Positions 1 through 64,000 of a stretch of 64,000 bases of DNA are shown here, piece after piece (within the stretch, counting starts at the first letter, position 1; the number at the start of each line of letters is the position of its first letter). This stretch comes from a virus. Lineage: Duplodnaviria; Heunggongvirae; Uroviricota; Caudoviricetes. The translations under genes and the position numbers were made by a program. The stretch is from the IMG/VR virus record IMGVR_UViG_3300015207_000448; one strand, given 5' to 3'. The notes under the pieces are model-generated. The model ran no database searches, was not told the origin of the DNA, and saw nothing but the letters and a program-made list of their open reading frames with translations.

Positions 1-99
1 AAATTGTGTGACTGCCCACAATATCTCGTGGAGGTCCATGCGATATGTGTGAGCATCCAAGAACCGCCTCGCCTTTGGCCTCCACACGATTGTATGGAC

Positions 100-445
100 G
101 CTCACAAAATTCGTGGGTGCCCAAATTCATGCGTGGTCGCCCATAATTTCGTGGCTACGCACATTATCACATGACCGCCCACAAATAATGTGGGTGTCCG
201 AACACACCGTTGGGTGCCCAGAAATTTATGGGCGTCAACTACGCAACGTGGGCGTGCAGATCATACGAGTGGTCGCCCACAAATTTACGCCTGAGTTGAC
301 GCCCATATCACAGACGTGGCCACATGTTTCGCAACGCAGCGTGAGCGTCCAGGCCGTGTGGAGGTGGGCGCCTAAAATGGGCGTACCCACATTCGTGCGT
401 CCATGCCCAGAAGTCTGGACGCGCCCATTTTTGCGCCTCCGTCCC
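100..445. repeat. Array of at least 8 degenerate 20-bp palindromic repeats spaced 36-40 bp apart, with a core close to CGCCCACAAATTTGTGGGCG. Candidate iteron/origin or operator array.
   Basis: Repeated cgcccacaaatttacg / gtgggcg units read directly; followed by an AT-rich stretch at 450-540; no convincing ORF (113..559 looks spurious). Confidence 0.5.
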
Positions 446-917
446 CACCAAACTTTTCACGCGCCAGCTTCGCTTCACGCGCCAAGTTTTTCAAAATTTT
501 CTTACACTAAAAACTTGACTTTTTGGCAGTTGGCTATATATTGTGAGTGTTGCCGCTGAGGTGAGCAAGACCGACAGCAAACGGCAACAAAGAGTTCTTT
601 GACATAATGCGATATGCGACAAGCGACGTATGAGCCTGTATGGCGTATGTCGTGAGCACAAAATGGCTCTCGGAGAGTGGCTGAAAACTACGTCTGACGT
701 AGCGAGTATGCGTAGGGTAACAGACGCCAAACTGCATATCGTTGCTGACACGCTTAATGCCCCCGAACATAGGCTCGTACTATGTCCGCTCGTGACAAGG
801 CGAAAATCGGTTTGTAACTCAACCGATAGGCAGAGTCAAGCGTAAAAATTCATACACAGGGCACACGGAAGCGGTGTGCGAGTTACCCTCAGGCACAAAG
901 GGCTTAGCGAAACGATT

Positions 918-1538
918 ATGGCAAAAGCAAATAACACCAACAACAGCGCAATCAAGTTCAATGTAACTTTCGGCACCAAGGGCACAGACGCGATGCCTGC
1001 AAACGCAGCGATACTCCTGCGCAACTGTCGCAAACGCATCGACGGCGAACTCGTAAAAGTGACCGAGTTTATGGCGGTCACTGGAGTACGTCGCACCAAG
1101 GGTGACAGCATTATGCTCCCGCTCCTCGCTCTTATGGTGGCAGACGCAAAGGTGCGTAACGGCTTTGCAACCAAGTTCGGCTCTGTGACCGTCAACGGCA
1201 AAAAAATCGACACCAAACTCGTCGCAAAGAGCACGTTCACTCGCTGGCTCTCCGGTGAGAGCGTGTACAAGACCGACTCCGACGGCGCACTCAGTAGCGA
1301 ACTCACTGTTGACGACGGAATGTTGCTCAAGCACACTGCGCTCAATGTCCGCAAGACATCGCCCCTGCTCACAGCCGAGGGTGACGAACTCACCGAACTG
1401 CTCAAACTGAACGCCAAGGCAATCGCCAAACAAGCCAACCTCCGCTCGCTTATCTTCAAGAAGGCAAAATCTATCTTCAACGCCGCCGACGGACAGGTTG
1501 ACACAGATACACAGGACGCCCCTGAAACTGAGGCGTAA
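918..1538 (+). CDS. Hypothetical protein encoded in a GC-rich island
   Basis: ORF 876..1538 with internal Met MAKANNTNN; plus-strand translation is protein-like while the overlapping minus-strand ORFs are Ser/Ala low-complexity; local GC about 55% against 42% elsewhere. Confidence 0.45.
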   Translation: MAKANNTNNSAIKFNVTFGTKGTDAMPANAAILLRNCRKRIDGELVKVTEFMAVTGVRRTKGDSIMLPLLALMVADAKVRNGFATKFGSVTVNGKKIDTKLVAKSTFTRWLSGESVYKTDSDGALSSELTVDDGMLLKHTALNVRKTSPLLTAEGDELTELLKLNAKAIAKQANLRSLIFKKAKSIFNAADGQVDTDTQDAPETEA

Positions 1539-1769
1539 ACATCGCCACACCGACTGATGCCACCCAGCCCTTCGGGGTTGGGTGGCTCACTTATGCAAGT
1601 GAGCGCGTCCACGACACAAACGCATCCACTTGCATATTGCGTCCATCGGTGCGACACACGACACATCACGTCCACATATACACATATTGCGTTGCTTGGG
1701 ACATTCCCAACTAAACGCGAAACTTCAAAAAATTTTCCCCGGCCCAGGGAGCCGGTTATCTCGATTATT

Positions 1770-2420
1770 ATGACACTTGGAAATTTATTTTCAGCACAAG
1801 ACATAGCCGCTCTTAAATCTGTAGCAACTGCACAGACAGATGCGGAAAAATATACAACCCACATAAGCGAAAAAGCGTGGGATATGCTCTATGAAACCGC
1901 CGCTAACCTTGGGCAAAAACTTACTCCGAAATGGTGGCGTGAGCTTGACCAAATCGTATCAACCGACTCTGAGGTAGTTGTGTGTATGCGAGGCAAACGG
2001 GAATGTGAAATTATATCCGTGACCTATCAAGCGTATTGGGCAAGACATTTGGGGCAGATGCTTAAAAGTGGTTACTCAATCGTATGGATTGGCAAATCTT
2101 TCAGCACTCAAGTAAATTGGGACAACTGGAAATGGGTTTATGCCGAATTAACCACTAAGCCGGAAACACAACAGTACGACCCTGAAATGACATTGACTGA
2201 AAAACGCGAAATGCGTGAGGCCCGCAGACTGAAAAAGCAGTTCAATGATGGAGCTGATGTGATACGTCGTCGAAAAAGTATGGTCCCCACAACAAACGAG
2301 GAAGCCGCAAATCAAGCATATTCCGTGGCTCGTGACCGTGAGTTCCGAGCAGCAGCCGAGCGAGATATGGCTATAAGCGGAACTGTGGCCCTCGCCAACA
2401 AGATATTTGCAATGGTGTAA
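1770..2420 (+). CDS. Hypothetical protein
   Basis: ORF 1557..2420, probable start at MTLGNLF; followed by a terminator. Confidence 0.4.
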   Translation: MTLGNLFSAQDIAALKSVATAQTDAEKYTTHISEKAWDMLYETAANLGQKLTPKWWRELDQIVSTDSEVVVCMRGKRECEIISVTYQAYWARHLGQMLKSGYSIVWIGKSFSTQVNWDNWKWVYAELTTKPETQQYDPEMTLTEKREMREARRLKKQFNDGADVIRRRKSMVPTTNEEAANQAYSVARDREFRAAAERDMAISGTVALANKIFAMV

Positions 2421-2441
2421 TATGTGTCATAATCGAGAGAT

Positions 2442-2478
2442 AGCCGCAACTGAGTGACATCGGTTGCGGCTATTTTTA
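2442..2478 (+). terminator. Rho-independent terminator
   Basis: agccgcaac ... gttgcggct hairpin followed by atttttata. Confidence 0.5.
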
Positions 2479-2831
2479 TATCCCTACTGAAGCAATGAAG
2501 CACGAATATATGGTGGAGGCGTTGGAAATCATAACCACCAACAATCAAATTACAGTGTCGTTCAATACGCCGGTGAATGACAATTATTCCCACACCCACA
2601 CACTTCTCATTCACAAAAGCAATGCTACGGTTCTGAAGAAGCTCCATGAAGCGGGCTTCTCCCTCAGTATGACTGAGAAGGGTCTGGCGGTCGATAAATT
2701 CTAATTCTCAAAATAAAACTGAAAATGGAAATTAAAACTTACACAATCTGCGGACGTCCTCGCCTCGCTGTCAAAGTTGCCTCCTGTGCTGGTGGCGTGT
2801 ACACTAACTATCAACACCCCAAAAGAAGGAA

Positions 2832-3239
2832 ATGAAATCGTCAACTGTATTTTGTGCTCTCATCGCGATAGTGGTGGGAGCACAGCTCATTCTCGCACAT
2901 ACCAATCAGCCCACTGTAAACGCGAAAGTCGAAGAAAATTATCTGGAAGACAATCGCGCATGGTCCGGAATGTTCTTTACCTCTGAATCAGTGGTGGAGG
3001 AGTACGAGTATGACGATGCTTATTGTTTGCTCTACGATGATGCTGATGCCAATATGTTTAACGTAGAAATCTGTGTGGATCTGGAAACGTATCAGGCAGT
3101 CATTGATGCCCACAAAACAGGTACTGAACTCATCGGGACGCTTGTTCTCAATGATGATTATTCCTACGAATGTGTAGATGTCTTCACCTATATGCCTGAC
3201 CCGGAGTTTGAAATGGCTGCGGCAAGCGCAAAACTCTAA
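2832..3239 (+). CDS. Small secreted acidic protein
   Basis: N-terminal signal peptide MKSSTVFCALIAIVVGAQLILA; D/E/Y-rich mature part. Confidence 0.45.
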   Translation: MKSSTVFCALIAIVVGAQLILAHTNQPTVNAKVEENYLEDNRAWSGMFFTSESVVEEYEYDDAYCLLYDDADANMFNVEICVDLETYQAVIDAHKTGTELIGTLVLNDDYSYECVDVFTYMPDPEFEMAAASAKL

Positions 3240-3259
3240 CCCAAATACTCAAACTGAAA

Positions 3260-3487
3260 ATGAAAACTCAAGTATTAAATCTTATAAAAGCACTGGCAAT
3301 GATAGTGCTTCTTTCAATCGGCGTGATGTACAAGTTTGGACGCCGTTGGTATCGTCGTTTCTGTATCAAAGTGCTCTGGAAGAAACTCCAGATACGCACA
3401 AGCGTGTACGAGCAATGGCACGCTAAACGTGCTGCCAAGCTCCAAACGGCCCTCAACATCGAACATTCTGAATACCCTTCATTCTAA
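3260..3487 (+). CDS. Small membrane protein
   Basis: Hydrophobic N-terminus LIKALAMIVLLSIGVMY followed by a basic tail. Confidence 0.35.
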   Translation: MKTQVLNLIKALAMIVLLSIGVMYKFGRRWYRRFCIKVLWKKLQIRTSVYEQWHAKRAAKLQTALNIEHSEYPSF

Positions 3488-3684
3488 TGTTTCACTACTA
3501 TCAGGCACCTGCAACTCTTGAGGTTGCCCGCTATCTGATGCAGGGCAACCGGGAGTTCTATACCCATAAATCATCAATGGATGCGCCGCTACAAATTCGT
3601 TTTCTTGCCTCTGAGGAGTATGTGAAGAAAATGCAAGCCCGGCCATTCCTGAAACACATCCCAATAACAATAAAAGCATAGGTT

Positions 3685-4005
3685 ATGTACGTATCAGAAA
3701 AAGATATTGAGTTCGCTAAAACCACCCTTAGCGATTTCGTAAATGGTGGAATGAGTTCACCAAAAACAGTTGCCGCTCAAATGAGCCTCGACCACTGCTA
3801 CCTCCAGAATGAAATGTTCAAAATTTGCCTGGAATACATCAAAGTTCTCGCAATGAACTATCAGCATGGCAGATTTGACCCTCGCAATGAATGGGCTTGT
3901 TCTCAGGCAAATAACATTGTGTGCTGCACATCGACCATCCCCGATCTCACAGAAATTGATTGGGAGGAATATCAAGAACGTCTCAACTCAATATACTACA
4001 AGTAA
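3685..4005 (+). CDS. Hypothetical protein
   Basis: ORF track only. Confidence 0.3.
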   Translation: MYVSEKDIEFAKTTLSDFVNGGMSSPKTVAAQMSLDHCYLQNEMFKICLEYIKVLAMNYQHGRFDPRNEWACSQANNIVCCTSTIPDLTEIDWEEYQERLNSIYYK

Positions 4006-4268
4006 TGTGGAAACGTAAATTTCGATTTGTGACCGAGAAAAGCGACGAGGTTGCACTGGCTAATCCAATGCACCTACCGCAAATCTGTATCACAATCCTT
4101 GCAGAGAAAGAAGCTCGCTTTATTGCTGTGTACGAAGTTGAAGACGGGTCTGCTCAAACAATTTTCGTGGCTCATTACAACTGCGAAGCCAAAGGCGACG
4201 TAAAAGACCGATACACATACTGTTTCTTCGATGGTTCAAAAAACACGCATCTAAAGCAGTACAGATAA
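3960..4268 (+). CDS. Hypothetical protein
   Basis: ORF track only. Confidence 0.3.
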   Translation: MGGISRTSQLNILQVMWKRKFRFVTEKSDEVALANPMHLPQICITILAEKEARFIAVYEVEDGSAQTIFVAHYNCEAKGDVKDRYTYCFFDGSKNTHLKQYR

Positions 4269-4363
4269 TATTACATTTTCAGTTTGGAGTTTGATAAGCC
4301 TCGTGACCTAAAAGGTTGCGAGGCTTCTTTTACTCATTCACTGAAGTTCAAAAACATAAGATA

Positions 4364-5227
4364 ATGAATGATTTGTTGATTGAAACCAGAGAAATTGGTA
4401 ATCATCGCATAAAGATATACTACGACACTAACAACACCTGTCCGGTCAAGGATTGGGATATGGGAGGTTGTTATGTTTTTGAGCATCTTGAAAACGGTCG
4501 TTACTGGCTATCATCAGACTGTGATTGGAAAGAATACAGTGGTGGTTACAGCCTCAGAGATAATTCTATGTCTGACATACTTCAGCGAATGGCTGCTGAT
4601 GTGGTAGAACAGAAAGACATCATAGCCCACTACAAAGCCGGGAAGATGAAAGACGTGAGATTCATCTATAATCGCCACACCCGTATGTGGGAACTCCAGC
4701 ACTACCTCCGATGGAAAGGCGCCAACGCTAACTGGGAAACGCAGTTGGAAATAGAACCCTATGAATTAAAAGCCGATGCCGACTATCGCATGGAATTGCT
4801 TGAAGGTCTTGAAGAGGAAGATATGTTGGCCATTATTCAAAAATACGCCAAAGATTTCGTCATCAAAGAATGGTCTTCGTCTGGCTATTCGCAAGGAGAC
4901 CACATGAGGGGTATCGCCTATATGTCCAAAGAACATTTCGACAAAACATGTGGCTTTAGTCATGGCCATTATAAAGACTGGAAGGAGCAGGCTCTACATG
5001 TAATCGACGGTGAAGTCAGATGCATCGAAATGTGGGCTTGGGGCGATGTCAAAGGCTATGTTCTGGAAAAGAAAGTACCGTTCACAAAAGTCTATGCCGA
5101 CGAAGATCGTGAAGACGAGGAAGACATTGAGTGGGAAGAGGTCGATTCTTGCTGGGGCTTCTATATGGAAACCGAGGAACTGATTGCCGAGGTAATTGCT
5201 GAACATGACCTGAAAGAAGTTGCATAG
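4364..5227 (+). CDS. Hypothetical acidic protein
   Basis: ORF 4316..5227, probable start MNDLLIETR; acidic C-terminus (EDEEDIEWEE). Confidence 0.45.
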   Translation: MNDLLIETREIGNHRIKIYYDTNNTCPVKDWDMGGCYVFEHLENGRYWLSSDCDWKEYSGGYSLRDNSMSDILQRMAADVVEQKDIIAHYKAGKMKDVRFIYNRHTRMWELQHYLRWKGANANWETQLEIEPYELKADADYRMELLEGLEEEDMLAIIQKYAKDFVIKEWSSSGYSQGDHMRGIAYMSKEHFDKTCGFSHGHYKDWKEQALHVIDGEVRCIEMWAWGDVKGYVLEKKVPFTKVYADEDREDEEDIEWEEVDSCWGFYMETEELIAEVIAEHDLKEVA

Positions 5228-5266
5228 CATAATTATCTATGAATGAACGCAGGCCGAATTAATCAA

Positions 5267-5330
5267 TGTTAAAGTGTACAAGTTTTCACCCCATACTCAC
5301 ACTACAATCTCTATTCGTAAACAAACAACA
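5267..5330 (+). promoter_or_regulatory. Conserved promoter/leader motif, copy 1 (tgttaaagtgtacaaNttttcacNcc ... ctattcgtaaacaaacaac)
   Basis: Near-identical 26-mer and a CTATTCG-TAA-CAAC element recur at 11843-11905; the CTATTC part recurs in reverse complement near 59650-59690, upstream of target 3. Confidence 0.4.
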
Positions 5331-5339
5331 AACTGAAAG

Positions 5340-5618
5340 ATGAATACAGAAATTCAAACAACGAAGTTGGATGGCACTATCTCATACATGATTGATAAGG
5401 CATCAGCCTTATCGTCCAACTTGGAAGTGCTGAAAATGGCTCTTCCAAAAGAAACACAAAACTTAATGGTTGGACGGGCAAATCCCATAACCATTAGAGG
5501 TATTCTTGACAACCAGACCGCTTGTCTTGATGAACTCAACTCTCTCATTACGGAACTAAGAACTGAACTTAAATGCCTTACCACGTCATCCTCTCAGATT
5601 CAGACGGCGAATCAGTAG
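5340..5618 (+). CDS. Small hypothetical protein, first gene of the target-1 operon
   Basis: ORF immediately downstream of the conserved motif. Confidence 0.3.
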   Translation: MNTEIQTTKLDGTISYMIDKASALSSNLEVLKMALPKETQNLMVGRANPITIRGILDNQTACLDELNSLITELRTELKCLTTSSSQIQTANQ

Positions 5619-6031
5619 TCGGAATCTGTGGCACCCTTGAAGCTGCTAAAGAGCATCTTCGTAGTGTTCGATATTACCCCTCTTATATGAGAAGCGTCGA
5701 GAGTTTGGATATTTCCGATGACGAAATGTCTGGTACCGGCTATGATGAGAGTGGGCATTTCACATACTCAATCAAAACAGCATAACATGAATGAGCGCCA
5801 ATACTTTGTGATTATGCCCAACGGACATCTCTTGTTCGTGGAAATCACCCCAGAACGTAAAAGCGTGATTGACGATGAATTTTCCGGAGACGAAGAAGAA
5901 TACCTCTATACGGTTCTATCTGAAGAATTTGACTTTTCAGTCAACGATGTTGACTGGTCAATTGTGCCGGATTCATGTATCACTTGCTTCGGCAGAAACC
6001 CTTCGATAACAAAACTATAAACATTATAACA

Positions 6032-6829
6032 ATGGAATTGAAAAACGAACTTAAAAAGTTTATCGTTGACCGTACCACCCGGTACAACGTAATGGCTAAG
6101 AGCCAGGAAGCCGCTGAACTTGCTGCGGCAGGAGGAGTGATTTTCGGCAATCTGTCTGCGGATGCCGACCAGTTCTCAGTTTACCCTGAGGGAACAGAGG
6201 GTCAAGACGGCCTCAATCTCACGTCCAAGGACAATTCAACGCTTGACAACATCAAAGCTGAGGTCAAGCGTACCGGTGAAACACAAATTCTCATTGCGAT
6301 AGTTGGTGGAGGCTTTCTCACGAGAGACGAATATGCACACGCCAATGGAACGGACTTTAAGGATGCCGTCATCGGTATCGCTGTCATCACTCCGCTTATT
6401 TCTTTCATCGTGGGGCTCACTGAATGGAAGGAGCGCTGGAGTGAAGATGACGAGCATGTCGTGACTGAATCTCACACCGAAGCTCAAGCCTTCCAGGTTG
6501 TTTCCGGTCTGGAGCATACCCGTCAACTTGTCGATTGGCAAGAAGATGAAGGCAATACTGCCGCAAAAATGTGCTGGAACTACAAGCATAAAGGGCTTCA
6601 GTGGTATCTCCCGTGCCTGCTGGAGCTCAATGCCATCTGTGCAAACAAAGAAGAAATCAATGTGCTTCTGAAACTCGTCGGCGGTACGCCGCTCAGTTTG
6701 GATGAATGTTATTGGTCGTCCACTGAGCACTCGGCTGGCTACTCGTGGTTCGTCTACTTTGGCAGTGGTCTTAGCTACTACGGCAGCAAGTGCGGCACTA
6801 ACGTGGTTCGCCCTGCTGTTGCCATATAA
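6032..6829 (+). CDS. DGR-type target protein 1 with a DUF1566/C-type-lectin-like C-terminal domain
   Basis: C-terminus ECYWSSTEHSAGYSWFVYFGSGLSYYGSKCGTNVVRPAVAI is a DUF1566 signature (W-LP ... YWSST ... VR-V); paralogue of 11922..12590 with identity concentrated at the 3' end. Confidence 0.7.
   Translation: MELKNELKKFIVDRTTRYNVMAKSQEAAELAAAGGVIFGNLSADADQFSVYPEGTEGQDGLNLTSKDNSTLDNIKAEVKRTGETQILIAIVGGGFLTRDEYAHANGTDFKDAVIGIAVITPLISFIVGLTEWKERWSEDDEHVVTESHTEAQAFQVVSGLEHTRQLVDWQEDEGNTAAKMCWNYKHKGLQWYLPCLLELNAICANKEEINVLLKLVGGTPLSLDECYWSSTEHSAGYSWFVYFGSGLSYYGSKCGTNVVRPAVAI
6710..6826 (+). repeat. Variable region VR1, 117 nt
   Basis: Nucleotide-identical to 12471..12587 except at 7 codons, where only positions 1 and 2 differ and position 3 is fixed (cac/ggc, ttc/cgc, ctt/ggt, tac/ggc x2, ggc/tac, aac/tac). 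This pattern indicates adenine-specific mutagenesis of AAC codons. Confidence 0.6.
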
Positions 6830-6850
6830 GCTCAATCTTTAATCTTCACT

Positions 6851-6875
6851 GCCGGGCCAGTTTCTCTGGCCCGGC
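6851..6875 (+). promoter_or_regulatory. GC-rich hairpin 21 nt downstream of the VR1 stop (gccgggccag-tttctc-tggcccggc)
   Basis: Perfect 9-10 bp stem with no U-tract; identical copy after VR2; resembles the hairpin needed for DGR target recognition. Confidence 0.5.
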
Positions 6876-6894
6876 TATAAATCAAATCTCGATT

Positions 6895-7101
6895 ATGAAT
6901 AAATACCTGATATATACTGGACAGGGTTGGACAGAAGACCCCAATGGGGAGCGTGTTGAAAATTGCCAAATTCTTGGCAGAGCCGAAGGTGAAAATGAGG
7001 ATGATGCTCTTGATAGTTTCCTCAAAAATAACCCTTGGGTGGAAGAAAGTGGGTTTGATGAGTTTGATTTGGCCCAGCTTCACGACACAGAATGGGTATG
7101 A
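6895..7101 (+). CDS. Small acidic protein
   Basis: ORF track. Confidence 0.3.
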   Translation: MNKYLIYTGQGWTEDPNGERVENCQILGRAEGENEDDALDSFLKNNPWVEESGFDEFDLAQLHDTEWV

Positions 7102-7276
7102 AACAGAGATATACCGTCAACGTCCATTATGATGCAGTTGTCACAGTGGACGTAATTGCTAACTCGGAAGAGGAAGCTGTCCAAAAAGCACTATACAAAG
7201 CTGAGGACATTTCGCTCGAAGATGCTGAGGTATTCGACATCAACTGCTGTGTGACAAATATAGAAGATTTATACCC

Positions 7277-7852
7277 ATGAGAATCTACGAAGAAAAAGCG
7301 CTCAAAGATTTCGATTTTTGGAGCGGTGGCGCAGATAGAGCAGCCAACTTAACTGATGAAGAGTTTGACTCAGTGGAGCGATTGTTTGAGGAACTATATC
7401 CGGACGGTATGAGTGATACCGAAATCAACGACTTTTTCTGGTTCGATTTCGACACAATCGCGCAGCATCTTGGCTACGAGGACGAGGAAGATTTCGACCG
7501 GAAGCACGACCCCAACTACATTGAAGATGATGACCTTGAAGAGTATATTGAGGAGTATTGGAGAGAATATCTCGATACAATCTTTGAAGAACAAGGTGAA
7601 GATGGTCTTAGATTCATCGTGACTGACTTGTTCGGGGACGATCCGGAAGAAGTTTTAGTGGACTACAAAGAAGAGGCATTTGACGAATCACCCAGAGGTA
7701 TCTTCTATCATTATCTCAATGTTCGCTACGATAGCAGCGAACTTATGGAAACGCTCTTTGACAACGATCAGGGTTGGGATGTGCTCGACAATTTTCCCAC
7801 AAAAGAAGAGTTCCGCGACGAGATGATGGATAAAAAGAAAACATCAAAATAA
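7277..7852 (+). CDS. Highly acidic hypothetical protein; paralogue of 62669..63274 (minus strand)
   Basis: Shared FWSGG-DRA-N-T-EE and WFDFDTIAQHLGYEDEEDFDR-HDPNY blocks; D/E-rich. Confidence 0.5.
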   Translation: MRIYEEKALKDFDFWSGGADRAANLTDEEFDSVERLFEELYPDGMSDTEINDFFWFDFDTIAQHLGYEDEEDFDRKHDPNYIEDDDLEEYIEEYWREYLDTIFEEQGEDGLRFIVTDLFGDDPEEVLVDYKEEAFDESPRGIFYHYLNVRYDSSELMETLFDNDQGWDVLDNFPTKEEFRDEMMDKKKTSK

Positions 7853-7859
7853 TACGACT

Positions 7860-8501
7860 ATGTTAATGACATTTAATGAATATGTCATCGACTGGTGGAA
7901 AGACTATCTTTCCTTTATCGATGAGAGTACTGCCAAACGAATCATGGAAAACGAGTTCATTGGCGAAGAAGAAACTGTAGAAGATTACATCCCTGAAGAT
8001 GCTGAAAGCGTGATTGACTGGCTTGACAAACAGGACGACGATGGTGAGAAAATTTACAAGATTTTCTTCGGCCCTGAAGCTACCGATTGCGTGTACGACA
8101 ATGTCCCCGATACTGATACGTTCCTCACAGATATGTTTATGCACTGTGCTGGTTGGTACAACAATCCAGACAGCGAATCAAAGCCCAGCTTTGCTGAAAG
8201 TTTTGTAGCAGATATGGCCTATCACGCTGAAGATTACGAAACTCCGCTCGGCTTTTTTCAAGACCTGACCCACGGATGTCAATCCGGTATGATTGGTATG
8301 CTCATCTACAACTCCGACTGCAAGGAAATCTACATCAAGCATATTGACGATATGGAAGAGTGGAAGTTAGAGGAAGAGGAAAGCCTCGGAGAATCAATTC
8401 GTAACAAAAATCATATTCCACACTATACTTGGATGTGCTGGCTGTGTTACGAAGAACTTGGTTTCCAGATAGCTCGAATATTATTCCCTGATACATTTTG
8501 A
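7860..8501 (+). CDS. Acidic hypothetical protein
   Basis: ORF track; D/E-rich. Confidence 0.4.
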   Translation: MLMTFNEYVIDWWKDYLSFIDESTAKRIMENEFIGEEETVEDYIPEDAESVIDWLDKQDDDGEKIYKIFFGPEATDCVYDNVPDTDTFLTDMFMHCAGWYNNPDSESKPSFAESFVADMAYHAEDYETPLGFFQDLTHGCQSGMIGMLIYNSDCKEIYIKHIDDMEEWKLEEEESLGESIRNKNHIPHYTWMCWLCYEELGFQIARILFPDTF

Positions 8502-8504
8502 TCG

Positions 8505-8879
8505 ATGGAACTACAAGAATGTATTGACCTAATCACTCAATGTGCTGAAAACAATGGGTGGGGAGTCTATGCCACTCCTGATGACAGAGATGGTAGTGTT
8601 TGCTTTGAATTTAACACATCCACGCCTTGCGGACAAGACTTTTGGATTACCTGCTATTTGGCAGACAACGACCCTCATACTCTTGTTCAAAATGTCTATG
8701 ATTACTGGCAAAGTTATGATCCTGACTATGAAGCAACTTTTTGGATTGGCGATGACGGCCATGGAAAGAATGGTGCTCCATATCATATCATAGATATAGT
8801 TCGTGACATGGAGGCCGCTGAAAAGCGAATAGCAGAACTTTATGATGCCCTCAGTGAATTAGATTTCGATGAGGATTAG
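8505..8879 (+). CDS. Acidic hypothetical protein; homologous to the middle part of 50416..51345 (minus strand)
   Basis: Shared Y-SYDP--EA--WIGDDGHG-NGAP motif. Confidence 0.45.
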   Translation: MELQECIDLITQCAENNGWGVYATPDDRDGSVCFEFNTSTPCGQDFWITCYLADNDPHTLVQNVYDYWQSYDPDYEATFWIGDDGHGKNGAPYHIIDIVRDMEAAEKRIAELYDALSELDFDED

Positions 8880-8900
8880 TCAACAAATAAACTCCAAACA

Positions 8901-9767
8901 ATGAAAACAGAACTTGAAGCGCTTGGCTTTACCGGATTTTACCAAGGAATATGGGACCAAGGTGAAAACGAATATGGCGCCATGCAGATGCTGAAGTATG
9001 GCGATTATGACGACATTGAAACCCTTGAGTTTATCGAATATTGGGGTTTCGGAGAGGATTACCGTGAGAAGGTGATGAAGGAGTATGCAGAACGTTACGT
9101 TGAATTTGTGAATGATGTGCTTGGAACTGATTTCGCATTGACATCTCAATCGTTGTGGTCTCCGAAAGAATATAATTTCCAGACGGACAAAGTATTTTGC
9201 GATGTCGAAATTGAGGATTTTGATGGACTCGTGGACAGGCTTGTCAAAATGGTTTCAACAGACCTCGATCTCTACAATGTTATGCGCAAGACCATCCACG
9301 ATAATCACACCAGTTGCAGCGGTTTCATTTCGTTTATGGATAACGATATTGATGAATGGTTTGGCCTCATTCAAGACCCTGAGAACACAACCTATTTCTC
9401 ATATTTCATCGCTTATTTGGTTAATGCCATCCAGCCTGGTTCTCTGCGTCAACTCAACGAAGACATCTATGGGTACGTATCAGAAAACACAGATTGGCAT
9501 TTACCAGTGCCTGAGACCGACGAGGCAAAAGAAGAGTACCAGTTATACTCTGAACATCGTGACACCTACACTGAGTTTCTTAAAGAGTACCGGAAGAACC
9601 ATGTGGATCCTACAAGACAAGATTGGCCGGAGGATGATCGCCGCCGCTACGATGTGGATTGGGACGAGTTCAAGGAAGCCTTCTCGGAACACCTTGAATT
9701 TCTTGAGGCAGAAAGAAAACGCCTCGAATATCTGAGAAATCAACCTGTAATACCCGGATTAGAATGA
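8901..9767 (+). CDS. Acidic hypothetical protein; paralogue of 61492..62199 (minus strand)
   Basis: Shared blocks FTGFY, PKEYNF--D-V, WF--I-DP-NT, TDEAKEE, LRNQP-IPGL. Confidence 0.5.
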   Translation: MKTELEALGFTGFYQGIWDQGENEYGAMQMLKYGDYDDIETLEFIEYWGFGEDYREKVMKEYAERYVEFVNDVLGTDFALTSQSLWSPKEYNFQTDKVFCDVEIEDFDGLVDRLVKMVSTDLDLYNVMRKTIHDNHTSCSGFISFMDNDIDEWFGLIQDPENTTYFSYFIAYLVNAIQPGSLRQLNEDIYGYVSENTDWHLPVPETDEAKEEYQLYSEHRDTYTEFLKEYRKNHVDPTRQDWPEDDRRRYDVDWDEFKEAFSEHLEFLEAERKRLEYLRNQPVIPGLE

Positions 9768-10069
9768 AACTGATATTTCCTCTCCCAAATGGAGAGCAGC
9801 TTGACCTTTTTGACGAGGGGCCAAACGGAATGGATTACATCTGTACTGTTAGCGGCGAATACAAAACCGGAGTGATTGGTCTTGTGGAAGAATACGAGCG
9901 AGAAAAGAATCCGCAGCGTCGCCTCAAAATCGATGATGAGATTCACGACCAAGCTTACTACTATGTCGATTCGATAGCCATGTGTGATGAAGAGCTTCAG
10001 TCAATGATAAGTTTAACTGATCTGGCTGAACAAATCTATCGTGCTATCATAACATTTGCCAGAATATGA
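9764..10069 (+). CDS. Hypothetical protein
   Basis: ORF track. Confidence 0.3.
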   Translation: MKLIFPLPNGEQLDLFDEGPNGMDYICTVSGEYKTGVIGLVEEYEREKNPQRRLKIDDEIHDQAYYYVDSIAMCDEELQSMISLTDLAEQIYRAIITFARI

Positions 10070-10632
10070 CGGAGAAAAGAAAACTCGCCGACTGTTTTGA
10101 AAACGGTTGGTTCAAAGCGGAATACCTTTGGGAACTTCGCCAAGAGATTGTTCTTGGTAGTCTGTATTACGCTGACTATCGCAACTCATTTGGAATTGAT
10201 GAACACAAAGTGCGTGACTTTTTCACAAGTTTTTGGGATAGCTTCTGTGAGGAGCTTGCCAAGGAAGACAATCTGTGGGAAGAAGCTTGTATTATCACCC
10301 GTGACCATTTTGAAGGCGACACGAATGTAAGTCCTGGCAAATACGATTTGTTTCGCGAAGAGACGTATCAAGAATTATTTCAGAAACGCTACGATAACGA
10401 AGATACACTCAAAAATTGGTATGGCTGTTTCTGTGATGATTGTCCACTTCCTCCCAAGATGGTTAATGTGGACATTTACTGGCAATTTCACCGTTCAATT
10501 CATGTTATTGCTGGGACCGAAGATGAAGCGGAAGAAATCGTGAATGAAATGATGAGAAACCGCGAGATTCCGACAGAATCGTTTGAACCGGATGACGATT
10601 GGGATCTCGACACAACCTATCAACCTGATTGA
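10066..10632 (+). CDS. Acidic hypothetical protein
   Basis: ORF track. Confidence 0.4.
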   Translation: MTEKRKLADCFENGWFKAEYLWELRQEIVLGSLYYADYRNSFGIDEHKVRDFFTSFWDSFCEELAKEDNLWEEACIITRDHFEGDTNVSPGKYDLFREETYQELFQKRYDNEDTLKNWYGCFCDDCPLPPKMVNVDIYWQFHRSIHVIAGTEDEAEEIVNEMMRNREIPTESFEPDDDWDLDTTYQPD

Positions 10633-10984
10633 CATGGACAAAAACTTACAAACAAGATACTGCACCGAATGTGGTTCATCTGACGTCAGTTCAATGGCTT
10701 GGGTAAACAATGCCACCGGAGAAATTGAAGAATACATCGGATATGACAGAGACCCCGAATATAATTTTTGCCATCACTGTAATTGCTCGGTAGCAATTAT
10801 GACTCTCGAAACTATGTGGAAACACTTCAGTGAAATACCCATAGATTCTGAGGATTGCATCGAAACTGATTTTCTCTTTTTTGAGAAAGATACCGACCGA
10901 AATCATATCTGGCACTGGTTCGATGAAAGATGCCCGAATGGTCTTGCAATAGATCTGATGGGCGAGCAACCTAAACAACAATAA
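10583..10984 (+). CDS. Cys-rich hypothetical protein; its C-terminus is paralogous to 60902..61495 (minus strand)
   Basis: Shared C-terminal IWHWFD--CPNGLA-DLMGE; CTEC ... CHHCNC cysteine pairs. Confidence 0.45.
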   Translation: MNRMTIGISTQPINLIDMDKNLQTRYCTECGSSDVSSMAWVNNATGEIEEYIGYDRDPEYNFCHHCNCSVAIMTLETMWKHFSEIPIDSEDCIETDFLFFEKDTDRNHIWHWFDERCPNGLAIDLMGEQPKQQ

Positions 10985-10985
10985 T

Positions 10986-11579
10986 ATGAAATGTACATAT
11001 TTTCACTCTAAATACAAGGAGCTGGAGGCACAAGAGTACCGAGAGCTTGCTGCTGCGGTCAAAGCGCATGGCGGCGAATATGTCTTCTTTGATTGTAATC
11101 AAGAAGATGCTGATGATAAATGGCGCGAAGCTGATGGCCATGATGACATTCCAGTCATCAATGGTTGTCATCAGTGTATGGACAAAGACGATAGCTTCTA
11201 TGTAACTCGTGTCTCACTCGATGAGTATGGAAATCCTCAAATATTTGGATTCCGAGATGAATACGGATGCCCTTCAGATGAGGATAGGCTGTATAACATT
11301 CAATTTGGCTATCTCGACAACATCATCACGGAAATTCCTGAGACCGAGGAAGTACATGATGTACGAGAACTGCCCAAGCTAAATTCGATGCCGGTGCTGG
11401 TTCTCAGTCGAGAAGACCTCGAAGTGAAGGGTTACGACCCTGAAATGACTGACGATGAGTTTTTCACACTTGGAAATTCCGTAGCCAAACATCTTGATAT
11501 GGATGACTTTTGGCTGGCACTGGAGTATGCTTGTGATTACTTAGGTGTAAAACGATTAAACGAAGCAGACGATGAATAA
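10986..11579 (+). CDS. Acidic hypothetical protein; paralogue of 59733..60116 (minus strand)
   Basis: Shared AAVKAHGGEYVF / AAIKAHGNEYVF and IPETEEVHDV / IPETDEVQDV. Confidence 0.5.
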   Translation: MKCTYFHSKYKELEAQEYRELAAAVKAHGGEYVFFDCNQEDADDKWREADGHDDIPVINGCHQCMDKDDSFYVTRVSLDEYGNPQIFGFRDEYGCPSDEDRLYNIQFGYLDNIITEIPETEEVHDVRELPKLNSMPVLVLSREDLEVKGYDPEMTDDEFFTLGNSVAKHLDMDDFWLALEYACDYLGVKRLNEADDE

Positions 11580-11847
11580 AGATTTTAATCGCTGGGAGTT
11601 CATTGAAAAGTGGCTTCCAAACTATTCATCCGATCAAGATGTGGCATGGTCAAACGACTTGTCAAAATATCTTGCCGGAGAATACGACTATCAAGACCCG
11701 TATGACAGAGACCGTATCAATGCAATAGCAGAAGTTTGTGCTACTGCTGAAGACGCCAAAATTGAGCTCGAAAGGGTTGACTGCGGATTGTTTTTGGAAG
11801 CACTGGAAGCATACCAAAGACAGAAAGAGAAAATTAACGAGTGTTAA
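11572..11847 (+). CDS. Small acidic protein
   Basis: ORF track. Confidence 0.3.
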   Translation: MNKDFNRWEFIEKWLPNYSSDQDVAWSNDLSKYLAGEYDYQDPYDRDRINAIAEVCATAEDAKIELERVDCGLFLEALEAYQRQKEKINEC

Positions 11848-11905
11848 AGTGTACAACTTTTCACACCTCTAATACAAAACAAATCTATTCGATAATAAAC
11901 AACCA
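11843..11905 (+). promoter_or_regulatory. Conserved promoter/leader motif, copy 2
   Basis: tgttaaagtgtacaacttttcacacc ... ctattcgataataaacaacc about 20 nt upstream of the target-2 start. Confidence 0.4.
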
Positions 11906-11921
11906 ATTAAATCAAAGACAA

Positions 11922-12590
11922 ATGTCACAGTTAAATGTACTTCAGGAGCTGAGGGCTTCACTTGCCTTCGCCAACCGCTTTGACATCGCCAAAGCAAAAG
12001 ATGCCTACGATTTTATCATAGGCGAAAACGAGGAACAGCCTACCCTAAATGTGAACGTAGCGCCGCTTTCAGATGGAATCTACTATGTTATCAACGACAA
12101 AACGCTCGTTCCGGTAGCTCACCTTGAAACCGTCAACAAAGCAAGAGTTATCGGCGTCGCAGTTAAGATGTCCGACAAGATTGCGACTGTTGCTCTTCAC
12201 GATGCAGCTGATGGAGAAGAAGTCGCGCTTACCACAACAGAGAATAACGGCTCGTCAGAGTTTTTCCGTCCCGACTTTTGGGATGCGATGTCTGACTGGA
12301 ATGGCGAGGCCAACACCAAGGATTACGGCGACGACCTCAATCCGGCAATCAACCTTCAGCCTGGACAGTACATCCCGTCGCTCGCTCAGCTTCATCTGAT
12401 TCTCCTTAACATCAAGGAGGTCAATGCTGCTCTTGAAGCAGTGGGCGGCACACCGCTTCGCAAAGAGTGGTATTGGTCGTCCACTGAGGGCTCGGCTGGC
12501 TACTCGTGGCGCGTCTACTTTGGCAGTGGTGGTAGCGGCGGCGGCAGCAAGTGCTACACTTACGTGGTTCGCCCTGCTGTTGCGATATAA
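11922..12590 (+). CDS. DGR-type target protein 2 with a DUF1566/C-type-lectin-like C-terminus
   Basis: ORF 11841..12590 (GTG start) with probable Met start MSQLNVLQEL; C-terminus EWYWSSTEGSAGYSWRVYFGSGGSGGGSKCYTYVVRPAVAI. Confidence 0.7.
   Translation: MSQLNVLQELRASLAFANRFDIAKAKDAYDFIIGENEEQPTLNVNVAPLSDGIYYVINDKTLVPVAHLETVNKARVIGVAVKMSDKIATVALHDAADGEEVALTTTENNGSSEFFRPDFWDAMSDWNGEANTKDYGDDLNPAINLQPGQYIPSLAQLHLILLNIKEVNAALEAVGGTPLRKEWYWSSTEGSAGYSWRVYFGSGGSGGGSKCYTYVVRPAVAI
12471..12587 (+). repeat. Variable region VR2, 117 nt
   Basis: See VR1; the region from the VR through the downstream hairpin (about 12458-12651) is about 90% identical to 6697-6890, whereas the upstream coding sequence has diverged synonymously. 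Confidence 0.6.
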
Positions 12591-12611
12591 GCCTTACTCT
12601 TCATTCTTTCT

Positions 12612-12636
12612 GCCGGGCCAGTTTCTCTGGCCCGGC
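12612..12636 (+). promoter_or_regulatory. GC-rich hairpin 21 nt downstream of the VR2 stop
   Basis: gccgggccag-tttctc-tggcccggc, identical to the copy after VR1. Confidence 0.5.
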
Positions 12637-12659
12637 TATAAATCAAAATCTGAGATTAG

Positions 12660-12977
12660 ATGCCCTATAAGAGCGAGAAAATCAATATCGCCGGAACAAA
12701 ATACGATAGGCGTCGTAAACTCAGTCCCGATCAGGTCAAAGCAATCAAACTTCTCAAAGAAGAAGGATATAGTTATCGTCAACTCGCTGCCATGTTTAAT
12801 TGCAGTAAATGGACGATTCAAAACATAATCAATCCACAAATTAACAAACAACCAATCAAACGACCTACATCATATTGGACTGAGAAAAAGCGACAATATC
12901 GACAAAGAAAGGAAGCACTTTTCAAATCCGGAAAAATCAATGCGAAAAACAAAAGAAGTCGAGCCTATAAGAATTGA
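12660..12977 (+). CDS. Small, very basic helix-turn-helix protein lying between target 2 and RT1; possible DGR accessory or regulator
   Basis: SPDQVKAIKLLKEEGYSYRQLAAMFNCSKWTIQNII is an HTH motif; K/R-rich tails; it occupies the position where Avd usually sits, but no Avd-like features were recognised. Confidence 0.45.
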   Translation: MPYKSEKINIAGTKYDRRRKLSPDQVKAIKLLKEEGYSYRQLAAMFNCSKWTIQNIINPQINKQPIKRPTSYWTEKKRQYRQRKEALFKSGKINAKNKRSRAYKN

Positions 12978-13182
12978 AGATTTCATACAATCAGTATTAG
13001 CACTCAATGGTCTGAAACGCGGAAGAGATTTCAAAGTTTCCGGTAGGCAGTTATGGATTAAGAAAAATCCACTCCGAGGTAAACTGATTGTAATGTTGAA
13101 AAATACGTTCTCTGAGTATAGCTATTACTGGGAATCACCTCAAATTCTTAGATGGTTTTAACCCACAAAAACAGGAAATTAC

Positions 13183-14442
13183 GTGGACAAGATATTAGAA
13201 AAATTCTTCGAGCTTGAACGATGGGAATATGCCATTGACAAAGGCTTGGGAAAAGGAATTTCAAAAGCACAACTCTACCAGCTAACGAAGCCGGAAACAA
13301 GGGTTGCGATGTATGAGGCCATTCGAGATGGTAAGTACGAAATAGCACCACCTCACACTGCCAAAATACCCAAAGATAATGGCGAGTTCAGAACAGTTTA
13401 TATCAATGAACCGGCTGATCGAGTTTTATTGAGTATTGCCAATGATCTTCTGTTTGAATTGATGCCTGAGATGGTTCATCCGCAGTGTCAGTCATACCAG
13501 AAGGGAATTGGTTGTGGTAAGATTGTACAAGAAGTATCTCGAAAAATATGCGACACGAAGGGCGAAGTCATCGGTTGGAAGGCCGACTTTAGCAAGTATT
13601 TTGATAGTGTGCCGGTAAGGTTCATTGATGAAGCCTTTGACAAAGTTGAAGCGAAACATGGACATTCGGCACTGATTGATGTATTGCGAAAGTATTATCA
13701 TTCCGACTATTTCTTCACTCCTGAAGGTGAGCTGATGCAATCGTACCAATCATTGAAGCAAGGGTGCTCCGTCGCATCTTGGCTGGCTGATGTGGCCCTA
13801 TGCCACCTCGATGAACGGCTGTCTCAACTGGATGGCTACTATATTCGCTACTCTGATGATACGCTATTTGTCGGAGCTGATTACGAGAAAGCTATGGTGA
13901 TTATGGAAGATGAATTACATCAGATGGAAATGAAACTCAACCCCAAGAAAGTTGAGTATCTGACTCCTACGAAGTGGTTCAAATTTCTGGGGTTCTCAAT
14001 CAAGGGGGCTGCAATCTCACTCAGTTCAACCCGCATAAAGAAATTCCAAAAAGAGATTGAGAGGTTGACGATCAAAGCAAAGGATATTACGCTCCAAAAG
14101 GCTATCAATTCTGTAAATCGTTTTCTTTATAAAGGCTACGGTGAACATAGTTGGGCCACTCAAATATTACCTATTTGCAATGTCCACTCTGACATCCACG
14201 AATTGAATTGTTTTGTGATGGATTGTCTGAGAGCAGTAAAGACTGGTAAGAAGAAAATAGGCGGTCTTGGTTATGTGGTCACACAGGAGCAAGGCTGTAT
14301 TTCACGAGGCATTGGAAAGAACGTCAAGGCTAACCGTGAGAAAACAGCTAATATGATAAACCGATATTTGACGCTCTCTTGTATGCAAAATGCAATGCGT
14401 ACAAGCCGAGACGCTTATCGGACTTTGGTCGCTTCTCTCTAA
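13183..14442 (+). CDS. Reverse transcriptase RT1, of group II intron-like / DGR-type
   Basis: RT motifs present: PKDNGEFRTVYINEP, WKADFSKYFDSVP, LKQGCSVASWLADVAL, YIRYSDDTLFVG (YxDD), LNPKKVEY, FKFLGFSI; about 100 aa of C-terminal extension beyond the thumb. Confidence 0.85.
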   Translation: MDKILEKFFELERWEYAIDKGLGKGISKAQLYQLTKPETRVAMYEAIRDGKYEIAPPHTAKIPKDNGEFRTVYINEPADRVLLSIANDLLFELMPEMVHPQCQSYQKGIGCGKIVQEVSRKICDTKGEVIGWKADFSKYFDSVPVRFIDEAFDKVEAKHGHSALIDVLRKYYHSDYFFTPEGELMQSYQSLKQGCSVASWLADVALCHLDERLSQLDGYYIRYSDDTLFVGADYEKAMVIMEDELHQMEMKLNPKKVEYLTPTKWFKFLGFSIKGAAISLSSTRIKKFQKEIERLTIKAKDITLQKAINSVNRFLYKGYGEHSWATQILPICNVHSDIHELNCFVMDCLRAVKTGKKKIGGLGYVVTQEQGCISRGIGKNVKANREKTANMINRYLTLSCMQNAMRTSRDAYRTLVASL

Positions 14443-14444
14443 CT

Positions 14445-15800
14445 AAGTATGTGGAGGCAAAGAATGATTGAGCAATCATTTAGTCATTGCGGCAGAATCC
14501 ACCGAGGAGAACGCGCTGATACCGCGTGCTCCTCCCGTTACGCCCGCCGCCAGACATCAAACAGATATAGCAACATACAATTCAATCTGACTTTGCCAAA
14601 AACCAAGTGTATGGATATATTCAACGGCTGCACACATTTAAGTGTCAGCAGGCAAATCGGGAACCGTTCTGTAAACTTGAGATTCCGAAACGGAATCCAA
14701 GTTCCTACAGAGCGGGACACCGATAGCCTGCTGCCTATATCGAAACTATATAGCAATACACCAAGTGCAGTGATGAATACTAAACTGAGTATGCAGACGA
14801 AGTTGAATGGCGTACCGTTTCAGGACATGATCATATATCACCTGAGTCTTGACCAGGTTAGCACCGTGGTCAGACTCAAGTTCCACGATCATGTCTACAT
14901 CAAACTGATAAAGATACATACAAAGCGCATGACAACTTCAAATTTCGCCGGGCGTGCGGCTCACGATTGTAAATCTGCAATCTTCAATGTTAGACGAGTT
15001 GTATTCGAGCTGTTCACGGACACACTGGGTCCAGTTTCCAGCTCGAAACACTCGTCAACATATCGAGAAAATAAAGATACACGTAACAGGAACGCAATCG
15101 TACAATTGATAACAGCGTCGAGTATGAGGCAGGTGCTTAATCTTGAAAATTTCAATGGATCAGACATAACCAGAAGTTCGTCGATTCCATCCAATCGACG
15201 AACTTCTGGCTGTACTGATTTCATATCAAGCAGATTACAGAAACATACAAACTCAAGTGAAAGTGCCTCCGGTATGCGCCGGGCTAAAATCCAAGCAGAC
15301 GAGTTTAGAGATACAGTTATCAATAAGCCAGGTACGGGACATTCCGACCGGCCAACTAAGCCGGTTCTCCGTGTCCCGTGCCTGGCTTCTGAATACTGTA
15401 TTCATCAAGCCTATAAAGCACCGCATTGTGTCTGACAGGATTGAAAATAGCGCAAATGGGCCATCGGGATCAGAACATTTATCGTAGCTGGTTTCAACGT
15501 AAGGTCGTCATCTCCCAGTAGATAACTGGATATGACGTCCTTCGCTCACCAGCTTCTGAATCGAAGAGATATAGCAAGCGCCGCTCTGATGAGATTGTCC
15601 GTAAAAGTGTAACGTAACATTTATATGCAAGAGGCCAAACTTCAATAACCCGCCGAGTCGAAGCCCTCCTGGATACAGGTAGGACCGACTACACAACGTT
15701 TCGTGGTCCATACCTGTATCCAGGAGGCCGCTGAACGGCGGGTTACATCTAAATCAATAGAGCAATACGTCATTGGCTTTGAGCATCTAATTTTTTAATC
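14445..15800 (+). other. 1.35-kb hairpin-dense noncoding region 3' of RT1; candidate RT-associated structured RNA or regulatory region
   Basis: Perfect or near-perfect long stems, e.g. ccagaagttcgtcgatt/aatcgacgaacttctgg (17 bp) and cctcctggatacaggta/tacctgtatccaggagg (17 bp) nested inside cccgccg/cggcggg, ggagaacgcgc/gcgtgctcctcc, gagtcttgacc/ggtcagactc. The only ORF here (14449..15435) is low-complexity and has no paralogue. Confidence 0.4.
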
Positions 15801-15805
15801 AACAA

Positions 15806-16264
15806 ATGAAAAATATCTATAAAGAAACACTGGCTAAAGTTGCTGAAGGAGCACGATTCTCAGTCAATTTTGAGAAACGAAACCTAAAAGTTAATGGCAA
15901 GTATGTCATTAAGGAGGGTAAATATGAAGGTGAACTGGGTGTCAGTCCACTTCCCGTAGTTGAAACACTGAAAGACATCGAAAGACTCTATCACCGCTAC
16001 CGTCACAGCATACCGTCCGAAAGGTCAGATGCAAGACGGAAAACATACTTTCAGGCAATTGCAGAGCATGAGCTGTCAGACGATGACATGCTTTATGGTG
16101 AGCGGAGAGATAACGCTCAGATTGCTTTGGAACTGTACGTCCTCTGCTCAATTCTCAATGGCTCTCTTGTATGGGAAGACTTCGCTCAGGGCAAATGGTT
16201 CTGGCAGTCTTCCAACGAAAAGGGCTTAATCATCTTGAAACAATGGATAAATAACAACAAATAA
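15806..16264 (+). CDS. Conserved hypothetical protein; paralogue of 53245..53706 (minus strand)
   Basis: Shared KYVIK-G-YEGELG, SLPSERSD-RRK-YF-A--EH-LSD-DMLYGE, KWFWQS blocks. Confidence 0.5.
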   Translation: MKNIYKETLAKVAEGARFSVNFEKRNLKVNGKYVIKEGKYEGELGVSPLPVVETLKDIERLYHRYRHSIPSERSDARRKTYFQAIAEHELSDDDMLYGERRDNAQIALELYVLCSILNGSLVWEDFAQGKWFWQSSNEKGLIILKQWINNNK

Positions 16265-16277
16265 GAAACGAATAACA

Positions 16278-17384
16278 ATGGCAAAGAAAAACCCCAACCC
16301 CAGTACAAAAATCGTATGCCCCGTGTGCGGTACAGAGTTTGCAATCCCCGAAAAAACTCACGTTGCTGTCGGTATCGTCGTAGGTGCAGACAGCGGTCTT
16401 GGCACCATCTACCCGGCAACGACAGGAGCCACCCAAACTCCGGCACCCAGTGCTCAATCTCAGAAGAAAGCGACTGAGAAGATTGAGGCTTTGCACATGG
16501 CCGGGGTTAATGTTGACAACCTCTTCAGTATGAAGAGCGCGTCCGGTCAGGAAATCATCGCCCGTATGGAAAACGGAAACCTCTCCGTTGTTCCCGACAA
16601 TGACCCGATTTTCGCAGTTATCATGGGACGTGGTACCGTGCCTAACCGCCGACTCTTCCGTCGCTGGGTGATGGCTCAGGTCTTCCACATGCTCAACTAC
16701 AAGTCCTATCGCGGAAACAAAACAGGTTTCGTTGCTGCACTCGAAGCCAAAGGTTACAAGTATCAGTGGAAGATGGTTCTTGAGGAAATGCGAGTACAGG
16801 CTAAGCTCGCCGCTGAAGACCCTGAGAACTTCGCACTCCGTAACCGCTGGTTCAACGATGGCCGCATCATGCAAATGGGCGTGGACTATCTGGAGCAGCT
16901 TGTGGCTCATATCAACAAGCTGAAGGTTCGTCACTGCAAAGGCGTGCCCTATGTTAAACTGGGCGGCAGAAACGTGTTTACTGCTGACATCCAGACTAAG
17001 GTCATTGACCCTATCGTGAAAGCGATGGCGAAAATAGGTGAGGCTGACACCCCTCAGAAACTTTACTACGCAGTCAATGCTGCTGTAAGATTCATTCAGC
17101 AATGGTGGTTCACCAACGACGCTTGTATGTCTCAGGCTTTCAAAGACGCATACAAGGGAGCTGGTGCATACTTCACTATGCAGAACCTTATTCTCTTCCA
17201 CGGGGCCAGTTTCAAAAATGGCTGCATCAAGCTTGGCCAGAAGAAATCTCTGGCTATGCTTGAGAACAAGGCTCACGAATATGCAACTTCACAGGAAGGC
17301 TGGCGTCTGTTCGGTGTGATGAAGAAACTCATCGCTGATTCTGGTATCAATATCGGAAAGAAGATGGAAGAATGGCGAAAATAA
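16278..17384 (+). CDS. Zn-ribbon-containing hypothetical protein; paralogue of 52182..53270 (minus strand)
   Basis: N-terminal CPVCGTEF; shared blocks AGVNV-NLFS, VVPD-DPIFA, RRLFRRWVMAQVFHM, FKDAYKGAGAYFT--NLILFH. Confidence 0.5.
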   Translation: MAKKNPNPSTKIVCPVCGTEFAIPEKTHVAVGIVVGADSGLGTIYPATTGATQTPAPSAQSQKKATEKIEALHMAGVNVDNLFSMKSASGQEIIARMENGNLSVVPDNDPIFAVIMGRGTVPNRRLFRRWVMAQVFHMLNYKSYRGNKTGFVAALEAKGYKYQWKMVLEEMRVQAKLAAEDPENFALRNRWFNDGRIMQMGVDYLEQLVAHINKLKVRHCKGVPYVKLGGRNVFTADIQTKVIDPIVKAMAKIGEADTPQKLYYAVNAAVRFIQQWWFTNDACMSQAFKDAYKGAGAYFTMQNLILFHGASFKNGCIKLGQKKSLAMLENKAHEYATSQEGWRLFGVMKKLIADSGINIGKKMEEWRK

Positions 17385-18157
17385 CATCCAATGAAATCCT
17401 CCGAGAGCAATCGCTCGAAAAGCTCACGGAGGCTTACTACGAACAGTATAAGTACGATAATCGGTTGCCGGATCTCTTTGAACTAATTGAACCTGAGAAG
17501 TTGTATGAGTGGCTTGTCGAACAGTTTGACAACGATTTCTCGTACAAAGAAATTAAAGAGTTGTTTGACTATCAGCCTGACTATTTGCAAATTGGTGAAG
17601 TTGAATACATCAATGGGATTCCTCATTTCTTGTTCGACCAGTCATCAGAAGGACTCATTTTCAAAGATGAGGAGGCGTATCAAGAAAACTGGGATGCTCC
17701 GTGCTATGTTCCAAAATACGCTGCTGAAGATGCTGCCATTACAGTTAACGACATAGAATATGAGTGTGCTGGAGACAAAGAGCATTGCGATTGGTTCTCT
17801 CATAACGACTTGCTTGAAATTTGCCACGGCAATAAAGTGCTATGTGATGAGGTGTTCCGGGAACTTGATTGGACATATCCGTCAACGTGGCTGGAAGACC
17901 GAGATATGCACGACAGCATTGATTGGGAATACTTCTGGAACTATGTCGAAGTAGGCAATAAAGTCTGGTGGAATGATCCAGAGCAGAAAACCTGCGGATG
18001 GTGTACAGTGGTAGAAATCAAAGATCCGAAAGGAGAATGGGGAATAGACACTGTTGTATGGATTCTTCCTGAAGGTTATTCCATCGGTTCCGAAGCCGAA
18101 GTTCCGTTACGTGAATTGACAGACTATCCATATCTAACCAATATCGAAGAAAATTAA
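17372..18157 (+). CDS. Acidic hypothetical protein; its C-terminal domain is related to the N-terminus of 50416..51345 (minus strand)
   Basis: KVWWNDPEQKTCGWCTVVEIK ... SEAEV against DVWWKDPEGKTSGSFLVLEIK ... SEAEV. Confidence 0.45.
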   Translation: MAKITSNEILREQSLEKLTEAYYEQYKYDNRLPDLFELIEPEKLYEWLVEQFDNDFSYKEIKELFDYQPDYLQIGEVEYINGIPHFLFDQSSEGLIFKDEEAYQENWDAPCYVPKYAAEDAAITVNDIEYECAGDKEHCDWFSHNDLLEICHGNKVLCDEVFRELDWTYPSTWLEDRDMHDSIDWEYFWNYVEVGNKVWWNDPEQKTCGWCTVVEIKDPKGEWGIDTVVWILPEGYSIGSEAEVPLRELTDYPYLTNIEEN

Positions 18158-18162
18158 AGACC

Positions 18163-18810
18163 ATGCCAATCGATAATTTTGAAATCATAAAGAGCTTGTT
18201 CTACTTCAATGAAGGGAACGATATGTTCTTTCACTGCCAAATTCTGAGACGAGGTAAAGACCACCCTGAGCTTCCGGCTGCAAACAAACTTATTCAGTCA
18301 TGGCTGATTCGGAGCCGTGATCAGTTGGACAAGTTAAAAGATGAAATTATCTTCCTTTGCGAGCATTACAAGGCGAGAGCATACATCAATGTTGCTGGGA
18401 AGGATTTTGATCGGCTCAATGCCCTTATCTTAAAGAAACTGGCAGAGAATAACTATACAGGGAACGTCATCAATCCGTGGCATATATACAACAGTGCCTG
18501 CGGAGAGTTAACCAGCAGAAGAAAATGCTGGATAGTGGATGTCGATAGTAAACATCCTGATGATTCGTTTGAAGTTCTCGAAGAGCTGGATGGCATCTGG
18601 CTGGAAACACATCCAGAAAGCAAAGCGTTATTAGACGACTGTAGGCGAGATCGTGTCTATCTGTACGCTACCATTCCAACTCTGAATGGCTATCATTTCA
18701 TCACTCAGCCATTCAATCTTCAAAAGTTTCGAGAAAAGTTCCCTGAAGTGGACGTACATAAAAATAATCCAACGGTACTGTATGTGCCGGAAAGTATAAT
18801 AAACAAATGA
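18163..18810 (+). CDS. Hypothetical protein
   Basis: ORF track; no motif recognised. Confidence 0.4.
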   Translation: MPIDNFEIIKSLFYFNEGNDMFFHCQILRRGKDHPELPAANKLIQSWLIRSRDQLDKLKDEIIFLCEHYKARAYINVAGKDFDRLNALILKKLAENNYTGNVINPWHIYNSACGELTSRRKCWIVDVDSKHPDDSFEVLEELDGIWLETHPESKALLDDCRRDRVYLYATIPTLNGYHFITQPFNLQKFREKFPEVDVHKNNPTVLYVPESIINK

Positions 18811-19031
18811 GTAAACTAATCGACATAAAAATTGTACCGGAGTTTGACCGTATGGGGACCGGTGCATGTTGCTATCATCTGGTAACAATCCGAGAACACC
18901 GCTTTCTTTTCTGGAAGTGGAGAGACGAATCTGTAGTCGGCCCACCATATCAGACGAAGGTGGCTGCGAAAATAGCAAAGAAGAAAATGCTACAACAAGT
19001 TAACTGAAGTGGCACATAATATTAAACAAAA

Positions 19032-19823
19032 TTGTTTCAAATGAAAATCAAACGATTCAAGAAATTCAAAAATGGTATTGTTTATGCCCTTGCCCTGGAT
19101 GATGGAAGACTTATCGAAACCACCGATACATTCCTTCCTTTCTACACAAAGGATGCAATCGGGCGTAAGCAGAACAAACTCGACAATTCAAATCTCGGTG
19201 ATCGCACAGAGCGTTGGATGATAGGTGTATCAACTATGAGCGGATGTCCAGTTCATTGCAAGTTTTGCGCAACTGGAAATATGAAAGGTTGGCGCAATCT
19301 TACCGCTGATGAGATTGTCAGTCAAGTCATGTTTGCTATCGAACAGGCGGGTGCAGACCCGAATGAAGCAAAGGAGTTCAAGATTAACTATACTCGTATG
19401 GGCGAGCCTTTCCTTAATATCGAAAACGTCAAGGAGGCTATCCGCAGAATCACGGAGATTTACCCTAACACCCATCACTATGTCTCAACCATAGGTGTCA
19501 AAGACAGCGATTTTTCTTTTGTCAAGGGCAATGTCACACTCCAAATAAGTCTTCATTCGTTTGATGAGGCGCACCGAGACTGGCTGATTCCTTTCAAGAA
19601 GAAAATGAGTATTGAAGAACTCGGTCAGATTCGTACAGAGAGCAATCTCAAAACAACCATCAATCTTACTCTGGTGGAAGAAAGCGACTTTGACGCTGAC
19701 AAGCTACGTCAATACTTCGACCCGCGACACTTCTTTGTCAAGTTGTCTCCAATCAACCCTAACGAGGTTTCTGATGGGAACAATCTTGGCAAAGGTATAA
19801 TCGAGGGTGTAAACCTCGTATAA
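19032..19823 (+). CDS. Radical SAM protein related to RlmN/Cfr, short form
   Basis: MSGCPVHCKFCATG matches the RlmN/Cfr CxxxCxFCATG cluster; 263 aa is shorter than canonical RlmN. Confidence 0.55.
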   Translation: MFQMKIKRFKKFKNGIVYALALDDGRLIETTDTFLPFYTKDAIGRKQNKLDNSNLGDRTERWMIGVSTMSGCPVHCKFCATGNMKGWRNLTADEIVSQVMFAIEQAGADPNEAKEFKINYTRMGEPFLNIENVKEAIRRITEIYPNTHHYVSTIGVKDSDFSFVKGNVTLQISLHSFDEAHRDWLIPFKKKMSIEELGQIRTESNLKTTINLTLVEESDFDADKLRQYFDPRHFFVKLSPINPNEVSDGNNLGKGIIEGVNLV

Positions 19824-19987
19824 CACAATGTTTCATTATTAAAACAGAAAGGAGGACACTATGGAAGCTATCAAACGCTCTTTGGAAAGCATGGGCTACA
19901 GTTATGCGGTAGCCATTGCCACTCAGTCAGAGATTGAGAATGGCGCTGCTTGTGGACAGCTTGCTATTATCTGCGAGTAATCAGTTG

Positions 19988-20036
19988 GACGGAGGTGGAT
20001 AGAGACACCACCTTCTACCACCTCCGTCTTATTTCT
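19988..20036 (+). terminator. Rho-independent terminator
   Basis: gacggaggtgg ... ccacctccgtc followed by ttatttct. Confidence 0.55.
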
Positions 20037-20050
20037 AACAATCAACAAAT

Positions 20051-20260
20051 ATGGGCAAAACATTAAAACAGAAAGTGTACCACATCCTGTTCAACAAGGA
20101 TGGCAAAATGAACCTCAAAGTACCTCGGAAATTGCGTTGGAGCTATTTCAACAAGCTGCGCCGACATGATTTCGATCGAGACTTAGAGCGTGCAGAACTG
20201 GTAGATAAGCGAGACAAGGCGAGTCTGAAAGAAATGCGACAGCAAATCAATGATATATAA
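20051..20260 (+). CDS. Small basic protein
   Basis: ORF track; K/R-rich. Confidence 0.3.
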   Translation: MGKTLKQKVYHILFNKDGKMNLKVPRKLRWSYFNKLRRHDFDRDLERAELVDKRDKASLKEMRQQINDI

Positions 20261-20270
20261 GTAAGAAACT

Positions 20271-21479
20271 ATGAAAGTATTTCACAACATAATCGGTCAG
20301 GAGGTGAAGATTTTCGGGGATATACTCGAAGACGAAGCTCTGGCTCAAATACAGCGATTGGCTGATTTCAAGCCATACCAGAACTCGCATATCCGAATTA
20401 TGCCGGATGTCCACGCCGGTAAGGGTTGTACTATCGGTACGACTCTTGTATTGGATGACGCGGTTACACCCAACCTTGTAGGCGTTGACATCGGTTGCGG
20501 CATGTTCGTGGTTCCTCTTGGAAATGCAGAGATTGACCTTCCTTTGTTGGATCAAATCGTCAACGAAAAGATTCCCTCTGGATGCCACATTCACCCCAGT
20601 CCAATTGCACAATTCCCTATGTTAGAAAACTTAAAGTGCATCAAAGCAATTGACACTTATAAGGCATATTGTGCGTTAGGTTCTCTTGGTGGCGGTAATC
20701 ATTTCATTGAGCTGAATGAAGATGCAGAGGGTGGCAAGTTTCTTGTAATCCACTCAGGCAGCCGAAATCTCGGAGTGCGTGTATGTCAGTTCTATCAGAA
20801 GATTGCAGAAGAGCTGTGTCGCCAAGGATATGTGGACAGAAACGAAATTATTCAGCGATTAAAGGCTGAAGGTCGATCGCAGGAAATCCAGACAGAGTTA
20901 CAAAAGCTCAAGTCTAAAAATGAGCCAGTTCCCGATGGCTTGGCATATATCACTGGAGAAGTCAAGGATGACTATCTGCATGATATGTATATCGCTCAGG
21001 ATTATGCAAGGTTGAATCGCGAAACAATCGCCTACTTGATTTTGCAAGAACTGGGATTGAACTCTTGTATTGCCGCCAATGGGTTCCATACAGTTCATAA
21101 CTATATTGATACCAACGATAATGGTACAATATTACGCAAGGGTGCTGTCCGAGCCAACATGGGTGAAATGCTCATTATTCCAATGAATATGCGAGACGGT
21201 TCACTAATCTGTATCGGTAAGGGTAATCCAGACTGGAATTATTCCGCACCTCACGGAGCCGGTCGCTTGATGTCTCGTAAGAAGGCCAAGGAATCACTAT
21301 CTCTTGAAGAATTTGCAGATAATATGAAGGATGTATATTCGTCATCAGTCTGCGCTTTTACTCTTGATGAGGCTCCGATGGCATATAAGCCGATGCAAAG
21401 CATTGTGGATGCCATTCAAGAGACCGTTGATATTCAAAATATTATTCGTCCAATCTATAATTTCAAAGCTAAGGAATGA
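20271..21479 (+). CDS. rtcB: RtcB-family RNA 3'-phosphate ligase
   Basis: MPDVHAGKGCTIGT, GGGNHF and APHGAGRLMSR motifs; 402 aa. Confidence 0.85.
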   Translation: MKVFHNIIGQEVKIFGDILEDEALAQIQRLADFKPYQNSHIRIMPDVHAGKGCTIGTTLVLDDAVTPNLVGVDIGCGMFVVPLGNAEIDLPLLDQIVNEKIPSGCHIHPSPIAQFPMLENLKCIKAIDTYKAYCALGSLGGGNHFIELNEDAEGGKFLVIHSGSRNLGVRVCQFYQKIAEELCRQGYVDRNEIIQRLKAEGRSQEIQTELQKLKSKNEPVPDGLAYITGEVKDDYLHDMYIAQDYARLNRETIAYLILQELGLNSCIAANGFHTVHNYIDTNDNGTILRKGAVRANMGEMLIIPMNMRDGSLICIGKGNPDWNYSAPHGAGRLMSRKKAKESLSLEEFADNMKDVYSSSVCAFTLDEAPMAYKPMQSIVDAIQETVDIQNIIRPIYNFKAKE

Positions 21480-21760
21480 AAACAATATATAAATATCCAC
21501 TCGAATGGGCCGATGAACAGGCGATTGCGATGCCCAAAGGCGCAAAGATCTTATCTGTTCAGTGGATTAGAGGGCAAGTCTGTATTTATGCGCTTGTAGA
21601 TACTGATGAGAAAACGTGTGAGGCCCATCAGTTTCTCATTATCGGAACTGGACATCTCATCAGACCGAACACAGAACCGGCAGTGCATTACTTTTTAGGC
21701 ACTGTTCATAATGAGGATCAATCTTTAGTGTTCCACATTTTTGAAAAGAAAGAACAATGA
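21476..21760 (+). CDS. Small hypothetical protein
   Basis: ORF track. Confidence 0.3.
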   Translation: MKTIYKYPLEWADEQAIAMPKGAKILSVQWIRGQVCIYALVDTDEKTCEAHQFLIIGTGHLIRPNTEPAVHYFLGTVHNEDQSLVFHIFEKKEQ

Positions 21761-22368
21761 AAACAGGACAAACAATTCTTGTGGGCGCAGACGAAGCACC
21801 GAGCTTTCGCCCAATGAATTTCACCAACCCCAAAGTTGGCGTGATTCTGGCCCGCTTCCAGCCCATTCACAACGGCCACCTTGCCCTCATTGAGAAGGCT
21901 TGTAAAGAGAACGACCATGTACTGATACTCATAGGGTCAGCAGACAAGCTCAATGAACGCAACCCAATTCCGTGGACTATACGTCGTGAGCTGGTGACTG
22001 CGGCCATTGCAGAACGAGGCTTTGTCAATACATCCATCGAAGAACTCCAAGACCTTACTGATGAATCCGACAATAGCCATGATTGGGGTTTCTACCTCTA
22101 TGCTTCAGTGGTTTCCAAGACAAAATCGCCAGAGTTCACCATCTACTACTCTGATGGCTTCGAGATAATCACTTCGTGGTTCCCCGGCTTCCTTCTGAGA
22201 AACTGCGTATCATTATCGTTGCTGGCTCGAAATGCTTGTGAGGCCGGCATTTCTGCGACATCGGTGCGCGACATGATACTTTCAGATTCGCTTCCTGAAA
22301 GTGTGGTGCCAAAGTGTGTGTATGAGAAGCGAGAGTTGATTAAGGCATTTCTTAACGTGTTCAAATGA
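21757..22368 (+). CDS. NadM-type nicotinamide/nicotinate mononucleotide adenylyltransferase-like protein
   Basis: VGVILARFQPIHNGHLALIEKA ... LILIGSADK matches the NadM HxGH nucleotidyltransferase N-terminus (GRFQPFHxGH ... IGSA). Confidence 0.6.
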   Translation: MKTGQTILVGADEAPSFRPMNFTNPKVGVILARFQPIHNGHLALIEKACKENDHVLILIGSADKLNERNPIPWTIRRELVTAAIAERGFVNTSIEELQDLTDESDNSHDWGFYLYASVVSKTKSPEFTIYYSDGFEIITSWFPGFLLRNCVSLSLLARNACEAGISATSVRDMILSDSLPESVVPKCVYEKRELIKAFLNVFK

Positions 22369-22552
22369 AAAGTTCTATCAAAGCGATTAGGGCACAATGC
22401 GTTAATGATGTGGCTAAAAAGTATAAGCGAGACATTGAACGTCTGCAAAAAGAAAATGGAGAGCTAAAGCTCTTACTCGCCAAGTATCGTAACGAAATCT
22501 CGAAGCTCCAACACAGTTTGGAGCTTGAACGTAACCCTCAATTAAAAAGCAA

Positions 22553-22789
22553 ATGAAACCACAAATAATTCTAACAATATCAATCCTGGCAATAGCAATC
22601 CTTTCTGGGTGCGACAGCGATAAGGTACAACGTGTCAAAACCGCTAACGAGACCAAACTGATAGAAATTGACACACTGGACATTCATGGTACAAAGCACG
22701 AAGTTATCTTTTGGTACTGGAACTATAAAGGCGGCATGATGCACAGCCCAGAATGTTGGTGTAAAACAGATAGCACACAATGGAAATAG
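22553..22789 (+). CDS. Small lipoprotein
   Basis: Signal peptide plus lipobox (ILSGC). Confidence 0.4.
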   Translation: MKPQIILTISILAIAILSGCDSDKVQRVKTANETKLIEIDTLDIHGTKHEVIFWYWNYKGGMMHSPECWCKTDSTQWK

Positions 22790-23284
22790 AGTACACCAAA
22801 GAACAAGTTCGGGCCGCAAAACGTGCAGCAAAGGCATTAAAAGAGCTTGCGGACTCTGGGCTTTATCTAATCTGGCACGCTTCTTCTGGATATATATTGC
22901 TATCCATCTTCAGAAGATGTACCGGATAGAGGGTACGGCGATGATGTACTTGTCTGTGGTCATATTCACGAAGGTGGCGACTGGTAAACTGAAATAAACA
23001 AAAAACAATGGAAGATTTAATTAAAGCACTTCTGATATTTCAGAAATATATCAAGCCGGATGATTTGGCATATAAATATCCAACTGCGTGTGAACACGAT
23101 GAGCTGTATGTCAACGTCAACCCCGACATCGTTTCCATTGAGGATAAGAAAGCCTTGTATGCGTTGGGATTCTTTCCGAGCGAATATAGCGGAGACGAAG
23201 ATTACTACACACCGCCAACTGAGCCAGAAATGGAGGGCGACTGTTTCTTGTCATACAAATTTGGAAGTTGAACGAATTGAAGCA

Positions 23285-23677
23285 ATGAAAGCAAAAGTAA
23301 GAGCGACTGGAGAAATCGTGGATGTTTACAATGCACCGCATCACCCAGATGTTTGGTATGGAGCAAGCCTTCTCCCTTATGGCACACGTGAGCTGGAGTT
23401 CATCGCTTATTCTCGATCCTTAACCGATGGTTTGTTGGCTCAATTCTCTGATCAAGAACTTCGTGAAGAGCTGAAGAATCGTGTTGATCTCCGTAAAGCA
23501 GCCCATATTTTCCTCCGTTGTCGTGATTGTAAGCACTGTGGTGAGGGGTGCTGTCATAAGAGTAGCCGTTACAAGACCTCAGTGTGCTTCCTGAAACCCA
23601 AACCACAAGTCGGTCCTGACCGCTATTATGCGACTCTCCTTTCGAGGAAGGCATGTGAAAATTTTGAACCGAAATAA
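23285..23677 (+). CDS. Cys-rich hypothetical protein; paralogue of 38846..39244 (minus strand)
   Basis: Start at the internal Met of ORF 23060..23677; shared KATGEIVDV-N-P--PD-WYGA, RDCK-C-EG, KPKP--G--RYYAT-LS-K-CE-FEPK. Confidence 0.45.
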   Translation: MKAKVRATGEIVDVYNAPHHPDVWYGASLLPYGTRELEFIAYSRSLTDGLLAQFSDQELREELKNRVDLRKAAHIFLRCRDCKHCGEGCCHKSSRYKTSVCFLKPKPQVGPDRYYATLLSRKACENFEPK

Positions 23678-23678
23678 C

Positions 23679-24944
23679 ATGAAATCTATAATAATATACT
23701 CTGGTAAAGGCGGCGTAGGTAAAACTACGGTGACAGCTAATTTGGCCAGATTACTTGCATCGCAAGGCAAAAAAGTGTTCGTGATTGATGCAGACATCAA
23801 TACTCCATCCATGAATACAGAGTTTGATGGTGAGCATCCAACCGACAATATTTGGGTTCACTCCAGTGGTAACATTTTTCAAAAATTTATTTACCTGGAA
23901 AAATCAATGGTAAGAAGGTATTTGGAAGATGCTAAAAAGAAACTTAATAAACTGGATGTGGATTATGTACTGATTGACACACCACCCAGTGTTACAAATA
24001 TCCACATTGAGCTGCTAAAACGATTGAGCGTAAGTTATATTCTCTTTGTTACTCAGCCCACAAAACTTAGTATTGAAGATGTAACTCGCACAATGGATTT
24101 TTTTAGAACGCAATGCGGGAAATTTTGTAAGGCTGGGGTGGTTGAAAACATGTGTTCTAACGCTAATGCACATGAATATTCAATACCCCTTATTGCTCAA
24201 ATTCCATTTCAAAATGGATTAGATACCAGCAACCTTCTTGATAATGCTAAAGATGAATTTCAGAAGATAGCTAATGAGATTTCATCGAGTGGAGAAGTCG
24301 TTCTCACGTCTTTTTCAACAGATGGTGGGTATGATGAAAGCTTTGATGTGATCAGCATCCGAGAAACAATTCTAAAGAATAGTCGCACAATTTACGTCCT
24401 TGAATTGAAATATGACAATGGCGATTGTAAAGAATTAAAACTCCCGGCTTTGAAATTTCTATCATGTCGTACTTGGGCTGCAATTTATGAGTTCATACAA
24501 GAAGAGGAGGCTCAAATGCCATTTGGACATTGGGACAAACGTATGGAAGCGTGCGGCGTAGATAGGGTATCACGTTTAGTCAACGCTTTTGAAGGAGATG
24601 ACAATGCGTTGTTCATGGTCAATAACGCTCCAAGTACAGAAGTTCAGTTAATAACTGGCGAAATCGGTTTATGTTCTCTTTTGACCAACGAAACATCGCA
24701 TTTTGGCATACCAAGAGTCAAATATCAAACGTCAAAGGGAAGCATAACGCTTTTCCCCGATGAAGTGATACCTATCTCAATTAACGAATTACAGTATTAT
24801 CTCAATAACGGCTATACTCCATTATCTGACGGTCGATATATACCAAGTAAAGAAGATTTATCTGTGATATACAATACTTTTGGCGAGAGGGTCGGCTTAA
24901 TGGAAAATTGGGAAGAAGTGTATGATTCATGGGTAAATCCATGA
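23679..24944 (+). CDS. ParA/MinD-family P-loop ATPase with a C-terminal extension of about 170 aa
   Basis: Walker A box IIYSGKGGVGKTTVTANLA, and DADINTPS; 421 aa. Confidence 0.75.
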   Translation: MKSIIIYSGKGGVGKTTVTANLARLLASQGKKVFVIDADINTPSMNTEFDGEHPTDNIWVHSSGNIFQKFIYLEKSMVRRYLEDAKKKLNKLDVDYVLIDTPPSVTNIHIELLKRLSVSYILFVTQPTKLSIEDVTRTMDFFRTQCGKFCKAGVVENMCSNANAHEYSIPLIAQIPFQNGLDTSNLLDNAKDEFQKIANEISSSGEVVLTSFSTDGGYDESFDVISIRETILKNSRTIYVLELKYDNGDCKELKLPALKFLSCRTWAAIYEFIQEEEAQMPFGHWDKRMEACGVDRVSRLVNAFEGDDNALFMVNNAPSTEVQLITGEIGLCSLLTNETSHFGIPRVKYQTSKGSITLFPDEVIPISINELQYYLNNGYTPLSDGRYIPSKEDLSVIYNTFGERVGLMENWEEVYDSWVNP

Positions 24945-24972
24945 CCGCTTGAATTTATAGACAATCGATAAT

Positions 24973-25446
24973 ATGGAACAGGAAGAAAAGAAGCAAATAA
25001 TAGTTCCTTACGATGAATATATGGAACTGAAGCGTAAAGCAGATTCTCATTCAGTGTTCATCACAACTACTATAAAGTTAGATCGTGATGGTAGTTGTGA
25101 TTTGATGATTGAGAGAGCTGACTCAGAATGTGAACGCCAAGAAGATGTTGATAATTGGATGAAATCCTTAATGAGCAAATTCTTCTCTGAGCACAACCAG
25201 CGCATCCGCTATCACCAACAAAGGGCTGAATATTACGAAAACAAGAATTGTGGTCTTTCTCGTATCAATTCTCAGCTTTATGATCAAATCTCACGATTGA
25301 AAGATGAAGTTGCTTCACTGAAAGTCGCTCCTTCAGTTCAACCACAGGAGCCGGAGACAACATCACAACCTAAATGGTATTCGCTTTTGACCTATTTGGG
25401 TTGGGTTATGGCACTTGTTACGCTAATTCTTTGGATAATCAAATAG
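24973..25446 (+). CDS. Tail-anchored coiled-coil membrane protein
   Basis: C-terminal WYSLLTYLGWVMALVTLILWII; heptad-rich centre. Confidence 0.4.
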   Translation: MEQEEKKQIIVPYDEYMELKRKADSHSVFITTTIKLDRDGSCDLMIERADSECERQEDVDNWMKSLMSKFFSEHNQRIRYHQQRAEYYENKNCGLSRINSQLYDQISRLKDEVASLKVAPSVQPQEPETTSQPKWYSLLTYLGWVMALVTLILWIIK

Positions 25447-25456
25447 CATATATGCC

Positions 25457-25966
25457 TTGGGCGGCTTAGTAAAACCCAAACTGAACAAGATGAAACAATA
25501 CATCGGAACAAAGTTGGTGTCTGCCACGCCAGCGATTCGCAAAGGTGGCAAAGTTTATTCCCCGACAGATGAAATTCCTAAATCAATGGAGCCGGTCGAG
25601 GAGGGCTACAAAGTAATCTACGAGGGCGGTTATGAGAGCTGGAGTCCAAAAGACGTGTTTGAGAAGGCATATCGCCCTTGTGATGGCATGAACTTCGGAC
25701 TCGCCATTGAAGCTCTTAAACAGGGCAAGTGTGTCACTCGCAAAGGGTGGAATGGCAAAGGAATGTTCCTATGGCTCAAGCCCGGTGCAAACGTCAAAGC
25801 TGAGTGGTGCAAAGACCCCAAACTCTACGACCTCGCAATGCAGAACGGAGGCGAAATTGAAGCGCTCGGCACAATCTGTATGTTTACCGCTCAGAAACAA
25901 ATTCTCAGCGGTTGGCTCGCATCTCAGACAGACATGCTTGCTGAAGACTGGATGATTCTTGAGTGA
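25457..25966 (+). CDS. DUF2829-family protein (Tad2-like sponge candidate) with an N-terminal extension
   Basis: FGLAIEALKQGKCVTRKGWNGKGMFLWL ... WLASQTDMLAEDWMILE matches my recollection of the DUF2829 hallmarks. Confidence 0.5.
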   Translation: MGGLVKPKLNKMKQYIGTKLVSATPAIRKGGKVYSPTDEIPKSMEPVEEGYKVIYEGGYESWSPKDVFEKAYRPCDGMNFGLAIEALKQGKCVTRKGWNGKGMFLWLKPGANVKAEWCKDPKLYDLAMQNGGEIEALGTICMFTAQKQILSGWLASQTDMLAEDWMILE

Positions 25967-26354
25967 TATGGAAGATACTGTATTATATGGTCATGCTCTC
26001 GTTCTGAAAGAACTTGGATTTAACAGACCTACGGAGTTTTACTTCACGAAGGAAGACGCTCCTAAATCTATGGTTTGGCGTAAACGTGCTGAAGTGCTCA
26101 ATTATAATGGAGATACAGGGCTTCCTCCCAAAGTTTCTGCCCCCACTTTCTATGAGGCAGCGAAATGGCTTCGAGAAGTCAAAAACTGGAGTGTCCGAGT
26201 TAACTATTCCAGAGAAAATCGTGAATGGTTCTACGACATCCTCAATATGGAAACTGGGGATTATGATGACGGAGGTGATTGCTACTTCCAGTCATACGAA
26301 GAAGCGTTTTCTGCCGGCGTATCGGCAATATTGTCAAAACTTACGACAAATTGA
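25959..26354 (+). CDS. Hypothetical protein
   Basis: ORF track. Confidence 0.3.
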   Translation: MSDMEDTVLYGHALVLKELGFNRPTEFYFTKEDAPKSMVWRKRAEVLNYNGDTGLPPKVSAPTFYEAAKWLREVKNWSVRVNYSRENREWFYDILNMETGDYDDGGDCYFQSYEEAFSAGVSAILSKLTTN

Positions 26355-26406
26355 TATGGTGGCACAAGCCACAATAATCCACCTAAAATACATAATAGCC
26401 ATGTAA

Positions 26407-26667
26407 ATGAAATTCATAGAAGCCATTGGCCAGTGGTTCCGCAAAGTGCGGGAACAATACCACGAAGAAAGACAACAGAAGCGCTGTCACTATCTTGACA
26501 ACCTCAGTTGTGAGAGTATCAATGTAACAGAGTTTAACGGACGTTTACACATCTCCTACAAGGGTGTGCCTATCGTTAGAGTAGATGACCTCAAAGGCAA
26601 AGCCCCTGAAATACTGGCGCAATCCCGTGAGGACTATCTGGCATGGAAAGCTAAATTTAACGCATAA
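26407..26667 (+). CDS. Small hypothetical protein
   Basis: ORF track. Confidence 0.3.
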   Translation: MKFIEAIGQWFRKVREQYHEERQQKRCHYLDNLSCESINVTEFNGRLHISYKGVPIVRVDDLKGKAPEILAQSREDYLAWKAKFNA

Positions 26668-26919
26668 TTCGATATGAGACAATCGAACTTCAAGACAAAC
26701 GACAAGGTTATAATCGTGAGCAACGGTCTTCAACCTCAGTATCAAGGGAAGACCGGGAAAATCAAGAAAGTTTACCCCTCCTTCAGCGAGAACGATGCGG
26801 AAGAACACGAGTTCTTCTATCGCGTTGAAGTTGACGGCACTGTTCTAAAAGGAATTGCTCGTGATTCCGATTTGAAGCCGCAATAAAAGACTCAAATCAA
26901 AAGTAAATCTTGTTGACTG

Positions 26920-26965
26920 GACGAGAACCGGGAGCCTCCTAAACCTTCTGGTTCTCGTCTTTTTA
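26920..26965 (+). terminator. Rho-independent terminator, followed by a candidate promoter
   Basis: gacgagaacc ... ggttctcgtc ttttt; then ttgcaaagttagcaaatatttaattga. Confidence 0.55.
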
Positions 26966-27027
26966 TATTTGCAAAGTTAGCAAATATTTAATTGATAATC
27001 AAATAAATCATATAAAAAGAAACAACA

Positions 27028-27210
27028 ATGGCAAGAACTGCAAACAAGAAAGCACCTGGGAAATCAACACGTCCCACAGACTACGAACCTCAGCCTGGTC
27101 ACAAGGCAACTCTCAGCCTCGCTGATTTTACTGACAACGACTTATTCGCAGAGCTCCGGCGCCGTGGTTACAATGGTGAGCTTCGTTCACTTAAAGTTGT
27201 GACGGTATGA
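27028..27210 (+). CDS. Small basic protein with a C-terminal LFAELRRRGYNGELR motif; paralogue of 50226..50408 (minus strand)
   Basis: The 43 C-terminal residues are about 80% identical between the arms, far above the 40-50% seen for other paralogue pairs. Confidence 0.5.
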   Translation: MARTANKKAPGKSTRPTDYEPQPGHKATLSLADFTDNDLFAELRRRGYNGELRSLKVVTV

Positions 27211-27446
27211 GAAATTTCAACCCTAAGGCACTTTGCAACAAGTGTCAAATCAAGAAAGCCTCAGGTCTTCACTCTTGTCCTTTCGAGCAGAAACACATGT
27301 GTCCTGACTATCAGGCTTATGTCGCAGATAATGCGTTACAGTTTGAGGACTCTGCGCTCCAAATTCCAGTAGAGTCGTTGCTGACCGCATTGAGATTTCA
27401 CGGTTACTCTGGTGAGCTTCGCAAATCAGAGATCGTAGTAATCTAA
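27207..27446 (+). CDS. Small Cys-rich protein ending in GYSGELRK; paralogue of 49966..50229 (minus strand)
   Basis: CNKC ... CPF ... C cysteines; C-terminal GY-GELR motif shared with the upstream gene. Confidence 0.45.
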   Translation: MRNFNPKALCNKCQIKKASGLHSCPFEQKHMCPDYQAYVADNALQFEDSALQIPVESLLTALRFHGYSGELRKSEIVVI

Positions 27447-27519
27447 TAGTAGAATATTCAGTTGAATACATAGAATCTCCCTAATTTTTATTAACTTTGC
27501 AGCAGCTTTATTGCTAAGG

Positions 27520-27700
27520 ACATATTAGAAAAAGTGCCTCACACCTTGTGAAATCGCCAAAATAATCACGTAAGCACGAGGCACGGTGACAGCTCATATA
27601 TCGTGGGCTGCCTAACCGTGCGTGTTTACAGGTGTTTGGCGATACCTACAAGGAAAGCATGGGAGGGCAGTCCACTTTTCTTGTGCCTATGCTGCGAAAC
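27520..27700 (+). other. Candidate structured 5' leader RNA upstream of the membrane-protein genes
   Basis: Long-range pairing ccttgtgaaatcgccaaa / tttggcgatacctacaagg enclosing cacgaggcacggt / accgtgcgtg. Confidence 0.25.
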
Positions 27701-27718
27701 TTATAAAACAAGAAAACA

Positions 27719-28093
27719 ATGAGCAAAAAAATACCTGCCCCAAATGAGGATGGTAGAGAAATTGTATCAATGGTAATGATAGGGGCTCTTATGGGCTTCT
27801 TGCTCACTGGTATATTTCTGGGTACCATCGGATTTTTAATTGATTGTATGAGCGGTGAATGGGCCTGGCGATGGACAAATTTACTTGGAGGTGTTGTTTG
27901 CATAGGGCTTGGAGCTGTAGTAGCGTTATTGCTCTTTCTATATATCTACTTTTTTCTGCCACATAATATGGCAAAAGTGTTCCCAAGATTATGGGGATTC
28001 GGATTCATACCGGCACTCCTTGCATTATCTTCAGCAATGATTATTGGTATTCAAATATCGTCATGGGTTATTCCAAAATGGTTAGGCGTATGA
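27719..28093 (+). CDS. Polytopic small membrane protein
   Basis: Several hydrophobic segments. Confidence 0.4.
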   Translation: MSKKIPAPNEDGREIVSMVMIGALMGFLLTGIFLGTIGFLIDCMSGEWAWRWTNLLGGVVCIGLGAVVALLLFLYIYFFLPHNMAKVFPRLWGFGFIPALLALSSAMIIGIQISSWVIPKWLGV

Positions 28094-28542
28094 GAAAGAA
28101 GTTAATCATATTAGGTAAGACTTTAATTATCTTAGGCTTCCTGAATCCTATTCCTATCGGTTTTCTCGGATTGACACGTTCAGCTAAGATAATCTGGGAT
28201 GGTAGTGAATATTCCAGTCCTTACGATTATTGGTGGCCCGGCCTCATCCTGATCATGGTTGGGTTTATATTGTGTAGACTGTCGGGAGGCAAACCAATTG
28301 CACTATACAACAAAAAAATCTGGAAGGAAGAAGCAAGGTCGTGTGTTAAAGGATTTGCTTGGGCGATATTGGGTTCATTGGCGCTCGTTGCAGCGTTCTT
28401 GTTAGTAGTGTCATCGATTGTCGGCATATATTATGCTTTCTTCTCTAAATATATGCCGACCCTATTGCCTATATGCGGTGGAGTATGTGTTTTGGCCTAT
28501 TTAATTTATATAGGATTCCGAATCTATAAAAATACTAAGTGA
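28090..28542 (+). CDS. Membrane protein
   Basis: ORF 27991..28542, start MRKKLIIL; 4 predicted TM segments. Confidence 0.4.
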   Translation: MRKKLIILGKTLIILGFLNPIPIGFLGLTRSAKIIWDGSEYSSPYDYWWPGLILIMVGFILCRLSGGKPIALYNKKIWKEEARSCVKGFAWAILGSLALVAAFLLVVSSIVGIYYAFFSKYMPTLLPICGGVCVLAYLIYIGFRIYKNTK

Positions 28543-28543
28543 T

Positions 28544-28945
28544 ATGACGCGGCAAGATTTTTCTCAAATGTTAGCAATCGCATCAGAAAACGCTACAGTG
28601 AAAATCAATGATTGCTTGCCTCATATCTTCAAACTCTCTAAACATAAAATTGATGTTCTCCTAACAGGAAGCGAGAGTTTCAATATGACTGATTGTTTTC
28701 ATTTCATCCAAGCGTGTGATTTCACGATGGAGTTTGAAGGGGAATATTGTACAGAGCTTTCAGACCTAAGAGCTGCCATAAAGAAAACTCGCCAAGACTA
28801 TAAAATGTCTCGTAGAGATCTGTCAATTAAATCTGGAGTCCACACCAATGTCATTAGTGCGTTTGAAGATGGAAGCTGTACTCTGAAAATCGACAGTCTG
28901 CTCAGAATCACAGATGCTCTTAATGCCACTATAACAATAGAATAA
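28544..28945 (+). CDS. Protein with a C-terminal XRE-type HTH
   Basis: LSIKSGVHTNVISAFEDG. Confidence 0.4.
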   Translation: MTRQDFSQMLAIASENATVKINDCLPHIFKLSKHKIDVLLTGSESFNMTDCFHFIQACDFTMEFEGEYCTELSDLRAAIKKTRQDYKMSRRDLSIKSGVHTNVISAFEDGSCTLKIDSLLRITDALNATITIE

Positions 28946-28954
28946 CAACTAACC

Positions 28955-29209
28955 ATGAACAAAGAAAGACGTGAGGAGCTACTGGAGGTCATCCAGTCGC
29001 TTGATGACGCTATAGATAAACTGAATGAAATTCGTGATGATGAACAGGATGCTTTTGACTCTTTGCCGGAAGGATTTCAGTATTCTTCAAGGGGTGAGGC
29101 TATGATAGATGCAGTAAGCACTCTTGAGGGCTTTGGCGAAGAAATTGCTCAAATTAGTGCAAAGATTGAAGCCTTTTCCAAGCCACCAAAGAAAAAGAAG
29201 AAGACATGA
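28955..29209 (+). CDS. Small acidic protein; paralogue of 47666..48070 (minus strand)
   Basis: DAFDSLPEGFQYSSRGEAMIDAV against NRPESFQWSAANDAMTDNV. Confidence 0.4.
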   Translation: MNKERREELLEVIQSLDDAIDKLNEIRDDEQDAFDSLPEGFQYSSRGEAMIDAVSTLEGFGEEIAQISAKIEAFSKPPKKKKKT

Positions 29210-29568
29210 AAAGATTTCAGTTCAGTAATGACGAATATCAGAAATTAAGCACGATCACCGGTATAGCGATGGTGGATCTTCAGAAGCTGGATGCTCAAGG
29301 GCTTTTAGCGAATGAAGTAGCGGTCAAACTGGTTTTTGAATACGAATATCAGTTACAGAAAAAAGAAAATAAGGTGCTTCCAAAACTTGTAATCAGAGCA
29401 ATTGCACGAAAGTATGGTCTTTCTGTTGCACGAGTAAAAAAATACTTGTTCGCAAAGGAAAGTCCAATTTATTATTGCGAGAAATGCCGACAAGAAATTT
29501 CAAGTTTGGAGTTCCGACGCAATAACGGTATCTGCGATCAATGCGTAGTTGAAAGTATTACCCTTTAA
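29206..29568 (+). CDS. Protein with a C-terminal zinc ribbon; paralogue of 46492..46893 (minus strand)
   Basis: CEKCRQEISS ... NGICDQC against CNRCGRRIGK ... KGFCSNC. Confidence 0.4.
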   Translation: MKRFQFSNDEYQKLSTITGIAMVDLQKLDAQGLLANEVAVKLVFEYEYQLQKKENKVLPKLVIRAIARKYGLSVARVKKYLFAKESPIYYCEKCRQEISSLEFRRNNGICDQCVVESITL

Positions 29569-29579
29569 TATTTGATAAT

Positions 29580-29885
29580 ATGAACGCAAGACAAATTGAG
29601 GTGCAAAGCTACTTCAAGCAACAGCACCCTGAAGCGCTCATACTGTATCATCTACCAGGACAATATGTGTTGCTGGGTGAGGATGTAGATCGAGCGTCAA
29701 AATCCTTTCCGACCATTCAAGTGCCGGAGCCTGGTGTGGGCATCCTTCCAGATGACATCACTATACTATCAACATTAGGAGAAGATGGGTCCGAAATACA
29801 GCTCATTTCTTACCGAAATGATGCTGGAACGCTTGATTTTCCTGATGTAAAACGCCTGATTGAAGAAAAAGAGATGGACTATTAA
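29580..29885 (+). CDS. Hypothetical protein
   Basis: ORF track. Confidence 0.3.
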   Translation: MNARQIEVQSYFKQQHPEALILYHLPGQYVLLGEDVDRASKSFPTIQVPEPGVGILPDDITILSTLGEDGSEIQLISYRNDAGTLDFPDVKRLIEEKEMDY

Positions 29886-30068
29886 AAATTTTTTCGTCTT
29901 AACATGAATCAGGAAATACATAATCGTCTTAATATGCTTATATACAGTAGGAAATTATAAGTTTATACCATACATTCAAACTGACAGTAAATACACTGAT
30001 AATCAGTATGTTATGTGAAAATTTTAACACTTTTCCTTGCTGGTTTTAGGCATTTTAGAATTAACTTT

Positions 30069-30114
30069 GTACCACCGGGTCGCACTTTTAGTCGGCTCGG
30101 TGGTACTTTATTTT
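30069..30114 (+). terminator. Hairpin terminator
   Basis: gtaccaccg ... cggtggtac followed by tttatttt. Confidence 0.45.
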
Positions 30115-30144
30115 GAATAATCAATAAAACGCAATTGAATAATC

Positions 30145-30744
30145 ATGGTACAAGAGACCAACAATTCCGAAACCGTCACCAAGACGCCTGTGGAGAAAAT
30201 CCACACGAAGCTTAAATTCATAAAGTCTGAGCGGAATGGAGCGCTCATTAGCTTTGTTTCTCAAAACCCTGTTAACAAAATTGTATGCGGGGTACGTCAA
30301 GACTCTCCTTACCCCAAGAAGATTGTAATCATCGATCGCGAGATTGCGCATAATCTCATTGTAGATATGCTATACGATTGCACTCTCATCCCTATGACTG
30401 AAGTGAAAAATCCCAAGACAGGAGAGATGCACGTTCCCGGCTTCATCGCAATAGAAGCGAATCCGGTTCAGTTCAAAGCAACCATCCAGACTAACTACAT
30501 TCGCGGAGTCAAATATAATGTCGAAGTAAGTTTCGGCAACAAGGTCATCCGCTTTGACCCGTTCCGTGGAGTCAAAGAAACAACCAAATCACTTCCGGCT
30601 TGTCGGGCGGTACTGGAAAAGCGTTGTGACATCCGAGACCTTTTGGATGTTGTGGAGCAGTTCAATATCGCAGCTAACAATCTGCTTGCTCTGATGAAAA
30701 AGGATATGGCTGACATCAACAATAAGCGCAGAGGTAAACGATGA
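30145..30744 (+). CDS. Hypothetical protein encoded immediately upstream of RNase H; paralogue of 45589..46083 (minus strand)
   Basis: Shared KIV--D--IA---I--MLY-CTL-PM and SFGNK-I--DP; its stop overlaps the RNase H start. Confidence 0.45.
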   Translation: MVQETNNSETVTKTPVEKIHTKLKFIKSERNGALISFVSQNPVNKIVCGVRQDSPYPKKIVIIDREIAHNLIVDMLYDCTLIPMTEVKNPKTGEMHVPGFIAIEANPVQFKATIQTNYIRGVKYNVEVSFGNKVIRFDPFRGVKETTKSLPACRAVLEKRCDIRDLLDVVEQFNIAANNLLALMKKDMADINNKRRGKR

Positions 30745-31136
30745 GAAGACCGACAGAGGGCATTGCAACCGACGCGGCTCATTCAATGAAGAATGGGAAG
30801 ACTGAGTATCAAGCAATAAACCTTGCCACCAGAGAACGAATCTTTTACCGTAATCTTGGGAACCAAACTACAAATATCGGTGAATTTCTGGCGGTTGTCG
30901 AAGCAGTCAAATATATCATAGAGAATGATTTTCAGCCTCGTGTGATATTTACAGACTCTATGACGGCAATAGCATGGTTTAAGGCTAAGAAAACATCATC
31001 TACCAAACCTAACAAAGACCTTCAGCGGGCTGAAATGTTTCTTAGAGCTTTGTCAGCAGATGTTGATACCATAGAAGTTATTCACTGGGACAACAAGCGT
31101 TGGGGAGAAACCCCGGCAGACTTCGGTAGAAAATAA
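30741..31136 (+). CDS. rnhA: RNase H (type 1)
   Basis: Catalytic residues in order: ATDAAHS, NIGEFLAVVEA, IFTDS, HWDN. Confidence 0.7.
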   Translation: MRRPTEGIATDAAHSMKNGKTEYQAINLATRERIFYRNLGNQTTNIGEFLAVVEAVKYIIENDFQPRVIFTDSMTAIAWFKAKKTSSTKPNKDLQRAEMFLRALSADVDTIEVIHWDNKRWGETPADFGRK

Positions 31137-31215
31137 ATGTCGGATTTATTCACCTTCGATTGTTCCAATGACTATTCTTTGATGAGACCAATCTCATAAA
31201 CTCAAATTAAACAAT

Positions 31216-31428
31216 ATGGAAGCTATTTTCAACAACCGCCGTGACTCTGTTCTGAAGTCACTTCAGGAGAACCAATCCGAGATCGCAATCTTAAACGCTG
31301 ATATTGAAGCCAAGATTGCTGCCCACAAGAATGAAATCGCAAAGCTCAAGCTCCAGCAGAAAGAGCTGAGGCAGACTAAAATGAAAGGCGGCTGGTTGCT
31401 GTCCTTGCTTATCCGATGGCTCAAGTAA
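31216..31428 (+). CDS. Small coiled-coil protein with a C-terminal TM segment
   Basis: GGWLLSLLIRWLK. Confidence 0.3.
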   Translation: MEAIFNNRRDSVLKSLQENQSEIAILNADIEAKIAAHKNEIAKLKLQQKELRQTKMKGGWLLSLLIRWLK

Positions 31429-31478
31429 CATATAAGCCTCAACGAAAGAATGACAAAATCTAAGTTGAGGCGCCAACA

Positions 31479-31563
31479 GGGTTAATGACGGAATTGGTAG
31501 ACGTGTCGGTCTCAAACACCGATGTTGAAAGACGTCCGGGTTCGACTCCCGGTTAGCCCACCA
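31479..31563 (+). tRNA. tRNA-Leu (CAA), type II with a long variable arm and an encoded CCA
   Basis: Acceptor gggttaa/ttagccc, anticodon loop ctCAAac, T-arm ccggg-ttcgact-cccgg. Confidence 0.7.
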
Positions 31564-31595
31564 AGAGAACATTTACATTTTAATCACCAAACATT

Positions 31596-32420
31596 ATGAA
31601 ACATTTCATTAAACTGTTTCTCGCACTGATTGTGTGCGTTGCAGTCTCCAGCTGTCATGGTGTCCGGCCTGAAGCTGACGAGGAAGCTGTGTTAATCAAA
31701 AAGCCGTGGTTCTTTGGGCATGGCGGTGTTGACTTGGAGCCGGTAAATACTGGCCTCACATGGTGCTTCTGGAGCACATCCTCAGAGTCGTTCAAGATTA
31801 CTCCTGTGCGTTATGAGGAAACCCTCGATGACATCATCTCTAACGAAAACACTCCGCTCGACTTCAAGACGCAGATTATCCTGCGCATTAAGAAAGGTAA
31901 GAGTCCGGTGCTTTTGCAGAACTACGGAGTCAACTGGTATGAGAACAACGTCAAAGAAGTTTACAACAACCTTACTCGACATTATGTCTCCCAGTATTCG
32001 CCATTTGATTTGACCAGTAACCGAGAAGTTGTCGCTCATATTGATTCTTGTGTGAAAGCCGACATGATCCGTTACATTGACCGACTATCTGTGGAGAAAG
32101 AATTTCCCATTGTTGTCGAGAATGTCATTACCGGTCGAGCGATTCCTAATGCAGCGCAGCTGAAGGAGATGAACAACACTGCGGCTCAGATTCAGGCAAA
32201 GCAAACTCAGGAGCGACGATACGAAACGGAGGTTGCACGAGAGCAGGCTGAACGACAACGCGCAGTATCAGATAAAGCCTATCAGCGAGAAATGGGTCTG
32301 ACTGCGGAACAGTTCATCAGTTTGAAAGCATGGGACGTAATCAACTCTAAGCAGGGTGCAAACATTGATGTCCTCTTCGATGGAGGCGCTTCCAGTACCA
32401 TGTGGAATATCAAGCGATGA
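31596..32420 (+). CDS. SPFH/band-7-like lipoprotein
   Basis: Signal peptide plus lipobox (VSSC); central beta-rich domain; C-terminal Ala/Gln/Arg-rich coiled coil. Confidence 0.45.
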   Translation: MKHFIKLFLALIVCVAVSSCHGVRPEADEEAVLIKKPWFFGHGGVDLEPVNTGLTWCFWSTSSESFKITPVRYEETLDDIISNENTPLDFKTQIILRIKKGKSPVLLQNYGVNWYENNVKEVYNNLTRHYVSQYSPFDLTSNREVVAHIDSCVKADMIRYIDRLSVEKEFPIVVENVITGRAIPNAAQLKEMNNTAAQIQAKQTQERRYETEVAREQAERQRAVSDKAYQREMGLTAEQFISLKAWDVINSKQGANIDVLFDGGASSTMWNIKR

Positions 32421-32496
32421 CAGTAATCCGCAATTAGAGATCACTATTAAACAAGAAACCGCAAAGAAGCAATATCCTTTGAGCCTTTGCGGATTT

Positions 32497-32569
32497 GGGG
32501 CCATAGCTCAGTTGGTAGAGCATCTGCTTTGCAAGCAGAAAGTCCGCAGTTCGAGTCTGCGTGGTTCCA
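32497..32569 (+). tRNA. tRNA-Ala (TGC)
   Basis: ggggcca acceptor with a G3-U70 pair, D-arm tagctcagttggtagagc, anticodon loop ttTGCaa, T-arm cgcag-ttcgagt-ctgcg. Confidence 0.75.
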
Positions 32570-32644
32570 CGAAAGGGTGGTGGGAGTTCGAGTCTCCCTG
32601 GAGTTCGCAAGGACTGCATAGTTTAGCGGTAGAACACCCTTTAT
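32570..32644 (+). other. tRNA-like fragments: an isolated T-arm (gggagttcgagtctccc) and an acceptor/D-arm-like segment (gcatagtttagcggtagaaca)
   Basis: No complete cloverleaf can be formed; flanked by intact tRNAs. Confidence 0.3.
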
Positions 32645-32718
32645 GGACTTGTAGCTCAGTTGGTCAGAGCAGCGGCCTCATAAGCCGATGGCCTCAGGTT
32701 CGATTCCTGACTTGTCCA
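32645..32718 (+). tRNA. tRNA-Met/Ile2 (CAT), with an imperfect acceptor stem
   Basis: D-arm tagctcagttggtcagagc, anticodon loop ctCATaa, T-arm tcagg-ttcgatt-cctga; two mismatches in the acceptor stem. Confidence 0.45.
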
Positions 32719-32720
32719 CA

Positions 32721-32791
32721 CATCCTTTGGCCGAGTGGTTAGGCGGCGGTCTGCAAAACCGTACACGCCGGTTCGAGTCCGGCATGGATGT
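32721..32791 (+). tRNA. tRNA-Cys (GCA) candidate
   Basis: D-arm gccgagtggttaggc, anticodon arm gcggt-ctGCAaa-accgt, T-arm gccgg-ttcgagt-ccggc; unusual C1 and one acceptor mismatch. Confidence 0.45.
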
Positions 32792-32796
32792 CTATT

Positions 32797-32869
32797 GGCT
32801 TCGCAGCTCAGTTGGTAGAGCGGTACGCTGTTAACGTAATGGTCGCAGGTTCGAGTCCTGCCGGAGCCG
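32797..32869 (+). tRNA. tRNA-Asn (GTT)
   Basis: Acceptor ggcttcg/cggagcc, D-arm gctcagttggtagagc, anticodon loop ctGTTaa, T-arm gcagg-ttcgagt-cctgc. Confidence 0.7.
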
Positions 32870-32885
32870 CAAATTGATATAGAAT

Positions 32886-33422
32886 ATGAGGAAAAGAACA
32901 GCATACATACGACAATACATTCAAGACCACCTTGACAAGACCAATGCAGAATTGGCTGATGATTTGCAAATGGAGAAGGGCTCGGTTCGGTATCACATCA
33001 GAGCATTAAAATTGCAAGGAGTGCGAAAGACATTGGGTTATTATCCACGTACCCCACATGATGAGTATATCAGAGAGCATTACCCCAACAAGTCTGCTTC
33101 TCTTATCGCTAAAGAAGTCGGAATGACCCCTGGCGGTGTACGATGCGCTGCTTACAGGTTAGGCATTAAACATAACCCAGGCTATGCAAGAGTGCAATGT
33201 AGTCATCGCCAAATTGGAGAAAATTTAACAGGTCAGCGTTTTGGGTATTTGGTAGTCAAGAGGCAATTAGGAACAAACAAGTATGGGCAAATGAGATATG
33301 AATGTTTATGTGATTGCGGAAAGATGACCGAATCGACAGCTGGGAATCTAAAACATGGACATAAAAAGTCTTGTGGCTGCTATCGTAGGCAACTGGCCGG
33401 GTTCAAGCGTAAGAAGCGCTAA
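32886..33422 (+). CDS. Protein with an N-terminal HTH and a C-terminal Cys-rich zinc module (homing-endonuclease-like); the domain is shared with 43821..44468 (minus strand)
   Basis: LTGQRFGYLVVKRQLG ... YECLCDCGK ... GHKKSCGC against LTGQRFNRLVAQKRDP ... WICQCDCGK ... GHTGSCGC. Confidence 0.45.
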   Translation: MRKRTAYIRQYIQDHLDKTNAELADDLQMEKGSVRYHIRALKLQGVRKTLGYYPRTPHDEYIREHYPNKSASLIAKEVGMTPGGVRCAAYRLGIKHNPGYARVQCSHRQIGENLTGQRFGYLVVKRQLGTNKYGQMRYECLCDCGKMTESTAGNLKHGHKKSCGCYRRQLAGFKRKKR

Positions 33423-33431
33423 ATAATATAC

Positions 33432-33503
33432 TGAGGCGTAGTTCAGTGGTAGAACAGTGGATTTTGGTTCCACGGGTCGTCGGTTCGAGCCCGACCGCCT
33501 CCG
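33432..33503 (+). tRNA. tRNA-Gln (TTG)
   Basis: D-arm tagttcagtggtagaac, anticodon arm gtgga-ttTTGgt-tccac, T-arm gtcgg-ttcgagc-ccgac. Confidence 0.7.
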
Positions 33504-33630
33504 CAACAATTTACTTTTTCCAAGAAGTGTTTAGATTTGAGAGCGGCGTGCGTGAGCATTATCCGCTCTTTTTTCATCAATCATAAAACTTCTGGTCAAT
33601 AAAATCTCTATTCGTAATAAAAGACAGATT

Positions 33631-33885
33631 ATGACACGATATTTCAAATGGCTTACTGAAAGCAACCGTCCCAAGCATATCCTAGTCGGCTTCCTGATAG
33701 GGCTCGCATTTGGCATTACTGGTGCCTTTGTGGCAGCCACTACAGCCGAAGTTAAAGATTGGCTGTGGAATGGTCAGAAAGGCGGTATCTTCGGCTGGAT
33801 CAAAGGTAATGGTTTTGACTGGCTTGACTTTGCTGCAACAATGATTGGTGGTGCCATCGGATTTGGCATACAGTGTATATTCTAA
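33631..33885 (+). CDS. Small membrane protein with a glycine-zipper motif, possibly holin-like
   Basis: ILVGFLIGLAFGITGAFVAA and IGGAIGFGIQ. Confidence 0.35.
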   Translation: MTRYFKWLTESNRPKHILVGFLIGLAFGITGAFVAATTAEVKDWLWNGQKGGIFGWIKGNGFDWLDFAATMIGGAIGFGIQCIF

Positions 33886-34300
33886 CATCATTATGGAAGC
33901 AAATAATAAAAAAGACATTCCGACCATAATTGAATGGCTGGGAGACGATAGAGGCGATAATCTTGCTATCAGATTCGGGCTCCGTGTATATACCGTTGAC
34001 CGATATGGAAATCTCAACTCCCAGCGTTATAAGCGGGCTTTGGCAAGTCCGTTGCCAGAAGGAACATATACAGCTCCAATTGAGGGTTTATCTGACCTCA
34101 AACCAGGCCATACGTTTGTTATCTCCAACACTGAGATAGTAGTAGGCAAGCTGATCGAATCTCATCTGTTTGGTTATCGCTTCTTATGTGTAACCCCTGA
34201 AGGAAAGATTGTGATTACAGATGTGAGTTATGAAGACATTATACGCCATCATAAAGATGGTGACATCAAGGCAATTTTTAAGGTAAGAATCGAAGATTGA
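33845..34300 (+). CDS. Hypothetical protein
   Basis: ORF track. Confidence 0.35.
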   Translation: MVVPSDLAYSVYSNIIMEANNKKDIPTIIEWLGDDRGDNLAIRFGLRVYTVDRYGNLNSQRYKRALASPLPEGTYTAPIEGLSDLKPGHTFVISNTEIVVGKLIESHLFGYRFLCVTPEGKIVITDVSYEDIIRHHKDGDIKAIFKVRIED

Positions 34301-34338
34301 TTTTTAGGTTTAGGCATTTCTTTTTTCATTGTTGTTTT

Positions 34339-34367
34339 TCCTCCCGTTGTGAAACGGGAGGTTTTTA
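34339..34367 (+). terminator. Rho-independent terminator
   Basis: cctcccgtt-gtgaaa-cgggagg followed by tttttat. Confidence 0.55.
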
Positions 34368-34848
34368 TTTAGATATGTTGAGTATTGTAGGTTATATGTG
34401 TACACATAAACGTGTTAAGATGAAAATAATCAGAAGATAGGTATAAAGAATTGACCTGATTGGCATTGACTCAATTTTGTCAATTCCAATTATTGTTCTA
34501 TCTTTGCAACAGCAAATGAGAGCCGTTTGCCAAGTGAGTGTGCTAAAAGTGTGCGTTCACTACCCAAGACAAGTCTAAAACTGTACTATATATCAATCAG
34601 TTAGATTGTCAGAGTTTGTGGTGGCCTGGTGGCACCACGAGATTGATGAAACTCAGTTTACACTGTACACTAAGTGTTTACTGAGTTTCTCTTTTTATAG
34701 CTGATTATCTTAGAGTTAGCCCACTCTAAGTTCTGTCAATACCCTGTACACTTTGGGGTATTTTTGCAGTGTAGTGGCTTGGGTCAGTCAATGATGTGCA
34801 TATTTTGTGACAGACAATGCGCCAACATTAACTGATTAAAGCAACGTA

Positions 34849-36111
34849 ATGATTACAATCAACTATCAGATGTTCGGGACCAAAGGGTTCCAACTAAGAT
34901 TGAGGCTCTATCAGGATGGCGAGACAAAGTTTATCAACGTCACCAAAATGCTGAAAGGAGCCATCCAAAAGAAACACTGGAATCAGAAGAAGCAGCTCTT
35001 TATCCCAAGCTGCCCCTTCAGTGATGAGAACAATGCCATGCTGGTTCAGTTCCGGCAGAGGTACGATGAAATGGCAATCAACTGGACTGGCAGCGTGTTT
35101 GGTATGATAGCTGCTATGGAAACGGCCACAGAACCCTCTCAAAAGGCCCTGACGGTCTCAGAATTTATCCAGTATGTAGTTGACCAGCTCAACAAAAACA
35201 AGCACGCAGACGGCTCTGGAAAGGGCAGTTTTGAGAACTACCTGAAATGTGACAAAAGACTTCAGGAGTTCTGCAAGGCAAAAAAGATTAAATACTCAAA
35301 ACTGTTGATTACGGAGCTTAATGCAACTTTCGTGAATAACGTGTTTGAATGGGTCGAGCGCGCGCGTAAAGGCACAGGAATGTGCTATGTCTCAAAGATA
35401 CTCCATTCTTTGATTATGAAAGCTGATAAGGAGGGGTATCTGAAAGCTGAGGATTTCAAGAAATGCAACTGGTTCAAGAAACCAAGCTCCAGCTCCCAGA
35501 AGTTCCACACACTGACTGAAGAGCAATGTAAGAAGTTTACCACTCTGGATTTGTCATCAATCTCCAAGTCACCTCTGAATGAGCTGTACCGGGATTTCTG
35601 CCTCTTCATTCTCTACACCGGCCAGTCTGCTTGTGACGCGATCGCTCTCCGATATTCGGACATCAAGAAAATAGGCGGGATCAGTCACTTTGTGTTCAAC
35701 CGAAGAAAGATTGCTGAGAAGCAGGCGGTGCCTTGCTCTGTTCCAATCAATACAGAGCTTGACCGTATAATGCTCCGTTGGAGAAGGTTGGCAAAGGATG
35801 GGTACATTTTCCCCATCCGAAATAAGGAGAAGTTAAAAACTCAGACCACCAATAATGGGGATATAAAACACTTTATAGGGAATTTGAACAACTGGCTCAA
35901 AAAAGTCGGCAAGGCGCTGGGTTGTTCGTTTCCGCTGCATACCTACACTTTCAGGCACACAGCGATAACACATTATATCAGTAAGGGAGTGCCGGTCATA
36001 TATGTGTCGAATATGATGGGCACCAGTATAGAGAACTGTGAGAAGATCTACTACAACAATCAAGGTGATACTGCCAGCCGTAACAAAGTATTGGCAGCTA
36101 TGAAGTTCTAA
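34849..36111 (+). CDS. int: Tyrosine site-specific recombinase (integrase)
   Basis: C-terminal catalytic box HTYTFRHTAITHYISKGVPVIYVSNMMGTS; 420 aa; preceded by about 550 bp of noncoding DNA carrying the palindrome gtggtggcctggtggcaccac. Confidence 0.8.
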   Translation: MITINYQMFGTKGFQLRLRLYQDGETKFINVTKMLKGAIQKKHWNQKKQLFIPSCPFSDENNAMLVQFRQRYDEMAINWTGSVFGMIAAMETATEPSQKALTVSEFIQYVVDQLNKNKHADGSGKGSFENYLKCDKRLQEFCKAKKIKYSKLLITELNATFVNNVFEWVERARKGTGMCYVSKILHSLIMKADKEGYLKAEDFKKCNWFKKPSSSSQKFHTLTEEQCKKFTTLDLSSISKSPLNELYRDFCLFILYTGQSACDAIALRYSDIKKIGGISHFVFNRRKIAEKQAVPCSVPINTELDRIMLRWRRLAKDGYIFPIRNKEKLKTQTTNNGDIKHFIGNLNNWLKKVGKALGCSFPLHTYTFRHTAITHYISKGVPVIYVSNMMGTSIENCEKIYYNNQGDTASRNKVLAAMKF

Positions 36112-36150
36112 AAAAGATTAGGGGCAGCTACTGATTGACTGCCCCTATTC

Positions 36151-36567
36151 TTACTTTTCTGGTCTCACAAACTTAAAGTCAATTTTATATACCTGACAGT
36201 GTTTGCGGAATATCTTGAAGATTTTATCAAACTCACGTTTAATAGCTCGACGCTCACGCCTTGGTGTTCCAGGGGCGTGATACTCTTCAATCAAGTCGTT
36301 CAGCTCATCAGTAAGCCGACAAGCGGTTTTATATCCTGGGCTATCAAAGAGCAAATCCTTTGCTACCTCATTCATTAGAGATACGTTGACACTACATTCA
36401 AATTTATATGAATGATGAATGTCTATCGGATGAGTATCTTTGTCAGTCCAAGATATTTCAACAGTACCGGGGAGAATTTCAAGTTCCTCCCCAGTATTCA
36501 TATCTCTGAGAAAAACCTTACTCGTTTCCATTGTTAAGAAATTCCTCATCAGTGGGAACCTCGTCAA
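36151..36567 (-). CDS. Hypothetical protein
   Basis: ORF track. Confidence 0.3.
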   Translation of the reverse strand: MTRFPLMRNFLTMETSKVFLRDMNTGEELEILPGTVEISWTDKDTHPIDIHHSYKFECSVNVSLMNEVAKDLLFDSPGYKTACRLTDELNDLIEEYHAPGTPRRERRAIKREFDKIFKIFRKHCQVYKIDFKFVRPEK

Positions 36568-36778
36568 GAGTCCAGTATGAGAGTATGTAACAGACTCCGT
36601 TTCCCATATTTCCTAACTCAGCTTCAAGAATTACCGTCTGGCCTTTGGCAATCTTTTCTTTCAAAGGTTCTACACAATACTTCAGGAAAGTCTGATTTTC
36701 TTTACCAATAGGCCAATCCTTATCGAGTTTTGTGAGTACCTTATCGAGCATTGCGGGATTTGTCAGGCGGATTTTCAT
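36518..36778 (-). CDS. Small hypothetical protein
   Basis: ORF track. Confidence 0.3.
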   Translation of the reverse strand: MKIRLTNPAMLDKVLTKLDKDWPIGKENQTFLKYCVEPLKEKIAKGQTVILEAELGNMGNGVCYILSYWTLDEVPTDEEFLNNGNE

Positions 36779-37224
36779 TCGGGTTCGGAGATAACAACCC
36801 AGTCCTCAGCAAACACATCACTGATGGTTGGGGTCCATGAATTTGCTTCTCCAGTGTCTTTATTGTAGATTAGACACTGGTCTGTGTAGTCCACGAATGT
36901 TGCGTGTTCCATCACAAATTTCTTGGCTGCATCAGGAAGAGATTGCATCTTTGGAATGATCTCACCAGTGATATGAGCTGGAACTTGCTTGAACACTACC
37001 AGACTGAGACAATCCCAGCCACGTCTGCGAACCACCAGTCCTCGTTTCAGAGCTTTGATGGCATCGCCGAAGTCCATAACTTCAAGCTGTAACCAAGCGT
37101 TGTCATGGCCATAATCCACGGCAAACATGATCTGTTCTTCACTTTCTTTGTAGGTAGGATTGGCTTTTACAGCTTCCTGTGCAAAAGCCTTTGAAACTCC
37201 TACGATTGAATCAAACTTTTTCAT
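36775..37224 (-). CDS. DUF2829-family protein (Tad2-like candidate); paralogue of 25457..25966
   Basis: FGDAIKALKRGLVVRRRGWD ... SDVFAEDWVVI. Confidence 0.45.
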   Translation of the reverse strand: MKKFDSIVGVSKAFAQEAVKANPTYKESEEQIMFAVDYGHDNAWLQLEVMDFGDAIKALKRGLVVRRRGWDCLSLVVFKQVPAHITGEIIPKMQSLPDAAKKFVMEHATFVDYTDQCLIYNKDTGEANSWTPTISDVFAEDWVVISEPE

Positions 37225-37235
37225 TACTTCTCAGT

Positions 37236-37511
37236 TTAGTTTTGAACTTTGTCTTTGAGAGACTTGCTGGGTTTGAACACCGGCATCTTTCGGGCAGCGA
37301 TGTTTACGACTGTGCCAGTGGCGGGATTGCGACCCACCTTTGCTGCTCTTTCTTTTACCATGAAGTTGCCGAAGTCACGAAGCTCGATACGACCACCGCG
37401 AGCAAGTTCTTCAGTTACTGTTTCCATGAAGGCTTCTACACACTCGGTGACAGCCTTCTTCTCACGCCCGGTCTTTTGGGCGATCTCGTTTACAATGTCT
37501 GCTTTTGTCAT
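37236..37511 (-). CDS. hup: HU/IHF-family DNA-binding protein
   Basis: MTKADIVNEIAQKTG ... RIELRDFGNFMVKERAAKVGRNPATG ... signature; 91 aa. Confidence 0.8.
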   Translation of the reverse strand: MTKADIVNEIAQKTGREKKAVTECVEAFMETVTEELARGGRIELRDFGNFMVKERAAKVGRNPATGTVVNIAARKMPVFKPSKSLKDKVQN

Positions 37512-37725
37512 TGTTCTTTTTGTTTTGAGGTTATTTATAATGTGAACTCTATATCAAGTATGTTGGAAAGCCATTGAATCCACGCCTTTCCAGCATAGAA
37601 GATAATTTCTGATATAATAGCCAATGCTACGAATGGTACAGCTATTAATAGTCCAGTTCCGAAAATTAATAGATACAGCCACTCCAGAGCCTTGGGCTTT
37701 TTCTGGATGAATCGAACATCGAATT

Positions 37726-37998
37726 TCATTGATCGTTGTTTTTAGTTAAGATTGCTCTGAAAATTTCATTGCCATTTTGATCAGTTATGCCAAGATGAGT
37801 AGTGTTGTTTTCTTCGCACCATCTTTTCAGGTAGTGTTCAAACAGACCTATAATTTCATCATCTGTCACAACTCTACGGTCTTGCGACATCAGATTGGGT
37901 GTCTTAGTTTTCTTTGTGAGATAGATTGTACCTAATCCACTTTCAACAAATACATAATCTTTTGCTGCCATACATTTATTTTTTACACCAGACTCCAA
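37726..37998 (-). CDS. Hypothetical protein
   Basis: ORF track. Confidence 0.3.
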   Translation of the reverse strand: MESGVKNKCMAAKDYVFVESGLGTIYLTKKTKTPNLMSQDRRVVTDDEIIGLFEHYLKRWCEENNTTHLGITDQNGNEIFRAILTKNNDQ

Positions 37999-38240
37999 TC
38001 CAGTATATCTTTAGTATGTTGTTTGAGCTCTTCTGTTGACATACAGCCGTCAAAACCACCTCCTATATTTTCAGCATAGATGATTTTTTCGTTGGGGCCA
38101 TCGAAATCAAAGGTTAATGTTAAGCCGCCCCAGCGGTATCTGACGTAAATATATTGATCATCAGTAGTGAAGATATCCCACTAACTCGGACAAGCAGAGC
38201 AAGTTTGTTCACAGCTTTTGACTTTGAATTTTTGTGCCAT
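37983..38240 (-). pseudogene. 85-codon ORF interrupted by a single in-frame TAG at codon 20
   Basis: Reading the minus strand by hand gives MAQKFKVKSCEQTCSACPS-TAG-WDIFTTDDQYIYVRYRWGG ... DILDWSLV; no ORF of 60 aa or more is called here; position within about 2 nt. Confidence 0.3.
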
Positions 38241-38241
38241 A

Positions 38242-38628
38242 TTATATTATTTTAGAGTCATTTTTCAGTTTGATTAAATCTCGATTAAATTTTGTTTTAT
38301 ATGTGCGATTTATTATGTCTAAAACTCCACTGAAGAGTTTGTATGCTTCAGTCTCGTTATCCGGGATGTCGCCCAGATACCAGCCTTGTCGTTTGGTTGG
38401 ATCTAAGCTAACCACTACATACCAGTTATCTTGAAGAATTTGATGGACTACTTCAGATTTTTCTTCAATATTTTGTGAAGAGCATACTAAACTGAAGGCT
38501 TCTTCAGCCCCTTTAAGAAATAACTTTTTTAATGTCTCAAAGTGATCGGTATGCTCTTCTATACGGCCAAGATACACATTGGCATAATCGGCCGCCTTTT
38601 GTTCAAGGTTAGATTTTATCGTATCCAT
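38242..38628 (-). CDS. Hypothetical protein
   Basis: ORF track. Confidence 0.35.
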   Translation of the reverse strand: MDTIKSNLEQKAADYANVYLGRIEEHTDHFETLKKLFLKGAEEAFSLVCSSQNIEEKSEVVHQILQDNWYVVVSLDPTKRQGWYLGDIPDNETEAYKLFSGVLDIINRTYKTKFNRDLIKLKNDSKII

Positions 38629-38845
38629 ACTTAATGAATTTACTTGTTCAATGTTCCATTGTACTTCTCGATATTCGTTAGTCGCTCACGGATAAACCAG
38701 AAAAAATGATTTTCTCTCCAGTTTTTTGATACTACCCACGAAAATGTGGGTACGGTCAACCACGTTGGGTCAGGAGCAGCTTCTTTGAAAGTGAATACTG
38801 CATACTGGTGAGCCCATAGGATTTTCCAGATTGCAATCAGTTTGC

Positions 38846-39244
38846 TCATTTTGGTTCAAATTTTTCACAAATCTTACAAGATAAGGAGGTTGCATAATAG
38901 CGTTCAGACCCCATTTTGGGTTTAGGTTTAGCAAAACAAACCGTTGTAGTCCATAAATGGTGTTTGAAAGTACGACCTTCTCTGCAATACTTACAATCAC
39001 GACAATGGAGATTACTGGGATATTGAGATTGACGCTCTTTATCTCTACGTTTTAACTCATCTTTTAATTCCTGATCGGTAAAATGAGTTAAAAAATCTAA
39101 GCGATGACATTTATTTTTTGAAGTTGAAATAAATTCAAGTTCCGACGTTCCATAAGGTAAGCCAGCCCCATACCAAATATCTGGATAAAATGGTGAATTA
39201 TGAACGTCAACAATTTCACCAGTCGCTTTAACCTTTGCAATCAT
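38846..39244 (-). CDS. Cys-rich hypothetical protein; paralogue of 23285..23677
   Basis: See 23285..23677. Confidence 0.45.
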   Translation of the reverse strand: MIAKVKATGEIVDVHNSPFYPDIWYGAGLPYGTSELEFISTSKNKCHRLDFLTHFTDQELKDELKRRDKERQSQYPSNLHCRDCKYCREGRTFKHHLWTTTVCFAKPKPKMGSERYYATSLSCKICEKFEPK

Positions 39245-39422
39245 TGGGAGTAGTATCGTTTTTAATAAGTTTAATCTTATTCAGATAGCCACAATTACAG
39301 CGATATTCAGCTTCTCCATTTATATCAAACCAAGGCATTGCATAATACACTTGCTGACAGCACGGACAACGTATCACAATAGTTTGCGGATATTTTCGGA
39401 ATTGACGAGAGGAATTACTCAT
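39228..39422 (-). CDS. Small zinc-ribbon protein
   Basis: CPCCQ ... CNCG. Confidence 0.35.
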   Translation of the reverse strand: MSNSSRQFRKYPQTIVIRCPCCQQVYYAMPWFDINGEAEYRCNCGYLNKIKLIKNDTTPNDCKG

Positions 39423-39765
39423 TTTCAGTTTGAATAATTGGGGGAACTACCATATAATGTGTTGGATGATAGGAGTCACAATGCTCATTGAAGAAATCCT
39501 CTCCATCATATCTACAGAGGTGCATAAACCAGCCGTATCGGTTCTTTTTTGCACATAGCAGTTGAGGGCCTTGTGGAACATTAGATTTATCATCGACACG
39601 TTCCCAATGAGCAGTAGAAGCACAGGCCGCTCCCGCTAAAAACGCTTGTGCCAGCATTTCTACAAGCCAAGTTTCTTTAATGAACCCTTGTCGATATAGC
39701 GTTTTGGCTGCTGGTCGAGCATAATCATACGCCTTTTCTTCTGTGATTTTTATCTCAGTTTCCAT
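39415..39765 (-). CDS. Hypothetical protein
   Basis: ORF track. Confidence 0.3.
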   Translation of the reverse strand: METEIKITEEKAYDYARPAAKTLYRQGFIKETWLVEMLAQAFLAGAACASTAHWERVDDKSNVPQGPQLLCAKKNRYGWFMHLCRYDGEDFFNEHCDSYHPTHYMVVPPIIQTENE

Positions 39766-40060
39766 CTTGTAATTTCTTAGAAAATCTTAGATGTATTCAT
39801 CATTTTGATATGTATGTACCAAGACAGAGTTATCTTCCGCCACAATCCTGATAGATGTTTTCCAGGGGCAAATATGTTTGATATCGCTTCTGGAGATTCC
39901 TGCATTTCGTAGTATATGATATAAATTAGTGCACGGGTCATAATCGCAACTCAGACCATATCTGTGTGTGAAATCCTGATAATATTGGATTATCCCAGAT
40001 TTGACTTTATCCTTTATCTCTTGGGGAATATCTTGCATTGCTTTGATAGCAGCCCATATA

Positions 40061-40735
40061 TTATAATTTATTGGATTTATTATTCACTGTTTCTGTCTCG
40101 GTATAAGGGGTGAGATATTCTTCTCTGGCAGTCGCAACCCCTTTAGGTTCAATCTTTAGATGATAGAATATGCCATCTTCTTCCTCATTGTAGCCCATAA
40201 CAATATCTATTGTTCCGACCATGTTAAGATACTTGATATACATCTGATCTCCAACCTTATATTTGGGAATGGGTGTCTCAAATTCCTCTTCCTCCTTCAA
40301 AGGAATCTCACCAGTTAAATCTCTCCAGATTTCTTCATCAGTGGGTCGATTAGGATTGCATAAAATCCGTTCCTGAAACTCGGTTTGTTCCTTTGGAACA
40401 TCAGAGGCTTTTAGATTTGAGACTGGAGTGAGCTTGATTTCTACGCAAAGTGGCTCAGAACCATATTGAACTTCCGGGAATAGGTCTGGAGGCAATAGAT
40501 TGAAGTTTTTTGCCATACTGGGATGGCAATGAGTCAGTCTTAATTCGCCACACAAATCTCGTGATACATATCCAAGCATAACGAAAGATGTTGGCTCGTC
40601 TTTGGCCGGGCAAAGTGGACCACAGTGCTTCTGAAAATTTTGTTTCATAACCTCAAAATCTTCTTTAGTATATGGATGATTTTGTCTAAAAAGAAGCATC
40701 CCATCATAGGGTTTGGGTTGTGTATTTTTAGCCAT
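40061..40735 (-). CDS. Hypothetical protein
   Basis: ORF track. Confidence 0.35.
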   Translation of the reverse strand: MAKNTQPKPYDGMLLFRQNHPYTKEDFEVMKQNFQKHCGPLCPAKDEPTSFVMLGYVSRDLCGELRLTHCHPSMAKNFNLLPPDLFPEVQYGSEPLCVEIKLTPVSNLKASDVPKEQTEFQERILCNPNRPTDEEIWRDLTGEIPLKEEEEFETPIPKYKVGDQMYIKYLNMVGTIDIVMGYNEEEDGIFYHLKIEPKGVATAREEYLTPYTETETVNNKSNKL

Positions 40736-40747
40736 AATTGAATCCCC

Positions 40748-41233
40748 TTAGTTTTTAGTCAGGTTGAATATTCTTTTCACGATTTTTCTAAAAAACTCAA
40801 ATTTCTTTAGTCGTTTTTTAGATGGTTGAAGCTCAGGATTTGAAATATTCCCTTGCGCGTCCATTATTTCACCAGACAAAATATAGTGGTATCGAACACT
40901 ATAGGAAGTAATTTCTACCATATAATCTATATAGGCGAATTTTCCACCTTCACCTGCATTTCCAAGAAAAATCTTATCACCACTTTTAAGCTGTCTATTC
41001 CCCCAGTAATATCCAGGGGTTCGATCGTCTGGATGGAAGGTAACAATATTATGTTCCCTATTCACCCAACCGTCATTACACCGATATGCTTTTACGCCCA
41101 ATTCCATCATTTTAGCGTGAAACGCATCACACTCAGCATAAAATTTTCTGTCAGCTTCCAGTATATCGTCCAAAACTGATAAGTCATTCACAATGGAGAC
41201 ACCACCATTTCTATGTTTTATTTCTACGCTCAT
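40748..41233 (-). CDS. Hypothetical protein
   Basis: ORF track. Confidence 0.35.
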   Translation of the reverse strand: MSVEIKHRNGGVSIVNDLSVLDDILEADRKFYAECDAFHAKMMELGVKAYRCNDGWVNREHNIVTFHPDDRTPGYYWGNRQLKSGDKIFLGNAGEGGKFAYIDYMVEITSYSVRYHYILSGEIMDAQGNISNPELQPSKKRLKKFEFFRKIVKRIFNLTKN

Positions 41234-41478
41234 ATTTTCTTCTGGTGTTTCAGACGAGTTATGGCGTCCTTTTTGGAATATGCCATAACTTTATGCCCTT
41301 TGATTGAAAACTCACGCAACTGTCGGCTATCTACAGCCCTTGGAGGGGTTTTTGAAAAGCCGTTGCCAGAATCCGGCACAGGATAACGCTTACGCTCACC
41401 ATACCGATAGAAATTATCGGATTGTTGGGCCATCATTGCAGTGGCACACAACATTGCGAATAATGCTTTCTTACTCAT
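41230..41478 (-). CDS. Small secreted protein
   Basis: Signal peptide MSKKALFAMLCATAMMAQQ. Confidence 0.35.
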   Translation of the reverse strand: MSKKALFAMLCATAMMAQQSDNFYRYGERKRYPVPDSGNGFSKTPPRAVDSRQLREFSIKGHKVMAYSKKDAITRLKHQKKI

Positions 41479-41802
41479 CGTTATTGAATTGGGTTAAGAC
41501 AAAAGACAGCATCGCCGATTCAGCAGCTTCTTTTGTGGGATAATATTCACTGGTATCATCATATTCAGAGGTGCTTAGGTTTAACCAATCAGCAAACCAA
41601 TCACGAGCGATATAGCGATAATTAGCCCGGATATTAATGCCTTTGTTTTCTCTTATCCATTTGATTGCGGAGCTGAGAGGGAATAGGTAGTGACCCGATT
41701 GCTCTTCATAGTACAATCGCTCAGTTCCCATCCCTAAAGTCAGCAAAGCGTCAGTCTGCTCCAATGTGCAAAGCTCATCTATTGAAAGATAGAAGTTCTC
41801 GT

Positions 41803-42156
41803 TCATTGTCTCTCTTGTTTTACACCGACATACATTTCACCTTCCAACATCACCTCATTGTTATAAGCCTTTCTGATGTTGAATGTGATGATATTCCTTT
41901 CAAGGAAATGTTTAGCAAACTCTTCAGCTATATGCCGATAGGCCCATTCCATTTGACTTTGCGGAATGTTGTTAGGATTGATGATCTCTCCAAATTTATG
42001 TGGGAAAATATAGCCACATTGTACTGGGGTGATTTTGTAAACCGATTTGATTGGTATGTAGGAACATTCACGCGGATCTTCACCATGACAAGTAATGACT
42101 TGTGGGTTAAGTTTATTTGCCCATTTCCTAAGTAGAGCTGCTATTTTCTTTTTCAT
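41803..42156 (-). CDS. Hypothetical protein
   Basis: ORF track. Confidence 0.3.
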   Translation of the reverse strand: MKKKIAALLRKWANKLNPQVITCHGEDPRECSYIPIKSVYKITPVQCGYIFPHKFGEIINPNNIPQSQMEWAYRHIAEEFAKHFLERNIITFNIRKAYNNEVMLEGEMYVGVKQERQ

Positions 42157-42713
42157 ACGATTAGTGGTTACGATAGTATTCTTTTACATACGCATCCATC
42201 TGTCGGCGAGCTTCTGCCTTGGCCGCTTCAACAGAGGTAAAGTAATCCAGAGGAACTTCAACCTTATGTATAACCTTACGCACAAGGCGTTTCAGGATTT
42301 TTGTTCGACGAGTATAATATACTTCACCGATAACACATAGCTCCATTAAGCCATCAAAACCGCGAGGAACACCGGCCACATCTATGGAAGTTACAAGTTG
42401 TTTTTTCATTGTTCTGAATAGTCTTTGCACGGTCTTTTTCGTGCGGTTATACATTTATGAGATTTGAAGCAATACATTTTCTTGTCTTTAAGGACATCGT
42501 AATGCTTACACTGAGAGCAGTGAGGCGAGAACACTTGTGGAAGATTCTCATCTTCAGGAGTGGCATCACGAACCGGTACCCAGCCGATACCGACATATTG
42601 ATGCACTACACCATCCAGTACAATGTGGAAGTTGGCATCAACAATACATTGAGGCGGGTTAACAGACATCTTAATCTGACCTCTCATTCCGAAGATGTCA
42701 TAATATTTGACTC

Positions 42714-43529
42714 TCATTTTTCTTCCTCCTTAAAACCTAATAAGTTACGGGCCACCACAATTTTGATATTGTCCGACTTCAGGAACTTCTTTCCTAAAGC
42801 ACACTGACAACACGGTTTAGCCTCCCTGAGATTGTTGAATATGTCAAGCATATAGTCATCATTGACATTTCCGAATGAGGGGCATAGGCAGGATTCTGAA
42901 AGATGCACATTGCCTTTGTAGTCAATACAAGGCTTACACACCACTCCCGGTGTATGATCCAAGCCAGTGAGTTTTCTGGTGGGGCTGGTTTGCTTGAAAA
43001 GTAAGTGCCCATTCAGACAAGACATATAGTGAGGATTGTCCGCTATTTCTTTCTGAGCCTGCTCATTTGTTTTGGCTCTACCCAAGTCCTGCATACTTCT
43101 GATTTCATCAGTAGTAAGAATAATCTTTGGTATGGCACTGAGTTCTTTGCTGTGCTCAATGATGAATGAGGCGTCTTTATACCACTTTGAATTAGTATAA
43201 ACTTGCATACCTACATAAGATTGGAGCTTTGCAAGTTTTATCATTTCTTCAGTGCGCTCCGGGAACCAAGTGCCATTTGAGGTCACTGTAAAGCCTCCAG
43301 GAGTCTTACTTTGTTTAACAAAGCGGTCGAGATACTGACAGAACTCGGTGAATTTAGGATGCTCTGTCGGCTCTCCACCAGTAATGATGTAGGCACTGGC
43401 ACCTAAGAATTGTCCGAATCTCAGGGCATTTTTGAAGGTGGTTTCGCTCATGTGTTCCCCATTGGGATTGGAGCAGTGCATACAATGAGCGCATCCTTCA
43501 TGGCATTTATTCGTTATCTGGATCAGCAT
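42714..43529 (-). CDS. Radical SAM protein with a C-terminal Cys-rich auxiliary (SPASM/twitch-like) region
   Basis: N-terminal CHEGCAHC (CxxxCxxC); C-terminal CKPC ... C-C ... CCQC cluster. Confidence 0.55.
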   Translation of the reverse strand: MLIQITNKCHEGCAHCMHCSNPNGEHMSETTFKNALRFGQFLGASAYIITGGEPTEHPKFTEFCQYLDRFVKQSKTPGGFTVTSNGTWFPERTEEMIKLAKLQSYVGMQVYTNSKWYKDASFIIEHSKELSAIPKIILTTDEIRSMQDLGRAKTNEQAQKEIADNPHYMSCLNGHLLFKQTSPTRKLTGLDHTPGVVCKPCIDYKGNVHLSESCLCPSFGNVNDDYMLDIFNNLREAKPCCQCALGKKFLKSDNIKIVVARNLLGFKEEEK

Positions 43530-43820
43530 AGTATGTATATTAGATGTTTATTTTTAGGATAGTGTCAGGAGCACTAAATCTTATGCCCATTTGTGAGCAA
43601 ATTATATCACGCTCCATTTCGGAAATTGATTTTGAGTAAGAATAAGTCTGAGACATCAACTCCGCATTGGATATTTCAATAGCGTTTGAGGGTTGCTGAA
43701 TCTGGTCTGAAAGATCTTCATACTCTACATCAATGATTTCACGAGGTTCTTCTCTGTAAGGCTTGAATAGCTGCTGTATAGATATGGCACCTATACCATA
43801 GGCTTCAATTATATGGCGTA

Positions 43821-44468
43821 TCATATCATATTGTTTTGGAAATTAATCATATCTTCGCCAGATAGACCTTCTTTATATAGTTTTCTTACCAGTTGATATT
43901 CGATTCCGAATTGGATTGAAAACTGTTTACCTGAATACCTTGTACCCTGATAATTAATTTTTAAGTTGCTTCTGCGATTATTCGATTGTTCTCGCATTGT
44001 GGCCCATCGACAGTTTTCTTTTGAATAGTCTTGATTGCAGTTTATTCTATCTAAAGTTTGATCAGGATTAGGATCACCCATATCCTCGTAAAACTTATGA
44101 TAGTTGTGCCAAGCAGTAGATACTTTTATACCTCTCCCACCATAGTAAGCATAATATTTATTTATAGGACTGTAACAGCGATTCATCATCGCTCTCCAAC
44201 TTCTATATGCTTTTGTTTTTGTAAGATGGAAGTTAGCATTTTTGCTTTTTATGGAAGTAAGAAATGATGATGCTTGTGATTTTTGATAACAACCACAACT
44301 TCCTGTATGTCCTGTAACTAAATCAGAACTACAAACACTAACTATTTTTCCACAATCACATTGACATATCCATTTAATGCGTCTACTCCCAATAGGTGTA
44401 AGAGGATCTCTTTTTTGGGCAACAAGCCTATTAAAGCGTTGTCCTGTCAAATCATTGAATCGCCCCAT
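43821..44468 (-). CDS. HNH/AP2-type homing-endonuclease-like protein with an N-terminal Cys-rich module
   Basis: YRSWRAMMNRCY ... YYGGRGIKVSTAWHNYHKFYEDMG ... LDRIN ... ENCRWAT; N-terminal module shared with 32886..33422. Confidence 0.5.
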   Translation of the reverse strand: MGRFNDLTGQRFNRLVAQKRDPLTPIGSRRIKWICQCDCGKIVSVCSSDLVTGHTGSCGCYQKSQASSFLTSIKSKNANFHLTKTKAYRSWRAMMNRCYSPINKYYAYYGGRGIKVSTAWHNYHKFYEDMGDPNPDQTLDRINCNQDYSKENCRWATMREQSNNRRSNLKINYQGTRYSGKQFSIQFGIEYQLVRKLYKEGLSGEDMINFQNNMI

Positions 44469-44470
44469 TT

Positions 44471-44866
44471 TTATTTTCTATTGAAGTCAGCAGGGATTTC
44501 TCCCCAGGCTCTGTTATCCCATTTCACTACCTTAATCTCATCCACCCAATAAGCCATAGCTCTTAGGTATATTTCAGCTTTCATCAGTCTCGCATTACGC
44601 TTGCCGGATGCAGTACGTTTATTCTTGAACCAACTTATAGCAGTCGTACTGTCTGAGAAAATGACTTTAGGCTGAAAGTCATTGTCAATGATGTATTTGA
44701 CAGCCTCAACTATCGCAAGGAACTCACCGATATTAATGGTCTGATTACCCAAATCGGAATAGAATAGCGTTTTCCCAGTATTCAGGTCAACTCCCTGAAA
44801 TTCTGTCTTACGATTCTTCATTGAATGGGCCGCGTCAACTGCGATACCCTCATTGAGACTAATCAT
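44471..44866 (-). CDS. rnhA: RNase H (type 1); paralogue of 30741..31136
   Basis: Conserved in order: VDAAHS, IGEFLAIVEA, IFSDS, KWDN. Confidence 0.7.
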   Translation of the reverse strand: MISLNEGIAVDAAHSMKNRKTEFQGVDLNTGKTLFYSDLGNQTINIGEFLAIVEAVKYIIDNDFQPKVIFSDSTTAISWFKNKRTASGKRNARLMKAEIYLRAMAYWVDEIKVVKWDNRAWGEIPADFNRK

Positions 44867-44891
44867 ATTAAGATAGTTATGTTACACTGCG

Positions 44892-45596
44892 TTAATCATT
44901 TGAGATGAAATCCGGGAAACGGAATTTCTTTCTTTGTGCTTTGGAGAGAGAAAAGTATATTTTGGCATACTTCACCATTTCTGTCTGCTTCTCATCCAGC
45001 ATATCCATTGTCACAAATGTGTTGGCCTGAAGCAGTTTACGTTGCTTATCCCACTGAAGAAGAGCTACACCATCATTGACCGGTCCGAATATGTGAACCT
45101 TATTACGAAAGACCGATTTAGTTTCGATCCAAGTCATCGTCAGGTTGCGCTTCATATAGATAGCAATCACATCAATAATGTTTTTTGAAGCTGTGAGTTG
45201 ACCTCTGATCTGCCAGTCACAAACCTCCATAAATCGCTCTTTATAGCGATGAAAGAAATGAGGATTGAATTTGATAGCTTGTCTGCTCTCAGTATAAAAG
45301 GCAATAGCTGATATGCCCTTGCTAGTATTCATCAGACCGATATGGAATGATGACCAATCCCATTTCTTAGATTTGCCGGCGCCAGTCTGAAAGTAGATGA
45401 GTATTCCGAGATAGCTGTTACCACGAAACGAGGTAAAGACTTTGGTCAGAATCACAGTTGGCTGTTTATGGCGTTTCCATAAATATCGTGTGACATATTC
45501 AGAGTTGTCGAAACGGACAGTCTTTTCCTGAATATCTGCAAGGTCTAAGCGATACTCATCAAGCAGCTCATTACTTGACATTCCTTCTTCAAACAT
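44892..45596 (-). CDS. Hypothetical protein
   Basis: ORF 44892..45773, trimmed to the Met that removes the overlap with the upstream gene. Confidence 0.35.
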   Translation of the reverse strand: MFEEGMSSNELLDEYRLDLADIQEKTVRFDNSEYVTRYLWKRHKQPTVILTKVFTSFRGNSYLGILIYFQTGAGKSKKWDWSSFHIGLMNTSKGISAIAFYTESRQAIKFNPHFFHRYKERFMEVCDWQIRGQLTASKNIIDVIAIYMKRNLTMTWIETKSVFRNKVHIFGPVNDGVALLQWDKQRKLLQANTFVTMDMLDEKQTEMVKYAKIYFSLSKAQRKKFRFPDFISND

Positions 45597-46083
45597 TGCC
45601 CTGAGATTGTTCGTAAAGCCTTCTAACCATAAAGGCATTGTCAATGAAATCTTCGGCAGTGGCAATGGCGTTTTCAAGGTCATTTCTACCACGAAGAAGC
45701 TGGGCGATAACTTGAATGTCATTCTTACGCTTCTCCTTGCTGGAGGGGTCGTAGATGATTTCTTTGTTACCAAAAGTTATGCGCACAACGAATACGTTTT
45801 TGCGGCAAATGGTTTTAATGGTGGCGGGGAACCGGAGAATGGTTGCAGATTTGGCTATGAAGCCAGTCTCGCTACGCATTGGCATCAGAGTGCAGCTATA
45901 AAGCATATTGGGGATGATGTCTTTTGCGATAGACGGATCTACGAACACGATTTTTTTCTTGCTCTCAGTTTCCCGACACCCTTTCCAACTTCCGTTGGTC
46001 TTGGTGACGAAACCATAGAGCCGGTCTGCAACATTTTCAAGCCCTTTGTAGAACTTGATGTTAGTTTTTATTCTTTGTGCCAT
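45589..46083 (-). CDS. Hypothetical protein; paralogue of 30145..30744
   Basis: See 30145..30744. Confidence 0.45.
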   Translation of the reverse strand: MAQRIKTNIKFYKGLENVADRLYGFVTKTNGSWKGCRETESKKKIVFVDPSIAKDIIPNMLYSCTLMPMRSETGFIAKSATILRFPATIKTICRKNVFVVRITFGNKEIIYDPSSKEKRKNDIQVIAQLLRGRNDLENAIATAEDFIDNAFMVRRLYEQSQGNV

Positions 46084-46194
46084 AATATATTGCTGTTATC
46101 ATTTGAGGGCATACAAAAAGGCCCTGCACCGAGTAATAGTGCAGAGCCTTCAGAAAGATTTATTAATAAATCTTAAAAAGCCTATTTATTTTGG

Positions 46195-46491
46195 TTAATA
46201 ATCGCTAACCTTGTCATTGATTAACTGAGTTACTGATGGGATTATGAACTTCCCGGATGAGTCACGTTGCTGAACGATTTGGAACTTCATGTCAGTTCTC
46301 AGCTCCGGAAGAGTGTCAGTTGTGGTGATTGTGAGACCATTCTGGGTTGCTTCAACGATTAAGAACTCATCTTTATCATCAGACTGGTTGTAATGTCGAA
46401 TGATTAGGATTTCGTCATCCTGAACCCCTAAATATTGCCATAATTGTTGGATTTGGAATGTCGCGTTCATATAAATACTGCTTTTAATCAA
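46195..46491 (-). CDS. Hypothetical protein
   Basis: ORF track. Confidence 0.3.
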   Translation of the reverse strand: MIKSSIYMNATFQIQQLWQYLGVQDDEILIIRHYNQSDDKDEFLIVEATQNGLTITTTDTLPELRTDMKFQIVQQRDSSGKFIIPSVTQLINDKVSDY

Positions 46492-46893
46492 TTATAGTTC
46501 CAACGTGTCTGAGAAGCAGTTGGAACAGAAACCTTTTGTCCTGTTATACTGAGCCTTACCAATGCGTCGGCCACAACGGTTACAGAACAAGAGTGATTCA
46601 TTCTTTCCGTGAAGAATGTCTTTGAGACTTTGTTTGCTTATATTGTATTCGCGCGATAACGCTCTCAACACTTCAGGGAAGTTATAATTCTTGTCCTGAT
46701 GTTCCAGCCAATGCAATCCGCTTGTCAGTCTTTCGTAGTCGGCCCTGATTAAGAGATTGCGAATGTATGTGGCATTGAGAAGTCGCTGGGCGTTGAGGCG
46801 TTCCAGCAAGGCAATCTCAATACCAAACATATCACTCGCTTTCTCCAAGTCTTTAGGGCGTAGTGTAAATTGAACTGTATCGGCCAGGCCCAT
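46492..46893 (-). CDS. Zinc-ribbon protein; paralogue of 29206..29568
   Basis: See 29206..29568. Confidence 0.4.
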   Translation of the reverse strand: MGLADTVQFTLRPKDLEKASDMFGIEIALLERLNAQRLLNATYIRNLLIRADYERLTSGLHWLEHQDKNYNFPEVLRALSREYNISKQSLKDILHGKNESLLFCNRCGRRIGKAQYNRTKGFCSNCFSDTLEL

Positions 46894-46894
46894 A

Positions 46895-47194
46895 TTATTC
46901 AGCTTTTTTGAAGGAGATGGTCAGGACTGCATCGTAATGCTCATCCGGCTCAATAGCGGCAAAAGCATCTGCGAGCATATTGATCATAACTCGATTGCTG
47001 TCCTCATGCGACATATTTTCCCAATCCAGCTCCATCTCATCTGAGATAGCTTTTGCACTCTCATAGAATGGGCTGTCTTGTGGAATTTCATTTACGTCGT
47101 AAGGAGCATCCTCACTGAATAAAAACTTTGATAATTGGAAGTAGTTTGCGATTGCTTCCTGAGATTTTTGAAGAACCTCTTTCTTAGTTGCCAT
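46895..47194 (-). CDS. Small acidic protein
   Basis: ORF track. Confidence 0.3.
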   Translation of the reverse strand: MATKKEVLQKSQEAIANYFQLSKFLFSEDAPYDVNEIPQDSPFYESAKAISDEMELDWENMSHEDSNRVMINMLADAFAAIEPDEHYDAVLTISFKKAE

Positions 47195-47225
47195 AAATAT
47201 TGATCATATTATGACACTGCTTTCA

Positions 47226-47669
47226 TCATTTTGGGTCAAACGTCAAATCACAATGAATCACCTCACAGACGGCCAACAAGGTTTTGATGGAAAGTGGAAT
47301 GACATATTTACGCCCCTCTGCCTCTTCTTTCATTCGTTCCAGATCTTCTGGAATGAAAGATTTGGGAGGGGTATAATGTATTCCGGTCTTTCGATAGACT
47401 AACTTAGGATCGACTTGGTAGCGTCTCATAAGCAAATCCAACACCTTGTGAACACCAAGCACAGAATCGGGATAGAAGCGATCCTCAGTAGCCAAATCTG
47501 TCATCACAAATTTCAAGTTCATATCTTGACAAAATATGATAAGATTTTGGACTGGATAGTTACTTCTTGATAACTCTATGGATTGTACGGCATAAGCTGT
47601 CAAACTACCTGTATAGGCAGCTCCATTTACAGCTTCCTTTATTCTGTCTGCGAGTTGTTCCTGGTTCAT
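47226..47669 (-). CDS. Hypothetical protein
   Basis: ORF track. Confidence 0.3.
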   Translation of the reverse strand: MNQEQLADRIKEAVNGAAYTGSLTAYAVQSIELSRSNYPVQNLIIFCQDMNLKFVMTDLATEDRFYPDSVLGVHKVLDLLMRRYQVDPKLVYRKTGIHYTPPKSFIPEDLERMKEEAEGRKYVIPLSIKTLLAVCEVIHCDLTFDPK

Positions 47670-48070
47670 CTATGAATAGTCTGTTTGATGGTGTTCACTA
47701 TCTTAATAACGTCACTTTTGACCGATTGGTACGAAAACTTATCGGCAGATTGACAGTTTTCGATAAGCACCTCCAGATCTCCACTGGCATCAGTGAGGTC
47801 AGACACATTGTCGGTCATCGCATCATTGGCAGCAGACCACTGGAATGATTCGGGCCGGTTATCAAGAGCTTCTTCCTCTTCATCGGCACATTTCTGAACA
47901 TCAGATTGAGCTTTCTGAAGGATTTTCAGGGCCTCTGCCTTATCAACCGGGTCTCTCAGTCTTGCTAAACCGTCAAGAACGGCATGAAGAACACTTCGTC
48001 TTTGTCTATTCATACTATTGGTTTTTGCTTTTAGAGCTGAAAGACACTGCAAAATTACGAAAAAATGCAA
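47666..48070 (-). CDS. Hypothetical protein; paralogue of 28955..29209
   Basis: See 28955..29209. Confidence 0.35.
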   Translation of the reverse strand: MHFFVILQCLSALKAKTNSMNRQRRSVLHAVLDGLARLRDPVDKAEALKILQKAQSDVQKCADEEEEALDNRPESFQWSAANDAMTDNVSDLTDASGDLEVLIENCQSADKFSYQSVKSDVIKIVNTIKQTIHR

Positions 48071-48114
48071 TGCCTTTCAGCATAAAAATTACTCCGATAT
48101 ACTTAGATTGCAGA

Positions 48115-48693
48115 TTATTCGCAAATTATCAACTCCTTTGCATAAGGAAGAGTGGCAATCCATTCACAGAACATTCTCCACTCAGGGAGTTTGTGGCTCT
48201 TGCGCTGGAGGTAGATTGTGCGAAGCTGCTCATAGTTGGTGGAAACTCTCATAAAGAGCATTACACCCTGGGGGCAGTTGGAAAGAACAGTCATAAAGTT
48301 CTCTTCGGACTTGTCCTCATTGTATTTGGCGATCAGTCGCTTCATTTGAGCGATTGTTTCCTGAGTGACCCATTGGTTGCAGCACTTGTCGAAATCCATT
48401 TGCATTATGCGGTGCATTTTGGATGATGAGGTCACGATGTCAAACCAGTGGTAACGCTGCATTTCGGGAGAGATGTAGTTGGGGTATTTTATATCGAAGC
48501 TGACACGAATACCAGTGCGGAAATTGGCGTGACACTTGACCGGCCCCTTAGAGGCTTCACATAGTTTTATGGCCCGTTTCAAACTTGCCTCAAACTCTTC
48601 ATCCGTATATTCCGGAACCTCCAGACGCATTGCATTTCTGCAAGCAATAACGGATTCTTTAAGGTCATAGACCTTTACATTAGATATATCCAT
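48115..48693 (-). CDS. Hypothetical protein
   Basis: ORF track; no motif recognised. Confidence 0.35.
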   Translation of the reverse strand: MDISNVKVYDLKESVIACRNAMRLEVPEYTDEEFEASLKRAIKLCEASKGPVKCHANFRTGIRVSFDIKYPNYISPEMQRYHWFDIVTSSSKMHRIMQMDFDKCCNQWVTQETIAQMKRLIAKYNEDKSEENFMTVLSNCPQGVMLFMRVSTNYEQLRTIYLQRKSHKLPEWRMFCEWIATLPYAKELIICE

Positions 48694-48799
48694 AATATTA
48701 TGTTGAGAATGAAACTGCTTTTATCAGATATAACATAATAGAGGGATTAACCCTCCACAGTTTGTGAAGAAAAGTTAATCCCTCTAATATTTGTTGGCT

Positions 48800-49144
48800 T
48801 CATCGTCTGCTATCCGGATCCCAGCCACAGCAAACTGCAATGAAACCGAAGATAAATCCGAGAAAGACTAAGGACATTAAGCCACACACGACCTTATCCC
48901 AGAACGGCTGATCCTCAAATATGAGGAAGCCTCCACAGAAGAAATACCAAATCCATCCGATTGCGTACATCGCCAGGATTAGGAGTCCGAGGCCAATCAA
49001 GCCTGCAAAGCAGTACATAACTATGGTAGCAATCTTCTGTTCCTTGCTACCTTTGGTGGATGACTTCTCAATCTGGTAGAAAATGTTACACATCACTCCA
49101 CAGAAAAGATAGCCGACAAAAATTATCCAGCCCATATTATTCAA
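48800..49144 (-). CDS. Small polytopic membrane protein
   Basis: Hydrophobic throughout. Confidence 0.35.
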   Translation of the reverse strand: MNNMGWIIFVGYLFCGVMCNIFYQIEKSSTKGSKEQKIATIVMYCFAGLIGLGLLILAMYAIGWIWYFFCGGFLIFEDQPFWDKVVCGLMSLVFLGFIFGFIAVCCGWDPDSRR

Positions 49145-49526
49145 TCAAATTTTCGTAAATACATCTCATACAACAGTCACCAATGGCTCCCGACTCAATA
49201 CGAGCGATTACTTCAGGATCTTCATATTCTCCCCACTCTCTGAAAAGCCTCATAGACTTTCTTTTCTTCCGGTAAGTGCCGAAACACTCCAGTTGATGAG
49301 GCTTCAGCTTAAAAGAAATGGTGACACGATTACCATCCTTATCAAACCAAAATATGCGTTGGTTCTGAAGGAAAATGGCTATACTGAATGGTACGGTATC
49401 AGGAGAAAGTCCCATTTTCTGAAGCATCATCTTTCCCTCATTCTGTTCTCCGAAAAATCCTCTGATAAGCTCGTTGATGTAAAAACCCTTTACTCTGGTC
49501 GAGTCATTGGTTTGTTTCTTTTTCAT
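49137..49526 (-). CDS. Hypothetical protein
   Basis: ORF track. Confidence 0.3.
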   Translation of the reverse strand: MKKKQTNDSTRVKGFYINELIRGFFGEQNEGKMMLQKMGLSPDTVPFSIAIFLQNQRIFWFDKDGNRVTISFKLKPHQLECFGTYRKKRKSMRLFREWGEYEDPEVIARIESGAIGDCCMRCIYENLIE

Positions 49527-49564
49527 TATTTGTTATTGACAATACTCACTGCTTGTCATCAATA

Positions 49565-49969
49565 TTATGCTTCATAGACCCATTCTGTTACTTCACAGGA
49601 ATCAGGGTTAATATAGCACAAGAGATCGGCGATATACTCTCCAGATGGTTCGGATGAATAGAGAGCAACTTTGTCAATCATACCGGCATCAGCTTCATCA
49701 TACCATTTGATATAGAAACAGACACCAACATAATCTCCTTCGGTTTCCATGTGGCTTCTGTCAAGTTCGACCTCACACGTTATAATAGTAAAGTCATCCT
49801 CATATTCCACATCACGGTCATAGTTTTTTATTCTTTCCCAAAGCTCATCAAAGTTTTTGGACTCCGATATAGCTTTCTGAATTGGCTCTTTAGCTTTATC
49901 ATAAGCTCGCCGATTAAAGTTCGCATTGAACAGAGTTTGCTGCTCAGGGGTTAGATTACTCTTTTTCAT
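49565..49969 (-). CDS. Hypothetical acidic protein
   Basis: ORF track. Confidence 0.3.
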   Translation of the reverse strand: MKKSNLTPEQQTLFNANFNRRAYDKAKEPIQKAISESKNFDELWERIKNYDRDVEYEDDFTIITCEVELDRSHMETEGDYVGVCFYIKWYDEADAGMIDKVALYSSEPSGEYIADLLCYINPDSCEVTEWVYEA

Positions 49970-50229
49970 ATCATTACAACCTTAGTTTGTCTCAGCTCTC
50001 CAGTAAACTTGTGAGCCTGAAGTCCTTTGACGATAGCATTAATGGGAATACCTTGCAAATCCCAAGAGGAATAGTTGTTGAGGACCATCTCTGTTATTAT
50101 GAGATTGCAATCCGTACACTCCAATTTATTAGAGAACGGGCACTCACCCTTCTCCTTTTTCAACTCGCAAGTCTTACAGAGTCGGGTGAGTTTTGCCTGT
50201 ATCTTCTTGTTGGTGGCTTGATTTTTCAT
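49966..50229 (-). CDS. Small Cys-rich protein ending in FTGELRQ; paralogue of 27207..27446
   Basis: CKTC ... CPF ... CTDC. Confidence 0.45.
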   Translation of the reverse strand: MKNQATNKKIQAKLTRLCKTCELKKEKGECPFSNKLECTDCNLIITEMVLNNYSSWDLQGIPINAIVKGLQAHKFTGELRQTKVVMI

Positions 50230-50408
50230 ACCGTTATCACTCTGGAGTAGCGGAGTTCGCCATTATAACCACGCCGTCTAAGTTCGGCAAAAAGGTTCTC
50301 ATCAGTGAAATCCGCAAGAGTGAGAGTAGCCTTATTGCCGGGTTGAGGATTATAGTCGGCAGGGCGTTTTTCGTTAGTGTCTTTGACACTGCTTTTCTTT
50401 CCAGCCAT
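50226..50408 (-). CDS. Small basic protein with LFAELRRRGYNGELR; paralogue of 27028..27210
   Basis: Start at MAGKKSS inside ORF 50226..50459. Confidence 0.5.
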   Translation of the reverse strand: MAGKKSSVKDTNEKRPADYNPQPGNKATLTLADFTDENLFAELRRRGYNGELRYSRVITV

Positions 50409-50415
50409 AGGATGA

Positions 50416-51345
50416 TTAAAGTTTGTCACGATAGTTTTCCAGATACTCCAGAATATCAATCAGAGTATCAGTATAGATGTTTTCTCCATTGTTAGAAGTT
50501 GGAGCCTCACAATATGTAGCGAAGGTAATGAAAAACTCATCCTCATTGTCAGATAAGCCTATTGTATCAGGCAATACATTCCAGGGGCCGGAGTCTTTCT
50601 CATAACATATGTCCGGATTCTCATGGCCTGTAATGCGATCCCAGAGAATTGTATAAGTTTTGGTGGACTGAAGAATATCTTTGACAGTGTGAACGATGCT
50701 CTCGATGATTTCATTGCGAAGATTATATAGACGCTCTGAATATCGAGAATGAAGAATTTGTTTGGGTATTTTTACACCTTTCAGTTCCTGGTTAAGCAAG
50801 TCAATCAGGCTTCTTACATTCTTTTTACACTCCTTCATATCATCCAGAATGTCTGCAAGGTCATGTGGCGCACCATTTCGGCCATGACCATCCTCTCCAA
50901 TCCAGAGAGCGGCCTCTTCACACGGATCATAGCTCTCATAATATGCTTCGATGGTATTGATGAGACCCTTTACATCGCCAGAGTCGTAATCAACATAGAA
51001 GCCGAAGTCCTGACCGCGAGAAGAGCTTTTGGAGAAATAGAGGTCAATATTATTGAAGTTTTCATCGTGGTTGTGAATACTCCAATCATCTTCTTCTACT
51101 ATTTCAGTCACCCGGTCAACCAGTTCTTTGATTTTCTGACGGCGTAAAGTCAAGTCTTGAAGCTCGCAAGCCTCGACCTCAGCTTCCGATACACCATTGC
51201 TGATTAGAACGATAGTATCATCATAGAGACCGCCATCTTCATCATATTTTATCTCCAGTACCAAAAAGGAGCCAGATGTTTTGCCTTCGGGATCTTTCCA
51301 CCAAACATCCTGTCCGATGGAAAGGGTATTAGTATTTTCGCTCAT
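50416..51345 (-). CDS. Acidic multi-domain hypothetical protein, related to 17372..18157 and 8505..8879
   Basis: See those features. Confidence 0.45.
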   Translation of the reverse strand: MSENTNTLSIGQDVWWKDPEGKTSGSFLVLEIKYDEDGGLYDDTIVLISNGVSEAEVEACELQDLTLRRQKIKELVDRVTEIVEEDDWSIHNHDENFNNIDLYFSKSSSRGQDFGFYVDYDSGDVKGLINTIEAYYESYDPCEEAALWIGEDGHGRNGAPHDLADILDDMKECKKNVRSLIDLLNQELKGVKIPKQILHSRYSERLYNLRNEIIESIVHTVKDILQSTKTYTILWDRITGHENPDICYEKDSGPWNVLPDTIGLSDNEDEFFITFATYCEAPTSNNGENIYTDTLIDILEYLENYRDKL

Positions 51346-51349
51346 TGGG

Positions 51350-51856
51350 TTAATTTTTTGAATTATCTTTAAGGGTCCAGGATGTTGTTACATCACAATG
51401 ATCAATAGTGTTATGTTGCACAGCTGCTCCAGTGGCAATCAGCTCTTCAAGATATTCTTTACCGACATAAATGCCTGAGCGATTACCCCAGTTGTTTTTG
51501 CCGGTAAACAAAACTGAATCGGTAAGAATTTCAATGCCATCTACTACAATAGTCATTGAAGAGCCATTCCAAGAATCGTAAGTAAATAGAGTTTTACCAA
51601 TCACTGCTAATCGCAGGCCATTCAACTCTGAAGAGAGGTTAAGCTGGGAAACCACAACGTGAGTTTCCACTATCTTATTGAGTGCTTCAAGAACATTGTT
51701 CTTATCTAACATCTTAACCGCACCTAACTTATTGATAAGTGCTTTCAGTTTTTTATAAGCCTTTTCTCCTGATGGTGTTAATCCGCCGGTGGTATTGTCA
51801 AAAATTGGTTGAGTGGCACCAAAATAATTGACAAGTATATCTTCAAATTTCTCCAT
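51350..51856 (-). CDS. Hypothetical protein
   Basis: ORF track. Confidence 0.35.
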   Translation of the reverse strand: MEKFEDILVNYFGATQPIFDNTTGGLTPSGEKAYKKLKALINKLGAVKMLDKNNVLEALNKIVETHVVVSQLNLSSELNGLRLAVIGKTLFTYDSWNGSSMTIVVDGIEILTDSVLFTGKNNWGNRSGIYVGKEYLEELIATGAAVQHNTIDHCDVTTSWTLKDNSKN

Positions 51857-52181
51857 ATTTGATGATTATTGTTTTGAGTCAAATATCAAGAGTATCGGTT
51901 ATAGCGAATGAAATCATATAATTGTTATCCAAACCATAAGTTTGTTTATTGATTTGCAATTCGCGTATATCGGACTCCCATAACCGACTATTATGTTTTT
52001 TAGAGTGTTCGACAGCTAATTCGACAGCTTTTTCAAATGATGTGCATACTGCCAACAATTCTAAACTGGAATTACTTAACCAAGCATCTCCAATATAAAG
52101 TAAGTGAAGTTTCATTGGATGAAATGTTTTTAATCGTGTCAACACAATCTCTTATGCTGACACGATTAAGTGAGGAGAATC

Positions 52182-53270
52182 TTATTTTCGCCATTCAGCT
52201 CGCATGGCCTCAATATTGATACCATTGACGACCAGAAAATCCTTCAGGATACCGAAGAGCTTATATCCCTCTAAATCTTTTTGAGATGCAAGCTCATAAA
52301 GATATTCCCGTGACATTTTTTGACTCATCTTTGGAAATCCACAATCGTGGAAGAGAATGAGGTTCTTCAGAGTGAAGAAGGCGCCGGCACCTTTATAGGC
52401 ATCTTTGAAAGCTCTGGACTGTTCCATATCAAAGAACAGACAAGTTTCTTTGACTGCCTTATAGAAATTGGTTGTTGCACGATATAGTGCGGCCGGTTGA
52501 CGGGTATTCCTGATTGAGCGGAGCAGCTTTTCAAGAGGCTCATACACCTTAGTCGGCAGGTCTTTAATGAAGATATTGGTGCCATCCAAGCGAACATAAG
52601 GAACACCCTTGCACGATCTGATACGGAGCTTTGTCACAATGTTTCTGACCAACTTAATGTAGTCGGTGGCCATCTGAACGACAACGCCACGATTGAACCA
52701 GCGATTGCGCTCTGCGAAGTTTTCCGGGTCAGTGACATTGAGCCTTGCCTGAACACGCAGTTCTTCAACAACCATTTCCCACTGATACTTGTAACCCTTG
52801 CGACGGAGGGCGGCAGTGAAGCCGATGGGCTGGCCGGTCTTGTAATCGGTTTCGGTCATCATGTGAAAGACCTGAGCCATAACCCAGCGACGGAAGAGGC
52901 GGCGGTCAGGAATCGTTTTGCTGGCACGAATTGCAGCGAAGATAGGATCGTCATCGGGAACTACAGCAAATTGACCGTCAGTGAGGCGACCGACTTCGTA
53001 GCTGCCGTCAGTGCCACGAATAGAGAAGAGGTTGGCCACGTTGACTCCGGCATTACGGAGAGCTTCGATTTTGGCCTCAGCTTCATTGAGCTTGTTGGCC
53101 GGAACGGGGATTTCTACGGCGATTGATGTTGGTACGCAGTGAACTGGCATTACAACATTCACTTCAGCTGCTTCTACTTCGAGATTGGCGCCACACTTGG
53201 GGCATTTTACGCTTACTTTCTTCATATTGGTTTTTATTTTGATGTTATTTGTTTTCTGATTTGGGTTCAA
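52182..53270 (-). CDS. Zn-ribbon hypothetical protein; paralogue of 16278..17384
   Basis: N-terminal CPKCGANL; shared blocks listed for 16278..17384. Confidence 0.5.
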   Translation of the reverse strand: MNPNQKTNNIKIKTNMKKVSVKCPKCGANLEVEAAEVNVVMPVHCVPTSIAVEIPVPANKLNEAEAKIEALRNAGVNVANLFSIRGTDGSYEVGRLTDGQFAVVPDDDPIFAAIRASKTIPDRRLFRRWVMAQVFHMMTETDYKTGQPIGFTAALRRKGYKYQWEMVVEELRVQARLNVTDPENFAERNRWFNRGVVVQMATDYIKLVRNIVTKLRIRSCKGVPYVRLDGTNIFIKDLPTKVYEPLEKLLRSIRNTRQPAALYRATTNFYKAVKETCLFFDMEQSRAFKDAYKGAGAFFTLKNLILFHDCGFPKMSQKMSREYLYELASQKDLEGYKLFGILKDFLVVNGINIEAMRAEWRK

Positions 53271-53706
53271 TCCATTCTTTCAGGATGATGAGTTCTTTTA
53301 CGGTAGGACTTTGCCAGAACCATTTATCCTTAGCAAATTCATACCATTTGAGAGAGCCGTTAAATATCATTATCAGGATATGGAGTTCCAACTTGATTTG
53401 AGCAACTTCTCGTGGTTCGCCATAGAGCATATCCTCATCTGAAAGCTGATGCTCAGACAGAGCATTGAAGTATTTTTTACGCTTATGATCACTTCGTTCA
53501 GATGGTAGGCTATGCTGATAGCGAATGAACAGCTGAGTAATAATAGTGAGCGGATCGTCAAATACCGGAAGCCCTAACTCACCCTCATACTCACCTTGTT
53601 TGATGACATATTTACCATCAATTTTGAGCGTGCGTTTCTGAAAGTCTATATGGAATTTTGACCCACACTTGACTTTATTAACACATTCATTATAAATGTT
53701 TTCCAT
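53245..53706 (-). CDS. Conserved hypothetical protein; paralogue of 15806..16264
   Basis: See 15806..16264. Confidence 0.5.
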   Translation of the reverse strand: MENIYNECVNKVKCGSKFHIDFQKRTLKIDGKYVIKQGEYEGELGLPVFDDPLTIITQLFIRYQHSLPSERSDHKRKKYFNALSEHQLSDEDMLYGEPREVAQIKLELHILIMIFNGSLKWYEFAKDKWFWQSPTVKELIILKEWIEPKSENK

Positions 53707-54553
53707 TTCTATTTGAATTAAAAAATTATAATCTCACTGACTTGGCACATTACTTTATCGTATTGATTAAAGAGCTGGTGACAAGGTTCCGAATCGAACA
53801 AGCCAGGTGGCTAACCTGGCTGTCGATTCGAGTCCCTTGGTTAAACCAGCTCTATTGAACTTGCCAGTCTTGATTAAATCCTCTGTGCTGAGGTTTATCA
53901 GTTCTCAAAGCATTGATGCGTAACTCTATTCGGTTGATGGAATCCAGATAAGGACTCAGGTAGAACCGGCTGAAACATCCCAGGCAAGGATGTGAAAGCC
54001 GGTGGAACCTGAGTCCTATTCAGGTCTGGATGACTAAACAGTTGCTTTCTTGAACTGAGGTGCCGCATTACATTGGCTACTGAAGATGATTTGGTATATC
54101 GCTTTAAGAGGTTGATGTTTGGGCTTTACGGCTGCTGATGGAGGGTTGATAGAGCCTCCTAACAGCAGCTTAATGAAGCCAAAACTAAAATTATCATCTC
54201 TCAGATTGCTGCCATATACTTGGCTTGATGTATCTGTCATGTCACTGATATGTTTCTTTACTATCTTGATATTCTTCAGAAGTTACAGATGGACCAGGAT
54301 GAGTCATCTACGATAGGAGATGAATCTACTGGTCCATCTGCTATTAATTCTGAATAATTGAATGATTGACCCTTCAGATAAGACCGCATATTCGGTAATT
54401 GGTAGTCAGACAATATCGTGTGTGGCTATAAGGATTTGATGTCAGAAGGATCTGAGACTGTTGGCCAAAGGCGATAGCATGGCCCACAGTTCGATGATCC
54501 TTCTCTGAAAGGATTGCCGTTCTACCATTCATTGCACACTCAATCTATATCGG
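53707..54553 (-). other. 0.85-kb hairpin-dense noncoding region 3' of RT2, the positional counterpart of 14445..15800
   Basis: An 83-nt quasi-palindrome agagctggt ... accagctct at about 53771-53853; ggactcaggt ... acctgagtcc with nested accggc/gccggt; gctgctg ... cagcagc; gatggaccag ... ctggtccatc; no ORF of 60 aa or more. Confidence 0.4.
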
Positions 54554-55828
54554 TTATCCGTACTGATGAAGAGAGGAAACCAGCGTTCTGTAAACATCCT
54601 TACTGGTCAAGAGTGCATTTTGCATACACCCTATCGTAAAAAAGCCGGAGAACATCTTGTCTGTCTTTATACGGTTAGCTTTCACATTCCGTCCTATGCC
54701 TCGCTGTATGCAGCCATCGGATTGATTGGCAATATATCCCAGTCCTCCGATTTTAGTCTTGCCAGTCACGACAGCCCTCAAACAATCCATCACAAAGAGT
54801 GTGAGAGTTTGAATGTCTTTCTTCACGTTGATGACCGGCAACACCTGAGTGGCCCAGCTATACTCACCATTTCCGCAATAGAGATAATGATTTATATCAT
54901 TCGTGGCTTTGATGAGGCTTTTCTTTTTGGCTTTGATAGTGCGGGATTCAATCTCTTTCTGGAAGGCTTTTATTCGGGTTGAGCTGAGAGAAATGGAGGC
55001 TCCTTTGATTGAAAACCCAAGGAATTTGAACCACCGAGTATGAGTAAGAAACTCTATCTTTTTGGGATTGAGTTTCATTTCTCGCTTCGTGACCTCTTCA
55101 GTCATTATCTCCATTGCTTTCATATAGTCCGGCCCGACAAATAAGGCATCATCAGAATATCGGACATACTCGCCATTCAGTTGGCTCAGTCTTTCATCCA
55201 GGGTAAACATTACTACATTTGCCAACCAAGAAGCGACCGAACAGCCTTGTTTGAGTGACTGATAGGCTTTCTGGAGTTTGCCGTCAGTATCAAAATACCA
55301 GTCCGAATGATAATACTTTCGGAGAACATCTATGATAGCGGAATGGCCGTGTTTTGCCTCGACTTTATCAAAGGCTTCGTCAATAAATCTGATAGGTACA
55401 GAATCGAAATACTTACTGAAATCAGACTTCCACCCAATCACTTCGCCCTTGGTTTGGCAAATTCTCTTGGAGATCTCTTTCACAATCTTGCCACAACCGA
55501 TACCTTTCTGATAAGATTGACAAGTGGGATGAATCATCTCAGGCATCAGCTCAAATAAAAGGTCATTAGCGATACTGAGAAATATGCGGTCAATCGGCTC
55601 ATTGACATAGACTGTCCGGAACTCTCCGTTATCCTTGGGGATAAGAGCCGTGTGGGGCGGTGCTATCTCATATCGGCCGTCTCGTATAGCAGCGTACATA
55701 GCAGCTCTGGTATCAGGTTTTGTAAGCTGATAGAGATGAGCCTTATTGATGTGCTTCCCGACACCTTTTTCAATGGCATATCGCCATCTCTCAGTATCGA
55801 AAAACATTTCTAATATCTTATCATTCAT
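54554..55828 (-). CDS. Reverse transcriptase RT2; paralogue of RT1 (about 75% aa identity by eye)
   Basis: Same motif set, including YVRYSDDALFVG and FKFLGFSI. Confidence 0.85.
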   Translation of the reverse strand: MNDKILEMFFDTERWRYAIEKGVGKHINKAHLYQLTKPDTRAAMYAAIRDGRYEIAPPHTALIPKDNGEFRTVYVNEPIDRIFLSIANDLLFELMPEMIHPTCQSYQKGIGCGKIVKEISKRICQTKGEVIGWKSDFSKYFDSVPIRFIDEAFDKVEAKHGHSAIIDVLRKYYHSDWYFDTDGKLQKAYQSLKQGCSVASWLANVVMFTLDERLSQLNGEYVRYSDDALFVGPDYMKAMEIMTEEVTKREMKLNPKKIEFLTHTRWFKFLGFSIKGASISLSSTRIKAFQKEIESRTIKAKKKSLIKATNDINHYLYCGNGEYSWATQVLPVINVKKDIQTLTLFVMDCLRAVVTGKTKIGGLGYIANQSDGCIQRGIGRNVKANRIKTDKMFSGFFTIGCMQNALLTSKDVYRTLVSSLHQYG

Positions 55829-56075
55829 GGACTGGTTCTTTACTTATTGTGACATTGTAAGACTCGCTATAATATTCATCTATTGTAGCGGAAAAACGGT
55901 CATCTTCATCTGCTTCAATGGTATCTTCAGACCATCCGGGCTTTTTAAGAATGTCCTTACGTTCTTGCTTTAAGGCGCGTCTGGCACCTTCAAGTGTTGC
56001 CCACAGAGTGAAAGAAGTATAGTTGTCTGAAGGTCGAACACCCTCATATTCAACTGTTACACAGAATACTTCCAT
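55821..56075 (-). CDS. Small acidic protein whose stop overlaps the RT2 start
   Basis: ORF track. Confidence 0.3.
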   Translation of the reverse strand: MEVFCVTVEYEGVRPSDNYTSFTLWATLEGARRALKQERKDILKKPGWSEDTIEADEDDRFSATIDEYYSESYNVTISKEPVHE

Positions 56076-56077
56076 AG

Positions 56078-56395
56078 CTATGAGAATAAAGGCTTTTCGC
56101 CGTTATAGTTTTGGATAATCCATTCCAGCAAGAGCTTGCGATTCTTATCGTCAAGGTCTGCATAGAACTTGACCATATAGGTGTCAGGATCCTGAGTTCT
56201 GGTAGCGTGTTGCCACTTTCCCAGCATGTGACTGATATGACAAGTCCATTTCACTTCTTTGAGAAATTCCGGCACATTTACCGTATCTGCACCACCACCG
56301 GGAAAGGTGACAGTCATTGGAACTACCTTGTAATTCCAGCCATGAAACAGCCATTTATTGATGGCTATCATAGCGATTTTAAGATTTTCAGTCAT
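56078..56395 (-). CDS. Hypothetical protein
   Basis: ORF track. Confidence 0.3.
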   Translation of the reverse strand: MTENLKIAMIAINKWLFHGWNYKVVPMTVTFPGGGADTVNVPEFLKEVKWTCHISHMLGKWQHATRTQDPDTYMVKFYADLDDKNRKLLLEWIIQNYNGEKPLFS

Positions 56396-56400
56396 AGCTG

Positions 56401-57696
56401 TTATGCGATTTTTGATATAATTTTTGAAGTATTAGACTTAATCAATGATACTATTCTGTCAAAGTGTTCTGGAACCTGGTTGTATTTGCCACGGCATTGG
56501 AGGACCGAGAAGTCCTCTAAAGAAAATTCTATAGTTGCGATTGACACACCATTAACCAGGGCATGAAAAATAAGCACATTGTCGTCAGAATAATACCTAT
56601 TAGTGAAGACACAGTGGTGCATATATTCACCCTCTTCTACAAATTCTTTTACCGACTGAAGAGGTTTGACCACAATTTCCTTATCGACAAATTCCAGATC
56701 TAAAAATATTGATTTGGCTTTCTTATATCGAGCTTCATCAACTTTGTGATTAACCTCATAGCGTTGTAAAGGTGTCATTTGTCTCTCGCGCTCTCTTCGT
56801 CTATCTGCTTCATCCATCTTAGCTCGCTTTTTAGCAATCCATAAATCATGAGCCTCTTTAAGATTGTCAGGACAGATGAATTTTGGATTTCTCAAATCTT
56901 TCCCACAGTATTCAAGAGCGTCGAGCATATCATACCAAGTTGAAGCATCGGTAATCTTATAATTGTGCCGGAAAGCGACCTTAGCGGAGGGCCAATATTT
57001 CTCAAACTCATACTTTTTAGCCAATGAGAAAGCTACCATTTTGTATTGCCTTAATTTCCATGCCGTCTCAGTTTTATTGCAAGTGAGTAAGCGTTGGAAC
57101 AAAGTATATGGGGAACAGTTATGAAAATCACCGTTATATCCGTTTCTTCGGATTTCTGGAATCACTGAAGATTGCCCGATAACTTTGTAAGGCGTGACAT
57201 AGTGGCCATAGTTTTCTGTTCGGATTTCCATTTCGCTGTCATAGTTCCATATATCGCAATAACTGCACATCCAATGTCGAGCACGACCAACTATCACTTC
57301 TTTGGCATCTGGAGTAAGCCAGCGTTGAAAAGCCTCACTAATCCAGTATGTAGCCTTCTCGCCTCTTCTCAGATTTGTCTGCATAAAGAACATTCTAACA
57401 ACCTGACAACCTCCACGCTTGGTTACGATTGCGAAATAAGCTCTATCACAAAAATTCCACTTGCGAGTTTTGTCAACATCCAGCTTTGCGGAGCAGTGAG
57501 GACATACAACCTTAGTAGCCTCATCACCTTTCCAAGAGTGACCACAATCCAGACACACATATTCTTTCTTAGAATTGTACTTGGCAATATGCGGAGCCAC
57601 TTTCCTGACAGCTTCCTTATATTGATGTTCGTTCAAAGGAGAGAGTGTTTTGGATAACTCCAAAATTTTTCTTTGAAATTTGTTTCTGGGTTTCAT
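56401..57696 (-). CDS. PcfJ-like protein
   Basis: N-terminal zinc ribbon CLDCG ... CPHC and the C-terminal MHHCV motif that I recall for the PcfJ family. Confidence 0.5.
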   Translation of the reverse strand: MKPRNKFQRKILELSKTLSPLNEHQYKEAVRKVAPHIAKYNSKKEYVCLDCGHSWKGDEATKVVCPHCSAKLDVDKTRKWNFCDRAYFAIVTKRGGCQVVRMFFMQTNLRRGEKATYWISEAFQRWLTPDAKEVIVGRARHWMCSYCDIWNYDSEMEIRTENYGHYVTPYKVIGQSSVIPEIRRNGYNGDFHNCSPYTLFQRLLTCNKTETAWKLRQYKMVAFSLAKKYEFEKYWPSAKVAFRHNYKITDASTWYDMLDALEYCGKDLRNPKFICPDNLKEAHDLWIAKKRAKMDEADRRRERERQMTPLQRYEVNHKVDEARYKKAKSIFLDLEFVDKEIVVKPLQSVKEFVEEGEYMHHCVFTNRYYSDDNVLIFHALVNGVSIATIEFSLEDFSVLQCRGKYNQVPEHFDRIVSLIKSNTSKIISKIA

Positions 57697-57717
57697 ATTG
57701 TGAAAGAGCTGAAAGGA

Positions 57718-58122
57718 TTAGAAAATCGGAATATCCAGCGGCTCCGGGATATTGGGGTCAACAGCAGCTTTGGGCTTTCTTGGTTTGCGCTGCTTAGGCT
57801 TTTCTTCTGAAGTGATCTGCTCAGGGGAGGCTGGGGGTTCTGGAGAAGGACTCTGTACGGCTTCCACTTTATTCTTGGGGCCTTCTACTACGATGTCATC
57901 TTCATCATAGTAGTGGACTGCCAGTCCAAATACCTCATCGTCGGAAACACCGACACAACGCTCACCCTTGGGCTTGTTCTTTTCGACTTGCTGGAAGATG
58001 TACTTGCAACACTCTTTGATATTTTTGTTGGGTTTTGCGTATGTTGTTGCGAACTGAGCATCATCTTCAGCGCGCTTGTCAAGATAGTTCTTGATAGCAG
58101 TTTCAAAAGTGGTAAATTCCAT
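57718..58122 (-). CDS. PcfK-like protein, tentative
   Basis: Small acidic protein with a Pro/Lys-rich tail adjacent to the PcfJ-like gene; the assignment rests on the typical pairing. Confidence 0.35.
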   Translation of the reverse strand: MEFTTFETAIKNYLDKRAEDDAQFATTYAKPNKNIKECCKYIFQQVEKNKPKGERCVGVSDDEVFGLAVHYYDEDDIVVEGPKNKVEAVQSPSPEPPASPEQITSEEKPKQRKPRKPKAAVDPNIPEPLDIPIF

Positions 58123-58134
58123 ATTGAAAGATTT

Positions 58135-58659
58135 TTAGGAGTTAAAGAAAAAGAATGTATATCTTGTGTTTACATTCTCCTTTGGGGGAGAAGTCAACTG
58201 TCTGATTGCGAATTTGAAGGTGTTAGCTTTGAAAGTATGCTCAAAGCCATTCATAGGTTCGTGATGAGTGTACCGTATTTCAACTTTGGCATCATCAATT
58301 ACTTTATTGAGGATTACCGGGTTGGTATGCCATTTGCCTTTATGTTTCCAGCAATATAAGGTTACATCATCAGTCTGGAGGGATTTGAAGTCATCTATTT
58401 TGACTAATCCATATTCACTCATAAGCTCATCTAACAGACCTAATAAATAGTCTGGTAATGGGTCAGTTGAGTCTTTTTTCTTGCCATTATAAAGAGATTC
58501 AAACGTAAGTAGAAATGCCTGTTTTATCTCTATCGAGTCAATGCACTTACTTAATTTGTACTTACAGAATTTAATGATTTGAGGTTCTATTTCTTTGACG
58601 GCCTCATTATTCTTTGCTCGTAATAACTGACGAACATGATCAAGATTGGGGCGTTCCAT
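58135..58659 (-). CDS. Hypothetical protein
   Basis: ORF track. Confidence 0.35.
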   Translation of the reverse strand: MERPNLDHVRQLLRAKNNEAVKEIEPQIIKFCKYKLSKCIDSIEIKQAFLLTFESLYNGKKKDSTDPLPDYLLGLLDELMSEYGLVKIDDFKSLQTDDVTLYCWKHKGKWHTNPVILNKVIDDAKVEIRYTHHEPMNGFEHTFKANTFKFAIRQLTSPPKENVNTRYTFFFFNS

Positions 58660-58664
58660 AGAAG

Positions 58665-58745
58665 TAAAAGTTAAACCCCTTTATCCCTAACTCGCTACGC
58701 TCGTGTCGCTACGCTCCAAGGGTTAAAGGGATAAAGGGGTTAAGG
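58665..58745 (-). promoter_or_regulatory. Large hairpin immediately 3' of the VR3 stop: a 15-bp stem (aacccctttatccct / agggataaaggggtt) and a 38-nt loop containing a gagcgtagcga direct repeat
   Basis: Read directly from the sequence; could be the DGR target hairpin or a terminator. Confidence 0.4.
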
Positions 58746-58746
58746 G

Positions 58747-59460
58747 TTAATGAAATGCTGCCACAGCGCGGACGTAGAGGCTGCTCGTGGCCTTAGTGCC
58801 CCAGCCGTTGAGGCTGCCGCCGTACAGGGACAAGCCCCAAGCGTACGTCGCCGAGCCCTCAGTGCTGGTCCAATACCAGCCATCCTTAATGCGGCTACCG
58901 CCGCTAAGTTCGATGGCGGCATTGATTGAACGCTTGTTGAGATAGATGAGATAGAGTTCAGCAACTGAAGGGATCCACTCGTCATCCTCCAGCTCTATGC
59001 CGGTGCCGATAGACTTGATATGCTCAGTGTTTGACTGGCCGTTCCAATCAGCAACAGCATCATCATATTCAGTGATGTAACCGTCATAACCGCCGGGGTC
59101 TTTCTGGTTGGTAAGGGGCTGTTCCGGATAATCCTCCAGATTGACTGCGAGAGCATGGCGACCCATCACTACGCCGATACGCTTTACCGTCTTTGTCGGA
59201 GCATTGCGCTTCTTGTAGTCGAACTTTTCAACTGTGTTATCCTCGTAGATGTAGTACACTCCATCATTCAGAATGGCTTGATGAGAGCCTTCAGTCTGCT
59301 GAATGTCGATTTTGATTTGCTCAACCTCCTTTATCGGAGATTTGATGAAGTCATACACAGCCTGTGCTTCTTCACCGAAGTCACTGAAGAGAGCAAGTTT
59401 CAGCTTCTCATCCATCGGAAGAGAAGCGTAGATGGTTTTTGCGATTTCGTCTGAGATCAT
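58747..59460 (-). CDS. DGR-type target protein 3 with a DUF1566/C-type-lectin-like C-terminus
   Basis: EWIPSVAELYLIYLNK ... DGWYWTSTEGSATYAWGLSLYGGSLNGWGTKATSSLYVRAVAAFH. Confidence 0.7.
   Translation of the reverse strand: MISDEIAKTIYASLPMDEKLKLALFSDFGEEAQAVYDFIKSPIKEVEQIKIDIQQTEGSHQAILNDGVYYIYEDNTVEKFDYKKRNAPTKTVKRIGVVMGRHALAVNLEDYPEQPLTNQKDPGGYDGYITEYDDAVADWNGQSNTEHIKSIGTGIELEDDEWIPSVAELYLIYLNKRSINAAIELSGGSRIKDGWYWTSTEGSATYAWGLSLYGGSLNGWGTKATSSLYVRAVAAFH
58750..58875 (-). repeat. Candidate variable region VR3
   Basis: GC-rich (about 62%) C-terminal segment homologous to VR1 and VR2 at the protein level; boundaries inferred. Confidence 0.45.
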
Positions 59461-59732
59461 ATTTTTATATTTTTGATGATGTGTTACTTACCTTTGCTGA
59501 GGCAGACGGCCAGCTTGTCAAGGTCGTTGGTGCCAAAGTGATTTTTCAATTCCTCTAAGACAGAGGGCTTCTGGTTTTTTAGCAACTGCTTGATAGTAGC
59601 AGGATTGCCACCTCGATATAATTCAAGGCAGTTCGTAGCTTGTGGTGTCATACGTTTTTGGTTGTTATGTTTTTATGGGAATAGTCTCATTGTAGAAGAA
59701 AATTAGAATGAGAACGAGATTTTTAAGAGTTT

Positions 59733-60116
59733 TTAAGGAATAGTCACATCCTGCACCTCATCAGTTTCCGGGATAAGGTCGATGACATATTCCAACTGAC
59801 CGTGTGCTATGCTGGTCAGTTCCTGCTCATCATCTGCCCACCCCTCCTTGGGGAAGCCATAAATGACCAGACAACCAAATTCTTCAATGGCAACGCGAGA
59901 GATATAAAAATCCTCATAAGTATCCATCCATTTGGTAGAAGCGGCGATGATAGGGGCATTGTTCTTTTCCTCTGAGATTTTCTCGTCATCTCCATCATCT
60001 TCATCGGTGTGAATAAACACATATTCATTACCGTGAGCCTTAATTGCTGCTTTAAGCTCTTCACGAGTACAATCGTCAAGATGCTTGTATTGATTGTAAA
60101 AATCGGTATGTCTCAT
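59733..60116 (-). CDS. Acidic hypothetical protein; paralogue of 10986..11579
   Basis: See 10986..11579. Confidence 0.45.
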   Translation of the reverse strand: MRHTDFYNQYKHLDDCTREELKAAIKAHGNEYVFIHTDEDDGDDEKISEEKNNAPIIAASTKWMDTYEDFYISRVAIEEFGCLVIYGFPKEGWADDEQELTSIAHGQLEYVIDLIPETDEVQDVTIP

Positions 60117-60640
60117 TTTTGAAAATCTTTAACTGTAAGTCGTTTGAATTTTGTATCGGCCGGCACGATATGCCAGTGAAGTCTGTTCTGACTATATCCA
60201 CAGTACACGAAAAGGAAATGCTCAATCAGTTCATCTTCCTCATCAGGGATTTCATAGAAGTAGTCGTATTCTTCGTTGTCAATCAACCATTGGGGTAACT
60301 GACAGTGAAGCCACTCTCTCTTCACTTTAATGATTGCGACAACCGGAGTATCAGTATCACAATCAATGATTGCAATGTGGATTTCTTCGTTCATTCGTTT
60401 TTGGAAGGCTTCTCCCCATTCTCCCAGCACCCTTTGATTGACTGGAAGCTGAACCGGGAAGTCGGGATGATATTCGAGGTCAACGGTTTCTTGGAAAGCC
60501 TGACCAATCGCTTCAGCTGTAGGATTACCTGCCTTTCTTTCGCGCTCATAACACTTTTTGAAGTATTTATCAAAAGTGTGACGCCAGGCTATATCAGATT
60601 GAGGGGGTATTGCCATATCACCAACAATTATTTGAAACAA
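60113..60640 (-). CDS. Hypothetical protein
   Basis: ORF track. Confidence 0.35.
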   Translation of the reverse strand: MFQIIVGDMAIPPQSDIAWRHTFDKYFKKCYERERKAGNPTAEAIGQAFQETVDLEYHPDFPVQLPVNQRVLGEWGEAFQKRMNEEIHIAIIDCDTDTPVVAIIKVKREWLHCQLPQWLIDNEEYDYFYEIPDEEDELIEHFLFVYCGYSQNRLHWHIVPADTKFKRLTVKDFQK

Positions 60641-60899
60641 AATCAGCTATTTCACTCGCCTCTCCATATTCCAGCTCATCAGGAATGTAGAAGAAAATCT
60701 CTTCATCAACGGCGGCTGCTTCAGCATTAAGTGGATTGCCTGAAGAGTCTATCAACAATCCTTCAAGGGACTCAACCGATACAGAAACCTCAATGGTTTT
60801 CATATTTTGTGCCGAATCCTCATCGCTTTGGTCAACGATATAGATGTCAAACACTGGATAGTGTTCGCCATTATATTCTATGTATCTATCGGGTATCAT
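60618..60899 (-). CDS. Small acidic protein
   Basis: ORF track. Confidence 0.3.
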   Translation of the reverse strand: MIPDRYIEYNGEHYPVFDIYIVDQSDEDSAQNMKTIEVSVSVESLEGLLIDSSGNPLNAEAAAVDEEIFFYIPDELEYGEASEIADFVSNNCW

Positions 60900-60901
60900 A
60901 A

Positions 60902-61495
60902 TTAAAAGGGTAAAGACTTAGAAGTTTCGCCCATCAGGTCAACTGCAAGACCATTTGGGCAGAGTTTATCAAACCAGTGCCAGATGTCAAAGCGGGATGT
61001 TCCAGCTTCCCAGAAATAGAAAGGGGTTTCAATCTCATCTTCATCATTGATTGGAGTATTAGCGAATTTGCTCCACATCTCCTGAAGTTCCCATAAGTAA
61101 GCGTCCTTTTCAATGCGAGCTTTTATTCTTGCTAATATGTAAGGACTTCTTGGGGCATCTGGATCGAAGAAGCAACCCTCTTCAGAAAAAGTGGGAAGGC
61201 GTTGATTGTCTTTTGCCTCATAATATCTCGTCAACCACCAAGGCTCCATACCAAAAAGGGATTCTTGATATTCTAAGACCACCATAAACTGACGGATTGG
61301 GCAATCGTCATCTTCCATTCGGTAGTAATGCCCATTTGGTCCATCACAATCTCTGCTATAATGACCAGGAACTTTGCAATCAGCAATCCATTCTCCCCAA
61401 TCATTTTGGCGAACCGCAATCACCTTGCCACCCCAAGGAAAGTAACTCAGGGTGTTATTAAACTGCTGTTCCACCAGTTCTTTCGTTATTATCAT
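60902..61495 (-). CDS. Hypothetical protein; its C-terminus is paralogous to 10583..10984
   Basis: FDIWHWFDKLCPNGLAVDLMGE. Confidence 0.45.
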   Translation of the reverse strand: MIITKELVEQQFNNTLSYFPWGGKVIAVRQNDWGEWIADCKVPGHYSRDCDGPNGHYYRMEDDDCPIRQFMVVLEYQESLFGMEPWWLTRYYEAKDNQRLPTFSEEGCFFDPDAPRSPYILARIKARIEKDAYLWELQEMWSKFANTPINDEDEIETPFYFWEAGTSRFDIWHWFDKLCPNGLAVDLMGETSKSLPF

Positions 61496-62199
61496 AATCC
61501 AGGAATTGTTGGCTGGTTGCGCAAAGCCTCCAGACGTTCTTGTTCTTTGAAATAAGCATCAAGCTCTTCTTTAGCCTCATCTGTGGTGGGAACAAGTGTC
61601 ATTGTATCTCTGCTGCAACTCAGTTCTTCATAAATTTGGTCAGCCATACCCCAATCACCATCGCCGGAGATTGACTCCTGAGTTTTGAGGCAATAGAGAT
61701 ACCAAAGAACACACTCCAGATAATTGGTGTTATCTGGGTCGATAATGGCACCGAACCAATCTTCTATATCGTTGCTCATCCAGCTCCAGAAACCGGGGCG
61801 ATCAGAATGATTTTCTTTGATGATTTTTGCAAGTTCAACACGAATGTCAAGCTCGCTCATCAGAGAGATAATCTTTCGAGTGTACTCATCCCAGTCACCA
61901 ACCTCTACATAGCAGATTACTTGGTCGTTTGTGAAATTATATTCTCTGGGAGATTCTACGGACTCTTTGGTAAGCTCCATTTTGAGTCCGAGCTTGTCAT
62001 TCAGTTCACTTACATACATTTCAGCGAACTCTTTTGCAACCTCAGAACGATAATCTTCAGGCAACTCCCAATCTGAGAGATGCTTGAAGTCGGGATATTG
62101 CTCTTCCAGTCTTTCCCGACCGTCATACTCGACATATTCTTCCCCGAACATACTGCCGTAAAATCCGGGAAAGCTCTTAACAGCTATTGAAGTTTGCAT
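61492..62199 (-). CDS. Acidic hypothetical protein; paralogue of 8901..9767
   Basis: See 8901..9767. Confidence 0.5.
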   Translation of the reverse strand: MQTSIAVKSFPGFYGSMFGEEYVEYDGRERLEEQYPDFKHLSDWELPEDYRSEVAKEFAEMYVSELNDKLGLKMELTKESVESPREYNFTNDQVICYVEVGDWDEYTRKIISLMSELDIRVELAKIIKENHSDRPGFWSWMSNDIEDWFGAIIDPDNTNYLECVLWYLYCLKTQESISGDGDWGMADQIYEELSCSRDTMTLVPTTDEAKEELDAYFKEQERLEALRNQPTIPGL

Positions 62200-62210
62200 A
62201 GTGATATGGA

Positions 62211-62672
62211 TTATTTCTTTTCTCCCAGCTCACGCTTTGCGATTTCATTGGTGGTGTACCAATCCACGTAGCTCCAGCCGGTTCCGAAATGTGTGACACA
62301 GAGGATATAGCAATCAAGGAGGTCACTGTAAGTAAAAATCAGACCAAAAGCATTGGTGAGATATTCCACATCAAATTTGGAGCAATCAGTTATGTACCAC
62401 TGATAGATTTCCACCGGCTCATCGCAATATCCACATTCAGGACATTCCATATTGGGACCATACTGCGATAGCTCTGCACCACATTCAGGACACTTGGGTT
62501 TTATTTCCTCGCCCTCTTCATCATATTCTGGCTCATACTCCAGATTTACAATAGGTTCAAAGTTATCCCATATTGAATCATCAATGTTAGGGATATTGTT
62601 GCAGAGAACCAGTGCATTGTTGCACCAGCTCACCGCAACCGCGAAGTTGGTATGATATAATTCCTTTTTCAT
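62211..62672 (-). CDS. Hypothetical protein with zinc-ribbon pairs
   Basis: CPECGAEL ... CPECGYC. Confidence 0.35.
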   Translation of the reverse strand: MKKELYHTNFAVAVSWCNNALVLCNNIPNIDDSIWDNFEPIVNLEYEPEYDEEGEEIKPKCPECGAELSQYGPNMECPECGYCDEPVEIYQWYITDCSKFDVEYLTNAFGLIFTYSDLLDCYILCVTHFGTGWSYVDWYTTNEIAKRELGEKK

Positions 62673-63274
62673 TGTTCTTCAGATTTTTTGTGAACTCTCA
62701 TCATTTCATCACGGAACTGTTCTTTGGTCGGGAAATCTGTGAGATTTTCGTGACCGTTATCATCTTCAAAAAGAGCTTCCATAAGGTCGGATGCACCATA
62801 CTCTTTCAGAAGATGATCGTATATTCGCTCACCTATCCAGTCAGGATAATCAGGAGCGTTTTGAGCTTCTTCCTCTTCCGCTTCAGTTGAGGCGAAATCA
62901 AGATAATCGCCACCAAAGCAATTCTCATAGAGATAGACGATAGCATCAGTGCCTTCTCGTTCTTTGACAGTCTGGAGGAATGAGGCAAACCACTCTTCAA
63001 CATATTCTTCCAAATCATCATCATCGAGATAATTGGGGTCGTGCTGGCGGTCAAAATCCTCTTCATCTTCGTAGCCGAGATGTTGGGCGATTGTATCGAA
63101 ATCGAACCAGAACATATCGTTGATAGCGGTGTCAGTCCACCCGTCAGCCGGCTCAATTTCTTCGAGAAATTCCTCTATGCGGTCAAGTTCATCAGCAGTG
63201 CAATTATCAGCTCTGTCCTTACCTCCGCTCCAAAATTTGAAGTTCCGGAGACTTTCTTCAACTGTATATTTCAT
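62669..63274 (-). CDS. Highly acidic hypothetical protein; paralogue of 7277..7852
   Basis: See 7277..7852. Confidence 0.5.
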   Translation of the reverse strand: MKYTVEESLRNFKFWSGGKDRADNCTADELDRIEEFLEEIEPADGWTDTAINDMFWFDFDTIAQHLGYEDEEDFDRQHDPNYLDDDDLEEYVEEWFASFLQTVKEREGTDAIVYLYENCFGGDYLDFASTEAEEEEAQNAPDYPDWIGERIYDHLLKEYGASDLMEALFEDDNGHENLTDFPTKEQFRDEMMRVHKKSEEQ

Positions 63275-63279
63275 TATAT

Positions 63280-63561
63280 TTAGGGGATATTTGATAAATT
63301 ATCTCTTTCATAATCCTCTGGCTCACCGTCATTAATGGACCGATAAAAATGATCTCCCTCGATATAACTCATCAATGTCATATAGACATAAAACCAATCC
63401 TCTACGGTCAGAGAATCAATATTTGGAATATCTTTGGCAATCAGTGCCCCCAAAAGATCCCCAATACAAACATCATCGTTATGATAGATATGATAAATAT
63501 ATTCTACCACTTTCTGAGCTTCTTTAGAAAGCGTTTGATATAATTTATTATTACTAATCAT
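63280..63561 (-). CDS. Hypothetical protein
   Basis: ORF track. Confidence 0.3.
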   Translation of the reverse strand: MISNNKLYQTLSKEAQKVVEYIYHIYHNDDVCIGDLLGALIAKDIPNIDSLTVEDWFYVYMTLMSYIEGDHFYRSINDGEPEDYERDNLSNIP

Positions 63562-63566
63562 AGATT

Positions 63567-63896
63567 TTATTTTAATTGGTGGTTATTATGCCAATCTATT
63601 TCAGTTTCAGTAGCTTCTCGATAAAGCATAAAACACCCGCCCAAATTTGAATTATATAAGAGAGTGTAAATGCCATTCTTATCAGCATAAGACGTGTCGC
63701 CTATCTTGCCAATCATCGGCTCTTCTTCAGAAAGCTCATTTTCTTCATCATCCCAATCACTGAGATAGTCAATGACTGGTTGAGAATTACCTTCGCAATA
63801 GTATAGGCTAATACCTGAGAACACAGCCTCAATGCGATTATAGTCATCATCTGCGCTTTGCACAAATCTGACAATGGAATATATTTTGTTTTTCAT
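63567..63896 (-). CDS. Acidic hypothetical protein
   Basis: ORF track. Confidence 0.3.
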   Translation of the reverse strand: MKNKIYSIVRFVQSADDDYNRIEAVFSGISLYYCEGNSQPVIDYLSDWDDEENELSEEEPMIGKIGDTSYADKNGIYTLLYNSNLGGCFMLYREATETEIDWHNNHQLK

Positions 63897-64000
63897 TTTG
63901 TGGCGAAATAATAATTTCCATCAATTTTGAATATCCACCAGAAACTCTCGTGATACCGATATGCTTTCTTTCCATTGATGCTGAGTTCAATCCAATCTAC

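Follow-up and report, generated by a model that had tools for sequence, protein, structure and literature searches.

The C-terminal GYxGELR tag shared by two adjacent small phage genes, here called A and B, is by profile comparison a genuine homologous domain of ~32 residues, and the recurrent overlap of the two reading frames indicates that A and B form an obligate, translationally coupled unit. The pair lies in a 64,000-nucleotide stretch of Caudoviricetes DNA (the window), to which all coordinates refer. The uncatalogued domain and the split-pair architecture in which it occurs are new, while the broader class to which the pair belongs, small phage zinc-ribbon proteins, is a familiar one. 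Our preferred reading, which we hold tentatively, is that A and B together would form a small, basic, zinc-containing hetero-oligomer that binds nucleic acid.

The A-B gene pair and the phages that carry it

The reading frames of A and B coincide exactly with the coordinates given in the original prediction, which had described a basic protein of ~60 residues followed by a Cys-rich one of ~80. It had also placed the pair in both arms of the window; indeed, a six-frame motif scan and the ORF listing located a second pair, A' and B', on the minus strand, again with an ATGA overlap. The features of the two loci are:

26919-26964, plus strand: terminator-like hairpin with a 16-bp stem (26919-26960) and a U-run (RNA fold -25.7 kcal/mol, z -4.76)
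26964-26971, plus strand: putative Bacteroidetes-type -7 box, TATATTTG, in an AT-rich region (sequence)
26965-26987, plus strand: palindrome with 11-nt arms, 91% complementary, overlapping the putative -7 box (inverted-repeat search)
27028-27210, plus strand: gene A, 60 aa, pI 9.9 (ORF listing)
27070-27111, plus strand: A-specific conserved arm, A residues 15-28, TRPTDYEPQPGHKA (A-family alignment)
27112-27207, plus strand: module copy in A, A residues 29-60, LSLADFTDNDLFAELRRRGYNGELRSLKVVTV (hhalign, AF2 helix)
27207-27210, plus strand: ATGA, in which the B start codon overlaps the A stop codon (sequence)
27207-27446, plus strand: gene B, 79 aa, four Cys (an N-terminal site), followed by a linker helix and, last, the module (ORF)
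27234-27302, plus strand: putative zinc site of B, C10-x2-C13-x10-C24-x7-C32 (CNKC...CPF..K..CPDY; alignments)
27348-27443, plus strand: module copy in B, B residues 48-79, DSALQIPVESLLTALRFHGYSGELRKSEIVVI (hhalign, AF2 helix)
49966-50229, minus strand: gene B' of the second phage, orthologous to B, 87 aa, five Cys, ending in KFTGELRQTKVVMI
50226-50408, minus strand: gene A' of the second phage, orthologous to A, 60 aa, MAGKKSS...GYNGELRYSRVITV

A begins with a variable basic tail (residues 1-14), which is followed by an invariant arm, RPxxYxPQxGxKA (residues 15-28), and by the C-terminal module (residues 29-60). In the A-family alignment R15, Q22, G24 and K26 of the arm are invariant, and conservation is 90% or higher at P16, Y19 and A27; the mean pairwise identity of the arm is 70% over 35 distinct pairs. 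The module of A consists of an amphipathic helix that runs up to RRRGY, then GELR and, last, a 7-residue hydrophobic C-terminal stretch. Of the cysteines of B, a first family alignment shows C24 and C32 to be invariant and C10 and C13 to be conserved at 90% or more; a second gives a similar result. B therefore has the four conserved metal-ligand residues, arranged in two pairs, that characterize C4 zinc ribbons and zinc fingers, and from this pattern we infer that the site binds metal. Both proteins are basic, with pI values of 9.2-10 for A in all but one of 24 distinct pairs and of 7.7-9.5 for B. The C-termini of A (...RRRGYNGELRSLKVVTV) and B (...RFHGYSGELRKSEIVVI) are alike, as expected from the shared GY(S/T)GELR-K ending initially proposed, but this ending does not extend to B', which closes with KFTGELRQTKVVMI instead.

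A B-type ORF starts at an ATGA overlap in all 28 IMG/VR and phage loci for which downstream DNA is available. These 28 ORFs encode proteins of 75-117 aa that contain 4-6 Cys and terminate in the module. The overlap is also found in 17 of 17 Bacteroidales genome-assembly loci (Muribaculaceae, Prevotella/Segatella, Palleniella, Bacteroides, Porphyromonadaceae, Tannerellaceae and Heminiphilus), which were located via the A alignment. Of these, 16 have a complete B, and in one, near a contig end, B is shortened. The survey of relatives thus finds A and B coupled in 45/45 loci, 44 of which have a full B. A profile search assigned 28 clusters to the B family. In one clade, exemplified by L019 (3186-3536), B carries two tandem modules. 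Fusions of a zinc ribbon to A (see below) suggested a Rosetta-stone relationship in which the fused ribbon replaces B; this idea was rejected, as a separate B is still present after one such fusion (P0134).

All-against-all comparison of plus- and minus-strand ORFs revealed two collinear, inverted gene sets in the window (~6-33 kb versus 63-39 kb), with arm-to-arm protein identities ranging from 24% to 74%. These sets are the arms of the original prediction. They represent not halves of one element but two temperate Bacteroidales phages, related to each other and abutting tail to tail, and A/A' and B/B' are therefore orthologues. A search for the exact A protein hit 403 assembly blocks, whose contigs (100-112 kb) share the gene order of the plus arm. 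The tyrosine integrase at 34849-36111 was assigned to the minus-arm phage and, in independent assemblies, this phage's integrase lies at a prophage boundary beside Bacteroidaceae chromosomal genes. The closest deposited relative is the 111.7-kb Bacteroides phage BS-TP1, which has B. salyersiae BG8 as its host and in which A and B correspond to gp100 and gp101. BS-TP1 is an isolated, temperate phage that carries a DGR (PMC12694917); its isolation paper was the only publication returned by literature searches on these genes and does not discuss A or B (PMC12694917).

The shared C-terminal module

Among the 1,448 six-frame ORFs of the window, an A-only profile picked out B (E 7.7e-4, third in rank), and a B-only profile found A (E 1.2e-5) and A' (E 2.7e-5). 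Profile-profile alignment of A residues 29-60 with B residues 48-79 by hhalign gave a probability of 97.2% and an E value of 4.6e-11 over 32 columns. The motif, for which a low-complexity origin had been considered, is therefore a true homologous domain and not a chance resemblance. The window contains four copies only, with the module HMM matching B' at E 5e-17. The module is built as a helix ending in R-x-G-Y, followed by G-E-L-R and a short hydrophobic stretch that closes the protein.

A search of 1.84 billion representative proteins with a 35-column module profile produced 142 matches at E<=1e-3. In the 100 full matches, defined as hits aligned through the profile end, the module always reaches to within 0-4 residues of the C-terminus and is exactly terminal in 77; long multi-stretch hits such as P0130, in which repeats match the helix part of the profile alone, were left out. 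The module is appended to unrelated N-terminal regions and also terminates proteins of 150-365 aa. More than half of the 100 full matches carry one to four CxxC ribbons upstream of it. In PHROGs, these upstream ribbons hit endonuclease VII (phrog_1035, E 1e-21), HNH endonucleases and phrog_5558, and in relatives such as P0156 and P0215 the module is joined to such ribbons (E 1e-21 to 9e-18; phrog_1035, phrog_2255 and phrog_5558). The A-type arm is joined to zinc ribbons in four proteins (P0134, P0159, P0210 and P0214), and at one locus (L044) zinc ribbon, A-type arm and module all occur on a single polypeptide. More distant phages have a single module gene only.

The family had not been recognized when the pair was first noted and, consistent with this, A, B, A' and B' have no significant match in Pfam-A, PHROGs v4, NCBIfam 20 or PADLOC 2. 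The same holds for the module in these databases and, together with A and B, in the PDB, where profile searches of the sequences for A, B and the module returned chance matches alone, for example to PPR repeats. The best family scores, phrog_13346 for A (E 0.027) and phrog_36123 for B' (E 0.093), fall below significance.

AF2 monomer predictions based on the family alignments are of low confidence. The A model (pLDDT 64) shows one helix at residues 36-45 and then coil; the B model (pLDDT 69) shows four helices, including one at 55-64, with residues 65-79 as coil. A Foldseek search of the B model against the PDB and BFVD found nothing below E = 0.9. With its sequence L-x-D-F-T-D-x-x-L-x-x-E-L-R-x-R-G-Y, the N-terminal half of the module looks like helix 1 and the glycine turn of SAP/LEM/HeH domains. 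Unlike in those domains, however, only 10 residues follow the second glycine, too few for a second helix, and the low-confidence AF2 models contain no second helix of this type. LEM scored E 0.18 and 11.9 bits on A, versus a Pfam cut-off of 24, and had no Pfam match on B, A' or B'. The relative P0182 reached E 2.5e-4 for LEM, and the SAP similarity stood at E 6e-3, again below the Pfam cut-offs, and each of the two families was found in two of 80 module proteins, every one below cut-off. Membership of SAP/LEM/HeH was therefore rejected, there being no Pfam match at gathering score.

Conservation and genomic context

A and A' are 69.5% identical by BLASTP, with 42 of 57 positions (74%) identical in a global alignment and 36 of 46 (78%) in a 46-residue core. 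The figure of ~80% first given for this gene thus fits the core but not the whole protein. Among 23 arm-to-arm pairs, A/A' ranks second in identity; a 377-aa reverse transcriptase comes first (74%), and further down are an RNase H-like gene at 64% and one other gene at 60%. B and B' are 34% identical, and the immediate neighbors of the pair, put initially at 40-50%, were measured at 24-40%. Across 30 related loci the median identity is 63% for A (30/30 loci) and 44% for B, these loci having been retrieved with A. Where the neighboring KOW-like gene is retained, at 11 loci, its median identity is 78%. To call the pair exceptionally conserved is therefore an overstatement, as the reverse transcriptase exceeds A between the arms and the KOW-like gene exceeds it among the related loci.

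The constraint on A is nonetheless real. A database search collected 101 A-family clusters of 54-82 aa, none with a Pfam domain or an informative name, and over ~100 clusters residues 15-60 are near-invariant (TRPxxYxPQ(P/Q)GNKA(T/I)L(S/T)LADF(T/S)DEN(L/I)FAELRRRGYNGELRYSKVxxV). Between A and A' synonymous sites are saturated (pS 0.87-0.90), and pN is 0.19 for the whole gene and 0.14 for the core. Thus, the conservation of A reflects purifying selection on the protein and not gene conversion or a nucleotide-level element. Indeed, conversion of A between the arms in recent times, or an overlapping element conserved at the nucleotide level, is almost certainly not the explanation: we found no support for either, the saturated synonymous sites and the core DNA identity of just 93/138 refute this reading, and the origin of the arms in two different phages and the like protein conservation across ~100 clusters speak against it as well. 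Comparison of the two module copies over 35 distinct pairs gave mean pairwise identities of 75% in A and 45% in B. Both copies retain L-x3-G-Y-x-G-E-L-R and a terminal V or I; the A copy additionally fixes LADF, D, F, E and the RRR patch. Both A and B are under purifying selection, and the module copy of A is far more constrained than that of B.

The terminator-like hairpin and T-run 5' of A are kept only in a subgroup comprising the plus arm of the window, BS-TP1 and loci L009-L018. As the hairpin would end the upstream transcription unit, A-B opens a new transcript in this subgroup. The sequence TAnnTTTG is the Bacteroidetes -7 promoter consensus. The palindrome overlapping the putative -7 box might conceivably be an operator, which we consider a weak suggestion. 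In the other phages, including that of the minus arm, A directly follows the preceding gene, and the flanking genes differ. Because flanking genes and promoter context vary while the pair stays intact, A-B moves as a cassette. A candidate conserved structured RNA of ~170 nt lies directly 3' of B, at 27519-27687, within a 272-nt gap.

The genes around the pair are non-structural and include ParA-like, RtcB, RNase H-like and HTH regulator genes. A lead from a weak PHROG match to a terminase small subunit (E 7e-4) was abandoned, as the genomic context gave it no support. We also surveyed the wider lineage with an independent marker gene (16278-17384): a module gene lies within 10 kb of the marker in 10 of 80 loci, a count limited by 10-kb flanks that are too short (the window's own A is ~10.4 kb away) and by flanking genes that are too variable. 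The interaction had been suggested to be essential, which the count of just 10/80 loci with a module gene near the marker, within these flanks, does not support. The 70 loci in which the cassette is unseen within 10 kb of the marker may fit an accessory role better than that of a core regulator.

Possible functions of the pair

The hetero-oligomer that we tentatively favor would arise as follows. Coupled translation would supply A and B in a fixed ratio. The two module copies, neither of which folds confidently alone, would pair with each other, A with B, and pairing would bring together the zinc knuckle of B, the RPxxYxPQxGxKA arm and RRR patch of A and the two basic N-terminal tails. The surface so assembled would contact DNA or RNA, and the complex would probably have a regulatory or architectural role on phage or host nucleic acid. 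The homologous C-termini, the coupling at 45/45 loci, the intactness of the cassette in changing surroundings, the purifying selection, the basic character of both proteins and the four-Cys site all support this reading, as do the association of the module with DNA-binding ribbons, the L044 fusion and the faint LEM/SAP-like helix of the module. Low-confidence monomer models and empty fold searches count against it, although partly ordered monomers with a coiled module tail would be expected of a domain that folds on pairing. Several observations complicate a simple form of the complex. In the many phages with a single module protein, pairing would need to be homotypic. The retention of a separate B beside the P0134 fusion implies that a zinc ribbon-A protein and B are not simply interchangeable. 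Finally, in the clade with a two-module B, the copy in A brings the number of modules to three, a poor fit to a simple 1:1 dimer. The nucleic-acid-binding role proposed at the outset is nevertheless consistent with the sequence data, given the basic A and B, the conserved four-Cys site and the joining of the module to endonuclease VII/HNH-type ribbons in its relatives.

Small zinc-finger regulators are known from several phages and include the P2 Ogr and P4 Delta late activators, Mu Com and TraR/DksA-like C4 proteins. Like these, B is phage-encoded, small (75-117 aa) and basic, with four conserved cysteines, and binding to nucleic acid or the transcription machinery is plausible. By contrast, B needs a co-encoded paralogous partner and bears an extra C-terminal module, and its spacing, CxxC-x8-10-C-x6-7-C, differs from the CxxC-x22-C-x4-C of Ogr. 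Neither B nor B' matched any Pfam family, including Ogr_Delta and zf-dskA_traR, at E values up to 10. Endonuclease VII and HNH endonucleases have at their N-termini the ribbons that the module relatives P0156 and P0215 carry; these relatives, however, lack the nuclease domain and have the 32-aa module in its place. The Cys motif of B itself does not match phrog_1035, phrog_2255 or phrog_5558.

The main rival to the A-B complex, which we consider possible though on balance unlikely, is that the module is a tag that docks onto a common third partner, either a host machine or a phage hub, and that A-B is an accessory cassette for host takeover or anti-defence. The C-terminal placement of the module in 100/100 full matches, whatever stands upstream, and its addition to unrelated N-terminal regions would suit such a tag, as would the mobility of the cassette and its patchy occurrence in the wider lineage. 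The near-invariance of the A core across host families (Muribaculaceae, Prevotella/Segatella, Bacteroides and Tannerellaceae) would be expected if the target were a conserved host component. As for anti-defence, a Tad2-like gene lies ~1 kb upstream of the pair in the plus arm, but in the minus arm it is 13 kb from the pair. Similarly, related zinc-ribbon proteins match a 'Lar-like restriction alleviation' PHROG, but the same protein has no Pfam backing for Lar, and PADLOC gave no match at all. The strict coupling of two module proteins is, moreover, more simply explained by one complex. A broader and rather speculative proposal, to which we assign a low probability, is that the module is an unrecognized portable 'plug' of Bacteroidales phages that joins zinc-ribbon and HTH nucleic-acid binders to one another or to one hub. 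A-B would then be its minimal split form, and the arm and RRR patch of A would constitute a conserved contact with a host target.

Two further readings are improbable. In the first, A and B are virion- or genome-associated internal proteins and the module is a packaging or capsid-targeting signal. A signal of this kind could account for a module that is C-terminal in every full-length match, and small basic proteins are suited to condensing or accompanying DNA; the pair, however, resides among non-structural and not head genes, and other module proteins are likewise found among small early-type genes. The second, for which we see slightly less reason still, is the toxin-antidote idea of the original prediction, in which A-B is a toxin-antitoxin-like addiction or abortive-infection cassette. 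Like type II systems, A-B consists of two adjacent, small, co-transcribed genes with a 4-nt overlap (ATGA in 45/45 loci) in a self-contained mobile cassette, which shifts between genomic contexts, is patchy in the wider lineage and has, in one subgroup, its own putative promoter and an upstream terminator. Unlike in type II systems, both proteins are basic and their C-termini are paralogous, a homologous domain common to both being unusual for such partners. No toxin or antitoxin family was matched in Pfam, NCBIfam, PHROGs, PADLOC or the PDB, the 60-aa A has no predicted globular fold, and single-gene relatives exist.

Very improbable is a reading of A and B as RiPP precursors whose shared C-terminal stretch is the recognition sequence of a radical-SAM maturase: although B is Cys-rich, module proteins adjoin radical-SAM genes in LoVEphage and L157 and such a gene lies 3-8 kb off in both window arms and in BS-TP1, this reading was rejected for want of an adjacent maturase of one family and of a variable core peptide, since the radical-SAM genes belong to differing subfamilies (RlmN/Cfr-like, MoaA/SPASM-like and PA0069-like), those of the plus arm and L157, the sole pair compared directly, share no significant similarity, none adjoins A-B in any A-B phage, A is near-invariant over 46 of 60 residues, and the module is found, too, at the end of proteins as long as 150-365 aa.

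The analysis thus defines an uncatalogued domain that is C-terminal in 100 or more representative protein clusters, where it mostly follows zinc ribbons that bind DNA, and places its A-B form in temperate phages of gut Bacteroidales, a common group. To our knowledge, little is known about regulation or host takeover in Bacteroidales phages. If the module is indeed a pairing or docking device, this would explain a class of unannotated small phage proteins and would provide a handle on both processes.

Sequences flanking the A–B unit

27492-27499, + strand: TAACTTTG box accompanying the candidate RNA
27519-27687, + strand: candidate novel non-coding RNA, directly 3' of gene B
26965-26987, + strand: almost perfect palindrome, ATATTTGCAAA-G-TTAGCAAATAT; it shares positions with the putative -7 promoter box of the A–B unit

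The 272-nt gap that follows gene B has a fold energy of -83.7 kcal/mol (z -4.8), and ~210 nt of it share 79-80% nucleotide identity with the corresponding regions of Bacteroides phage BS-TP1, the closest deposited relative, and of the related loci L010-L018, a value that exceeds the identity of the flanking proteins. In its consensus fold, the candidate RNA within this gap forms a rod-like hairpin with 59 base pairs, eight of which retain pairing despite changes on both sides. The candidate RNA occurs as a single copy per genome and is confined to the phage subgroup that has the gap after B; it is absent from the minus arm. A search of Rfam with the candidate RNA gave no match at E values up to 1. 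The rod shape of its predicted fold is reminiscent of 6S-like RNAs.

On the other side of the unit, similar AT-rich palindromes are found at the corresponding place in BS-TP1 and L010. The palindrome could be an operator or could be a by-product of the promoter consensus.

Shared genes and the junction of the two phages

31479-36600: junction of the two arms
31479-33504: cluster of six tRNA genes of the + arm phage
34849-36111: integrase of the minus-arm phage
13183-14442 (+) and 54554-55828 (-): reverse transcriptase, with a match to Pfam RVT_1 at E 9e-21
25457-25966 (+) and 36775-37224 (-): proteins with a Tad2-like (anti-Thoeris) domain; the + arm copy matches Pfam PF11195 at E 1.5e-23
19032-19823 (+) and 42714-43529 (-): radical-SAM genes

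Each arm belongs to a separate temperate phage; the two phages are related and meet tail to tail. The integrase of the minus-arm phage abuts the + arm phage just past its six-tRNA cluster and, in other assemblies, adjoins Bacteroidaceae chromosomal genes. The junction may have arisen by one phage integrating within or next to the other, or it may mark tandem prophages or a chimera created in assembly.

Protein conservation between the arms is highest for the reverse transcriptase, at 74%, and a diversity-generating retroelement has been reported in BS-TP1 (PMC12694917). The Tad2-like copies of the two phages share only 24% identity. The radical-SAM genes are of different kinds, being RlmN/Cfr-like in the + arm, a call made at 81 bits, far under the cut-off of 290, and MoaA/SPASM-like in the minus arm.

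Variants of gene B and of the C-terminal module, and a motif resembling it

6180-6416 of L001 (BS-TP1): gp101 (XPO95234.1), the orthologue of B
23060-23677 (+) and 38846-39244 (-): orthologous pair with an internal F(T/S)DQEL(R/K)(E/D)ELK motif

The deposited BS-TP1 record names gp101 a "type VI secretion protein" without a supporting note, and none of the searches in this analysis backs that name.

The products of 23060-23677 and 38846-39244 are 57% identical, and their internal motif is similar to the first half of the module shared by A and B; the module profile gave no significant score on either (E 3 and 25). The protein P0133 (81 aa, metagenomic) is an apparent chimera, in which an N-terminal half matching the marker protein of 16278-17384 (...FTAALRRKGYKYQW...DPENF) is joined straight to the A module (FTDENLFAELRRRGYNGELRYSRVITV). 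It probably reflects a short motif common to the two sequences, at which a deletion or a join in the assembly took place.

Two tandem C-terminal modules are present in B proteins of 116-117 aa encoded at L019 (3186-3536) and likewise at L020-L022, L025 and L027-L032. In this clade the first module copy is degenerate (...AHEYVGEPVHYSCVDYV) and gene A is retained upstream. The two-module B is a natural construct with which to test module packing.

Follow-up and report, generated by a model that had tools for sequence, protein, structure and literature searches.

Does a reverse transcriptase (RT) gene that follows, on the same strand, a gene with a variable repeat form a DGR with that gene? The question is raised by the right arm of the window, the whole 64-kb stretch of DNA analysed here, in which target 3 is followed by RT2 and in which the original prediction saw a DGR-like cassette. 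We suggest that the two are very probably independent retroelement-related features of temperate Bacteroidales phage that stand side by side by chance, with the DGR core remote, RT2 a UG27 enzyme unrelated to the variable repeat (VR3), the five genes between them accessory, and the mirror-image arm a second prophage. Both features are of known kinds, one a DGR with a remote target and the other a UG27 system of the sort already described. The features of the locus are these.

58747..59460, minus strand: target 3 ORF, 237 aa, no signal peptide; predicted remote DGR target
58751..58864, minus strand: variable repeat VR3, 114 nt, homologous to an external TR
58751-58774, minus strand: non-mutated 3' end of VR3, IMH-like (last ~24 nt)
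58674..58741, minus strand: hairpin just 3' of the target 3 stop codon (arms 58741-58727 and 58688-58674, loop 58726-58689)
55821..58659, minus strand: five-gene phage accessory block, belonging to neither retroelement
58135-58659, minus strand: spacer ORF, 174 aa
57718-58122, minus strand: spacer ORF, PcfK-like (Pfam PcfK, E 4e-24)
56401-57696, minus strand: spacer ORF, PcfJ-like (Pfam PcfJ, E 3e-35)
56078-56395, minus strand: spacer ORF, 105 aa
55821-56075, minus strand: spacer ORF, 84 aa
54554-55828, minus strand: RT2, 424 aa (RVT_1, E 3e-21); predicted UG27 class (UG/Abi class 2)
53707..54553, minus strand: predicted UG27-associated structured non-coding region, 847 nt, five tandem units
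53245..53706, minus strand: p153, first conserved UG27 partner protein
52182..53270, minus strand: p362, second conserved UG27 partner (gene callers place the start at 53225, giving 347 aa)

The ORFs of target 3 and RT2 were both confirmed as originally called, and the predicted spacing of about 2.9 kb holds as well, the gap being 2,918 bp with five ORFs inside, PcfJ- and PcfK-like genes among them by their Pfam matches. The 174-, 105- and 84-aa spacer ORFs matched no family in Pfam and further family searches, and the ORFs flanking RT2 had no family match, so that none of Avd or HRDC type was recognised there. The block containing PcfJ and PcfK occurs in the closest UG27 loci only.

The variable repeat of target 3

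The C-terminus of target 3, which carries VR3, is a predicted C-type-lectin-like (Lcl_C/DUF1566) domain. Its own match to that family is weak (E 1.2e-4, 22.8 bits, against a Pfam cut-off of 34.9), and its last 77 aa are 56% identical to the primary DGR target, the one adjacent to the TR, which itself clears the Lcl_C cut-off with 36.8 bits. The N-terminal part of target 3 has no counterpart in the primary target, and the protein belongs to PHROG 4245. The exact target 3 protein was not found in the protein collection, where the neighbouring RT2 occurs in 2,980 blocks.

When compared with the external TR (cognate form CACTGAGAACTCGGCGACGAACGC..., with loci L015, L018, L028, L040, L041 and L082 as references), VR3 is changed at 17 of the 35 adenine positions and at none of the 79 others, an adenine-only relation. 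The adenine-linked variability that the original prediction looked for among relatives was also found: 21 near-identical related loci carry 16 distinct versions of VR3, and the columns that vary across relatives comprise 27/35 TR adenines as against 4/79 other positions (Fisher p 5e-15). This hypervariability extends to near-clonal sequences, as eight window-like loci have 31 polymorphic columns within the 114-nt repeat and 3 in the 560 nt upstream. Since there are seven distinct VRs among these eight loci, with upstream sequence differing at just those three positions, diversification appears to be very recent or ongoing. On sequence grounds, target 3 carries a true DGR variable repeat and is a genuine target of a DGR.

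The hairpin predicted after the VR, with a 15-bp stem and a 38-nt loop, is present and conserved with compensatory changes. Its loop contains a direct repeat (GAGCGTAGCGA, twice), and in an alignment of 10 sequences 94.7% of cells are paired and 5 of the 15 pairs change on both sides, giving a covariation score that none of 500 shuffles reached. The same architecture stands after every primary and remote VR and after none of the TRs, and we regard this hairpin as a target-site element common to both kinds of target of one DGR.

A DGR core outside the window

Within the 64-kb window no further copy of VR1, VR2 or VR3 was detected, even with adenines in the subject counted as matching, and the window contains no DGR RT and no Avd (phmmer and tblastn with two Avd query proteins). 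A TR of the target 3 type, which the original prediction had proposed to seek, was found outside it, beside Avd and a DGR RT in related phages. The inferred TR core was recovered from 18 viral, 3 genome and 8 metagenome stretches, and in every one an RT ORF follows it directly; where the gene content was inspected, the TR is preceded by a bAvd gene. In these relatives the core is canonical, with an Lcl_C target, Avd, TR and an RT with the IGxxxSQ motif, adjoining tail genes. The TR-adjacent RT reads MPIGNLPSQ at this motif; among solved structures its closest match is 8ub7 (E 2.5e-19), taken here to be the Bordetella bRT, a DGR enzyme.

In four whole IMG/VR contigs, the remote target and the DGR core are ~50 kb apart and on opposite strands. 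TR, Avd and RT lie in the same genome as the target in two IMG/VR contigs with window-like arms, as well as in the cultured phage BS-TP1. The contig IMGVR_UViG_3300013414_000053 has RT2 at 100% identity and DNA 97.7% identical to window positions 58709-64000, and between its VR and its own TR there are 15 differences, all at A sites; IMGVR_UViG_3300019365_000009 has 14, likewise all at A sites. Remote VRs track contig-specific or sample-specific TR variants, each going with the variant on its own contig.

Bacteroides phage BS-TP1 (PQ571274.1) is a 111.7-kb temperate phage of B. salyersiae BG8 (PMC12694917), and its genome plan is the same as that of the window phage, with a DGR core, a remote DUF1566 target and a UG27 module. 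The Avd-TR-RT core lies at 26-28 kb, by the tail genes and on the other strand, ~51 kb from the DUF1566 gene gp76 and the UG27 RT gene gp79. The latter occupies 79.4-80.6 kb, and 0.8 kb upstream stands gp76, in which 11 A sites and 1 non-A site are changed relative to the TR. The TR of BS-TP1 belongs to the left-arm (VR1/VR2) type rather than the VR3 type, gp79 is 70% identical to RT2, and BS-TP1 lacks the PcfJ/PcfK block of the window's right arm. Its publication names gp27 as the sole DGR target (PMC12694917).

Following established DGR biology, the Avd-RT complex would reverse-transcribe the TR RNA, misincorporating opposite its adenines, and the resulting cDNA would replace VR3, a retrohoming step for which the unmutated VR 3' end and the hairpin with its conserved 38-nt loop may serve as guides. 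We infer that the DGR core is present in the window's own genome, with an expected site ~45-50 kb past the window's right end, on the opposite strand; conceivably, the core acts in trans from another replicon or has been lost in some lineages. It is quite improbable that VR3 is an orphan here, left as a frozen relic of past diversification after loss of the core. Such a relic would fit with the lack of a TR in the 64 kb, with the 167-kb JGI contig Ga0134538_1000039, which has an identical right arm and was not among the metagenome matches to the TR core, and with one sample in which the right arm and the DGR core are on different scaffolds. However, the expected core site falls outside the window, the variant of the DGR RT that matches is abundant (1,240 blocks), and both the seven VRs among eight loci that hardly differ upstream and the agreement of remote VRs with contig- or sample-specific TR variants argue against a frozen repeat.

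Remote targets are a recognised, under-counted feature of DGRs (PMC8144416). As in canonical DGRs such as that of Bordetella phage BPP-1 (Mtd-Avd-TR-bRT), TR-to-VR differences here are confined to adenines in NNC codons, the variable domain is C-terminal and, by prediction in target 3, C-type-lectin-like, the unmutated 3' end of the VR is followed by an inverted repeat, and, in the window's relatives, Avd and an IGxxxSQ RT stand beside the TR. Target 3 departs from the canonical arrangement in its distance from the TR, on the opposite strand and among early or accessory rather than tail genes, in an N-terminus unlike that of the primary target, and in having its core outside the window. The BPP-1 hairpin has a short stem and a 4-nt loop, in contrast to the 15-bp stem and conserved 38-nt loop found here.

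RT2 and the UG27 system

To judge from profiles and motifs, RT2 is a full-length UG27-class UG/Abi reverse transcriptase and not a DGR enzyme. It matches the PADLOC RT_UG27 profile (PDLC03765) over positions 1-420 of 420 at E 1.1e-230, with UG26 as the next-best family at E 2e-33 and Drt9, UG17 and Drt2 as the other next-best profiles; RT1 likewise aligns with the whole of the UG27 profile (E 8e-229). The best solved relatives of RT2 are group II/retron-type RTs, DRT9 and DRT2 (9ioa, 9c0i), and the same search of solved structures gave no match to bRT 8ub7. Its identity to the DGR RT of the relatives is 24%, over 123 aa only, and its motif 4 (LKQGCSVASWLAN) is without IGxxxSQ, having QGCSVASW where DGR RTs have IGNLPSQ.

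The 847 nt downstream of RT2 contain no ORF of at least 70 aa on either strand and match no Rfam family. The region is built of units of ~140-195 nt, each with a long hairpin (at about 54445-54512, 54283-54342, 54130-54169, 53943-54031 and 53768-53851) and then a conserved tail (ATCAn5ATAAAGnAAYGYRYCAn6TGAG). Its fold z-scores are -6.5 and -5.0 (-2.8 to -6.6 per unit), a third value for the spacer after a UG27 RT is -7.0, and 7 of the 24 pairs in the last unit show compensatory changes. Matches to the tail motif with E<1 in the 64-kb window occur downstream of RT1 and RT2 only, and 66 of the 71 matches in 31 loci fall within the spacer between RT and p153. The left arm and 29/30 viral loci have homologues of p153 and p362 downstream of the RT, and gp79 of BS-TP1 is followed by a 1.35-kb unannotated spacer with the same tail motifs and by homologues of both proteins. 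Family and fold searches matched neither p153 nor p362 to any family or fold; in p362, a CPxCG zinc ribbon at the N-terminus precedes a helical body. RT2, the predicted RNA region, p153 and p362 together make up one UG27 system. By analogy with its class-2 relatives DRT2, DRT9 and DRT10, this system would most likely bind an ncRNA of its own and, in the course of infection, copy part of that RNA into cDNA.

The partner clusters and ncRNA of UG27 have already been described in gut phages (Mestre et al. 2022, NAR, PMC9226505), where a class-2 UG/Abi RT without extra domains is associated with two families of unknown fold, as here, and a structured ncRNA separates the RT from the gene that follows, as is predicted here too. 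Called UG27 partners here by position and conservation, p153 and p362 may correspond to members of Mestre's clusters 336, 337 and 346. The described ncRNA has three long stem-loops, whereas there are five hairpin-plus-tail units in the right arm and about eight, in tandem, in the left. UG27 is found in Bacteroidota gut phages with no defence-island enrichment (PMC9226505), and no cDNA product or phenotype of UG27 is on record in the literature covered. DRT2 (UG2), DRT9 (UG28) and DRT10 (UG17) resemble RT2 in that the RT adjoins a structured ncRNA; UG27 differs from them in being phage- rather than host-borne, in its partner proteins and in its multi-unit RNA. Carriers of the module are IMG/VR contigs with tail and baseplate genes and the temperate BS-TP1. 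An integrase with host flanks was also found.

Could the UG27 system and the remote target be functionally coupled, with their adjacency selected, either through action of the target protein with the UG27 RNP or through an aid to retrohoming? The synteny of target and UG27 RT, 0.8-2.9 kb apart, is seen in both prophages, in ~14 IMG/VR loci and in BS-TP1, and spans RT identities down to about 65-70%. Yet while the UG27 module is kept in 29/30 loci, only ~14 have an Lcl_C target upstream, about half having none within 6 kb, and the intervening genes vary by lineage. The UG27 RNA region has no sequence link to the VRs, as a search for any window sequence that it could template with tolerance at A gave 0 matches (positive control, 12/12). 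DGRs with remote targets are not known to need an extra RT, and we consider such coupling very improbable. A broader idea, tentative and rather unlikely, is that the DGR diversifies, besides a tail-associated receptor binder, small proteins without a signal peptide ~50 kb away, always near UG27 and among early, accessory and anti-defence genes, that these are possible intracellular binders, and that the adjacency could be a functional link and not inherited gene order. If true, such binders might be aimed, for instance, at host defence or takeover targets that vary.

Hardly credible is the reading of RT2 and target 3 as one DGR-like cassette, with the UG27 RT retrohoming VR3 from an unrecognised or distant TR: the strand, the order, the short distance, the recurrence of the arrangement and the true DGR diversification of VR3 suggest it, but we reject it, keeping target 3 as a DGR target, given a UG27 RT without the DGR motif, no TR or Avd in the window, an RNA that cannot template the repeat, many UG27 loci without a target, and a complete canonical DGR with an exact TR in the same phage genomes.

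The two arms

The mirror-image arrangement noted in the original prediction is real, the left and right halves of the window being colinear homologues with 30-74% amino acid identity (RT1 and RT2, 74%). Each arm is a prophage in its own right, related to the other and placed tail to tail with it in opposite orientation; each carries a UG27 module and one or more remote DGR targets of its own, and it is in this sense, and in no other, that they are independently maintained copies, as had been proposed. The other proposal, of one RT serving both arms in trans, does not hold: VR1 and VR2 have many non-adenine differences from the VR3-type TR and therefore need another TR. Two findings together had been named as telling against a DGR here, RTs of a non-DGR class and a VR3 without adenine-linked variability. 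RT1 and RT2 are indeed both non-DGR by their UG27 profile, but because the variability of VR3 is adenine-linked, the refutation fails in its second half. In the BS-TP1 record, gp79 is annotated as "tail protein", with a PHROG reverse-transcriptase match as a second annotation.

VR3 and its external template

The right arm carries the two genes originally predicted there, target 3 (237 aa) and the reverse transcriptase RT2 (424 aa), and the 2,918 bp between them hold five ORFs, among which are PcfK-like (E 4e-24) and PcfJ-like (E 3e-35) genes. The mirror layout was also confirmed: the window consists of two gene sets that are colinear but diverged and that converge on each other, with the left-arm reverse transcriptase RT1 74% identical to RT2.

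Features of the two arms
6704-6830, plus strand: VR1, a left-arm variable repeat
12465-12591, plus strand: VR2, a left-arm variable repeat
13183-14442, plus strand: RT1
14443-15805, plus strand: tail array downstream of RT1
54554-55828, minus strand: RT2
58747-59460, minus strand: target 3
58751-58864, minus strand: VR3

The two genes had been read as one DGR-like cassette, a reading that stands for VR3, which is by its substitution pattern a true and probably active DGR target, and falls for RT2, a UG27 enzyme that has RNA and protein partners of its own. When six near-identical loci were aligned, the target-3 gene was identical save for an approximately 100-nt 3' stretch with codon variation of the NNC pattern, and in eight window-like loci there were 31 polymorphic columns in the VR and 3 in the 560 nt upstream. 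Against the external TR, VR3 differs at 17 of 35 adenine and 0 of 79 non-adenine positions. The comparison across relatives bore out the expected adenine-linked variability, as 21 loci with 16 distinct VRs gave variable columns at 27/35 adenine versus 4/79 other positions (Fisher p 5e-15). Exact protein matches in the assembly collection were found for RT2 in 2,980 blocks and for target 3 in none. One AAC-derived codon is missing (CCTC---GGCTGG) from 5 of the 16 VR versions (those of the related loci L001, L005, L007/L048, L037, and L038), so DGR replacement at this site can carry a 3-nt deletion or tolerate one.

The VR3-type TR was inferred from the VR variants of near-identical loci and then searched for. 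A first search pattern retrieved VRs only, because it began 3 nt outside the 5' boundary of the true TR; a TR-specific 34-mer recovered 18 viral, 8 metagenome, and 3 genome stretches, the last from Prevotella sp. MGM2, Lepagella muris, and a Porphyromonadaceae MAG. The adenine-tolerant template that the original prediction called for does exist, but in relatives, beside a canonical Avd and RT. In every TR-bearing stretch CACTGAGAAC...GCATTTCA precedes an RT ORF by about 70 nt. In the window's own genome the TR would be expected as CACTGAGAACTCGGCGACGAACGCTTGGAACTTGAACCTGAACGACGGC on the plus strand, 40–60 kb past coordinate 64000, with a bAvd gene and an IGNLPSQ RT alongside. The RT ORF of the TR-bearing stretches has PIGNLPSQ and YVDD motifs, and among solved structures it is closest to 8ub7 (E 2.5e-19), taken here to be the Bordetella bRT. 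Wherever the neighbouring genes were examined, a bAvd protein (Pfam E 7e-14; PHROG "Avd protein of DGR") and a 273-aa Lcl_C protein are encoded ahead of this ORF, and this core adjoins baseplate and tail-fibre genes. Also near the core is a gene for the large subunit of ribonucleotide reductase, with weak precomputed Pfam matches to intein-splicing and LAGLIDADG homing-endonuclease families (related loci L040 16115-19393, L041, L042, and L086-L088).

Neither an Avd nor a DGR-type RT was found within the 64-kb window, and ungapped identity scans, adenine-tolerant 50-nt sliding scans, and repeat finding for a TR of VR1, VR2, or VR3 there returned only the VRs themselves. VR3 is very probably served in trans by a canonical DGR beyond the window, with the core presumably in the window's own genome. 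Two IMG/VR contigs hold a window-like arm and a core together, and in both the contig's own TR matches the remote VR at every non-adenine position, with 15 and 14 adenine-site changes. In four contigs the DGR RT and the remote target lie about 50 kb apart in contig coordinates, on opposite strands. One of the two contigs with both arm and core, IMGVR_UViG_3300013414_000053, encodes RT2 at 100% identity and its DNA is 97.7% identical to window 58709-64000. No overlap was found between arm loci reaching 10 kb past the window's right end and core loci widened by 10 kb, and the TR search did not retrieve a 167-kb contig carrying an identical arm. Remote targets of DGRs are acknowledged but under-sampled, and metagenome surveys state that they miss them (PMC8144416); the VR3 comparisons provide a clean, statistically strong case of a DGR apparently acting on a target some 50 kb away.

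Hairpins at the variable repeats

The hairpin predicted after the target-3 stop codon is present, with 15-bp arms (58741-58727 and 58688-58674) and a 38-nt loop. In relatives the same architecture, TTAACCCTT followed by a stem of about 15 bp and a loop of about 35–40 nt containing GGAGCGnAGCGAC...GAGCGnAGCGAG, recurs after the primary VRs next to the TR and is absent after the TRs. Stems of primary and remote targets differ in sequence in a compensatory manner, 5 of 15 pairs changing on both sides. Stem cells are paired in 94.7% of cases, falling to 58% or lower when the register is slid, and the covariation score is 0.33 as against 0.17 in shuffles (0/500 shuffles reach 0.33). Given the shared architecture and the compensatory changes, the hairpin is a target-site element belonging to this one DGR, a distinctive large-loop structure that marks all of its targets.

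As had been noticed, the left-arm hairpin is unlike that of VR3: VR1 and VR2, 85% identical and with most of their differences in NNC codons, have in common a short GC hairpin, CCGGGCCAG...CTGGCCCGG, that belongs to a different DGR lineage. Two patterns for their TR gave 0 matches in viral contigs, and the closest TR, with 9 non-adenine differences, is that of the Bacteroides phage BS-TP1.

RT2 and the UG27 RNA region

RT2 had been taken for a DGR enzyme, an assignment that is overturned by full-length matches of RT2 and RT1 to the PADLOC profile RT_UG27 (E 1e-230 and 8e-229), the next-ranked PADLOC profiles being UG26, Drt9, and UG17. No NCBIfam match passed its threshold, and those below it were to group II, Drt2, and retron families. 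RT2 has the motifs QGCSVASW and YSDD, and its nearest solved relatives are group II/retron-type, DRT9-type, and DRT2 enzymes. Mestre et al. (2022; PMC9226505) described UG27 from gut phages as a class-2 UG/Abi RT accompanied by a pair of proteins of unknown fold and an adjoining structured ncRNA, with no enrichment in defence islands. As a UG/Abi-class RT is not working as the DGR enzyme here, there is no new kind of diversity-generating system; both parts are of known kinds, DGR remote targets being acknowledged and UG27 described.

Among 30 IMG/VR loci retrieved using RT2, 29 retain the unit of RT, a 0.5–1.3 kb spacer, and homologues of the partner proteins p153 and p362, in that order, and only about 14 of the 30 (the nearest relatives and two others) have an Lcl_C-type gene in the 6 kb upstream of the RT. 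In p362 a CPxCG zinc ribbon at the N-terminus precedes a helical body (AF2 pLDDT 80). Megablast of 53000-60000 against plasmids and phages gave no match. In many viral contigs (those of the related loci L048, L049, L050, L051, L054, and L058) the assembly stops 2.5–5 kb downstream of the UG27 RT, which suggests a recurrent assembly break or genome end near the module.

The spacer after RT2 (53707-54553) has no ORF of at least 70 aa on either strand, and its folding is far more stable than that of shuffled sequences (z -6.5 and -5.0). It consists of five units, each a long hairpin and then a conserved tail, ATCAn5ATAAAGnAAYGYRYCAn6TGAG. Across the whole window, matches to the tail profile at E<1 occur only downstream of RT2 and RT1, and 66 of 71 matches in 31 related loci fall in the RT-p153 spacer; these loci include BS-TP1, which was not used in building the profile. 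The hairpin sequences are entirely different between lineages while the fold is kept, and compensatory changes among seven relatives affect 7 of the 24 pairs predicted in the last unit. In the left arm, tails recur every ~165 nt across 14443-15805. They overlie a 328-aa ORF (14449-15435, plus strand) that has no family match and is therefore probably not a gene, and the stretch looks like an eight-unit UG27 RNA array. This refines the description of the UG27 RNA region to tandem hairpin-plus-tail units that differ in number between phages. Rfam returned nothing relevant for the region, and a scan for sigma-70 promoters and terminators did not exceed shuffled expectation. The possibility that the spacer is a hidden TR was rejected, since either array, tried as a template with mutable adenines, gave 0 matches anywhere in the window, against 12/12 in the positive control.

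A cultured phage and the prophage setting

The genome plan of core and remote arm recurs in BS-TP1 (PQ571274.1), a cultured temperate Bacteroides phage with B. salyersiae BG8 as its lysogenic host. Its core of gp26 (Avd), TR, and gp25 (RT, with a YVDD motif) lies at 26–28 kb on one strand (stretch L119, 21270-32367), and the annotated gp25 CDS includes the TR because its start lies upstream of it. On the other strand, at 78–84 kb (L118, 72351-87610), are gp76 (DUF1566), gp79, a 1.35-kb spacer, and p153 and p362 homologues. Although labeled "tail protein" in the record, gp79 is a UG27 RT with a YSDD motif, 70% identical to RT2. Against the TR, gp76 has 11 differences at adenine sites and 1 elsewhere, a pattern that marks it as a remote DGR target, and its hairpin is of the short GC type found after VR1 and VR2; the isolation paper names gp27 as the only DGR target (PMC12694917). 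BS-TP1 is thus a phage in which the putative remote target gp76 and the UG27 system of gp79 could be tested genetically. An RtcB-like ligase is encoded near its UG27 module, and an RtcB RNA ligase also occurs in the window.

Other features of the window
20271-21479, plus strand: RtcB RNA ligase
23628-24944, plus strand: ParA-type ATPase
34849-36111, plus strand: tyrosine integrase
36775-37224, minus strand: Tad2-like (anti-Thoeris) protein
42714-43529, minus strand: radical SAM protein

The integrase and the genes to its right recur in four other contigs behind differing bacterial genes (SusR, DAGK, peptidase M16, Dus, and polysaccharide synthase). The integrase belongs to the right-hand element, and the window therefore comprises two related prophages, tail to tail, each with a separate UG27 module and one or more remote DGR targets of its own. 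The hosts are Bacteroidales, source names including Bacteroides acidifaciens, Muribaculum, and Prevotella sp. MGM2. In one related locus (L005; GCA_002754755.1, PDYJ01000002.1, 479000-500274, on a 1.87-Mb contig) NikA-like and relaxase genes precede the arm, which two DDE transposases interrupt, suggesting a rearranged or mosaic copy.
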